A DNA stretch of 64,000 nt from Basidiobolus meristosporus CBS 931.73. Taxonomy: Eukaryota; Fungi; Basidiobolomycota. The DNA lies in NCBI GenBank assembly GCA_002104905.1, contig MCFE01000395.1, positions 18,027 to 82,026 of the forward strand, in the 5' to 3' direction. The notes under the pieces were generated by a model that was given only the letters and a program-made list of their open reading frames with translations, was not told the origin of the DNA and did no database searches. The position numbers were made by a program, and so were the translations under genes. Below, in pieces: positions 1 through 64,000 of the stretch (its first letter is position 1; each line of letters begins with the position of its first letter).

Positions 1-711
1 TTCTTCCCCTTGAAATTCACCTTCTGATTCCTCAAGGTATTCATTTACCCTCTGTCTGATACTTTGGAACTGTTGCCTGGATGATTCCTATGTATATTGA
101 CCTTGGTAGCCACTTAGCTCTACTAATATATCATGTAGTATATTAGTCATTTGAGGCAAAAACGTATTCAAAATCTCTTTGGTTCCCAAAGTTCAGTGAC
201 AAACAGATGCATTCAGCCTGTACTGAGCAAACTATGTGCAAAATTGTTCTTTTGTGGCTTCCTCATCAAATCCCCTCACTCTCAGCTCATTCTTGATTCC
301 AATATTTGTCTTGTTATATATCTTCTTACATATATATGCTGGCATATTGATGCAGAGCTCATGCTGCAGCTCTCTACTCAGATTCTTCCATCTCTGTCAA
401 CTCTCTGAAGTATCTAGTTCTGCCAGATTAATAAGTAGTGCCCAAATATCTGTACAAGGACTCATCAGAGACAATTGGGCACTACTAAAATCATTTGGCA
501 AGAACTCAAACAGATCCAACATCAACTATTCAAGTCTGAACCACACTTGTGAGCTGGTGGATGGATTTTGTCTGCGTTGTACTAAAATGAGCTGAGACTT
601 GGTATAGGGACCATAGTGATGGACTTGGATACTTATACAATAGTGTATTGACAAAAGCCTGGCCATATATGAAATAAATATGAAAACAACTGTGATAGTT
701 AAACTTTCCAT
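1..711 (-). pseudogene. Decayed ORF divergent from the DDE transposase, possibly the second (Myb/SANT-like) ORF of the element
   Basis: One frame runs about 235 codons to the window edge with only 5 stops (3 TAG, 2 TGA, all compatible with CAG/CGA C-to-T change). Contains QRWKNLSRELQ. Product assignment is inference. Confidence 0.45.
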
Positions 712-990
712 ATATTATGCACAATGCATCTTGGACTGCATTAACATGGATCAGATCACATCAATTGCAGATTTCCTATTTGATTATAGACTTGCAAGGA
801 AAGCATTGACAGAAATATCAAGTCATTCTTTGTGGATAATTCTTGCAACTTAACAATGGGATACATGGCAATTAATGGAGAATTCATCATAAAGAATGGA
901 AAAGCAAATAAATAAAGCTGATTGTGCCAAATTGATTTGTATCACCTCAGGCCAGTCACCTTCTAGTTATAATATGACTTACTCATCTGA

Positions 991-1904
991 ATGGTTTTTC
1001 TCATCCATTCTGTCACTACCACTAGACTTCCTTTTGACACATTAGAGGAGATCTATACCAAGTGCTGTGGACCATCTACCCTAATCTACTCAAGGAGATC
1101 CCTTGTTAAGCTTCTCTACTATTACAGGAACTATTGCTCTACAAGGCTTCATCCCCCCATACATGGCAACAAAAGTCCTAGAAGCTTTCATTCACTGCTG
1201 AGAGCAATGGAGAGCCACCTTGCAGAGGGTATGAATGACTTAGAGCAAGCTTGAAATACTAGGTTCAGAAACCCCAATAGACTTCCATATTCCATAGTGT
1301 TCAGCAACAGGTTCCATATCAAGAATATTTTGGACACCATCCCAGTTAAGATTAAGAGGACTTCTAGAGGGCAGATGCACTTTTATTCTGGCAAGTACAA
1401 GGCACACTGTGTGAAGTTTCAAGCACTGTCTGACATTGAGGGTACCATCATCTGGTTTAGTGGGCCATTTGCCAGAAGCAGGCACAACAAAGCACTCTGG
1501 TTAGAGAATCTTCCAGAGTTCAGTAGAGGGGAGAAATGAATGGCAGACTTACCATTATAGGAGACAATTGTCAGAGATTAGGTTGTGATACAGCTTATAG
1601 GAAGCTAAGGAATGGTGTGCTTAGCAGGAAGCTGAAGCACTACAATGAGATATTTAATCATTTCAGAGTGAGGGTAGCACATACACTTGGATATCTGAAG
1701 AGATTCAGCATATTGGCAGGTGAATACAGAGGAAACTCAAATATAGGAGAAAGCAGCAGAAAAGGTAAAATAGTTTACATAATTATTAATGTACAGTATA
1801 TTCATATAAGTAGACACTCACGAGAGAAATGTGTTAGGAGCATTATCAAGAGTAAATATAGCACAAAAAACACTATTCTGAGCAACATAAGTAAGATTGA
1901 GTAA
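991..1904 (+). pseudogene. DDE_Tnp_4 (IS5/PIF-Harbinger family) transposase pseudogene
   Basis: Motifs ILDTIPVKIKR, FYSGKYKAHCVKFQ, GTIIWFSGP, IIGD and YNEIFNHFRVRVAHTLGYLKRFSIL match the DDE_Tnp_4 pattern. Split by a stop and a frameshift across ORFs 991, 1297 and 1536. Confidence 0.82.
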
Positions 1905-4188
1905 GATTACCAGTAAATATATTCTACCACTGGAACTATGGTAGAAATTATAGTTCCAGATAATGCCATAGAGTGCTGGATCAATCTGGCACTATAAACA
2001 GGCTGGCACTATGTGGCACTATTCAACAGAACAAGTCTATTGTATCTGCTCATCATGTTACTAGACTATTTGCTGATATCTCCAGGCCATTGCATTTATT
2101 CAATTAACCACTGCACCTTATTGCCCTGTTAATATTTTGGTATAAGTCAATAACATATATGCTAGTATGGGTGGCAATGATGTTATGACAGCCACTAGCA
2201 GGACTTCAGCCAAAGGTACTGTGATTGCTACATTCTCATCTGCCTGAGCATGATCATGAGCCTGCAACTGTGCAGAGACTTCTGTTTGCCTACTTGTATA
2301 AGAGCCTAGGAAGTCTGGAGTATTACCTTCATTGGGCATGCTGTCAACATGCCTTTTTTAGAACGTAGCCTGGCTTGTTACACTGAATGTCAAAGCAAGC
2401 TGTTATTGTACCGTTCTTTGGCTGCTGTTATCCATGTTGCTTGGCTGGGAGCAAGATGTGTTTGCTTTATTTTTTGGTGGCATATTTATAGCAATAGTCA
2501 AATCAAAGGGGAAATAGTGATATTTTTACACATATATGTGATGCCACAGCTTGATACACAATACTCTCTATGGGAGGTCTTTATTGACTCTTGCATTCAT
2601 GTGGGTGCAATGTCCCAAATGCAAGACTATCTTAAGCTCACATGAGTATTGATATAAAGAAATATAATGATGTTACATTGTTGAGTGTCAAACTGTTTGC
2701 CCCATGGAGATGACTACTTTGATTCAATGCTGTAAGTGAAGAGAAAAGAGACCATGTGACTATTGTAACAAGCCACTCAGACATGAAGTACACAGACAGC
2801 ATAGGAAATATTAAAATGGTCATGGACAGTGTTTTGCCACACAAGTTATGCTTGACCATTCATCAGTTGCTACTGTACCAACAATAACTGGCTGGCCATT
2901 TGGTATTTCTATGATGGCACCTAGCTGTATTGTTGCCTTTCACAAGCTGAGCCAGGTGACTTTGTGACACCTCTAGGCTCACCTCAGCCTTCTGAATATG
3001 GCACACAGTGTAATAGTTCTCAGGAAGCAGGCTCACTGGTGAATTGTGAGCTTATCTTCCCTATCAACTGCACCTGGTATGAGCCTGGCAATATTCCAAT
3101 TTGCAATGAGGCACCACTGATTGAAAATAATGCCAAGAACACTTTGTAGAGCCAAATATGCCCAGTAATCCACCTATGGTTGAATCATGTGTTATAGTGG
3201 CTAGATAAGTGGTGTGATTTACAAATATCAGTAAGGGGTCCTTCCATGATGTAACCTGCCACGTACATAATACAAATGGACCACTGTCATGCACCTGGCA
3301 ATATATGACCCAGAGATATTCCTAATACAACCATGTGTTATCAGTTGCATGGCATTTACATCAGGAAATGCCACAATTGCAAGGTGTCTCACCTGTCAGG
3401 AATCCACTACTATAGGAGGATTGCATTGTTTACACTTCAGATATATTTCAGTAATACCCCATCTTAAGAAGCCCATGCAGTCCAACAGATGTAGTGAAGC
3501 TATAAAGTACTGCACTCAGCATCAATCAAGTGAAAATATTTTTGATATAGATGATAACAAACATTGCCAACAGCTAAGAAGCCAGGGTTACCTTGAAAGT
3601 ATATATGACCACACCTTTGCCTTTGCATTTGATGGATTTACATTAAACAAATACTCTACCAGTTAATCCTCCTGGCCATTGATTCTCATTAACCTGAATC
3701 TGACAGCTATCAAATGATATCAGAGCAGAGATCTGGTGCTAGTCTCACAGGGTTTGGGGCCTAAATTACTGTCTAACCTGGGCAGCTAGTAGTATCCATT
3801 GCTGGATGCATCTGTTGCAATTTAAGAAGTGATTTGGATATAAGGTACTTATCAAGAAATAGTGATAATAGTTGAACTGTTGTTTATTCACAAAGAAGCT
3901 CAGTATTTATACCTTTGTAGAAGTAATACAGCTGCAACACTAAGTAGGGAGGGTTTCTCAATATTCAGGAGCATTCTGTAACAGTTTCAGGGTTAGTACA
4001 TAATGTTTGGTAATAGTGCTAATTTGATCCTGACTATAGGGGAATAATCATAAGATCATATATCTGGAGAAAGTGGCAAAGTTAAGGCAGTAAATGAGTC
4101 CTACAGTGACTAAGACTAGCCTAGAATTGTTAAATAAATTTTTAGCTGCTGAATGATACCAAATAGTCCAATGTTTCAACACTCCCCC

Positions 4189-7100
4189 TCAACTAAATAA
4201 ATTCTTTGCAATATCTGGGCGTGTAGACACCATCAAGTACATTAAGCTACCAACCATTGATTGATAGGGAAAGTTTTGGTCCATATATGAGCTGTTTTCA
4301 TCTATAACTGGCTGAGATTTGCTTAATGTCAGGTTATTGTACATAGGGGTTACTGTAGGTTTGCAATTTTCCATTTTGAAGCGTCTAAGAATGTCCCTGA
4401 TGCACTTAGACTAACTCAGCACAGTTTTCTGCATAGGTATGTCAAATTTGACCTCATTTCCAAGAAAATAGCTCAATTTTCCAAGATCTTTCATCTCAAA
4501 CTTGCTGAAGAGATCTGATTTTGTCTGTTTAAGTGCCTCTTGATCACTTGTAGCTATAATTAGGTCGTCCACATAAGGAACTAGGATGATCACACCCTTT
4601 TTGAGCTGTTTCACATATATACTGTGATCTGCAGTGCTACGAGCGAACCCAATTTCCTCTAGATATGTGTCAATCTTGTTATACCATGCTCTGGGTGCCT
4701 GCTTAAGCCCATACAACGATTTTCTAAGTTTGCATACCTTATGGGGGCTTTTTGGATTGGTAAAACCTTCTTGTTGCTCCATATATATAGTTTCTTGCAA
4801 ATCCCCATTTAGAAAGGCTGTTTTGACGTCCATTTGGTGTAGATCTAGGCTGTGAACAGCTGCCAGGGCTAGAACTGTCCTAATAGAGTTAAACTTGGCA
4901 ACCGGAGCAAATGTTTCCTTAAAGTCTAGTCCCTGGATCTGGGAATAGCCTTTAGCTACCAATCTAGCCTTGTACTTATCAACGGCACCATTTGAGGTTA
5001 TCTTGATCTTGTAGACCCATCTACATCCTATTGGCTTTCTCCCATTTGGTAAATCTACCAGTTCCCACGTTTTTGCCTTGATCAGTGATTGGTACTCCTC
5101 CTGCATGGCTTGTTGCCACTTAGTAGTATCTGGACCTTGCATTGCCTGTTCCAGATTCTGAGGTTTGGCACATAAGGCAAGATAAGCTTCTTCATGATCA
5201 TTGGATGTCTGCCACCAGGATCCAGGGGCATTTCTTATTCTGATAGATCTCCTAACTGGGATAATCTGATCTGATCTGGAACTGGTAGAAGTATCTTCCA
5301 TCTCTGGCTGGATTTGGTACGTATCTTCTGCATTTGTGTTGATTGCATCATCAGGCAGCTGGCCAATGATTTTTGTGGCTTTCTGATCTGAATTCTCCTC
5401 AAATACAACGTCCCTGCTCTTGATCAGCTTCTGAATTTTGCCATCATACACTCTATACCCTTAAGTATCTTCACAATACCCAAGAAAGATCCCTTTTCTA
5501 CTCTTTGGTTCCAACTTTGAGCGTTTTTTGTCAGGGATGTGATAAAAAACATAAACGCCAAAGATCCTGAGGTGCTGGAGATCTGGTTTTTTGCCTGTAT
5601 ATGCTTCAAAGGGTGTAGAATCACGTAGGGCTGTTGTTGGGCATCTGTTCTTGATGTATACAGCAGTAGCAACAGATTCAGCCCAAAACTTGTAGTGCAT
5701 TCCCTTATCATGTGGCATAGATCTTCCCATCTCTACTATTGTTCTATTTGCACGTTCTGCTACTCCATTTTGCTGTGGAGTATGAGGAACTGTGGTCTGT
5801 TGAAGTATACCAGTAGACAAGCAGTATTTTGCAAACTCCTTTGAGCAGTATTCTCCTCCATTGTCACTTTGTAGTACCTTCAATTTTCACCCAGTTTGTG
5901 TTTCTGCCATGTTCTTGAAGTGCTTAAACGTCTCTAAAGCTTCATCCTTTGTTTTGAGGAAGTACACCCATGTATATCTTGTCTTGTCATCAATAAACGT
6001 CATAAAGTATCTCTTGGCTCCAAAGGACAGTGTTCTCATGGGGCCACATATGTCTGAGTGTACAATAGCCAATATTTCGGTGGTATTGATGCCTTCTGAG
6101 CTCTTGAAACGTTGCCTAGCTTGTTTGCCATATGAATATCCCTTACAAACATTCAATTTGATCGGAATTGAGTATTTTAGGCCCAAAACAAGCTGATTTT
6201 TCACCAATTGGCTCATTTTCTGTTCCCCTATGTGTCCTAGCCTCCTATGCCATGTCTTCCAGTAGGTTTCATCAGTTTCAGCAATGTTGACATACTCAGG
6301 TACAATGATCTTGCATTGTAACTTGTATATATTGTGATCTCTGATTCCCAAAGCTAATTTTTGTCCATTTTCACTCAATATTGAGCAGCTCAGCTTAGTA
6401 AAAACAAATTTCAGTCCCTGAGTAGTTGCTTTACTGACTGAGAGTAGGTTCTTAGCTATTCCAGGTATATAGAGTACGTCAGTCAGTTTTGCTGTTGTTG
6501 CCCCTGAGTTATCACTCATATTTAGTTGTATAAACCCACTGGCGGTAGCTTCCAATGCAGAGTTATCTCCCAGATAAACCTTTCTTACGGGAATAGTCTT
6601 TAAGTTGCTGAACCAATCCTTTATACCACAAATATGCTGTGATGCTCCAGAGTCAATATACCATTCATTACTTTGGTTACTTGCACCCTCTTGTACAGTG
6701 ACAAATAGCTGTTCATCAGTAGTTATATGGTTTGCCTGCTCTAGTTTCTGTTTTTTGTCTGCTTGTTTCTTCTTGCATTCTCTTGCTCAGTGTCCTGGCT
6801 TCTTACAGTAGTTACAGCAGCCAGGTTTTCTTTGGTTTTGTTGCTTTCCCTTCTTTTCTGTATGCCTTTCTGAACTGAATAAAGCATTATCTTCAATTTT
6901 CTCTGCTTGGTCATTACGTCTGAGTTCTTCATGGAGAAGTCTTCCTTTGACATAGTCTAAAGTCAAGTTGTCTTCTCTGCTTTCAAAAGAAAGTATGAGT
7001 GGCTCATACTTGTCTAGTAGGCTGCAAAGCAGACAGAGTATCTTTTCTTCATCATCTACACCAGCATTAATACTGTAAAGTTCTTCTGCAAGTGTCTCCA

Positions 7101-7500
7101 TTCTGGTAATGAGTTGTAGCATGTCATCATCTGGCTTTTTTCTCATGTTGAAGAACTTTTGTTTCGAATAAAGCTTGCTTGATACTGACTTTGCTCTAAA
7201 GATCTTCTCCAAGGATTCCCATGCTGCTTTGGCAGTATTTGAGGCATGGATTTGTCCAATGAAGGAGTCTTGCACATTAATGCATATTGCATTGAAGGCC
7301 TTTCTCTCCTTCTCTTGAAACTTCTCCAAATCTTCTGCTGTTCCTTTGGGCTCAACTTCCTTTCCTGTTACTATGTTCCAAAGCTTTCTTTCCTCAAGGT
7401 GGATCTGCATCTTGATTCTCCAAAGTCTGTAGTTCTTCCCATCAAACCTCTCCTTTACAGGGAAGATGTTGGTATTGCTTTGTTTGCTGGTAGAAGTCAT
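4189..7500 (-). pseudogene. copia gag-pol polyprotein of C1 (in-frame stops, about 590-bp RNase H deletion)
   Basis: FDGKNYRLWRIKM gag, CNYCKKPGH knuckle, WYIDSGAS protease, HSDICGP/FIDD/SDNGGEY integrase, QMDVKTAFLNG/YVDD RT. Ends STRPDIA then jumps to the PPT. Confidence 0.93.
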
Positions 7501-7522
7501 CTTTAGAATAGATTAAGGCAAT

Positions 7523-7536
7523 CAGGGCTCATAACC
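7523..7536 (-). other. Primer-binding site GGTTATGAGCCCTG of C1 (tRNA-iMet anticodon stem-loop, half-tRNA priming)
   Basis: Directly abuts the 5' LTR. Complementary to CAGGGCUCAUAACC of initiator tRNA-Met, as in yeast Ty5. Confidence 0.9.
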
Positions 7537-10500
7537 TGTTGCAATTTAAGAAGTGATTTGGATATAAGGAACTTATCAAGAAATAGTGATAATAGTTGAA
7601 CTGTTGTTTATTCACAAAGAAGCTCAGTATTTATACCTTTGTAGAAGTAATACAGCTGCAACATTAAGTAGGGAGGGTTTCTCAATATTCAGGAGCATTC
7701 TGTAACAGATTCAGGGTTAGTACATAATGTTTGGTAATAGTGCTAATTTGATCCTGACTATAGGGGAATAATCATAAGATCATATATCTGGAGAAAGTGG
7801 CAAAGTCAAGGCAGTAAATGAGTCCTACAGTGACTAAGACTAGCCTAGAATTGTTAAATAAATTTTTAGCTGCTGAATGATACCAAATAGTCCAATATTT
7901 CAACAGCATCTTGTATGCTTTCCAGCAGGACACTACCAAAGGTGTCATACATAGTGCATATTGTTTTCTGCATTGGAGATACCCTAGCCATCAGCAAGAT
8001 GGCTGACTTTTCTGGGCACAGTGAACGGCATTGCTGTTAAATATGTAAGATCCTGGGGATTTACACCATTATCCACACAAACTACTATTTTATGTATACC
8101 ATACTAAAAACCGCATCTCCCCACAGAAGGATTGTACATTAGTCAGCACGCAATTGCAGCAAAGTAGGCAAGCTATAAATCATTAGCTAGAATATGGAAT
8201 TAATTGGAAACTGGGGATAATTCTAATGCAAAGTGTCTGTTGGGGCAAATGCTTTTTGCTAGGAGTATTGCAATAGTTTTGCAACAATATACCTGTACTA
8301 ATGGCAAAGGTGATCAAGAAGCATTTCAAGCTGAATGCACCCTTTGAGATACCTGAGAAATTTGAAATAATTGACAACCTATTGCAGAGTACCCACTACT
8401 CAAAGTACTAGTTATATGCTACAATCAATATTCAAATGCAAGGACTGGATGAACTCTACATGAATACAGGAATACTCTACCAAGGTATGCCAGAATTCGC
8501 TTGGCCACATGCCAACTTCTACACTATTCAATACAGAGCTCACTCAAACAAAAGCCAGAATGCACATTTAGGGGGGACAAGAATCCAGCAGGGAGTATGA
8601 GTTTACTGCTTAAATGCTAAGAAGGTCTTTGCAGATATTTGGGATCATTCTATAGCAGTTTCACAGTTAGTATATAATTATTGGTAAAAGTGCTAATTTG
8701 ATCTTGACTCCAGCAAGATGATAATAGGAGCAAGAATCTGAAAGAAAATGGGGAATTTAGGGCTGCAGATTATTCATACTGTGACTAAGACTAGTTCAGA
8801 GCTGTAAAGTAAATTTTCAGCTGCGGAATGATACCAAATAGCTCAATGTTTCCGCACTCCCTCTTGACAGAATGATTTCTTAGTGCTAATTTCTCTCTGA
8901 TATTCTCAAATTGTGGCCTAGCTATTAGTTTGTCAATATGTCTGGCACCACTTTGTCAGCTGGGCAGTAAGACAACTCTGCTAAGATATTTTCCACTGCT
9001 TCTCCCACCAAGTGGTGTTGTATATCTATGTGCTTGGTTCTAGCATAATTAGTAGGATTTCCAGCTAATGAAATATAGCCTTGATTATCCTTGTAAATAC
9101 ATATTGGTCACTTGAATTAAAACCCAAGTCTTAGAGTAATTTTTGTAAACATAGAGCCTTCAGATGAAATATTGAACTATTTGGCATCACCTAGCAGCTA
9201 AAACCTTACCTAACAATTCTGTAGTAGTCTTTTCACTGTTGGACCAATATTTAGCCCTAACTTTGCCACTCTCTTTCAGATCTAGGATTCTATGAATACC
9301 CCCCTAGAGTAAAGATCAAATTAACACTTTTACCCAATATGTTGTACCAACCCTGAAACTGTTGCACAATGCTCCTTAGTGTAAGGAAAGCCTCTGTACT
9401 TGGTGTTAAGGTTGTATTACTCCTACAAAGTTATCAATATGAGCTTTGTTATGAACAAACAACGGTTTACCTATTATCATTATATCTTGATCAGTTCCTA
9501 ATATCAAGACACTTCTTAAATTGCAACAGGTTATGAGCCCTAATTGCTTTGCTTTAATCAAAATATAACATCTACCACTAAACAAGACCCTATGAGAGTT
9601 TATTGTGATGCTCCCATCATAAGGCCTTCACAGATTTTAAGTCCCATGGCTAAGAGGTACTGATCCTGTCAGGATACTGTGCAAAGATTGTTGAAAAATA
9701 ACTGCACCCCAAATTTCACAAAAAACTTTGTCAAAATATTTTGTCACAACAATATATATGTTGCTTTTGACTGGTTTCCTGCCAATTTGCTCACTTTGTG
9801 ATCCCAGACACTCAATCAACTCCTACATTTAGGTACATTGATTGGCCATTGCCTCTTTTTCACACTCCTAACTTCCCCACTCAACTGTTTCACTTACTTT
9901 TCACATGTACAAATTGATTTAGTTTCATTGAAACTTCAGTTGTATCTCAGTTGCTAACTGGACTGACCTATACAAGTCACTATACCCCACACTAACATTG
10001 AGCCCTACCCCACACTCAACAAGTAACTCCATTAAAGTCCACCACTCAATAAGTGTTTCTGCTGCAATGATCTGTTTGGATGACTTTGGCAGGAAACCAA
10101 AAGCTTTGTGCCACTGTCCATTCACTGGTTCCCACACATCCTGGTTTTCAGCTGACATTGCAAGGTCTAGCACCTCTTCTGTCAGTCTTTGCAATAAATC
10201 CTTGCAAAATCCAAGTGGATTTTTTCAAGCACTGCTCTTGAAGAAGTGCTGTAACTTCTTGGTGTGCATATTAAAGTACCAAAATTTCACTGCAAGCATT
10301 GTGAAAGTCTTTTAAGTTTTTGATGTTTTAGCCTTGTTTGTTGGTGGGATCTCTACTCTGTCAATAATGGTGGATGTGGAGGCTGTGGTTGACAAATTGA
10401 CTTTCTCTGCAAACTCATCTACCTTACTGGAGTATAGCTCCACTGCCTGCGCATCCAATTCTTGTGAAAGCAGCTGTATTCTTATTAGTAATTCTTCTGT

Positions 10501-11336
10501 GCTACCATGTGATCAATCTGTTCTGCGCTGGTGGAATTAAGCAAGAACTACATTGTTTTTGCTGGCTTTCCTGTCTCAGACTTAGGTAGATATTTTCCCC
10601 CTCACCTTTTTCTTTATTACAGCCAAGTCTTTCACTGCTACTTTGTCTGAGTGCTACATGTAATGGGCTATATTTTCCCCCTAATAAATTCTGCTCTGAC
10701 TCATCTGTTTTGGCCTGTATTTCCCTTGCTGGCACTCTACTGGCAACCTGACATCTCATTACTGCTAGTTTTAAGCTCTCAGCCATGGTTGTAACAGGCT
10801 CTGGAGAAAGCTGCTGGTTTTTTTCACTGCCAGGTCCTTCAGTACTACTTCAACTGAGTGCCTCTTGAGTAGTACTATGCTTTTTCCTTGATAAGTGTTG
10901 GCTGGTGCCTCCATGTCTGCCTGTTTGTCCCTTGTTGGCACTCTTCCAGCCATCTGACATCTCTTTGACACTTGTTTGGAGCTTTTGGCCCTGCTTGCAA
11001 CAGGCTCTTCAGGAAGCCATTGGCTCTTAGCTGCGGCACCCTTGTTCTTTGCCTTTGATAGTTTCTGCTATTCTTAAAGTAACTTCTGACAGCTTCTTGA
11101 ATATTAGTCTACTCTTCATCATTGCACTCAATGACTTCATGGATCTTTAATGTCTTTTGATTTTTAGCCTTTGGTATAAACACCACATTGTCTCCCTCAC
11201 ATGCTGTGATAGGTTTTCCAGTGGGCTCTATTTTTGGGCAATGTTTTGCACTTCAAAGACTGTACAGTGTTCCTCTGATGTTATATTGGGAAATGGCTCA
11301 ATTCTTGGCTGTGACATTGAGTTACTTCTTTGCAGT

Positions 11337-14300
11337 TATCACAAGTCTTGGTATAAAAGTTGTAGAGGAACAGGGAGTTTAGATAGTATTGTATTTACTA
11401 AAACTTGAACTGATATTTATTGAGGTTACAGCAGCTCCTTATATACATTATGCCAGATCAATTGCTGACTATTTGTATTTCCTAATGTAGGCTGTGGCTG
11501 ATGACTCATTTGATTGCATCATCATTACCCAATAAGATCCTACCTAATATATTTATTTCTGTCTGATAAGGATCTGCTCATTCATTTGCTGACTAATGCT
11601 GCTGATTTAATAGATAATACTGCTATACTGATAACCTAAACATATAACTAATTGATATGTCTAAAAATTGAGCAAACTTGAACATTTAAGTGGCAGATCA
11701 TAATATTCTCCCCTGCTAAAGTTGAAATGGTTCTCCTGAGTCTATTTTCTTGTGATACCAATATATTGATGGTTCAGTTTTATCAGCAAGTCTTGCAAGC
11801 TTGAGTCTGTCCCTTTGCACCAAGTTTTCCAGGATATTGCCTTGTTTGTCCACTAGTTGGTAAGTTGCAAATGTACATTCTCTGATGATCTTGAATGGTC
11901 ACGTTAATTGTGGCTCAAACTTCTTCCAAGTGTTGTTTCTTAGTAAAACAAAGTTCTCAACTTTCCATGCTTCTGGTGCTATAGTTTTATCAAATCTCTG
12001 CTTCATCTTTTCTGCAGTTTGAGATACTTTGGTCTGTGACCCTGGATGTCTTTGTTCCAGTTGCTGGTGTCTACTTGGCTGACTGAGTTCATCTTCTATG
12101 GTGTCTGTAAGCTTTGGTTGTGTAAGATCTCCTGTTATCCTTGGCTCAGATGCATAAACTAAGTGAAATGGCAATTGCTGGGTGGTATTGTGTACTCTGA
12201 CTCTGCATGCAAAGAGTGCTTGGTCTATATACTTGTCCCATCTACTGACAATTCCATTTGCATACTTGGTCAGCATTTTTCCAAATAATCCATTAAACCA
12301 TTCAGTGACTCCATTAGTTCTGGGGTGATATGCCAAGGTTTTCAAGTGTTTGATCTGCTGCATTTCCAGGTAAGCTTCAAATGTCTTTGCCATAAAGTTT
12401 GCACATCTATCAGATAGAATCTCTACAGGGCATCCAAACTTCATAAGGATTTCATGGTAGATGAAACTTGCAACTTCTTGTTCACTGGCTCTATGTACAG
12501 CTTTAGCCACTGGCCACTTTGTGGCATGGTCAATTGCTACTAGGATCCAATGGTTGCAGCTCCTTGTAGTTGGCAGTCTTCCAATAAAGTCAATTCCACA
12601 TCTTTCAAATGGTCTTACAGGCTCCAAGGGAAAGAGTTCAGCAATTCTCTGTGGTTGGCCTGGGTTGATTTGGCAATTTGGGCATGTTTTCACTATCTTC
12701 TCAGTGTCTTGTTTCATTCTGGGCCACCATGCTCTGACTTTCACAAGACTCTAGGTTCCTTCAATTCCAAAATGTTCATATCCATTGTGTAGCTTATGTA
12801 TTAAATCCAGGCAAGAAACATAAGGGCAATAGGCAATAGGGCTTCCATCAACAATTTGGTAGAGTGTTCTATCCTGCACTACAAATTTGATGGCTTCATC
12901 CCGGATTATCCTCTTAATATCTTCATCCACCTGATTAGGAATGGCTTGGTCCTCCAAGTACTATGTTAATAGGCTACGCTAATCTGATTCATGCACCAAG
13001 TTGAGTTGTGCAACTTGATCTGATTTTGATAAGGTGTCAGTAACCATGTTGTTTTTCCAGGGCAGTAGACAATCTCCAAGTCAAACTGTTGAATTTATTC
13101 ACTCCTTCTTTTCATTCTACTAAGGAATACCTTTGGAGTAAATATATACTTGAGGGAGGCATGATCAGTCTTCACAGTGCATTTGACTCCTTCAATATAG
13201 CATCTCCATGTCTTCAAACAGGGTAATATAGCAAGCATCTCCTTCTCATGCACTGGATAGTTTTGTTCTGCTAAGCTCAGTTTCTTGGATTCAAAGGCAA
13301 CAGGGTAGTCCTTTCCCCCAAGTTCTTGGCTCAACACTCCACCAATTGTATAATCTGAAGCATCTGTGCACAGAGTAAACTCTTTTCTAAAGTCAGGTAT
13401 TCTTTAGCTTGGCAGCTTAGCAAGTTCATTCTTGAGTGTCTGGAAGGCTGTGTAACAAGCTATATCCCACATGTAGGTATTGTCTTTCTTCACAATATCA
13501 GTTAAAGGTGTTGCAATACTTGCAAAGGAGTTGACAGATCTCCAATAATAGGAAACCATTCCAAGGAATGATCTGAGCTCTAATATGCTATGGGGCTGCT
13601 TCAGATTCTAGATAACTTCAACCTTCTTAGGGTCTAAGGTTACTCCTGTGCTAGTCACTATGTGTCCCAGATATTCAACATGTTCCTTGAAGAATTCACA
13701 CTTGGGTAGCTTGTCATAAAGCTTGTTCTCACTTAGCTTCTTCAAGACCTTTTCAATGTGTACCAAGTGATTGTTATGATCTGCCGCTTGAATGTTTAAG
13801 TTAGATCAGTTTTTAGTCAAATCAATTAGTATATGTTTAGGTTATCAGTATATCAGTATTATCTATGAAATCAGTAGCATTAGTCAGCAAATGAATCAGC
13901 AGATCCTTATCAGACAGAAATAGATATATTAAGTAGGATCTTATTGGGTGATGATGATGCAATCAAATGAGTCATCAGCCACAACCTACATTAGGAAATA
14001 CAATTAGTCAGCAATTGATAAGGCAAAATGTATATAAGGAGCTGCTGGAACCTCAATAAAAATCAGTTCAAGTTTTAGTGAATACAATACTAGCTAAACT
14101 CCCTATTCCTCTACAACTCTTAAGCCAAGACTTGTAACATGATCCTCTTCTCTCTTGCTGTATATCAATATATCATCTAGGTTGATTATGACAAACCTGT
14201 CTAAGTACTCCTGGAAGACAGTCTGCATCAGGTTCATGAATGTTGCAGGGGCATTGGTGAGGCCAAAACTCATGACTAAGTACTTGTAATGTCCATACCT

Positions 14301-16643
14301 GGTCCTGAATGCTGTCTTAGGGATGTCTTCTGGCTTCACCTTTATCTGGTTGTATCCTAACATGAGGTCAATCTTCCTGAAAATAGTGGCTCCATTGAGT
14401 TGGTCCAAGAGCTCATCAATCCAAGGTATGGGGTATTTATTCATCACAGTAACTGCGTTGAGGGCTCTGCAGTCAATGCACATCCTAAGTGTTCCATCCT
14501 TTGTCTTCACAAAAAGTTCTGGTGCTCCCCAAAGTGACTTGCTAGGTCTGATATATCCTTGCTCCAGTATCTGATCTATCTGTCTCTTCATCTCTTCCAA
14601 CTCCAATGGACTCATTCTGTAAGGTGTCTTATTCACTGGAGGGCTATCTCCTGTTTCAATGGCATGATCCATGTCTCTGACTAGTGGTAGGCTTACAAGC
14701 TCTTCTGAAAATACATCTGAATATTCCTTCAAAAGAGTCTGGACCTTCTGGGCTACTGGAGTGGAGGAATACTCCTGCAATTCTGCCATGAGGAACATCT
14801 GGGCAACTTTTCCTAGTGCTTTACAGAACTGTGTCTTGCTAAGCTCCCTTGCTTCACACACACTGGATTTGACCAAGTTAAAAACCAGTCTGGCAGGTAA
14901 TAGCTACCAGGACTTGTTGTTCTTCTGGATCTGAGTAGCATGGGTTCTCCAGTTAATTGATGGATTACAACAAAATAGTCAGGTCTTCCTAAGTACAAGG
15001 TCAAACTTGCAGCTCCCAAATATATAGGCCTGTAGATCTTGTTCATAGTCATTGATCTTCATCCTCACTGGCTGAGTAATAGGGTTGATTATATGAGAGT
15101 TCCCATCAGCTGTTGAGACTGAAGTTGATTTGTTGGGTTCCAAGTTGATTCCAGCTTTCAAAGCAAATTGCTCTGACATGTACTCATGTGATGCTCCTGA
15201 GTCAATCATGATCTAAGCAGGTACCTCATTGATTACTCCATTCAAGTATAATAGCTTTCCTGAGTTTGAGGTCATCTGGGATAGTTATTCTTCTGTCATA
15301 TTGAAGATGAGTTCTGAGTCTTCTTCAAGTTCATCTGCCATTTTACTATGCTCCATGGCCTCAATATGGTTAAAAGTTCTTGATGGCTAGCGTTCATTTC
15401 TTCTCTGAGGGCAGTACTTTGCAATATCTCCCTGCTGGTGGCAGCTGAAGCAAAGTCCTTTCTTCTTACATTCTTTTGAGGTAGGATTCTTCTGCATAGC
15501 ATCTATTTCCATTGGCACCGCTTCTGATTGTCTTCTTTCATAGAGATTGTAGCCTCTCTGATTAGTCATTGTGGGCTTCCCAACTCCAAACATAGCTGGG
15601 TCATAGTCTATGGCAATCTTGATGCCTTCTTCAATAGTCGGAGATCTTCAATAATTCACTTCCTTAAGCATTCTTTCTTTCAACCCATCAATAAAGTATT
15701 CAACTTGATCCAGAGGGTCTATTCTTTCAATTTGCCCCAATAGACATCTATATTCATAGATGTACTCTTGAGCCATTCCCCTCTGTCTGAGTGCCTTCAA
15801 CTTTCTTCTTAGTAGTGCCTAAAGGTGTGGAGGTTCAAAAGCATCCTGATATTTCCAACACAAACTCATACCAGGTAGAGATTGTAGAGCATCCCATCAT
15901 GGTGGCTGACCTGATCTTGTTGTGGTACCACTGCAAAGCTGTGTCTGCCAGGTAAGAGGCTGCATAATGTAACTTACTTTCTGGAGCAATTCCCTTAGCC
16001 TTGAAAGCTTCTTCAATCTGGAAGAGCCAAGTTCCCAGGTTTTCATTGACTTTACCATGGTACTGGCTGACTTTCACACTAAAGTTGCTCTTGACAGGGT
16101 TTTGCTGGCTTTGTGCCATGGTAGTCCTTCCTTGTTGCTACTGGCTAAGGATCTGGAGTAACTTTTGCTGGGCCAGGATTTGTTGCATAGCATTCTTCCA
16201 TTCTTGACTTTTGGACATTTTGAGGGAGGCTTCTTCTTTCTTCAGGAGGGATGTTTCTGGTTATTGCTGCTACCAATGTTACAAGTTGTGGTATAAGAGT
16301 TGTAGAGGAATAGGGAGTTTAGCTAGTATTGTATTCACTAAAACTTGAACTGATTTTATTGAGGTTCCAGCAGCTCCTTATATACATTTTGCCAGATCAA
16401 TTGCTGACTGATTGTGTTTCCTAATGTAGGCTGTGGCTGATGACTCATTTGCTTGCATCATCATCACCCAGTAAGATCCTATTAATATATCTATTTTGGT
16501 CTGATAAGGATCTGCTGATTCATTTGCTGACTAATGCTGCTTATTTGATTGATAATACTGCTATACTGATAACCAAAACATATAACTAAATGATTTGACT
16601 AAAAACTTATCAAACTCAAACATTCAAGTGGCAGATCATAACA
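11337..16643 (-). mobile_element. Ty3/gypsy LTR retrotransposon G1 (family B)
   Basis: LTRs 11337-11705 and 16277-16643, perfect 4-bp TSD CAGT. Primer site TGGTAGCAGC next to the 5' LTR, PPT at 11706-11715. gag-CCHC-PR(DSGAS)-RT-RH-IN order with stops and frameshifts. Confidence 0.95.
13772..14139 (+). repeat. Solo LTR-B inserted antisense into the RT of G1
   Basis: TGTTATG..GTAACA, 368 bp, perfect 4-bp TSD TGAT. Confidence 0.95.
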
Positions 16644-17615
16644 CAGTAATGATACTGCTTTCTTGCTTGGGATGCTGATTGCTCTATATGTATTATCCAC
16701 TCATCATGTTTCTGGACTATTTCCTGATTTCTCTGGGCCATTGCATCTGTCTTATTAGCCACCACACCTATTGCTTCATTAATACTTTTATATGCACTGA
16801 CAACATGCTTGGCAATATTGGTGGTGGTGATGTTATGATGGCCACTTGCAGGCCTTCAACTGAAGGTACTGCATTTGTTACATTCTCATCTGCCTAAGTA
16901 TATTAGTCAGCTTGCAGCTGCACAGATGTTATCAATTCCCAACTTGACTGAAAGCCTGAGGAGTCTGCATTATTACCTTCAGTGGGCACACTGTCAACAT
17001 GGCCTTTTTTGGATGCTCACTGGTTGTTGCACTGAATGTCAAAGCAAGCTGTTGTCCAGCTGTTCTTCTGCAGCCATCTGCAGTAGGGCTTGATTGGGAA
17101 CCAGACCACTTTGCTCTACTTTTTGGTGGCATATATATGGAAGTGAGTCAAGACAAAGGGGAAATAGAGTTACATATACATGTGTATGTGGTGCCACAGC
17201 TTTATTTATAGTGCTTACTATGATGGGACATCATTGAATCTAACATTCATGTAGGTGCAATGTCTAAAGTACTAGATTGCCTTAAATTCACATGAGTATT
17301 GACCAAAGAGTGATATAATAGCATTACAATGTTGAAGATCAAGCTTTTTGCCCCATTGACAAGACTTCTTTGATTGAATGTGGTAAGAGAAGATAAAAAA
17401 TATCATGTGGCTGTCATAGTAAGCGTCTCAGCCATGAAGCATGCTGACAGCATAGGAAGTATTACAAAGACCACAGCCAGTGTTTTGCCACATAAGTCAT
17501 ATATGACCATTCACCAGTAGCTACAGTACCAATAATATCTAGCTGGACAGTTGATATCTTTATATTGGCACCTGGCCATCTTTGTCACCTTGCGCAAACT
17601 GAGTAAGGTGAGTTT

Positions 17616-19943
17616 GTGACACCTTTAGGCCCACTGCAGCCTTCTGAATATGGCATGCAGAGTGAAAGCTCTGACAAAGAAGGCTCACTGATGGATTATG
17701 AGTGTATCTTCCATAACAACACTATTGCACATGAGCCTGGTCAAATCCCAATATGCAATAAGACAACACCCATTAAAGCAAATGCCAAGGATACTTTATG
17801 GAGCCAAGTGAGCCAAGTAGCTTATCTACTGGTAAATGATGTAATGTTGTAGCTAGAGCAGTGGTGCGCCTCCACTAATATCAGTAACAGGGGCTTTGAG
17901 GATCTACTACTACTCCTTGCCAAAATTATTCCAGGATGCAACTTACTATGTACAGGATACAAGTGGACAAATGTCATGCGGCTGGCAACGTATGACTTAG
18001 AGACTGTTCTAATTCCAGCATGTGTTAATAGTTGCATGGCATTCAAATCCAAAAATGCCACCATTGCAACATGTCCAAACTATTGGGAATCCACCACCAT
18101 AGAGAGGAAACATTGTTCACACTCTGGATGTATTCAAGTAATACCCTGTCTAAAGAAGCTCATGCAGTCCAACAAATATTGCAAAGATATAAAGTACCAC
18201 ACACAGTATCAATCAGGCACAAACATATCCAATGTATTTGATGGCAAACATTACAAACAGCTAAGACGCAAGGGCTACCTTGAAGGTATGTAAGACCATG
18301 CCTTTGCCTTAGCACCTGATGGATTCTCATTAGACAAGTACTCTACTGGCAAGTCCTGATGGTCACTGATTCTTGTCCACCTGAATCTGCCACCTATCTT
18401 GGGTATCAGAGCCATAATCTGATAGTAGTTTCACTGGTGTCTGGGCCTAAATTACACTGGATAGCTGCCTGTATACATTGCTGGATGAATTTTGTATGCT
18501 TTCTTACAGGACAACAGAAAATGGCCATCATGTTGAAGCACATATTCTTATCTGCATTAGAGATAACCCAGCTATCAGCAAGATAGCAGTCTTTTTTTGG
18601 CACACTGGATGGTATTGCTGTCAAATGTGTGAGATGCAGGGGGCTTATTCCATAATGCACACACATTATTATTATCCAAATGCCAACACTAAGAACATTC
18701 TTTCCCACAGAGCAAGCATACAGAAGTCAGCATGCAATTTCAGCAAAGTTAGCAAGCTATCAGCTGTTGACTAAAATACGGATTTAATTGGAAACCAGAA
18801 ATACTTAAGATAGATGGTATCTGTTGGAGCATTTGCTTCTCATCAATATCCCCATACTGATGACCAAGTTGTAGATGGGGCATTTCAAGCTAAATGAGCC
18901 CATCAAGATACCTGGGAAATTTGAAAGAATTGGTAAAATATTACTAAGTATTTGCAACCCTAAGTACTTCTCAATGGCCCCAATCAATAGTTATACAAAT
19001 AAGCAACAATACAAATTCAAAGACTGGATGAACTGGATAGGTATTTATTCAAGTGGCATTCAGAAGCCATTCTTACCAAGAGTACATTGGAAGCATTGGG
19101 AGTCATATGCGGGCATTGTAGGATATTCATCCAGATGCAGATCACTGATGCCAACTTGACACATCTACAGCTGTTGTGTAAGGAGTTTGTAATGGGATTT
19201 GAGCAGCAATTTTAGAGACATAAAGCTTAGCATGTAGATTTCTGCCGCTACTATATCCATTATCTACTCTGTCATGCTTGATGTGTGGCAAATATTGGTC
19301 CTTGCTTCACTTTTTGGGAGTTTCCTATGGAGCAGATATGTGGGGAGATGGGAAGACAAGTCAAGTTGCAGATACTACCATATCCCAATCTCATCAAGAA
19401 CATTACCAGCAAGTCTAGCATGGATTTAATGAGTTGGTGCATGGAGGACAGCCAGGAAAAGTTGGAAATATTGAAGACAGATGTACACATAGTGAAATCT
19501 ATGCCTACGGCATTAAGAAGCTATACAGTCCCAATGCGTGGGTAATCAGTTAAGTAATGCAAGGTTGGGTTTGGTGCAACAAGCAGCTGATTTTTATTAG
19601 CAGTACTCCACCAAGGTTTGCCAGACTTCTCTTGGTCACAAGCCAACTTCTGCACCAATCATTACAGAATTCATACAACAAAGAGCCTGCACATATCTAT
19701 AAGGGGGACTAGAATCCAACCAGGAAAAGGAATATATTGGCTAAATACCAAAAAGCTCTTTGCAGATATTTAGGAGGAATTCATGGTAGAAGTGGCAGCA
19801 GCCATGCATATGTTTGCAGAATGTATTTGTTTCCAGCAGTGCAACATATATGGCAACTTTGCAAGTCTCACACTAAAAAGCTGTAAAGTTGAGGTAATAG
19901 AAATATGTCAATTGAGGCAGGAGTGTAAATTTGCAGAGGATAG
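17616..19943 (+). pseudogene. Transposase_21 (En/Spm tnp2)-like transposase pseudogene, copy 2
   Basis: ACVNSCMAF..CP, NVFDGKHYKQL, FALAPDGF, LVHLNLPP, RDNPAISK..GWYCCQMC, YKFKDWMNW..LP.VHWKHW, IGPCFTFWEFPMEQICG: the motif series of fungal En/Spm transposases. Confidence 0.85.
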
Positions 19944-22250
19944 TGTTATGATCTGCCGCTTGAATGTTTAAGTTAGATCAGTTTTTAGTCAAATCAATTA
20001 GTATATGCTTAGGTTATCAGTATATCAGTATTATCTAGCATGTCAGTAGCATTAGTCAGCAAATGAATCAGCAGATCCTTATCAGACAGAAATAGATATT
20101 TAGTAGGATCTTATTGGGTGATGATGATGTAATCAAATGAGTCATCAGCCACAACCTACATTAGGAAATACAATTAGTCAGCAATTGATCTGGTAAAATG
20201 TATATAAGGAGCTGCTGGAACCTCAATAAAATCAGTTCAAGTTTTAGTGAATACAATACTAGTTAAACTCCCTATTCCTCTATAACTCTTAAGCCAAGAC
20301 TTGTAACATTGGTAGCAGCAATAACCAGAAACCTCCCTCCTGAAGAAAGAAGAAATCACACTCAAGATGTTGGACAATCAAGAATGGAGAATGCCATGCA
20401 GCAAATCCTGAACCAACAGCAACAGTTACTCCAGATCCTCAGCCAATAGCAACAAGGAATGACTACCATGGCTCAGAGCCAGCAAAACCCTGTCAAGAGC
20501 AACTTTAGTGTGAAGGTCAACTGGTACCATGGCAGAGTCAATGAAAACCTAGGAACTTGGCTCTTTCAGATTGAAGAAGCTTTTAAAGCTAAAGGAATTG
20601 CTCCAGAAAGCAAGTTGCATTATGCAGCTTCTTACCTGGCAGATGCAGCTTTACAGTGGTACCACAACAAGATCAGGCCAGCTACTATGATGGGATGCTC
20701 TACAATCTCTACCTGGGATGAGCTTGTGTTGGAAATTCAGGATGCTTTTGAACCTCCACCCCAGCAGACACTACTAAGATTGAAGTTAAAGATACTCAGA
20801 CAGAAAGGAATGGTTCAAGAATACATCTATGAGTAGAGATGTCTACTTGGACAAATTAAAAGAATGGGCCCCCTGGATCAAGTTACATACTTTATTGATG
20901 GGTTGAAAGAAAGTACTTGCAAGGAAGTAAATTATCAAAGACTTCAGACAATTGAAGAAGCCATCAAGATTGCCACTGACTATGACTCAGCAATGTTTGG
21001 AGTTGGGAAGCCTACAGTGACTAATCAGAAAGGCTACAATCATTATGAAAGAAGACAGTCAGAAGCAGTACCACTGGAAATAGACGCTAGGCAGAAGAAT
21101 CCTACCTCAGAAGAATGTAAGAAGAAAGGACTTTGCTTCAGCTGCCACCAGCAAGGACATATTGCAAAGTACTGCCCTCAGAGAAGAAATGGACACCAGC
21201 CATCAAGAACCTTTAACCATATTGAGGCCATGGAGCATAGTAACATGGAAGATGAACTTGAAGAAGACTCAGAACTCACCTTCCACATGACAGAAGAATA
21301 TCCATCCCAGATGACCTGCCAAGATCATGATTGACTCAGGAGCATCAAATGAGTACATGTCAGAGCAATTTGCTCTGAAAGCTGGAAGCAACTTGGAACC
21401 TACCAAATCAACTTCAGTCTCAACAGCTGATGGGAACTCACATAATCAACCATATTACTCAGTCAGTAAGAATGAAGATCAATGACCATGAAGAAGACCT
21501 ACAGGCTTATATATATATGGGAGCTGCAAGTTTGACCTTATACTTGGAAAAACCTGGCTATTTTGTTGTAATCCATCAATCAACTGGAAAACCCATACAA
21601 CTCAGATCCACAAGTATAACAGGACCTATGAGCTATTAACTGCCAGGCTGGATTTCAACTTGGTCAATTCCATTATGTGTGAGACAAGTGAACTTAGCAA
21701 GACCCAGTTCTGTAGAGCACTTAGAAAAGGTACCCAGATGTTCCTCATGGCTGTATTACAGGAGGATTCCGCTACACCAGCACCCCAGCAGGTCCAGACT
21801 CTCCTGAAGAAATATTCAGATGTGTTTCCAGATGAGCTTGTAAGCCTACCACCAGTTGGAGACATGGATCATGCCATTGACACAGGAGATAGCCCTCCAG
21901 TGAGCAAGACACCTTACAGAATGAGTCCATTGGAATTGGAGAAAATGAAGAGACAAATTGATCACCTATTGGAGCAAGGATGTATCAGACCCAGCAAGTC
22001 ACCTTGGGGAGCACCAGTGCTTTTTGTGAAAAAGAAGGATGGAACACTTAGGATGTGCATTGACTACAGAGCCCTCAACTCAGTTACCATGAAGAATGCG
22101 TACCCCATACCTTGGATTGACAAGCTCTTGGACCAACTTAATGGAGCCACTATTTTCAGCAAGATTGACCTCAGGTCAGGATACAACCAGATAAGGGTGA
22201 AGCCAGAAGACTTCCCTAAGACAGCATTCAGGACCAGATATGAACATTAT

Positions 22251-25200
22251 TGTTGAAATATTGGGCTATCTGGTATCATTCAGCAGCTAAGAATTTACTT
22301 AACAATTCTAGACTAGTCTTAGTCACTGTAGGACTCATTTACTGCCTTAACTTTGCCACTTTCTCCAGATATTTGATCTTTTTATTATTTCCCTATAGTC
22401 AGGATCAAATTAGCACTATTACGAAACATTATGTACTAACCCTGAAGCTGTTACAGAATGCTCCTGAATACTGAGAAACCCTCCCTACTTAGTGATACAG
22501 CTGTATTACTTCTACAAAGGTATAAATACTGAGCTTCTTTATGAATAAACAATAGTTCAACTATTATCACTATTTCTTGATAAACTCCTTATATCCAAAT
22601 CACTTCTTAAATTGCAACAGGTTATGAGCCCTGATTGCCTTAATCAATTCTAATGATGACTTCTACCAGCAAACAGAGCAACTCCAACATCTTCCCTGTA
22701 AAGGGGAGGTCTGATGGGAAGAACTACAGACTTTGGAGAATCAAGATGCAGATCCATCTTGAGGAAAGAAAGCTTTGGAACATAGTAACAGGAAAGGAAG
22801 TTGAGCCCAAAGGAACAGCAGAAGATTTGGAGAAGTTTCAACGGAAGGAGAGAAAGGCCTTCAATACCATATTCATCAATGTGCAAGATTCCTTCATTGG
22901 ACAAATCCATGCCTCAAATACTGCCAAAGCAGCATGGGAATCCTTAGAGAAGATCTTTAGAGCAAAGTCAGTATCAAGCAAGCTTTATTTGAAACAAAAG
23001 TTCTTCAACATGAGGAAGAAGCCAGATGATGACATGCTACAACTCATTAACAGAATGGAGACACTTACAGAAGAACTTTACAGTATTAATGCTGGTGAAG
23101 ATGATGAAGAAAAGATACTCTGTCTGCTTTGCAGCCTAGCAGACAAGTATGAGCCACTCATACTTTCTTTTGAAAGCAGAGAAGACAACTTAACTTTAGA
23201 CTATGTAAAAAGAAGACTTCTCCATGAAGTACTCAGATGTAATGATCAAGCAGAGAAAATTGAAGATAATGCTTTATTCAGTTCAGAAAGATACACAGAA
23301 AAGAAGGGAAAGCAACAAAACCAAAGAAAACCTGGCTGCTGTAACTACTGTAAAAAGCCAGGACACTGGGCAAGAGAATGCAAGAAGAAACAAGCAGACC
23401 AAAAACAGAAACTAGAGCAGGCAAACCATACAACTACTGATGAACAGTTATTTGTAACTGTACAAGAGAGTGCAAATAACCAAAGTAATGAATGGTATAT
23501 TGACTCTGGAGCATCATAGCATATTTGTGGTATAAAGAATTGGTTGAGCAACTTAAAGACTATTCCCGTAAGAAAGGTTTATCTGGGAGATAACTCTGCA
23601 TTAGAAGCTACCAACAGCTTACAGCTAAATATGAGTGATAACTCAGGGGCAACAACAGCAAAACTGACTGACGTACTCTATGTACCTGGAATAGCTAAGA
23701 ACCTACTCTCAGTCAGTAAAGCAACTACTCAGGGACTGAAATTTGTTTTTACTAAGCTGAGCTGCTCAATGTTGAGTGAAAATGGACAAAAATTAGTTTT
23801 GGGAATCAGATATCACAATATATGCAAGTTACAATGCAAGATCGTTGTACCTGAGCATGTCAACATTGCTGAAACTGATGAAACCAGCTGGGGGACATGG
23901 CATAGGAGGCTAGGACACATAGGGGAACAGAAAATGAGCCAATTGGTGAAAAATCAACTAGTTTTGGGCCTAAATTACACAATTCCAATCAAATAGAATG
24001 TCTGTAAGGGATGTTCATATGGCAAACACGCTAGGCAACATTTCAAGAGCTCAGGAGGCATCAATACCACCAAAATACTAGCTATTGTACACTCAGACAT
24101 ATGTGGCCCCATGAGAACACTGTCCTTTAGAGCCAAGAGATACTTTATGACGTTTATTGATGACAAGATAAGATATACATGGGTGTACTTCCTCAAAACA
24201 AATGATGAAGCTTTAGAGACGTTTAAGCACTTCAAGAACATGACAGAAACACAAACTGGGTGTAAATTGAAGGTGCTACAAAGTGATAATGGAGGAAAAT
24301 ACTGCTCAAAAGAGTTTGCAACATACTGCACATCTACTGGTATACTTCAACAGACTACTGTTCCTCATACTCTGCAGAAAAAAGGAGTAGCAGAACGTGC
24401 AAATAGAATGATAGTAGAGATGGGAAGATCTATGCTACATGATAAGGGAATGGACTACAAGTTTTGGGCTGAATCTGTTGCTACCACTGTATACATCAAG
24501 AACAGATGCCCAACAACGGCACTACGTGAATCTACACCCTTTGCAGCATATACAGGCAAAAAACCAGATCTCCAGCACCTCAGGATCTTTGGCAGTGATG
24601 TTTTTTGTCACATCCCTGACAAAAAACGCTCAAAGTTGGAACCAAAGAGTAGGAAAGGGATCTTTCTTGGGTATTTTGAAGATACTAAAGGGTATTGAGT
24701 GTATGATGGCAAAATTCAGAAGCTGATCAAGAGCAGGGACATTGTATTTGAGGAGAATTCAGATCATAAAGCCACAGAAATCATTGGCCAGCTGCCTGAT
24801 GATGCAATCAACACTAATGAAGAAGATACGTACCAAATCCAGCCAGATATGGAAGATACTTCTACCAGTTCCAGATCAGAGCAGATTATCCCAGATAGGA
24901 GAACTACTAGAATAAGAAATGCCTCTGGATCCTGGTGGCAGACATCCAATGATCATGAAGAAGCGTATCTTGCATTATGTGTCAAACCTCAGAATCTGGA
25001 ACAGGCAATGCAAAGTCCAGATGCTACTATGTGGCAACAAGCCATGCAGGAGGAGTACTAATCACTGATCAAGGCAAAAACATGGGAACTGGTAGATTTA
25101 CCAAATGGGAGAAAGCCAATAGGATGTAGATGGGTCTACAAGAACAAGATAACCTCAAATGATGCTGTTGATGAGTACAAGGCTAGAGTGGTAGCTAAAG

Positions 25201-26930
25201 GCTATTTCCAGATCCAGCGACTAGACTTTAAGGAAACATTTGCTCCGGTTGCCAAGTTTAACTCTATTAGGACAGTTCTAGCTCTGGCAGCTCTACACAG
25301 TCTAGATCTACACCAAATGGACGTCAAAACAGCCTTTCTAAATGGGGATCTGCAAGAAACTATATATATGGAGCAACCAGAAGGTTTTACCAATCCAAAT
25401 GGCCCCCATAAGGTGTACAAACTTAGAAAATTGTTGTATGGGCTTAAGCAGGCACCCAGAGCATGGTATAACAAGATTGACATAAATCTAGAGGAAATTG
25501 GTTTCTCTTGTAGCACTGCAGATCACAGAATATATGTAAAACAGCTCAAAAAGGGTGTGATCATCCTAGTTCTTTATGTGGACAACCTAATTATAGCTAC
25601 AAGTGACCAAGAGGCACTTAAACAGACTAAATCAGATCTCTTCAGCAAGTTTGAGATGAAAGATCCTGGAAAATTGAGTTATTTTCTTGGAATTGAGGTC
25701 AGATTTGACATACCTATGCAGAAAACTGTGCTGAGTTAGTCTAAGTGCATCAGGGACATTCTTAGACGCTTCAAAATGGAAAATTGCAAACCTGCAGTAA
25801 CCCCTATGTACAATAACCTGAAATTAAGCAAATCTCAGCCAGTTATAGATGAAAACAGCTCATATATGGACCAAAACTTTCCCTATCAATCAATGGTTGG
25901 TAGCTTAATGTACTTGATGGTGTCCACACGCCCAGATATTGCAGTGGCAGTTGGAATAGTCAGTCAATTCAGGCAGAATTATGGATCAGATCAAATTGCA
26001 GCAGTTAAACGGATTTTCAGATATCTACAAGGTACCATAAATATGGTACTGGGATACTCTGGAGCAGCTAATAGGCAAAAATTTGATGGTTATAGTGATT
26101 CAGATTGGGGTAGGGATCTGATTGACAGATGCTCTACCACAGGCTATGTATTTCTTTATGCTGGTGCAGCTATTACTTGGAATTGCAAGAAACAACCAAC
26201 TGTGGCCCTATCTACAACTGAAGCCAAATATATGGCTGCATGTCAAGCAACTAAGAAGGCTTTATGGCTACAAAAATTATTCAAAGACTTAGGTTTTGAT
26301 TCAGATGAACCAACATGTGTTTACAAGGATAATCAAAGTTGTATTTCATTAGCTAGAAATCCTACTAATTGTGCCAGAACTAAGCACATTGATATACAGC
26401 ATCACTTTGTGAGGGAAGCTCTAGAAAATAACTTAGTGGAGTTAGTTTACTGCCGAACTGACAAAATGGTGGCAGACATATTGACAAAACCACTAGCTAG
26501 ACCACAGTTTGAGATCCTTAGAGAGAAATTGGGATTAAGAAATTATTTAGTTGAGGGGGATTGTTGAAATATTGGACTAGTTGGTATCATTCAGCAGCTA
26601 AAAGCTTACTTAGCAATTCTAGACTAGTCTTAGTCACTGTAGGACTCATTTACTGCCTTAACTTTGCCACTTTCTCCAAATATATGATCTTTTTATTATT
26701 CCCCTATAGTCAGGATCAAATTAGCACTACTACCAAACATTATGTACCAACCCTGAAACTGCTACTGGATGCTCCTGAATATTGAAAAACCCTCCCTACT
26801 TAGTGTTACAGCTGTATTACTTCTACAAAGGTATAAATACTGAGCTTCTTTATGATTAAACAATAGTTCAACTATTATCACTATTTCTTGATAAGCTCCT
26901 TATATCCAAATCACTTCTTAAATTGCAACA
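22251..26930 (+). mobile_element. Ty1/copia LTR retrotransposon C2 (family A), full length, 4680 bp
   Basis: 369-bp LTRs 22251-22619 and 26562-26930 (about 22 differences), TSD ATTAT/ATTAC. Primer site GGTTATGAGCCCTG 22620-22633, PPT 26549-26560. Confidence 0.97.
22653..26567 (+). pseudogene. copia gag-pol polyprotein of C2 (in-frame stops)
   Basis: All domains present (gag, CCHC, PR, GAG-pre, IN, RT, RNase H with YSDSDW..EAKY..DNQS..HID). Broken by stops at about 23519, 23996, 24698, 25061 and 25739. Confidence 0.95.
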
Positions 26931-29900
26931 ATTACAAGTACTTAGTCATGTGTTTTGGCCTCACCAATGCCCCTGCAACTTTCATGACCCTGAAGCAGAC
27001 TGTCTTCCAGGAGTACTTAGACAAGTTTGTCATAATCTACCTAGATGATATACTGATATACAGCAAGACAGATGAGGATCACTTGGTGCACATTGAAAAG
27101 GTCTTGAAGAAACTAAGAGAGAACAAGCTATATGGCAAGCTTGCCAAGTGTGAATTCTTCAAGGAACATGTTGAATACCTGGGACACATAGTGACTAGCA
27201 CAGGAGTGACCTTAGACCCTAAGAAGGTTGAAGTTATCAACAACCTGAAGCAGCCCCATAGCATATCAGAACTCATATCATTCCTTGGAATGGCTTTCTA
27301 TTATTGGAGATTTGTCAAGTCTTTTGCAAGTATTGCAGCCTCTTTAACTGATATCCTCAAGAAAGACAATACCAACATGTGGGACATAGCTTGTCAGACT
27401 GCCTTCCAGACGCTCAAGAAAGAACTTGCTAAGCTTCCAAGCCTAAGAGTACCAGACTTCAAAAAAGTGTCCACTCTGTACACAGATGCTTCATATTATG
27501 CAATTGGTGGAGTGCTGAGCCAAGAACACAAGGGAAAGGACTACCTGTTGCCTTTGGATCCAAGAAACTGAACTCAGCAAAACAAAACTATTGAGTGCAT
27601 GAGCAGGAGATGCTTGCTTTAATACACTGTTTGAAGACATGGAGATGCTATATTGAAGGAGTCAAATGTACTGTGAAGACTGATCATGCCTCCCAGTAGT
27701 ATATATTTACTCAGAAGGTACTCTCTAGAAGAATGACAAGATGGGGTGAATACAATCATCAATTTGACCTGGAGAATGTCTACTGCCCTGGAAAAAACAA
27801 CAAGGTTTCTGATGCCTTATCAAAATTAGATCAAGTTTCACAACTCAACTTGGTGCATGAATCAGACTGGCCTAGCCTATTACCAAAGTACTTGGAGGAC
27901 CAAGCCATTCCCAAAGAGGTGGATGAAGATATCACAAAGATAATCCGTGATGAAGCCAGCAAATTTGCAGTACAGGATGAAACACTCTACCAAATTGTTG
28001 ATGGAAGCCCTATTGCCTATTGCCCTTATGTTTCTTGCCTGGATTTAATAACTAAGCTACACAATGGATATGGATATCTTGAAATTGAAGGAACCTATAG
28101 CCTTGTGAAAGCCAGAGCATGGTGGCCCAGAATGAAACAAGGCATTGAAAAGCTAGTGAAACATGCCCAAGTTGCCAAATCAACCAAGGCCAACCACAGA
28201 GAATTGCTGAACTTTTTACCTTGGAGCCTGTAAGACCATTTAAAAGATGTGGAATTGACTTTACTGGAAGACTGCCAACTACTAGGAAATGCAACTGATG
28301 GATCCTAATAGCAATTGACCATGCCACAAAATGGCCAGTGGCTAAAGCTGTACATATAGCCAGTGAACAAGAAGTTGCAAGTTTCATCTACCAGATCTTA
28401 TCTGATAGAGGAGCAAACTTTATGGCAAAGACATTAGAGGCTTACCTGGAAATGCATCAGATCAGACACTTGAAAACCTTGGTATATCACCCCAGAACTA
28501 ATGAGGTCACTGAGCGGTTTAATGGATTATTTGGAAAAATGCTGACCAAGAATGCAAATGGAGTTGTCAGTAGATGGGATGAATATATAGACCAAGCACT
28601 CTTTGCATGCAGAGTCAGAGTACACAACACCACCCAGCAATCACCTTTTACCTAGTGTATGGATGTGAACCAAGGATTCCAGGAGATCTCACACAACCAA
28701 AGCTTACAGACACCTTAGAAGATAAACTCAGTCAGCCAAGTAGACAACAGCAACTGGAACAAAGACGTCAAGAGGCACAGACCAAAGTATCTCAAAGTGC
28801 AGAAAAGATGAAGCAGCAATTTGATAAGACTATAGCACCAGAAGCATTGACAGTTGGGAACTTTGTATTGTTAAGAAACAACACTTGGAAGAAGTTTGAG
28901 CCACAATGGACAGGACCATTCAAGATCATCAGAGAATGTCCATTTGCAACTTACCAACTGGTGGACAAACAAGGCAACAACCAGGAAGACTTAGTGCATA
29001 GGGACAGACTCAAGCTTGCAAGACGTGCTAATAATACTGAACCATCAAGATATTGGTATCACAAGAAAAGAGATTCAGGAGAACCCTCTCAACCTTGGTA
29101 GGGGTGAATGTTATGATCTGCTGCTTGAATGTTTAAGTTAGATTAGTTTTTAGTCAAATCAATTAGTATATGTTTAGGTTATCAGTATATCAGTATTATC
29201 TAGCAAGTCAGTAGCATTAGTTAGCAAATGAATCAGCAGATCCTTATCAGACAGAAATAGATATTTAGTAGGATCTTATTCGGTGATGATGATGCAATCA
29301 AATGAGTCATCAGCCACAACCTACATTAGGAAATACAATTAGTCAGCAATTGATCTGGTAAAATATATATAAGGAGCTGCTGGAACCTGAATAAAAATCA
29401 GTTCAGGTTTTAGTGAATACAATACTAGCTAAACTCCCTATTCCCCTATAACTCTTATACCAAAACTTGTCACAACAGTAAGCAGGAAGCTATAGTTTTT
29501 TTTAACTCAAACTATATGTGGAATACCTAAGGTAGCAGTGGGTAAGCAAATAAAGAGGGGTGATTCTACAGTGGGATATATGGAATACACAAGGGGAGGT
29601 AGATAAAGGAAATACCATTTGGAAAATTGATATGGCAGCATTACATGGAGCTAGCTGTAGGCCACCATACTGCCATAATACTGCCATCCAAGGCTGGCAG
29701 AGAGGCCATCAAAACACCATCAAGTTTTTTGCCATATAAGGCATTTGGATATATTGGCTAGTTAGATCCACTCAAATAGTTTTAGCAGACCAGCACCACA
29801 ACAATGCCATGCCACCCTTGGCAAAACACTCTAGCAACATGGTTGTGTTTTTCAACTTTATTTTGCTGTAAATCAGCCAATTGCTATCATGATTCCATTG

Positions 29901-30131
29901 TAAGATTGTGTACATGGTCATTATTTCCAAGCTGCTGGTATTACAGCAGTCTCCTGGCCAGATCTTGATGGATTATCCAGATTTGATCCACCTGCAGGAC
30001 CAAACTCTTCTTTATGGGGTTGTTTTATGGGGTTGAGCAGGCACCCAAAGCATGGTTAAACAAGATTGACACATATCCAGAGGAGATTGGGTTCCCTTGT
30101 AGCACTGCAGTTCACTGTATCTGTGTGAAAC

Positions 30132-30500
30132 TGTTGCAATTTAAGAAGTGATTTGGATATAAGGAGCTTATCAAGAAATAGTGATAATAGTTGAACTGTT
30201 GTTTATTCATAAAGAAGCTCAGTATTTATACCTTTGTAGAAGTAATACAGCTGCAACACTAAGTAGGGAGGGTTTCTCAATATTCAGGAGCATTCTGTAA
30301 CAGTTTCAGGGTTAGTACATAATGTTTGGTAGTAGTGCTAATTTGATCCTGACTATAGGGGAATAGTGAAAAGATCATATATCTGGAGAAAGTGGCAAAG
30401 TTAAGGCAGTAAATGAGTCCTACAGTGACTAAGACTAGCCCAGAATTGTTAAGTAAATTTTTAGCTGCTGAATGATACCAAATAGTCCAATATTTCAACA
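30132..30500 (-). repeat. Solo LTR-A inserted in the RT relic of A'
   Basis: 369 bp, TG..CA, perfect TSD GAAAC. Confidence 0.95.
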
Positions 30501-32822
30501 GAAACAGCTTAAAATGGGAATAATTATCCTAATACTTTATGTAGACAATCTTCTATTAGCTATAAGTGATCAAGGGGCACTTAAACAGACAAAATGACAA
30601 CTCATCAGCAGGTTTAAGATGAAAGATCTTGGAATATCAAGCTATCTTCTTGAAATTAAAGTCAAATCTGACATATCTACACCAAATATTGTGCTGAATC
30701 ACTCTAAGTAGATTTGGGACATTCTTGATGCTTCAAAATGAAAAATTTTAAGCCTGGAGCAACCCCCTGGGACAATAATCTGAAATAGATTGAATCACAG
30801 CTTGTTCTGAATGAAAACAGCTCATATATGGGCCAATGAAATCCCTATCAATCAATGGTTGTTAGGCTGATGTAGCTAGGGGTGTGTACAAGTCCATATA
30901 TTACATTGACAGTTGGAATAGTCAGTCAACTCAGGATAAATATGCATCTGGTCAGATTTCAGCAGTTAAGCAAATCTGCAGATGTGTGCAAGGTACCATC
31001 AATATGGTTCAGAAATTATCCAGAGCAGACAATAGGCAAAGATTTAATGGCAATAGTGATTCAGATTGGGGTAGGGATCTAATTGACAGATGCCCTACCA
31101 CTGGGCACGTAATTCTATATGCTGGTTCAGTTTTTACTTGGAATTGCAAGAAACAACCATTTGTAGCCCTATCTACAACTGAGGCGGAATTCATGGCTGC
31201 TTGCCAAGCAACTAAGGAGGCTATATGGTTACAGATATTATCCAAAGGCCAAGGTTTCACTTTAAATGAACCAACATGTATCTACAAGGATAATCAAAGC
31301 TGTATTTCATCAGCTAGGAATTCTACTAATCATGCCAGTACCAAGCACATAGTTATATGACACCACTTTGTAAAAGAAGCTGCAGAAGGAGTTTAGTAGA
31401 GATAGCTTGCTGCCCAACTGAAAAAAAGATGGCAGATACATTGATAAAGCCACTACCTAGGCCACAATTTGAGAATTCTGGAGAGAAATTGCGATTAAGA
31501 AATTTATTTATTGAGGGGGAGTGATAGAATAATGGACTGTGTGGTATCATCCAGCAGCTAAAAACTCACTCAGCAATTCTGTACTAGTCCTAGTCACTGT
31601 AGGACTAATTTATAGCCCTAACTTTGCTACTTTCTTTCAGATCTAGAATCCTATGATTATTCCCCTATAGTCAAGATCAAATTAGCACTTTTATCATAGA
31701 CTAAGTACTGATTCTGAAGCTTCTACAGAGTGCTCCTTAAAGTAAAGATACCCTCCTTATTTGGTGCTGTATTTATACTGCTCCCGCAAAGGTATAGATA
31801 CTGCACTTCTTTATGAATAGGCAATAATGCAATCATTATTATTATCTCTTGATTTATTCCTTATTTCCAACACACTTTTAAATTACAACACCTCCTGAGT
31901 TGCTTGAAAAGCAGTCATATATTCTGCCTTACTTGTAGATATGGCTACAGTTGGTTGCTTCTTGTAATTTCAAGCAATAGCTGCACCAGCATAAAGAAAT
32001 ATATACATAGTAGTAGTGCATCTGTTGATTACATCTCTACCCCAATCTGAATATTCATAGCCAATAAATATTTTCCTATTGGCTGCTCAAAAGCATCCCA
32101 AAACCATATTAATGGCACTTTAGAGATATCTGAGAATTTGCTTAACGGCTGCAATTTGATCAGATCCTTAATGCTGCATGAATCAGCTGACAATTCCCAA
32201 TGCCACTGCAATATTTGGACATGTAGATACCATCAGGTATATCATGCTTCTAATCATTAATTCATAGGATAGGTTTTGGTCCATGCCTGAGCTCTTTTCA
32301 TCTGAAATTGGTTAAGATTTGCACAATTTCAGGTGATTGTCTATGAGGATTGCTCCTGGTTTGCAATTTTCCATTTTAAAGCCAATAAGAGTGTTCCTGA
32401 TGTGCTTGGACTAATTTAGAACAGTTTTCTGCATAGACATTCTAGATTTGACTGAGATTCCAAGAAAATAGCTAAATTTTTCATGACATTGCATCTCAAT
32501 CCTGCTGGAGAGTTGTGATCTTGTCTGTTTAAGTGCCTCCTGGTCACTTGTAGCTATTATTAGGTTGTTGACATAAAGTACCAAGATAATTAATCCCTTT
32601 TAAAGCTGGTCTACATTTATTCTCTGATCTGCAGTGCTGTAAAGGAACCCAACCTCCTCTAGATATGAGTCAATCTTGTTAATGTTGCAATATTCTGAGA
32701 AGTAATGGAGGTGATGCAGAAAACTACAGGATTTACATGTTATTCACTTGTAGATTTATTGTTCCAAAGTATGGTATTAATACTTTTGATAAAGTAGAGC
32801 AAACAAATTTGTAGGGTTTGTT

Positions 32823-33170
32823 TGTTGTAAGAGTCTTGGAGATATTGGAAGTGATTGGGAGAACAAGTAAATTATGGGGTTTTCACTTAATGATTTATTG
32901 AATGTAAAAGTATTATTTATACTTTTACCTGGTCTTGGCATTACAAACACGTGGAATAGGTTAAGGAAGGTCCCAAGAACATGTGTGCAAAGTTTGGGCT
33001 GTTTGGACAACTTTGAGAATTTTCATGTTCTGGGTACCTGGTATTTTGGTGAAAATATTCTAAGTAAATCCCAACAAGGAATTTGGTCAGTATTTTCCAG
33101 GATTTGAAGGTAATGATCTAAGTGACTAAGTTAGGTGAATATTTAGGTGGAAATACAAATTTTTACAACA
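32823..33170 (-). repeat. Solo LTR-C inserted in the 3' LTR of element D
   Basis: 348 bp, TG..CA, perfect TSD TTGTT. Confidence 0.95.
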
Positions 33171-36100
33171 TTGTTAAGGAAGGTCCCTGTTGTAGAAATA
33201 TGTAATTCCACCTGAATATTCACCTAACTTAGTTGCTAAGTTTTACCTTCATATCCTAGAGAATACTGACCAAATTCCTTGTTGGGATTTACTTAGAATA
33301 TTTTCATCAAAATACCAGGTACCCAGAACATGAAAATTCTCAAAGTTGTCCAAACAGCCCCAAACTTTGCACACATGTTCTTGGGACCTTCCTTCATATA
33401 TGCTATGTGCTTGTAATGCCACAACTATGTAAGCGTATAAATACCACTTTGACATTCAATAAATCAATAAGTGGGTACCACATAATCTACTTGTTCTACC
33501 AATCACTTCCAATATTGCCAACACTCTCACAACAGGTTATGAGCCCCAAGCTGTCACTCTCTGCCATGCAAACCACAGCTATTACTGGAATTTTTCCCTC
33601 TGCTGAAAAGTTGGATGGATCTAACTACCAAGTGTGGGAGGTGAAGATTTAGATGCTGCTACAAGAAAGAGGCTCTAGGGATATTGTCATGAGAGAAGAA
33701 TGCCCTACTAATGTGGGAGAGGAAGCCTTAGAGTACCAGAAGAAAGAACAGTGTGCCCTTAATTGCATATGCCCTAATGTTAAAGACAAATTGCTAACTC
33801 AATGCTCAAGCGCAAAAGTGGCAAAGAATGCCTGAAAGGCTTGAGAAGACACCTACCAGTCATGTTCAGCTGCCAAGAAGATGTATCTGAGACAAAAATA
33901 CTTTACTACAAAGATGCTGCCGGGAGAAGAAATGAAAAATCTAATTAACAGAATTACCCTGCTGGTAGATGAGATGGAATCTGTGGGTGTACCAACTGCT
34001 GATGAGGATGTGCTAGTTACCATCCTGAACAGTCTGAATGACAGGTTTCATGGCCTTGTATCAGCCCTAGAATCCAGAATGGAAGATTTGACCTTAAATT
34101 ATGTATTTGGAAGGCTCCTGGATGAAGAATCAAGAAAATCCAGTGCCAATAAGAAGGAAGAAGAAAGTGATTTAATATGCAATGTTAACCAACAAAGGAG
34201 GTACCCAAGACCTTACAAAGGCAGCAGCAGCTTGTTTTACAACTACTGCAAAAGGAAAGGACACACATCAGACTGGTGCTTTAAGAAGAAAGATATTCAG
34301 CAGAAAATGCCTGAATATGGAACTGCTGCAACATCTGAAGAGAGACTATTCATATCTGCACTAAATATGACTGCAAACAAGGATTCTCAGATGTGGTACA
34401 TTGAATCTGGAGCATCTCAACACTTTAAATACCAAAAAGTACTTTTACCCAATATCAAGAGATTCCAATTAAGCAGGTTTTCATGGGTCACTATAGAACA
34501 CTCAATGCAGTGGGAGAAGGAACAATACAAGTAAACCTAAGAAGCAGTGAAGGAAGCCATACACTGACCTTTAAAGAAGTACTCTATGCACTGGAAAGAG
34601 CCAAGAACCAATTATCTGTAAGCAAGGCCACTGCAGAAGGACTCAGTTTCAGCTTTGACAATTCTGGATTCAAGATTACTGATTGAATGGTGCCTATATT
34701 GCTTTTGGTATCAGAGATCAGAATCTATACAAGTTGACTTATATTCCATCATTTTTGAAGCCAATATAAGTAACTTATATGAAGTAACACAAATGCTTTG
34801 GCACAGGAAATTTGGGCACATCAATTTTGATTATATGCACAATATGATCAAAGATCAGCCAATTTCTGGAGTAAAAATTGATCCCCCAGCTATTTTGGAG
34901 CACTGTGAAGCCTGCATATATGGGGAACAAGCCAGACAATCATTCAGGAGCTTGGGGTTGATCAAAACTAAGAAAAAGTCAGATCTAATTCACTCATATT
35001 TGTGTGGACCTATGCAAGACTTATCCTTAGACAGGATAAAGTATTTAATCACCTTTATTGAGGATTATACAAGATACACATGGGTCTACTTCATGGAGAG
35101 AAAGGAAGAAGCTCTGTCTAAGTTCAGGGATTTTAAGGCCATGGTGGAGAGAAAAACTGGTGAAAAAATCAAGAAAAATACGCACCAACAATGGTGCAGA
35201 GTATACCTTAAAACTCTTGATTCACATCTGCAAAATTCATGGGATAAAGCAAGAGACTACTGTACCATACTCTCCACAGCAAGATGGAGTAGCAGAGTGT
35301 ACTAACAGATCCATAACTGACATGGCAAGGTCTATGATCCATGATCAAAAATTATCCTACAATTTTTGGGCGGAATCAGTTGCCACTGCTCTATACCTTA
35401 AAAATAGGAGTTATAACAGAATGCTTTGTGATTCTACTCCATTTAAAGCATGGTATGGATACAAACCAAGTGCAGAACATCTAAGAATATTTGGGTTTGC
35501 AGCATATGCCAAGAAACTGCCTAGAAATCAGTCAAAATTTGAGCCATAAAGTGTTAAATGCATATTTTTGAGCTACAGCAATGAGAGTAAAGCATACAGA
35601 CTCTACAATACCAAAGCCAAGAAGCTGATCAAGTACAGGGATGTACTATTTGATGAAAATTCAACATTTTTACAAAAAGTGACATCAGATGATCACAAAA
35701 ATCTGATCTCAAGTCCACCAATTGTCAGGATTGAATCAGAGCAAACTAATGAGAATTTTTTCACTCCAGAGGACACTACAACCATAGTTCAGCCAGAATC
35801 AGTGCCCAGGAATATCCCAGAAGTGATCATACCAGTATCAAATGCTCAGTGATCCAATTGGACAAAAAATAGTCCAAATTACTATATCAATGAGGGTATA
35901 TACTTCAACTATGCCTATTCAGTACATATTGATGAACCCTGGACTGTGAAAGAGGCCCTAATTAGCCCTCAGACAAAGTTTTGGAGATCTGCAATGACTG
36001 AGGAATATCAGGCCCTGATGGAAAATCAAACCTGTGACTTAGTTAAACTACCAATCAACCAAAAATTAATTGGATGCAGATAGGTCATCAATACAAAATA

Positions 36101-37000
36101 CAAGGCTGATGGTACAACCAAAAGATAGAAAGCAAGAGTTGTGGCCAAAGGATACTCTCAAAAAACAGGACTTGACTATACTGAGACCTGTGCACCAGTA
36201 GCCAAGCTTATTTCCATCAGTTTAATATTAGCTATTGAAGCCAAATATAAGTTTTTTATTCATCAAATGGATGTAAAAACTGCATTTTTAAATGCAGAAC
36301 TTGATGAGGATGTGTATATAGCCCAGCCCAATGGGTTTGTTGACCAAGATAACCCCCATTTGGTCTGCAAGCTTAAAAAGTCACTAAATGGTCTCAAACA
36401 ATCACCAAGAGCCTGGAATTGCAAGACAGATTTTTATTTGGAATCTTTGAGTTTCAAAAGGAGTAATGCTGACTATAGTATAAGCTATAAGCCAGATAGA
36501 GCCAATCCAGCTCTATTTGCTGTATATGTGGATGATCTTATTACAGTCACCAATAACATAAAAACATTGGAAGAGACTAAATCCAGCCTAGATAAGGAGT
36601 TCAAGATGTCCAATCTAAGAGGACTCAACTACTACCTAGGGATGAAGTTCTCCATCAACAGAAGTACCCAGACTATGACCCTAAGCCAATCCAAGTATAT
36701 TCAAGATATACTAAAGAGGTACCAAATGGAAGACTGTAAACCAGCAGCTACCCTAATGGAGACAAACCTTAACTTGGTCAAAACTTAGCCAAATCAAGAG
36801 AGCTTGGTGCCATCTGGAAGCCCTGACTTCCCTTATCAATCTATGGTCAGCAGTCTGATGTATATCATGCTTGGAACATGTCCAGATATCTCATTTTCAG
36901 TGGGAGTTGTCAACCAACATAATTAGAACTATGGATCTGATCATATTGCAGCAGTTAAGCAAATTTTTAGATACCTAAAAGGAACTGCTGATACCTACTT

Positions 37001-40000
37001 TGTTACAAGTCTTGGTATAAGAGTTGTAGAGGTATAGGGAGTTTAGCCAGTAGTGTATTCTCTAAAACTTGAACTAATTTTTATTGAGGTTCCAGCTGCT
37101 CCTTATATACATTTTGCCAGATCAATTGCTGACTTATTGTATTTCCTAATGTGGGTTGTGACTGATGACTCATTTGATCTCATCATCATCACCCAATAAG
37201 GTTCTACTTAATACATCCATTTCTGTCTGATAAGGATCTGCTGATTTATTTGCTGACTGATGCTACTGATATGATAGATAATACTGATATACTGATAACC
37301 TAAACATATACTAATTGATTTGACTAAAAACTGATCCAACTTAAGCATTCAAGCGGCAGATCATATCATTCTCCCCTACCAAGGTTGAAAGGGTTCTCCT
37401 GAATCTCTTTTTGTGTGATACCAATATCTTGTTGGTTCAGTATTATCAGCAAGTCTTGCAAGCTTGAGTCTGTCCCTATGCACTAAGTCTTCCTGGGTGT
37501 TGCCTTGTTTGTCCACTAGTTGGTAAGTTGCAAATGGACATTCTCTGTTGATCTTAAATGGTCCTGTTCATTGTGGCTCAAACCTCTTTCAAGTGTTGTT
37601 TCTTAGCAATACAAAGTTCCCAACTATCAGTGCTGCTGGTGCTATAGTCCTATCAAATCTCTGCTTCATCTTTTCTGCACTTTGAGATACTTTGATCTGT
37701 GCCTCTTGACGTCTTTGTTACAGTTGCTGGTGTCTACTTGGCTGACTGAGTTCATCTTCTAAGGTGTCGGTAAGCCTTGGTTGTGTGAGATCTCCTGGAA
37801 TCCTAGATTCACATCCGTACACTAAGTAAAATGGCAATTGCTGGGTGGTATTGTGTACTCTGACTCTGCATGCAAAGAGTGCTTGGTCTATATACTCATC
37901 CTATCTACTGGCAACTCCATTTGCATACTTGGTCAGCATTTTTCCAAACAATCCATTAAACCGCTCAGTGACTTCATTAGTTCTGGGATGATATGCTGAG
38001 GTTTTCATGTGTCTGATCTGCTGCATTTCCAGGTAAGCTTCCAATATCTTGGCCATAAAGTTTGCTCCTCTACTGGATAGAATCTTTACAGGGCATCCAA
38101 ATTTCATAAGGATCTCATGGTAGATGAAACTTGCAACTTCTTGTTCACTGGCTATAGGTACAGCTTTAGCAACTGGCCATTTGATGGCATGGTCAATTGC
38201 TACTAGGATCCAACAGTTGCATTTCCTGGTAGTTGGCAGTCTTCCAATAAAGTCAATTCCCCATCTTTCAAATGGTCTTACAGGCTCCAAGGTAAAAAGC
38301 TCGGCAATTCTCTGTGGTTGGCCTTGGTTGATTTGGCAATTTGGGCATGTTTCACTAGCTTTTCAATGCCTTGTTTCATTCTGGGCCACCATGCTCTGGC
38401 TTTCACAAGGCTATAGGTTCCTTCAACTCCAAGATGTCCATATCCATTGTGTAGCTTAGTTATTAAATCCAGGCAAGAAACATAAGGGCAATAGGCAACA
38501 GGGCTTCCAGCAACAGTTTTGTAGAGTGCTTCATCCTGTACTATAAATTTGCTGGCTCCATCCCGGATTATCTTCTTGATATCTTCATCCACCTCATTAG
38601 GAATGACTCGGTCCTCCAAGTTCTTTGGTAATAGGCTGGGCCAATCTAATTCATGCACCAAGTTGAGTTGTGTAACTTGTTCTAATCTTGATAAGGCATC
38701 AGCAACCGTGTTGTTTTTTCCAGGGCAGTAGACAATCTCTAAGTCAAATTGCTGAATGTATTCACTCCATCTTGTCACTCTTCTAGAGAGTACCTTCTGA
38801 GTAAATATATACTTGAGGGAGGCATGATCAGTCTTCACAGTGCATTTGACTCCTTTAATATAGCATCTCCATGTCTTCAAGCAGTGTATTATAGCAAGCG
38901 TCCCCTTCTCATGCACTGGATAGTTTTGTTCTGCTGAGTTCAGTTTCTTGGATTCAAAGGCAACAGGGTAGTTGTTTCCCTCATGTTCTTGACTCAACAC
39001 TCCACCAATTGCATAATCTGAAGCATCTGTGCACAGAGCAAACTCTTTTTGGAAGTCAGGTATTCTTAAGCTTGGTAGTTTAGCAAGTTCATTCTTGAGT
39101 GTCTGAAAGGCAGTCACACAAGCTATGTCCCACTTATAGGTGTTGTCATTCTTGAGGATATCAGTTAAAGGGGCTGCAATACTTGCAAAGTTCTTGACAA
39201 ATCTCTGATAATAGTGAACCATTCCAAGGAATGATCTGAGTTCTGATATGCTATGGGGCTGCTTCAGGTTGTTGATAACTTCAACCTTCTTAGGGTCTAA
39301 GGTCACTCCTGTGCTAGTAACTATGTGTCCCAGGTATTCAACGTGTTCCTTGAAGAATTCACACTTGGCTTGCTTGCCATATAGCTTGTTCTCTCTTAGC
39401 TACTTTAAGACCTTTTCAATGTGCACCACGTGATCCTCTTCTGTCTTGCTGTATATCAGTGTATCATCCTGGTAGATTATCACAAGCTTGTCAAAGTACT
39501 CCTGAAAGACAGTCTGCATCATGGTCATGAATGTTGCAGGGGCATTGGTGAGGCCAAAACTCATGACTAAGTACTTGTAATGTCCATATCTGGTCCTGAA
39601 TGCTGTCTTACGGATATCTTCTGGCTTCACCATAATCTGGTTGTATCCTGACATGAGGTCAACCTTGCTGAAAATAGTGGCTCCATTGAGTTGGTCCAAA
39701 AGCTCATCAATCCAAGGTATGTGTTGTAAGAGTCTTGGAGATATTGGAAATGATTGAGATGACAAGTAGATTATGTGGTTTTCACTTAGTGATTTATTGA
39801 ATGTAAAAGTAGTATTTATACTTTTACATGGTCTGGGCATTACAAACACATAGAATAGGTTAAGGAAGATCCCAAGAGCATGTGTGCAGAGTTTGGGGCT
39901 GTTTGGACAACTTTGAGAATTTTCAAGTTCTGGGTATGTGGTATTTTAGTGAAAATACTCCAAGTAAATCCCAACAAGGAATTTGGTCAGTATTCTCTAG

Positions 40001-42262
40001 GATTTGAAGGTGATGATCTAAGTGACTAAGTTAGATGAATATTTAGGTGGAAATACAACTTTTTTACAACAGTATGAGGTATTTATTTTTCATGGTAACT
40101 GAGTTGAGGGCTCTGTAGTCAATACACATCCTAAGAGTTCCATCCTACTTCTTCAGAAAAAGAACTGGTGCTCCCCAAGGTGACTTGCTGGGTCTGATAT
40201 ATCCTTGCTCTAATAACTGATCTATTTGTCTCTTCATCTCTTCCTACTCCAATGGACTCATGCTGTAAGGAGTCTTACTCACTGAGGGGCTATTTCCTGT
40301 GTCAATGGTATGATCTACATCTCTGACTGGTGGTAGGCTTACAAGTTCATCAGGAAATATGTCTGAATATTCCTTCAAAAGAGTCTGGACTTTTTGTGGT
40401 ACTGGTGTAGAGGAGTCCTCCTATAATACTGCCATGAGGAACATCTGGGTGTCTTTTCTTGGTGCTCTACAGAACTGTGTCTTGCTAAGTTCACTTGTTT
40501 CACACACACTGGAATTGACCAAGTTAAAAACCAGTCTGGCAGCTAATAGCTACCAGGTCTTGTTGTCCTTCTGTATCTGAGTAGCATGGGTTCTCCAGTT
40601 GATGGATGGATTACAACAAAATAGCCAGGCTATCCCAATTACAAGGTCAAACTTGCAGTTCCCAAATATATAGGCCTGTAGATCTTCTTCATAGTTGTTG
40701 ATCTTCATCCTTACTGGCTGAGTAATACAGTTGATTATGTGAGAGTTCCCATCAGCTGTTGAGACTGAAGTTGATTTAGTGGGTTCCAAGTTGATTCCAG
40801 CTTTCAAAGCAAATTGTTCTGACAAGTACTTGTGCAATGCTCTGGAGTCAATTGTGATTTTGGCAGGTACTCCATTGATTACTCCATTCAAGTATAATAG
40901 CTTTCCTGAGTTTGAGGTCATCTGGGAAAGGTATTCTACTGTCATATGGAAGGTGAGTTCTGAGTCTTCTTCAAGTTCATCCTCCATGCTACTTTGCTCC
41001 AGGGCATCATTATAGTTGAAGGTTCTTGATGGCTTGTGTCCATTACTTCTTTGAGGGCAGTACTTTGCAATATCACCCTGCTGGTGGCAGCTGAAGCAAA
41101 GTCCTTTCTTCTTACATTCTTTTGAGGTAGGATTCTTCTGCATAGCATCTATTTCCATTGGCACTGTTTCTGATTGTCTTCTTTCATAGAGATTGTAGCC
41201 TCTCTGATTAGTCATTGTGGGCTTCCAACTCCAAACATGGCTGAGTCATAGTCAATGGCAATCTTGATGGCTTCTTCAATAGTCTGAGGTCTTTGATAAT
41301 GCACTTCCTTACAAGTTCTTTCTTTCAACCCATCAATAAAGCATTCAACTTGATCCAGAGGGTCCATTCTTTCAATTTGTCTAAGTAGACATCTATATTC
41401 ATAGATGTACTCTTGGACTATTCCTTTCTGTCTGAGTGTCTTCAGCTTTCTTCTTAGTAGAGTCTGCTGGTGTGGAGGTTTGAAGGCATCCTGAATATCT
41501 GGCACAAACTCATCCCAGGTAGAGATTGTAGAGCATCCCATCATGGTGGATGACCTGATCTTGTTGTGGTACCACTGTAAAGCTGCATCTGCCAGGTAAG
41601 AGGCTGCATAATGTAACTTGCTTTCTGGAGCAATTCCCTTAGCCTTGAAAGCTTCTTCAATCTGGAAGAGCCAAGTTCTCAGGTTTTCATTGACTCTACG
41701 ATGGTACTGGTTGACTTTCACACTAAAGTTGCTCTTGACAGGGTTTTGCTGGCTTTGGGCCATGGTGGTCATTACTTGTTGTTGCTGCTGGGCCAGGATT
41801 TACTGCATAGCATTCTTCCATTCTTGATTTTCAGACATCTTGAGGGAGGCTTCTTCTTTCTTCAGGAGGGAGGTCTCTGGTTATTGCTACTACCAATGTT
41901 ACAAGTCTTGGTATAAGGGTTGTAGAGGAATAGGGAGTTTAGCTAGTATTGTATTCACTAAAACTTGAACTGATCTTTATTGAGGTTCCAGCAGCTCCTT
42001 ATACACATTTTGCCAAATCAATGCTGACTATTTGTATTTCCTAATGTAAGTTGTGCTGATGACTCATTTGATTGCATTTTCATCACCCAATAAGATCCTA
42101 CCTAATATATCTATTTCTGTCTGATAAGGATCTGCTGATTCATTTGCTGACAAATGCTACTGATATAATAGATAATACTGATATACTGATAACCTAAACA
42201 TATACTAATTGATTTGACTAAAAACTGATCTAACTTAAACATTCAAGCGGCAGATCATAACA
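37001..42262 (-). mobile_element. Ty3/gypsy LTR retrotransposon G3 (family B)
   Basis: LTRs 37001-37368 and 41897-42262, perfect 4-bp TSD ACTT, PPT 37369-37380. Long RT-RH ORF 38278-39306 and IN ORF 37901-38290. Confidence 0.96.
39722..40071 (-). repeat. Solo LTR-C inserted in the RT of G3
   Basis: 350 bp, TG..CA, perfect TSD GTATG. Confidence 0.95.
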
Positions 42263-42840
42263 ACTTAAGATACACTTATAAGAATTCAGAACAGGATCTG
42301 GGGGGATACTATGATGCTGATTGGGGACAAAATTTAGAAGACAGAAGATCCACCACAGGATACACCTTTCATTACTGTCAAGGAGCAATTTCATGGAATT
42401 CAAGAAAGCAACCAACTGTAGCACTTTCTACCACAGAAGCAGAGTATATGGCAGCCTGTGAAGCTACAAATAAAGCAATGTGGCTAAGAAAGCTTTTTAC
42501 AAATTTAGGCCTATGTCAAAAAACACCAATACTTTATTTCAAGATAATCAAGGATGTATACAATTAGGTAGAAATCCAACGTTTTATGCTAGAGCTGAGC
42601 ACATAGATATTAGACATGATTTCATATGTGAAGCTATAAAGAATAGCTTAGTTAGCTTAGTTTACTGTCCTACAGATGAAATGATTGCAGACATATTTAC
42701 CAAACCATTAGCTAGAGACAAGATACAATATCTTAGGTCAAAATTTGGACTAGTCAGTAGGAGCATTTAACTGAGTGGGAGTGTTATAAAAACCTGTATT
42801 TCCACCTAAATATTCACCTAATTTAGTTACTTAGATCATG

Positions 42841-43571
42841 TGACTTGTTCTGTTGGATAGTGCCACATTGTGCCATGAGTGCCAAATGATACCATAGTGT
42901 GCCAGAGAGGCCAAGTGAGCCTATACCTGGCCACAGAGTGTGAAACATAGATCTGCATCTTCATGCAAAGCAGCCCCTGTGCTTCACCTATGATGCAGGA
43001 GAAAATCCATTTTTGACGTTTTTTTGTGGATCAATATTGTGCAGGATGTGTAAGACCACTAAAGGATTGAAGATATACATCTGGTACTCAATACTCATGG
43101 CACTCTGAATCTAGCTCCTGTGGCTTGTTTCATGTCATAAAATGCATGGCACTATCTTGGTCCACTGGTACTATCTGGCACTATATTTAAATATTACCCC
43201 TAAAGTAAGATCAATACAAAGCACTTATAGAGCCGGATAGTACCAGTGGACCAAGATAGTGCCATGCATTTTTGTGACATGTTACAAGCCACAGGAGCTA
43301 GATTCAGAGTGCCATAGGTATTGAGTACCAGATGCATATCTTCAATCCTTTTGTGCACTTACACATCCTGTACAACATATACCTAAAAAAAAAGGTCAAA
43401 AATGGATTTTCTCCATCACAATGTGTGAAACACAGAGGCTGCTTTGTATGAAGATGCAGAGCTGTGCGGCACACTCTGTGGCCAAGTGTAGGCTCACTTA
43501 GCCTCCCTAGCACACTATGGCATCATTTGGCACTCATGGCTCAATTTGGCACTATCCAACAGAACAAGTCT
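42841..43571. mobile_element. Foldback / MITE-like non-autonomous DNA transposon
   Basis: Inverted arms 42842-43185 and 43226-43570 (about 344 bp) around a 40-bp spacer. Interrupts LTR-C at GATCAT|TACC. Terminus matches 2015-2038. Confidence 0.9.
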
Positions 43572-44749
43572 ATTACCTTCATATCCTAAAGAATACTGAC
43601 CAAATTCCTTGTTGCAATTTACTTAGATTATTTTCACCAAGATACCAAGTACCCAGAACATGAAAACTCTCAAAGTTGTCCAAACAGCCCCAAACTTTGC
43701 ACACATGCTCTTGGGACCTTCCTTGACCTATTCTATGTGCTTGTAATGCCAAGACCATGTGAAAGTATAAACACTACTTTCACATTCAATAAATCAATAA
43801 GTGAAAACCACATAATCTACTTTCTCTCTCAATCACTTCCAATATCTCCAAGACTCTGACAACAGTCCCAGGAATATGTGTGGAAAGTTTGGGGGCTTTT
43901 GGACAACTTTGAGAAAGATCATGATCTGGGTACCTGATAATTTGGTGAAAATATTCTGCGTAAGTCCCAACAAGAAATTTGGTCAGGACAGAATGCCAAT
44001 CCACAAATAAGAGCTATGTGACTAAGTTAGCATGAATATTTTGGTGACAACTTAATAATTACAACACTTCCACTCAGTAAAATTCTCATGAGTGAAAACT
44101 ACATATTGCGAGTGCGCAATCTGTAATAAGCATATAAGACTTAGCTGTGTTGCATACAGGACTAATATATTATCCAACAGTATGTGCATTTGTGTTCAAA
44201 TTACTTGAACAAGAAAAAACTAGTAACTAAGTGTGCATATCTACTTAATAGTATGCCTAATAATCAGAATGATCTGATCAAAAAACTAATCAATAGTTTT
44301 GATCAGTTGTACAAGAGTGAATAATGCCCTAAGTCTGATTGTCAGTCTGTAATACTGATATATAGCCTCTGGGTTATCCAATGCCTTTTATTTGAGCAAA
44401 ATTGACCCACCTTTGGTCAAGTAAGGTTTTGTCATTTATGACAGATCTGGAGTTTCCTTATTTCTGGGCAAAAGTCTAGTTCACTTAGACAACTTCATTG
44501 TATGTCCATATTTGGCTCAGGGACAGTTACTTCCATCATATAGACTCTGTATGAGGTAAAAGATATGACCTATGTTGGGCCCAGTTAGAGTTTTGTCATT
44601 TACACCTGATCCAGATTATCCTCATTTCCTGGCACAGTTGCACATACAAACATAGCCAAAAAAAGATTTTTGCTCAGCTCCAAGCTGGGATGGCCTGCTC
44701 CCACTTGAGCAATGTCTGTTTAGTGATTGAGATCCACAAAAATGATCAA

Positions 44750-45720
44750 GAGTGGTCATCTTTGTCTTCCTTAAGTAGCAGTACTTTCTTTGGACTGATT
44801 ACTTCATTTGCAGTATATTCAAAGTCCACTTGCTTCTTAATTTACCCAGCTTGGTATCAGAAAGGTACCATTGGTTGTTTGGTAGCTATTTTTAGAGTGC
44901 TTCTACCAATTTGGACTAATACAGCTGCTTTTGTCTTATCAGAATATACTTTTAGAGTAGATACAGGCGCTTTTTGAGAAGTGAGATTCTCCTTAACAAG
45001 GGCTTTGATAATCCTTTTTCTCCTGATAGTTATTTTCAACCTTGAGCTTGGTTTGCAAGGCTAACTAATCTTCTCAGTGTCTTCAGAGCTCATAAAAACC
45101 ATCTGATTGATGCTGGCACCTTTTTCTTTCAGATCCTTAGACAGCAGATGTCAAGACCTCTGCATTAAATAATCTGCCCTGATATATACTACAGTATCTA
45201 ACAGATGCTGTTGAAGTTTCAGTGCTCTTCTGGGGTTTCTAGTGTGAGAGCTTCATACAAGAGGCTCCATGGATCATACCTGCATTACCAGATAGTCCAA
45301 ATATAGCCTACATAGGCTTTGGTTCCATTTAGAAAGTACCTTGATTTGTGGCAGTAGTATTTTCCCATTTTTCTTCTTTTTCTTTTTCTGCTGATGATCC
45401 AAAGGTAAATCCTTTTGTGGGATAGTTCTGGACTTCCTTACAGGTGGGACCACTGTGTGTTTGAGCATGGAAGACCTCATGACATCATTTGTCCAGAATA
45501 TTTGACTATTTGAGAGTAATAGAGTCAAAAGCAGCATCCACACATATCAACCATAACTTTTGGTAGAGTTGTCCAAATTTGATTAAATAAACTGCATTTG
45601 CAAGCTAGTCTCATCAGTGCTTATGTATCAGATTGCAATATATCAGATTCTTGAGTTGCAGAGCTCAGCAGTGACTGGATCAATCACAACACTTCTGATC
45701 TGATCCAGAGAATCAAATGT
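44750..45720 (-). pseudogene. Possible second decayed cargo frame (ORF-b) of element D
   Basis: ORF-track fragments 45274-45543 and 44857-45039 lie in one frame with scattered stops and a poly-Lys run (QQKKKKKKNGK). Weaker than ORF-a. Confidence 0.35.
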
Positions 45721-46447
45721 CACCAAGTGTTTCTCCCACTGTAATAAGTGATACATATATAACAAGTATAAGTACTATGTTATCTTCTGAGCTGCTTGCA
45801 GCTGTATGCTGGCCAACTGTTGCTTGGTTGTAAACTCTAATCAGGCTTGTAATCATTTGCTTCACTTGCTCTGGGTAGTGGTAGAATCTTCTGGAGTTGA
45901 TTTTGCTAAATTTGTAAAATACTTTCTCCCACTGTCTTGAGACTTGAACAGAGTGATAGCATGTCCAACAGCTCCATATTTGCATTCTCAGCCTTATTTT
46001 GAGCGGCAACAGATCTGGTAAAATATTCCTCTGGCAATCATTTAATGATGATCTATATTTTTTTTGAGATAATATCCTATCCAAAAGCTTGTCCAACAGT
46101 CAATTGAGATCATTAGAATACATAGTGCAATATATTTCATTGTAGATATGGACCCTCAATTGCTGGTATTATGAAATTTTCTTCAGTTGTGGTAGAGCGC
46201 AAACATACAATATTTCTTGACATATTTACATGTCAACTTGATAGACACTCTTAGATAACCAGCTTGAATAGTTACTGAGTGAGTCTTTTGAAGGCACAGC
46301 CTTCTTCTCCACAGCAATATCCTCATGAATATAGTTCTTGTAGCAGCTGTAGTCATCTTTAATACTGTCAGGGCAATAGTGCAGAAAGTCTTTCTCCAGA
46401 CTTGCAGAAAAGAATCCAAGGCAAAGTAAACACCAAGAGGACAGCAT
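45713..46447 (-). pseudogene. Decayed cargo ORF-a of element D, unknown product
   Basis: Single frame of 244 codons with only 3 internal stops (46226, 46169, 46100). Hydrophobic N-terminus MLSSWCLLCLGFFSASL and hydrophobic C-terminus IVLILVIYVSLITVG. Confidence 0.55.
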
Positions 46448-49138
46448 GCCCGGGGCTCATAACCTGTTGCTATATTCTGTGGAGTATTGGAAGTGATGCA
46501 GGGAACTAGAGGATATACATGTTATTGACTTATGCATTTATTGTTCAAAAATATGGTATTTATACTTTTGATAAAGTAGAGCAAACAAACGTATAGAGTT
46601 TGTCAAGAAAGGTCCCCAGAATATCTGTACAAAGCTTGGGGGCTTTTGAACAACTTTCAGAAAGATCATAATCTGGGTACCTGATAATTTGGTGAAAATA
46701 TTCTGCGTAAGTCCCAACAAGAAATTTGGTCAGGACAGAATGCTAATCAAAGAATAAGTGCCGTGCAACTAAGTTAGCATGAATATTTTGGTGACAACTT
46801 AATAATTACAATAGTTATTTTGTGCTCTAAGTGCCTGCATACACCCACACAGTGATTTTCCAAGTCTGCACACCTTATAAGGGCCTTTTGGATTGGCATA
46901 GCCTTTGGATCACTCCATATATAGAGTTTGTTGCTGATCATTATTTAGTAAGGCAACTTTGACATCCATTTTGTGTAGCTAGAGACTGTGTACAGCTGCC
47001 AGGGCTAGAGCTGTCTTAATGGAGTTATATTTGGCTACCAGAGCAAATGTTTCCTTAAAGTCCAGTCCCTAGATTTGGGAATAGCCCTCAGCCACCAATC
47101 CTGCTTTGCACTTATTGATGGTACAATTTGAGAGTATCTTGATCATTTACACCCATCTATATCCTATTGGCTTTCTCCCATATGGTAATTTTACCATTTC
47201 TCTTATTTTTGCCCTGATCAGTGCTTAGTACTTTTCCTGCATAGCCTGCTGCCATATAATAGCATCTGGACTTTGCATAGCTTGTTCCAGATTCAGAGGT
47301 TAAGCTCATCAGGGAAGATAAGCTGCTTCATGGCCACTGGATGTCTGCCACCCAGATCCACAGGCATCTCTTACTGTGCTAGATCTCCTAACTGGAATAA
47401 ACTGTTCTGATCTGGAACTAGTAGAGTTTTCTTCCATATTGGGCTGTATTAGGTTTGAATATTTTTCCTTAGTGGTATTTATATCAGCAGGTAGCTAGTC
47501 AATGATCTAGGTGTCTTTCTGATCTAAATTCACCTCTATTACAATGTCACTGCTCTTGATCTGCTTCTGATTTTTACCATCATACACTCTATGCCTTTAG
47601 TATCTTTACAAAAGCCAGGAAAGGTCCCTTTTCTACTTTTTGGCTCAAGCTTTGAGCATATTTTGTCTGGGATGTGATAGAAAACATCACTGCCAAATCT
47701 CCTACAGTTCTGAAGGCATGGTTTTTGGCCTGTATATGATTCAAGGGGTGCTGAATCATATAGTGCTGTTGTTGGGCATTAAATTTTGACATTTACCACA
47801 GTAGCAGCAGATTAAGCTCAAGCCTTGTAGTCCAGATCCTTTTGGTGTATCACAGATCTTTCTATTTCTATTATCAATATATATGTTGTAAGAGTCTCTG
47901 AGATATTAGAAGTGATTGGGAGAACAAGTAGGTTATGTGGATTTCACTTAACAATATATTGAATGTAAGAGTAGTATTTATACTTTTACATGGTATTAGC
48001 ATGGCAAACACATAGAATAGGTCAAGGAAGGTCCCAAGAGCATATGTGCAAGGTATAGGGCTGTTTGGACAACTTCGATAATTTTCATGTTATGGGTACC
48101 TTGTATTTTGGTGAAAATATTCTAAGTAGATCCCAACAAAGAATCTAGTCAGTATTCTCTACAATTTGAGGATAATGATCTAGGTGACTAAGTAAGGTAA
48201 ATAACTAGGTGTAAATACAAGTTTTTACAACCCTCACACTCAGCTAAATGTTCATACTGACTAGTCCTAATTTTGACCTAAGATATTCAAACTTGTCTCT
48301 AGCTAATGGTTTGGTAAATATGTCTGTAATCATTTCATTTGAAGGACAGTAAGCTAAGCTAACTAAGTTATTCTTGATAGCTTCATGTATGAAATGATGT
48401 CTAATATGTATGTGCTCAGTTCTTGCGTGAAAAGTTGGATTTCTACCTAATTGTTTACATCCTTGATTATCTTAAATAAAGTAATAGGAGTTTTTTGACA
48501 TAGGCCTAGATCTGTAAAAAGGTTTCCTAACTACATTGCTTTTTTTGTAGATTCACAGGCTGCCATATACTCTGCCTCTGTGGTATAAAGTTCTGTGGCT
48601 GGTTGCTTTCTTGAATTCCATGAAATTGCTCCTTGACAGTTAAGAAAGGTGTATCCTGTGGTGGATCTTCTGTCTTCTAAGCTTTATCCCCAATCAGCAT
48701 TGGAGTATCCCGCAAGATCCTGTTCTGAATTCTTATAAGTGTATCTTAAGCAGATATCAGCAGCTCCTTTTAGGTATCCAAGAATCTGCTCAACTGCAGC
48801 AATATTATAAGATCTATAGCTCTGAATATGCTGGCTGACGACTACCACCAAATATGAGATATTATGGATATGTTCCAAGCATGATACACATTGGACTGCC
48901 AACCATAGATTGATGAAGAAAGTCAGGACTTTCAGATGGCACCAAGCTTGCTTTATTTGGTTGAGTTTTGACTAAGTCAAGGTCTGGCTCCATTGGGGTA
49001 GCTGCTGGTTTACAGTCTTCCATTTGATACTTCTTTAGTATATCTTGAATATACTTGGATTGGCTTAGGGTGATAGTCAGGGTACTTCTGTCTATGGAGA
49101 ACTTTATTCCTAAGTAGTAACTGAGTACTCCTAGATTG

Positions 49139-52100
49139 TGTTGTAAATTTTGTAATTCCACCTGAATATTCACCTAACTTAGTCACTTAGATCATTATCC
49201 TCAAATCCTAGAGAATACTGACCAAATTCCTTGCTGGCATCTACTTAGAATATTTTCTCCAAAATACCAGATACCCAGATCATGAAAATTATCAAAGTTG
49301 TCCAAACAGCCCCAAACTTTGCACACATACTCTTGGGACCTTCCTTGACCTATTCTATGTGTTTGTAATGTCAAGACCATGTAAAATATAAATACTACTT
49401 TTACATTCAATAAATCATTAAGTGAAAGACATATAATCTATTTGTCCTCCCAATCACTTCCAATATCTCCAAGACTCTTACAATGGGTTAAGAGCCCCAA
49501 GCTGTCACTCTCTGCCATGCAAACCACAGCTATTACTGGAATTTTGCCCTCTGTGGAAATGTTGGATGGATCTAACTACCAAGTGTGGAAGGTCAAGATG
49601 AAGATGCTGCTGCAAGAAAGAGGCCTTTGGGATATTGTCATGGGAGAAGAATGCCCTCTTAAAAATTTGGGAGAGGAAGCCTTAAAGTACCAGAAAAAAG
49701 AGCAAAGTGCCTTTAACTGCATTTGCGTCAATGTTCAGGACAGATTGTTAATTCAATGCTCAAGAACAAAAATGACAAAGAATGTCTGGAAGGTGTTAGA
49801 AGACACCCACCAGTCATGTTCAGCTGCTAAGAAAATGTATCTGAGACAAAAATGTTTTACTACTGAGGTGCTGCCAGGAGAAGTAATGAAAAATCTAATC
49901 AACAGAATTACCCTGCTGGTAGATGAGATGGAATCTGTGGGCATAACAACTACTGATGAGGGTGTGATAGTTACCATCCTGAACAGCCTGACAGGCATGT
50001 TTCAGGGAATTGTATCAGCCCTAGAGTCCAGATCTAAAGATTTGACCTTAAATTACATATATGGAAAGCTCCAGAATGAAGAGTTAAGAAAATCAAGTGC
50101 CAATAAGAAGGAAGACAAAAAAGCTTTAATCAGCATTGATAACCAACAAAGGAGGTACCCAAGACCCTACAAAGGTAACAGCAACCTGTTTTGCAACTAC
50201 TGCAAAAGGAAAGGACACATATCAGACCAGTGTCTCAAAAAGAAAGAAAATCAGCAAAAGAAGCCTGAATATGGAAATGCTCCAACAACAGAAGATAGCC
50301 TATTCATATCTGCACTAAATATGACCACAAATAAGGATTATCAGACATGGTATATTGACTCTGGAGCATCTCAACACTTCACACACCAACAAGAACCTTT
50401 TACCCAATATCAAGAAATTCCAATTAAGAAGATTTTCAAGGGTGAAAATAGAACACTTGATGCAGTGGCAGAAGGAACTTTCCAAGTAAACCTTAGAAGC
50501 AGTAAAGGAAGCCATACACTGACCTTTAAAGAAGTACTCTATGTACTAGAAATAGCCAAGAACCTACTCTCTGTATGCAAGGCCACTGCAGAAGGACTCA
50601 GTTTCAGCTTTGACAATTTGGGATTCAAGATCACAGATCAAAATGGTGCACATATTGCTTTGGGTATCAGAGATCAGAATCGATACAAGTTGACTTATAT
50701 TCCATCATATTTGGAAGCCAATAAAAGTAACTTAAATGGAGAAGTACCAATGCTTTGGCACAGAAGATTGGGACACATCAACCTGATTACTTGCACAAAA
50801 TGATCAAAGATCAGCTAATTTCTGGAGCAAAAATTGATCCCCCAGCTAGTTTGGAGCACTGTGAAGCCTGCATATATGGGAAACAAGCCAGACAGCTGTT
50901 TAAGAGCTCTGGGATAATCAAAACTAAGAAACATTACATCTAATTCACTCATATCTGTGTGGACCTATGCAAAATTTATCCTTAGGCAGGATGAAGTATT
51001 TAATCACTTTTATTGATGATTATACAAGATACACATGGGTCTACTGCATAGAGAGAAGGGAAGAAGCTATGTCTAAGTTCAGGGAGTTTAAAGTCATGGT
51101 TGAGAGAGAAATTGGTGAAAAAATCAAGAAAATACACACTGACAATGGTGGAGAATATACTTCAAAACTATGCATCAACTTCTGCAAAATTCATGGTATA
51201 AAGCAGGAGACTACTGTCCTATACTCCCCACAGCAAAATGGAGTAGCAGAATGTGCAAACAGATCAATATTTGATATGGCAAGATATATAATCCATGATC
51301 ATATATTATCCTATGCTTTTTGAGCAGAATCAGTTGCCACAGCTGTATACCATAAAATAGGAGTTATACAGAATACTTTGTGATTCTACTCCATTTGAAG
51401 CATGGTATGGATACGTACCAAGTGCAGAACATATATGAATATTTGGGTGTACAGCATTTACTAAGAAACTGCCTGGAAATCAGTCAAAATATGATCCAAG
51501 AAGTGTAAATTGCATATTTTTGGGCTACTGCAATACGGGTAAAGCATACAGACTGTACAATACCAAAGTAAAGAAGCTAATGAAGTCCAGGGATATGTCA
51601 TTTGATGAAAATTTAAAATTTTCACAAAACTGACATCAAAAGATGACAAAAATTTGATCTCAAGTCCATCAATTGTCAGGATTGAATGAGAGCAAAACAA
51701 TGAAATTTTTCACTCCAGAGGACTCTACATCCATGGTGCAGCCTGAAGCAGTGCCCAGGAATATCTCAGAAGTAATCATTCCAGTATCAAATGCCCAGAT
51801 ATCTAATCAGACAAGAAATAGCCCCAATTACTATAACAATGAGGGTAGAAACTTAGTCTATGCCTATTCAGTCCATATTGATGAGACCCAGACTTTAAAA
51901 GAGGCCCTAAATAGCCCTCAGACAAAGCTTTGGAGATCTGCAATGACTGAGGAATATCAGGCCCTGATGGAAAATCAAGCTTGGGACTTAGTCAAATTAC
52001 CAATCAGCCAAAAATCAACTGGATGCCAATGGGTCTTCAAGACAAAATACAAGGCTGATGGTACAATTGAAGGATACAATGCAAGACCTGTAGCCAAAGG

Positions 52101-53760
52101 ATACTCTTAAACAAAAGGATCTGGCTATACTGAGACCTTTGCACCAGTAGCCATGTTTAATTCCATCAGATTAATTTTGGCTTTTGCAGCCAAATATAAG
52201 ATTTTTATTAATCAAATGGATGTAAAAGCTGCATTTTTGAATGGAGAACTTAATGAGGACATGTATATGGACCAGCCTAATGTTTTTCTTGACCAAGATA
52301 ACCCCCATTTGCTCTGCAAGCTTAAAAAATCTCCATATGGTCTTAAACAATTACGGAGAGCCTGGAATTGCAAGATAGATTCTTATTTGGAATCTTTGAG
52401 TTTCAAAAGGAGTAATGGTGACTATAGTACAAACTATAAGCCAGATAGAGAAAATCCAGTTCTATTAGCTCTATATGTGGATGATCTTATTATAGCCACC
52501 AATAACCTAGAAACATTAGAAGAGACTATATCCAGCCTATCTAAGGAGCTCAAGATGTCCATTCAGGGGGACTCAGTTACTACTTAGGGATTGAGTTCTC
52601 CATAGACAGAAGTACCCAGACTATTACCCTAAGCCAATCCAAGTATATTCAAGATATACTAAAGAAGTACCAAATCAAAGACTCTAAACCAGCAGCTACC
52701 CTAATGGAGACAAACGTTAACTTGGTCAAATCTCAACTAAATCAAGAGAGCTTGGTGCCATCCAAAAGCCCTGACTTTCCTTATCAATCTATAGTTGGCA
52801 GTCTGATGTATATCATGCTTGGAACATATCCAAATATCTCATATTCAGTAGGAGTTGTCAGCCAACATAATCAGAACTATGGATCTGATCATATTGCAGC
52901 AGTTAAGCGGATTTTTAGATACCTAAAAGGAGCTGCTGATATCTGCTTAAGATACAATCTTAATGATTCCAAACAGGATCTTGTGGGATACTCTGATGCT
53001 GATTGAGAACAAAATTGGGAAGACAGAAGATCCACCACATGATACACCTTTCTGTACTATGAAGGAGCAATTTCATGGAATTCAGCCAACCATAGGACTT
53101 TCTACCACAAAAGCAGAGTATATGGCATCCTGTGAAGCTACAAAAGAAGTAGTGCGCCTATTACTATATTTCAAGATAATCAAGGATGTATACAATTAGG
53201 TAGAAATCCAACTTTTCATGCTAGAACTGAGCACATAGATATTAGACATCATTTCATATGTGAAGCTATAGAAAATAACTTGATTAGCTTAGCTTACTGT
53301 CCTTCATATGAAATGATTGCAGACATATTCACTAAACCATTAGCCAGAGACAAGTTTGAATATCTTAAGTCAAAATTAGGACTTGTCAGTATGAGCATTC
53401 AGCTGAGTGTGAGTGTTGTAAAAATTTGTATTTCCACCTAAATATTCACCTTACTTAGTCACTTAGATCATAATCCTCAAATCCTAGAGAATACTAACCA
53501 AATTCCTTGTTGGCATCTACTTAGAATATTTTCACCAATATACCAGGTACCAGAACACAAAAATTATCAAAGTTGTCCAAACAGCTCCAAACTTTGCACA
53601 CATGCTCTTGGGACCTTCCTTACCTATTCTATGTGTTTGCAATGCCAAGACCATGTAAAAGTATAAATACTACTTTTACATTCAATAAATCATTAAGTGA
53701 AAAACACATAATCTACTTGTCCTCCAAATCACTTCCAATATCTCCAAGACTCTTATATCA
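49139..53760 (+). mobile_element. Ty1/copia element C5 (family C), full length, 4622 bp
   Basis: 347-bp LTRs 49139-49485 and 53414-53760, TSD GATTG/GATTA. Primer site GGTTAAGAGCCCC, PPT 53402-53413. gag-PR frame open at about 49517-50803, remainder decayed. Confidence 0.95.
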
Positions 53761-55296
53761 GATTAGGCATCTTGTGTTCCTTAGATAGGCTGGACCTAGT
53801 CACTTCCTATGTTGCTAGGTAATAACTCCTATTTTTATGGTATACAGCTGTGGCAACTGATTCTGCTGAAAAATCATAGGATAATTTTTGATCATGGCTC
53901 ATAGATCTTGCCATATCAAATATTGATCTGTTTGCACATTCTGCTACTCCATTTTGCTGTGGGGAGTATAGGACAGTAGTCTCCTGCTTTATCCCATGAT
54001 TTTTGCAGAAGTGGATGCATAGTTTCAAAGTATATTCTCCACCATTGTCAGAGTGTAGTTTCTTGATTTTTTCACCAGTTTCTCTCTCCATCATGGCTTT
54101 AAACTCCTTGAGCTTAGACAGAGCCTCTTCCTTTCTCTCCATTAAGTAGACCCATGTGTATCCCATGCAATCAGCAATAAAGGTGATTAAATACTTCATC
54201 CCACCTAAGGATAAATCTTGCATAGGTCCACACAGATCTGAGTGAATTAGATCTAATGTTTCTTAGTTTTGATTAACCCAGAGCTCTTACATAGCTGCCT
54301 AGCTTGTTTCCCATATATGCAGGCTTCACAGTGCTCCAAATTAGCTGGGAGATCAATTTTTATTCTGAAAATCTGCTGATCCTTGATCATTTTAGTCAAA
54401 CAGTCACAATTGATATGTCCAAATCTCCTGTTCCAAAGCATTGGTGTTTCCTCATTCAAGTTACTTTTATTGGCTTCCATACATGATGGAATATAAGTCA
54501 ACTTGTATAGATTCTGATCTCTGATATCCAAAGCAATATGGGCACCATTTTGATCAGTGATTGTGCATCCAGAATTGTAAAAGCTGAAACTGAGTCCTTC
54601 TGCAGTGGCCTTACTTACAGATAGTAGGTTCTTGGCTATTCCTGGTACATAGAGTACTTCTCTAAAGGTCAGTGTATGGCTTCCTTTACTGCTTCTAAGG
54701 TTTACTTGGAAAGTTCCTTCTCCTACTGCATCAAGTGTTCTATTGTCAACCATGAAAACCTTCCTAATTGGAATTTCTTGATATTGGGTAAAAATTTCTT
54801 TTTAGTGTGTAAAGTGTTGAGATGCTCCAGAGTCAATGTACCACATCTGAGAATCCTTGTTTGAGGTCATATTTAGTGCAGATATGAATAGTCTATCCTC
54901 AGTTGTTGCAGCATTCCCATATTCAGGCATTTTCTGCTGACTATCTCTCATTTGCAAGCACCAGTCTGATATGTGTCCTTTCCTTTTGCGGTAGTTGCAA
55001 AATAGGTTGCTGTTGCCTTTGTAAGGTCTTGAGTACCTCCTTTGTTAGTTATCATTGCTTATTAAAGCATTTTGTTCTTCCTTTTTATTGACACCTGATT
55101 TTCTTATTTCTTCATCTAGGAGCCTTCCATATATGTAATTAAAGGTCAATCTTCAGTTCAAGACTCTAGGGCTAAAACAATACCCTGAAATATGTCTGTC
55201 AGGCTATTCAGGATGGTTTGACATTAAGGCAAATGCAGTTAAAGGCACTTTGTTCTTTCTTCTGGTACTTAAAGGATTCCTCCCCCATGTTGTTAG

Positions 55297-55645
55297 TGTT
55301 GCAAAAGTCTTTGAGATATTGGAAGTGATTGGGAGGACAAGCAGATTATGTGGTTTTCACCTAATGATTTATTGAATGTACAAGTAGCATTAATACTTTT
55401 ACATGATCTTGGAATAACAAAATTGTATGATAGGTCTAGGAATGTTCCAAGAACATGTGTGCAAAGTTTGGGGCTGTTTAGACAACTTTAAGAATTATCA
55501 TGTTCTGGGTACCTGATATTTTGATGAAGATATTCTAAGTAAATCCCAACAAGCAATTTAGTCAGTATTCCCTAGGATTTGTAGGTTATGATCAAAGTGA
55601 CTAAGTTAGGTGAATATTTAGGTGGATCTACAAATCTTTACAACA
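55297..55645 (-). repeat. Solo LTR-C inserted in gag of C4
   Basis: 349 bp, TG..CA, TSD GTTAG/TTTAG. Confidence 0.9.
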
Positions 55646-56155
55646 TTTAGGAGGGAATTCTTCTCTCATGGCAATATCCCTAAGGCCTCTTTCTTGTAGC
55701 AGCATCTTCATCTTCACCTTCCATACTTGGTAGTTACATCCATCCAGCTTTTCAGCAGAGGGAAGAATTCCAATAATAGCTATGGTAGACATGGCAGAGA
55801 GTGACAGCTTGGGGCTCATAACCTGTTGTAAGAGTCTTGGAGATATTGGAAGTGATTGGGAGGACAAGTAGATTATGTGGTTTTCACTTTATGATTTATT
55901 GAATGTAAAATTAGTATTTATACTTTTACATGGTCTTGGCATTACAAACACATAGAATAGGTTAAGAAAGGTCCCAAGAACATGTGTGCAAAGTTTGGGG
56001 CTGTTTGGACAACTTATCTAATTTTCATGTTCTGGGTAAATATTCTAAGCAAGTCCCAACAAGGAATTTGGTCAGTATTCTCTAAGATTTGTAGACTATG
56101 ATCTAATTGACCAATTTAGGCAAATATTTAGGTGGAATGACAAATTTCTACAACA

Positions 56156-56525
56156 AATATGAATATTCAGCTGAGTGGAAGTGTTGTAAATTTTGTGATT
56201 ACACCTAAGTATTCGCCTAAATTGGTCAATTAGATCATAGTCTACAAATCCTAGAGAGTTCTGACCAAATTCCTTTCTGGGAGTTGGAATATTTTCACCA
56301 AAATATCAGGTACCCAGGATATCAGAAATTGACAAGTTGACCAAACAGCCCCAAACTTTGCACACATTTTCTTGGGACCTTCCTAAGGGTATTCTACATG
56401 TTTGTTTTGCCAAGACCATGTAAAAGTATCAATACTACTTTTACATTCAGTAAATCATCAGGTGAAAACCACATAATCTACTTGTTCTCCCAATCACTTC
56501 CAATATCACCAAAACTCTTACAACA
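56156..56525 (+). repeat. 3' end (PPT plus 3' LTR 56182-56525) of a further copia-C element C6
   Basis: GAATATTCAGCTGAGTGGAAG (pol end and PPT) followed by a 344-bp LTR-C ending CTTACAACA. Rest of the element absent. Confidence 0.9.
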
Positions 56526-56629
56526 CTATCTACATTGCATTAAAGTCGATACCCCGCAACTATAGTGCCATACTGCCAAATTTCTGCCAAATCACTGACG
56601 CAACCACCGGAAATGACCAGAGAATGGGA

Positions 56630-56635
56630 TTTATT
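56630..56635 (-). promoter_or_regulatory. Candidate polyadenylation signal AATAAA of DOM34
   Basis: About 90 bp downstream of the stop and about 105 bp from the first LTR. Confidence 0.4.
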
Positions 56636-56723
56636 GGGTTGACCGCGCCGCCACCCGGATGGATGGAGTAAGGATGGGTGGCATGCTGCGGGAGGGGTTC
56701 TTCTAGACCCTGGTGGATCGAGG

Positions 56724-58316
56724 TCACTCCTCCTCTTCCTCGTCCATGTCGGGAAGCGGGAAATTGAGGATGGCGGCCACGCCGGTCAACTGTTCCAGTT
56801 CTATGAGCAACAACAAAGTACGAGGTGAGTATTTGGGAATCAACCGATGGATCCGAAAATGTACGAACGTTCGCCCGTCACGTGGAGGCTGGAGAAGATG
56901 TGCACCTTTCCCCCCATGGATCTGACCGACTCCACCAGGGCGATGTACTTCTTACGAGTGGCGATATCGGCGGCGCTAAGATCACCGATCGGCATTAGAC
57001 ACAGGGGAAGTGAGTAGATCGATACTGGACATTACCGGAAAAGACCGTCGGTTAGGAGCAACGTGTCGATCGCACCCATCTCCTCCGCCCTCTTGATGTG
57101 ATCGTACCCGTAGTAGGCTCTATCGGGGTCCTGGTTGAGCATCACGTAGAACCGATCGAGCGCCTTGATTTCTTGGGCTGCTTTGGTGTCGGCGAGCTTG
57201 GTCTGAATGGCGGAATCCTGCATGACTTCCTGCAGCGAATGCTTGTGACCACTGGAGCTGTGGATCAGCAAGAACTTTGGCTTGTTCTCTAGCAGGAGTT
57301 TGTTCTCGGTTTTCTAGTGGGTACGCGAGCAAACCACGATCAGGACGTCATCGATGCGAGGCACCCAACGAACCAGTAATGAACTTACCACCGCCTCGGC
57401 GAATATGTACTGATAGAGTTGATCCTTAGCGAGAGCGAGGTTAGCTTCGGGGCGAGGTTTACTTGGGGCGGCATGTCTTACCTTGACGAAACCTGGACTG
57501 GCGATGATCACGGTTTTGACGATGGAGAAGTCCACATGTCGGAGGATTCCCTCCATAACTTGCTGGTAGAACTTCTGCAGGCCTTTCTCGTAATTCGTGG
57601 TGGACCCCTTGCGTTTCCTGGGAACCGGGGTCTCGATCCTTTGTCGGACAATGGTCATGTTCTGCGTGAGCAAGCAGATGTTCGCCAAGCCTACGGCCGG
57701 GGGAGGGGGAGGGGGAGTGGGTAAGTGTACGCTCGACACTGGGAACTTCCCCAAAACTCACCTTCTTGTAGAACAACCGCCGCGACATCCGCTTGCTTGG
57801 AAATATCGCAGGCCTCGTCGACGCGCTCCAAAGAGATGGTGTCCCATTCGGGCTTCAACAGGGTGAAGTTGCGGTTCAACTCCAAATCGATCGTGTGAAA
57901 AGCACCCAGCTAACGGACGGTACGCAACGTGGTCAGAAAGAGGTCGCTCGTACTTTCAGGGAGGGGAAAGTACCTTGACGTATTTATTCTCGCTGATGTT
58001 CTGCCCGTTGATTCTCAACAAGCCGACCTGTGGGTCGAAGTTGACGTCGGACACGGTGATGGTCAGTGTCAGGCGAACCCTGGTGCTTTCAACCGAGCCG
58101 GTATTACTCTCGGACTGGACTCGTCTGGAAAGAAGGCTCGGTAAGTGGAGGCGTCGTGAAGGAGAATGGCCGGCTCACAAACCTGATGGTGACGGCCCTC
58201 AACTGATCTCCCACTTGGATCAGGTTGTACACATGCCACATGTCTTCCAACTCTTCGGGGTACAGCGTGACATACCCCGTTTTGTCCTTCTCTATATGCT
58301 TTTTGATAAGCTTCAT
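56724..58316 (-). CDS. DOM34: Pelota/Dom34 ribosome rescue factor (eRF1 family), 379 aa, 8 exons
   Basis: Exons 58316-58183, 58124-57974, 57909-57762, 57690-57482, 57424-57389, 57313-57036, 56975-56869, 56800-56724 splice via GT-AG introns to 1140 nt. Motifs [57 protein letters not shown]. Confidence 0.97.
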
Positions 58317-58468
58317 GGTTGAAATCTAATAATCCCTACGGACGTTGACAAGCATGAAAACCAGACATGCAGCTAATCATGACATCAACCAAACGTGATC
58401 CAAGAATTTTTTTGATCTGATGGTTTATTGGTGATCGTTGGTCAAGCCATCGGCCAGCACAGGTGGGA

Positions 58469-60063
58469 TTAGAGGGCATCTCCATTGGGCCCGCGATAGA
58501 TGGCTATGGCGGCGGCGGTGCAAAGGAAAAACAGGAACCGGCACCATTTGAATATGCTTTTGATGATGGATTTGACGATTTTTCTAAGCCAGCTGAGGGG
58601 CCCAGCAGGCCGCGGGGGACAGTCCTCCTCAGACGAACTCTCCCCAGACTCAATAGGGTCGAATGCCTCCTGAAGATACCCATTTCGGAGGGGTAATGGG
58701 GACTCGGGGCTATGGAATATGCCTAGTGAAGGATTCTCAGCAATGGGTGTGGATGTGATATACCCACTATGAGCAATGGTACGTGGTGTCGTCAAGCGGT
58801 TGGATGTCCGGGGTGTAGACGTGCTGTGTGAGTTCCAGCTGTACTCAAGCTCATCAAGCAAGGTTCTCCTTTTCCTGGTGCTGCTGGCGGGAGTGTATCC
58901 CGAGCGTGCAAGGAAGCTGCTTCTGCTGGGACTGCGCGGGGAGAAAACCCTTGGGACCGAACGGGGGGAAAACTGGGTGAAAATGCTCTGGATCCAGGAA
59001 CCTTGATCTTCAACGGATTGCGATAGCTCGGCAACATGCATGGATTGCCTTTCAAACGCGCTTTCCAATTCTGCGTAGTCCTTGGTGGACTCCTCTAGCG
59101 TGTTGGCTTGAACTGTAGTCTCCTCGAGCTGCGACAGCACTGATTGCAACCTCTGTTCGAGATGGGCTTTTTGGGTAACGATGGTGGCGTTTCGTTCCTC
59201 CAGTGAGGAAACCCTGCTTAGTAACATGTCTATCGTCTCATTCCCGATAGAACTCTCGATTTTCGACTGGGGTTTGACGGGAACCGATCTATCGGATTGT
59301 TGAGAGGGCGGTCGAAGTGGTAGGTCTTCCCGGTACCGCATGGAAAGGCTGTGGTTCCTACGCTCCAATTGTTGGATCGTTTGGCAGGCCAACTCCAGTT
59401 CGCGGCGTAAATGCTCCACCTCATTCTCCAATTTGGTTATCCGCCGCTCTTCCTTATCTCGAATCCCATTTTTTTCGTCCATTGCATGGTCCACCTTCTG
59501 CTGCAGGTCCAGATTCAGCTGCTCGAGAGAAGCGATAACCCGTTCTTCATCGTAATGGGTGGTGTGTCGTCTAAAGGCAGAACGAAGTCGTAGCTGTGCT
59601 GGGGGTGGTGGAGGCGGAGAAACCCCGTAATCGGCTTTCAACAGGTCTCCACTGCTGCGAGCGGGGTCTTCGCTCGGTACGTTCAACTGCTCAATATACT
59701 CGACCAGTTCTAGGTATTTCTCCTGCAATATATCGTTTTCCTCTATCACCATACTGCGCAGCTTCGCGGCAAGCGTTAGTTCTGTTGGGCAGGGAGAAAG
59801 GTTAACGTCAATCATGTATCCGCGCTACGGTATATAGTTGGTGGAGCATTTGCTCGCTTCCAAGAAGCACAAATGACAATATCCAAACCTCGGTCTTTCT
59901 CCATTATCAAACCGTAGGCTTCCCTCAAAAGCCTCTGAAATTCCTGCTTGGTGAATCTCCCGGAGGAAATAAGAGGACTGGGTCTGCTGGAGGGGCTCTC
60001 CACTGGCAAGGCCAGCAGAGCGTCCATATTGGATTCTGGAGCTAACTCCGGAAAATAGAACAT
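58469..60063 (-). CDS. Coiled-coil protein with CC1-box-like motif and C-terminal hydrophobic anchor, about 495 aa, 2 exons
   Basis: Exons 60063-59889 and 59781-58469 join in frame across a 107-bp GT-AG intron to give EKDRELTLAAKLRSMVIEENDIL. Two long heptad regions. C-terminus WCRFLFFLCTAAAIAIYRGP. Start may be the Met at 60027. Confidence 0.85.
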
Positions 60064-60513
60064 CAGAGAATAGAGCGTTACAAGCCTATCTCCGGAGTGG
60101 TGTGGATATTATAAAGCATGGTTTGGAAATGCAAGTCATGAAAATTCGATGGATATGAAAGTGTAGATGGATTGGATTCAGTACTAACTAACTACTGAAC
60201 ACATTCGCCACATCTCATAAGCGAATAGTCAGACCGACCGGTCCAATCCGTAGATTATCATCCGCTCCGTTCTTTGCCTAGAGTCCTGAATTTATTTCCA
60301 TGCGGGCCGAACCAATGGCGGATTTCTATATAACCTTAGTTACACCAATGATGGCGGCAAATGTGCCAGCTTCCCAAAACGGGCAAGCGCCTAATTAGGC
60401 AATCCCAGAATGCTCGGAATCTACTAAAATATAGAAGGCTCCTGTCTGTATAAAAGCACATGTGCTTCGATATAAATTCAATGCAGTGGTAACCATCTGC
60501 GTAACATTATTTG
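60064..60513. promoter_or_regulatory. Compact divergent intergenic region, probable bidirectional promoter
   Basis: 450 bp between two head-to-head starts. Several CCAAT/ATTGG motifs and TATAAAA at about 60449. Confidence 0.4.
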
Positions 60514-63275
60514 ATGGTGGAGAGTGTCAGTATTGTATTTCAGCTGGCAATTATAGAGGGCTGCCAACTGCCAGCGAAAGATAGAAATGCCTCGTTGAAT
60601 CCCTTCGTAGTGGTACTTCTTAACAATAGGAAAGCCCAAACCTTTGTGGTGCGCGGTAGCTTGAATCCCTTTTGGGACCAGATGTTCAACTTCTCAGTAG
60701 AGCCGTCCGACTTCCCTCTATCCCTACAGTTGATCTGTTACGATAAGACTCGGATTGGCAAGAATTACATTGGCGAAGCTAACTTGTCCACTCATCACCT
60801 GGTGTTGGGGGAATTCCCAAAAACATGGGGACGAAGTGGAGTTGAGAATCTCCAGCTGGTTGACTACAAGAACAAGAAAAACCCTTGCCAGGAGCCAGGC
60901 TTTATCAAAGTTCGGTACGGGTTTGTCACTAGCGAAGATGACCTCTGCGATTTCGTCTCCTGGAGAGGAATCTGGGACGCTATTTCGGCACAAAACCTTC
61001 CCATTTACAGGGGTATGTATCAGTCGGCTAAATCCTCTTTGGCACACAGCCCAAGCTTGGATACTTCGGCCAAAGACTTCGACGACACGGAGAAAGAACT
61101 GACTGGTAAGTGTTCATCGTTTAACCACCAAAGCCTAACCCTGCTGAGCGGTATATCAATTCAGAGGCCACCACGGAGGATCTCATGTTCCACCAAGAGA
61201 TTGCCAATCCGCCTATTTCCGCGCTGTCTAGTGATGAACCGCTTGAAGCCGACACACAAAACCCGCTCTTAGGGGTGGTATTCATCGACATTGTTTCCTC
61301 GCGCGAACTGCCTTACGATCGAAATTTGACTCGCACATCGTTCGACATGGACCCGTTTGTAGTGATTACACACGGTAAAGAGACGTTCAAAACCCGCTTT
61401 ATACGCCACACACTTAATCCCACATGGAATGAGAGGCTCTACTTCCACGTTCGCCGCTCCTACCTGAACCACACGATCAAGTTCTCCGTGTACGACCACG
61501 ACAAGTTTAGTAACAACGATTTTGTTGGAAGTTGTGCCATGACGGTGCAGGATCTGCTGCACATTAAGGGTGGGATGCCAATGTCCGAGAAAACCATCCC
61601 TCTAGCTCTGGCCAAAGACAAGTGGAAAGGCGTTTTCGAGTCCAGCCTAACCATTCGCACTGGTTTCAAAGCAGTCGAGGACCTACGCCGGACATTTTGG
61701 AGCGAACTGGCCAAAAGATACGACCTCGATGAAAGCGACTCACTCAACCATTTTGAGGTTTTGGCCATGTTGGAGAGCTTGCAGGCAGTGGCCCCCGAGA
61801 AGTTGGCCCGGGAATTTTTCACCGAGTCCGGAAAATCCCCCAACACTGAGGAGCTATCGTTCCCTGAGCTTGCCACCTGCTTCGAGTCGTACGTTAGGGA
61901 AAACAACTGGGATTTGTTAAGAGGACCCAGCCTGGCCCAAGGACGCAACCTATTTCAAATTCCAACGTGTCCCATCTGCAACTCAACCAATCTGGAGGGA
62001 GTGGATATCATGACGCACATTGCCATCTGTTGTATGAGTGATCCAGAGGTGCAGGTCGATCGTTGGATGGTGAGCGACTTCGTTCCCGAAGCATACGCGC
62101 AACGAAAGTGGTTTACCCGGGCAGTCAATCGACTAGGCTACGGGCGCTACCGAATCGGACAAAACAATGCCAACATCATTGTCCAGGATAGAGCCACGGG
62201 CCAGCTGATCGAGGAGAAAATCCCCGCGTACATCCGGCTGGGCATTCGCCTTTTGTACAAAAACATTGCATCCAAATCGGCGGTGGATATCAGAGCAAGT
62301 AAGAGTTTGCGTCTCTGCGCCGGATGCGAGTGCGTACTAATCTCATCTCTCCTAGTTCGCCGCCTTCTTAAGACCTCCTCCTTGAAGCAAGGGAGAAAGT
62401 TTGACGACCCGGTCTCTGTTCGGGATATCCGGCCGTTCATCCAATTCCATCAGATCAACACTGACGAGATCCAGGATCCGTTAGAATCCTTCCAGAACTT
62501 CAACCAATTCTTCTACCGCAAGCTCAAGCCTGGAAGCCGGCCCCTCGCCTCCCCAGATGACCCCAGAGTGGTGGTGTCCCCCGCGGATTGTCGCTGTACA
62601 TGCTTCTCCACTATTGATAAAGCCACCCGGCTGTGGATCAAAGGAGAGGAGTTCTCGATTGCTCGCCTGCTAGGGAACCTCTCCGAAGAAAGCCAAGCCC
62701 TGGCCCAGATCTTCGAGAACGGGTCACTAGCCATTTTCAGGCTGGCCCCCCAGGATTATCATAGATTTCATTTCCCGGTAGATGGCCGAGTTCGGTCCCA
62801 TCAACACATCGATGGCCACTACTTCACAGTAAACCCAATGGCAGTTCGGAGCGGCCTGGACGTCTTCGGGGAAAACAAGAGGAGCGTATCCATCATCGAG
62901 AGTGAGCAGTTTGGCCTGGTTGGCTACGTTTCCATTGGCGCAATGATGGTAAGAGTGACATCCCTTCCTTCGAGACCTCGTTCTCAATCGACTTCAATCT
63001 AGGTTGGCTCCATCGAGTTGACTTGTGAAGCAGGGCAGCGGTATTCTCGGATGGATGAGTTCGGGTATTTCGCATTTGGTGGCTCCACCATAGTGCTGAT
63101 CTTCCAACAAGGGATGGTGAAATTCGATGCGGACTTGGAGGAAAACTCGCAGCATTTCCTTGAAACCCTGGTAAGTTTTTGTAGAGGAACGTGTGTCATT
63201 CACCACGCTCATTTGTTCTCTGCGTTACAGATTCGGGTGGGAAGCTCCATTGGGACAAGACCGGATGCTCTGTGA
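60514..63275 (+). CDS. PSD2: Phosphatidylserine decarboxylase proenzyme 2 (C2 domains, EF-hand-like segment, PSD domain), about 843 aa, 5 exons
   Basis: Exons 60514-61105, 61165-62298, 62356-62948, 63003-63170, 63231-63275 give 2532 nt in frame. FNQFFYRKLKPGSRP, SPADCR, RLAPQDYHRFHFP, VGAMMVGSI-like segment and GYFAFGGST autocleavage motif (63078-63089). Exact start codon uncertain. Confidence 0.96.
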
Positions 63276-63387
63276 GCGCTATCATACACATCATGTACAC
63301 ATACACCAAATATAACATCTATCAACGTTATCTAATATCTATAGATTCTATCAACATTTATTCATTAATTGCCAATAAATATACCCT

Positions 63388-64000
63388 TCAGAGCAGCCCC
63401 TCCATCTCTTTCATGAAATCCTCGTATTCGTCGTTTGTTGAGTTGGCCACCGAAGAGGTCTGCTTCTCTTTAGCTGGAGCCTTGATAGCAGCAGCCTTCC
63501 CGAATATCGAGGCAGTTAGATTGGATAGGTCTGTAGTTGGGCGTACAGATGTCGATGGAGTAGCACTGCTATCATCCAGATCTGGTGCAGCGTTAATTTT
63601 CGGTCGGGCAACTTTTAGGCACAGGTGGTGAGGTAACCCCGCCAGTGGCTTTTTTTCTTAGCACGGCAGCTGGAACTAATCTGGTGAGTTCCTTTTGCAG
63701 ATCGCGAAGCTGTGGTGCGGCCGAGATGACCGCCGATGCGGCGACTGGTTTTTTTACCCCATCACCGCTGGGATTCTCTTGCTTGGTCTGCTGGTGGGAT
63801 AAGGAGCAGCCCGGTGTTCAGTTCGCGATGGCGGTGGGGCGGGGGTGGCGCCGCAAACCGCCAGGGGGCATGAACGGAAAGCCTGGTGGCATCGGTGGAT
63901 AGTATTGGCCTTTGGGAATGTGGATTAGAACAGTGCATTGACGCTACTAGCACATGTGCGAAGGCATACCAGGAGGTGGTGGTGGAACAGATCCAGGTCT
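63388..64000 (-). CDS. WBP11: WW domain-binding protein 11 (NpwBP)-like splicing factor, 3' part; frame appears broken as sequenced
   Basis: Pro-rich segment, ISAAPQLRDLQKELTRLVPAAVLRKK and C-terminal DEYEDFMKEMEGLL* match WBP11 hallmarks from memory. Intron 63969-63910. The two conserved blocks are in different frames. Confidence 0.8.

What the first reader, a model, noticed from the sequence alone, without database searches (positions are those of the whole stretch)
44067..46464. LTR retroelement D carries an unrelated decayed gene instead of gag-pol
Seen: element D has two related LTRs, a near-perfect 5-bp TSD, the half-tRNA primer site GGTTATGAGCCCC and a PPT (CTGAGTGGAAG) essentially the same as copia family C. 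The 2.4 kb between primer site and PPT has no gag, PR, IN, RT or RH motif in any frame I could read. Immediately after the primer site a single sense frame runs 244 codons with only 3 stops; random sequence of this composition should give roughly a dozen. It starts with a signal-peptide-like and ends with a membrane-anchor-like hydrophobic stretch, and a second decayed frame follows. Known: non-autonomous LTR elements (LARD/TRIM types, and LTR-mediated retrogenes) are mobilised in trans. Inference: D is a cargo-carrying satellite of copia-C that amplifies a captured host or novel gene, possibly secreted or membrane-bound. Caveat: the ATG lies in leader sequence resembling the copia-C leader and may be incidental.
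Basis: partly seen in the sequence, partly recalled or inferred. Interest (0 to 1): 0.8.

Follow-up and report, generated by a model that had tools for sequence, protein, structure and literature searches.

The report
Multicopy fungal LTR element, dead interior
This is a repeated, enzyme-less retrotransposon in a probably fungal genome, likely copied by a related copia element; its 2.4-kb interior is shared by many copies but holds no intact gene (the start codon is nearly confined to this copy and the stop codons are shared by most copies), so it is an ordinary non-autonomous element rather than a gene carrier.

Summary
The anatomy is real. Element D (minus strand, about 3.1 kb) has 349-bp LTRs 88% alike, a 4/5 TSD, a copia-type primer site and a PPT, and no gag-pol match. 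Contigs of one sample show the interior is a multicopy family joined to D LTRs at both ends. The 244-codon frame with 3 stops is rarer than chance in this copy (P about 0.007). The cargo-gene reading fails. At most 3-6% of family depth keeps the ATG. All three stops are shared by the family majority, which carries two more. Every sense frame has at least 3 majority stops in 46068-46250. Indels in other copies fall inside the 'membrane anchor'. No homologue, domain or confident fold was found. Weak coding traces (two stop-poor sense windows, codon periodicity, A-rich strand, transposon-like GC) suggest an ORF that died before the family spread, likely the element's own. A gag origin is neither shown nor excluded. 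Verdict: a new member of a known kind, a non-autonomous LTR retrotransposon like Candida Tca1/Tca9/Tca13. The scan noted pol-less fungal LTR elements with intact cargo in two other genomes (unchecked); D is not such a case.

The parts
46465..46813 (-). 5' LTR of element D (349 bp)
   Evidence: 308 of 349 identical to the three pieces of the 3' LTR; 72-77% to copia-C LTRs
46814..46818 (.). Target-site duplication, right copy (GTTAT)
   Evidence: D interrupts an old copia RT whose halves resume at 46814 and 32680
32678..32682 (.). Target-site duplication, left copy (GTTAA)
   Evidence: 4 of 5 bases match the right copy
46452..46464 (-). Primer-binding site GGTTATGAGCCCC, followed by about 15 nt resembling the copia-C leader
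   Evidence: same motif after LTRs of families A and C; 12 of 29 metagenome loci with this motif carry a copia gag; its match to half of tRNA-iMet is recalled, not tested
45713..46447 (-). Stop-poor frame 1 (244 codons, 3 stops here, at least 5 in the family majority); ATG nearly private; not a functional gene
   Evidence: no homologue at 134-429 aa; model pLDDT 37.8
44560..45768 (-). Stop-poor frame 2 (6 stops in its best 244 codons, 45627-44896), weak codon periodicity; likely coding relic
   Evidence: periodicity P 0.014; no homologue at 221-2015 aa
44067..44077 (-). Polypurine tract CTGAGTGGAAG; the 41 bp from 44067 to 44107 are 73% like the end of copia-C
43870..44066 (-). 3' LTR, first piece (197 bp)
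   Evidence: 178 of 197 identical to the 5' LTR
33176..33187 (-). 3' LTR, middle piece (12 bp) between two later insertions
   Evidence: 11 of 12 identical; flanked by both insertion TSDs
32683..32822 (-). 3' LTR, last piece (140 bp)
   Evidence: 119 of 140 identical
32823..33170 (-). Solo copia-C LTR inserted in D's 3' LTR
   Evidence: perfect TSD TTGTT
33188..43864 (+). Full copia-C element (with further nested insertions) inserted in D's 3' LTR
   Evidence: perfect TSD GTCCC, LTRs 87.5% alike; gag-pol by tblastn

Best explanation
D is a multicopy LTR element with no intact gene that was likely copied in trans by the enzymes of copia-C or a close relative, and its interior is likely the remnant of an old transposon reading frame that was already broken when the family spread. 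Shown: LTRs, TSD, primer site, PPT, the multicopy interior, and the shared stops. Inferred: a transcript from the 5' LTR is packaged by a helper Gag, primed by the same tRNA fragment as families A and C, reverse-transcribed from the shared PPT and integrated by the helper integrase with a 5-bp TSD. The interior would act only as spacer or packaging RNA. Also inferred: the interior descends from the element's own ORF (a gag-type or other transposon frame) diverged beyond recognition.
For: Complete cis-signals, with leader and pre-PPT sequence like copia-C. Interior covered in all bins at 23 or more times the depth of this copy's own contig, with 14-34 distinct contigs per listed variant site and diverged contigs across both junctions (one sample, depth is not a copy number). 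This copy differs from the majority by 40 of 561 bases (7%), about half the 12% LTR-LTR divergence, so the majority likely approximates the amplifying template. That majority keeps all 3 stops and adds TAG at 46210 and TAA at 45946; four of the five are TAA/TAG, which single-step CpG decay does not make. The majority has 3-4 stops in every sense frame within 46068-46250. Coding relic: two non-overlapping windows of 6 or fewer stops on one strand, P 0.0065; periodicity in frame 2, P 0.014, like copia controls at 0.01-0.06; A-rich sense strand (+0.06 to +0.12, copia +0.17 to +0.19) and GC 37-39% like copia and unlike host genes at about 50%.
Against: No similarity to any gag or pol profile was found, so the transposon origin of the interior rests on position and composition only; the profile test loses power beyond about 25% extra DNA divergence. 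Frame 1 has no periodicity (P 0.63) and no copia codon bias. The relic statistics used thresholds chosen after seeing the data. The majority was read fully for only 561 of 2,398 bases, from short contigs of one sample, with indels under-counted. A minority subfamily with an open frame would be invisible. The C-terminal hydrophobic stretch is unusual in this copy (P 0.002).
Confidence: 0.66

Rival explanations
1. The interior is a host or other cellular mRNA captured long ago by template switching (an LTR-mediated retrocopy) that died before the family amplified.
For: Only the two ends of the interior resemble copia-C, as expected for a retrocopy between discontinuous retroelement pieces (PMC5131818, abstract). 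Sense-strand coding traces. No gag match.
Against: No cellular homologue or domain. GC is 37-39% against about 50% in the window's host genes; by hand estimate, full CpG decay would lower 51% only to about 45%. The parent could not be sought because no genome is held.
Confidence: 0.14
2. The interior never coded for a protein; the stop-poor frames are chance in AT-rich, CpG-depleted DNA.
For: With the majority's 5-6 stops the best-of-six P is only 0.09-0.23. Frame 1 has no periodicity. Contigs of other copies carry many gaps (2-9 per 230-290 bases).
Against: Two stop-poor windows on one strand (P 0.0065), periodicity in frame 2 (P 0.014), and an A-rich sense strand.
Confidence: 0.14
3. One reading: D carries a functional cargo gene, possibly secreted or membrane-bound, kept intact in some subfamily.
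For: 3 stops in 244 codons here (P 0.007). Hydrophobic C-terminal stretch (P 0.002). Three one-base indels seen in other copies (46067, 45769, 45729) could link the stop-poor stretches into one longer path. Pol-less fungal LTR elements with intact cargo were noted elsewhere in this scan (unchecked).
Against: ATG kept by at most 2.7-5.8% of depth. Stops are shared and more numerous in the majority. The longer path still meets majority stops at 46185, 46158, 46095 and 45946. N-terminal hydrophobicity is at chance level. No homologue.
Confidence: 0.06

Closest known systems
[quoted passage not shown]
   Same: LTRs, PBS, PPT and TSD kept; no intact coding capacity; multicopy family; LTR similarity of 70% or more to an autonomous family is one of that paper's criteria for a partner
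   Different: That survey is of a plant genome. D has no recognisable coding-domain remnant.
Candida albicans Tca1, Tca9, Tca13 (PMC4139406, passages read)
   Same: Fungal LTR elements with 5-bp TSD and intact PBS/PPT but no gag/pol ORF; presumed to move by transactivation
   Different: No sequence comparison was made. D is older (LTRs 88% alike), appears to have more copies, and lies in a CpG-depleted nested cluster.
TR-GAG elements of plants (PMC4350172, abstract and outline read)
   Same: Under 4 kb, non-autonomous, sense frame directly after the primer site
   Different: TR-GAG has one open gag ORF; D has neither an open frame nor detectable gag similarity.
LTR-mediated retrocopies (PMC5131818, abstract and outline read)
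   Same: Unrelated interior between short retroelement-like ends
   Different: No parent gene, intron loss or in-frame protein shown; composition is transposon-like.

Membership tests
Non-autonomous LTR retrotransposon (broad sense) | Two direct LTRs with TG...CA ends | tested here: met
   349 bp each, 88% alike; one terminal base of the 5' LTR is changed (TTACAATA against TTACAACA)
Non-autonomous LTR retrotransposon (broad sense) | 5-bp target-site duplication | tested here: met
   GTTAA/GTTAT, 4 of 5
Non-autonomous LTR retrotransposon (broad sense) | PBS and PPT retained | tested here: met
   same PBS before copia gag in 12 of 29 outside loci
Non-autonomous LTR retrotransposon (broad sense) | No intact gag-pol coding capacity | tested here: met
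Non-autonomous LTR retrotransposon (broad sense) | Multicopy family with the same interior | tested here: met
   diverged contigs over the whole interior and both junctions, one sample
Non-autonomous LTR retrotransposon (broad sense) | Identified autonomous partner | tested here: inconclusive
   copia-C LTRs 72-77% alike with shared leader and PPT; D-type LTR depth is about 8 times interior depth, so solo LTRs or an unseen closer partner are possible
LARD (strict) | Length over 4 kb (PMC13570524) | tested here: not met
   349 + 2,398 + 349 = 3,096 bp
LARD (strict) | Conserved structured internal RNA (recalled) | tested here: inconclusive
   one 361-nt leader stretch folded, z -0.03; no Rfam match; no covariation test possible without copies
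TRIM (strict) | Length under 1 kb (PMC13570524) | tested here: not met
   3.1 kb
TR-GAG | Under 4 kb with LTR features | tested here: met
TR-GAG | One open reading frame encoding Gag | tested here: not met
   no open frame in this copy or the majority; gag profiles score below shuffles; a dead, very diverged gag is not excluded
LTR-mediated retrocopy | Cellular parent gene with introns lost in the copy | not testable with these tools
   no genome held; no homologue
LTR-mediated retrocopy | Interior flanked by discontinuous retroelement segments with microsimilarity at the joints | tested here: inconclusive
   C-like leader and 41-bp pre-PPT segment seen; microsimilarity needs the parent

The most novel reading that the evidence does not exclude
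A minority subfamily of D still carries an intact, roughly 600-codon sense ORF with no known relative, running from the primer site to about 44600: a new fungal LTR cargo protein or an unrecognised Gag replacement, of which this copy and the family majority are dead descendants.
Probability: 0.07. Interest if true: 0.65.

Novelty: new member of a known kind. Interest (0 to 1): 0.2.

Why it matters
As it stands it is a modest addition: a further fungal non-autonomous LTR family that spread with a broken interior, showing that the shared primer site, PPT and partly shared LTR were likely enough for mobilisation in trans. It is also a caution that a stop-poor frame with an ATG in one old copy can be a private accident. 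It would matter more if an intact subfamily ORF or a cellular parent were found, since that would add a new cargo or Gag-like protein.

Tried and rejected
Whole-genome copy collection: no genome held; replaced by laying contigs of public runs, where X1 and X2 are one sample that may be the window's source. Expression: no RNA holder listed, no evidence either way. Pfam on six read-through frames: only chance-level hits, E 0.08-0.12; on sub-frames E 0.026 or worse and below cut-offs; PHROGs E 0.2; PDB sequences none and E 0.55; Rfam none. Homologue searches: frame 1 at 134-429 aa, 0 of 170 candidates; frame 2 at 221-706 aa, 0 of 1,916, and at 707-2015 aa, 0 of 2,492. Frame 1 was not searched against longer or shorter proteins. 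The single full-library phmmer job was given the wrong frame by my slip (start 45770, the third sense frame) and found 0; it says nothing about frames 1 and 2. Exact look-up found 0 of 6 window ORFs, including two copia gag ORFs, so the collection may not hold this genome's proteins and the blanks are weaker for it. No language-model look-alike search of the interior was obtained, so remote similarity is open. Single-sequence AlphaFold2 of frame 1: pLDDT 37.8, not used for a fold search. D-specific motif in metagenomes: 0 matches; the general primer motif gave 29 loci, none similar to the D interior (best tblastx E 0.049 on 12-17 residues). A by-eye likeness of frame 2 to copia gag was rejected: profiles from 5 and 19 gag sequences and 81 single queries scored at shuffle level. 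An antisense frame that loses 5 stops and gains 1 in the majority was noted, but over six frames losses (11) and gains (12) balance, so it was treated as chance. The even spread of differences over codon positions (14/12/14) is not evidence against selection on the lineage, because these are mostly this copy's private changes. Six paper searches listed nothing on this family; supplements were not opened.
Full report
Setting. Bases 1-56,000 are a nested transposon cluster with CpG observed/expected 0.07 and GC about 39%; bases 57,000-64,000 have CpG 0.87 and GC about 50%. The latter holds a C2-domain phosphatidylserine decarboxylase gene (Pfam PF02666 and PF00168). A fungal host is inferred from these features, not shown. 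No whole genome is held.

Anatomy. D lies on the minus strand. The 5' LTR is 46813-46465. The primer site GGTTATGAGCCCC starts at 46464, and the same core motif follows LTRs of copia families A and C. The PPT is 44077-44067. The 3' LTR was split twice: a solo C LTR (32823-33170, TSD TTGTT) and a full C element (33188-43864, TSD GTCCC) sit 12 bp apart in it. The three pieces total 349 bp and match the 5' LTR at 308 of 349 positions; the outer TSD is GTTAA/GTTAT. D interrupts an older copia RT that resumes on both sides. D LTRs are 72-77% like C LTRs. About 15 nt of leader after the primer site and 41 bp at the PPT end resemble C; the rest of the interior matches nothing in the window. Of 29 metagenome loci with the same primer motif, 12 carry a copia gag, and none resembles the D interior. 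Half-molecule tRNA-Met priming is described in PMC6317226 (passages read); that this exact motif is such a site is recalled.

The frame in this copy. From 46447 a sense frame runs 244 codons with stops at 46228, 46171 and 46102. Dinucleotide shuffles give 17 stops on average, and the best window of six frames reaches 3 or fewer in 0.7-0.8% of 2,000 shuffles. A second sense frame has 6 stops in 45627-44896. The N-terminal hydrophobic stretch is matched by 7.5% of 3,000 shuffles, the C-terminal one by 0.2%.

The family. Two runs of one sample hold the stretch. Their contigs cover every interior bin at 23 or more times (mean 61-66 times) the depth of this copy's own contig; the tool warns that summed depth is not a copy number, so I read this only as many copies. 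Listed interior variants are carried by 14-34 contigs each, and diverged contigs span the PPT junction (44032-44422, 60 differences) and the primer-site junction (46273-46642, 70 differences). The interior is therefore the family's own and not a later replacement in this copy.

The cargo test. The A of the ATG (46447) is kept by 932 of 15,986 depth in X1 and 684 of 25,727 in X2. Some of the differing depth may come from C-type leaders, but the depth keeping the base is small against interior depth either way. For 45690-46250, one search lists all 40 differences carried by 40% or more of depth in X1. None removes a stop in the frame. Two add one: TTG to TAG at 46210 (9,287 of 9,685; 26 contigs) and CAA to TAA at 45946 (26,458 of 27,448; 31 contigs). 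A third at 45892 depends on a 42% variant. Within 46068-46250 the majority has 4, 3 and 4 stops in the three sense frames, so no simple frameshift rescues it. One-base insertions at 45769 (33% and 71% of local depth) and 45729 (43% and 42%) fall in and just after the hydrophobic tail. This copy differs from the majority by 7%, about half its LTR-LTR divergence, so the majority likely approximates the template that amplified; that template was already broken. Limits: 561 of 2,398 bases were read fully and only 40 of 831 variant rows were shown for the whole element; short contigs under-count indels; a minority subfamily is invisible.

What the interior was. With 5-6 stops the frame alone is unremarkable (best-of-six P 0.09-0.23). 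Some coding traces remain: two non-overlapping windows of 6 or fewer stops on one strand (P 0.0065, threshold chosen afterwards), periodicity in frame 2 (P 0.014, one of five D segments tested; five copia controls 0.01-0.06), and an A-rich sense strand. Frame 1 has no periodicity (P 0.63). GC of 37-39% matches copia and not the host genes. Gag and pol profiles score at shuffle level, but detection of a simulated decayed gag falls from 25 of 30 at 20% divergence to 6 of 30 at 30%, so a very old gag is not excluded. Homologue, domain, structure and RNA-family searches were blank; the full-library search tested the wrong frame, and the collection holds none of 6 window ORFs exactly.

Mechanism. 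Shown: intact cis-signals, integration with a TSD, a multicopy interior, no intact ORF in the part of the family examined. Inferred: LTR-driven RNA packaged, reverse-transcribed and integrated by a helper copia using the shared primer and PPT. The helper may be C, but D-type LTR depth is about 8 times interior depth, which allows many solo LTRs or an unseen closer partner.

Comparison. D fits the broad class of non-autonomous LTR retrotransposons and falls between the strict TRIM (under 1 kb) and LARD (over 4 kb) sizes (PMC13570524, passages read). Fungal precedents without gag/pol ORFs are Candida Tca1, Tca9 and Tca13 (PMC4139406, passages read). It fails the TR-GAG test of an open gag (PMC4350172, abstract) and lacks the parent gene that defines an LTR retrocopy (PMC5131818, abstract). 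Two earlier scan notes describe pol-less fungal LTR elements with recognisable intact cargo in other genomes (unchecked); D differs in having no intact or recognisable gene.

Verdict. Real element, ordinary kind. The cargo-gene claim is not supported. Interest 0.2.

Noticed in passing
window 9165-11334: A second element with an LTR 78% like copia family A, the same primer site at 9529 and an interior without gag. Its sense strand is T-rich (AT skew -0.21) and the antisense strand has periodicity (P 0.018), suggesting a decayed antisense ORF; no Pfam hit in six frames and no likeness to D's interior.
   Followed up: partly
window 16644-18490, 2043-3811, 7908-8430: Related decayed segments with a weak Transposase_21 (tnp2, CACTA-type) match, E 0.065, below cut-off.
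   Followed up: partly
window 42842-43570: A 729-bp palindromic (85% self-complementary) foldback insertion inside the 3' LTR of the copia-C element; its ends match 2004-2041.
   Followed up: no
window 46712-46815 against 44112-46399: D-type LTR sequence has about 8 times the contig depth of the D interior, more than the 2 expected from full elements alone.
   Followed up: partly
window 32823-33534 and 55824-56525: Two places have copia-C LTRs head to head within about 15-30 bp; the first arose from two independent insertions 12 bp apart.
   Followed up: partly
window about 56500: Sharp border between the CpG-depleted transposon cluster and CpG-normal genes; the first gene (56600-57850, minus strand) looks like pelota/Dom34 by eye (recalled, not tested).
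   Followed up: no
L005, L026, L012, L013: Outside loci with the same primer motif followed by ORF starts that do not match the local copia gag profile, so this primer site goes with varied N-terminal proteins.
   Followed up: no
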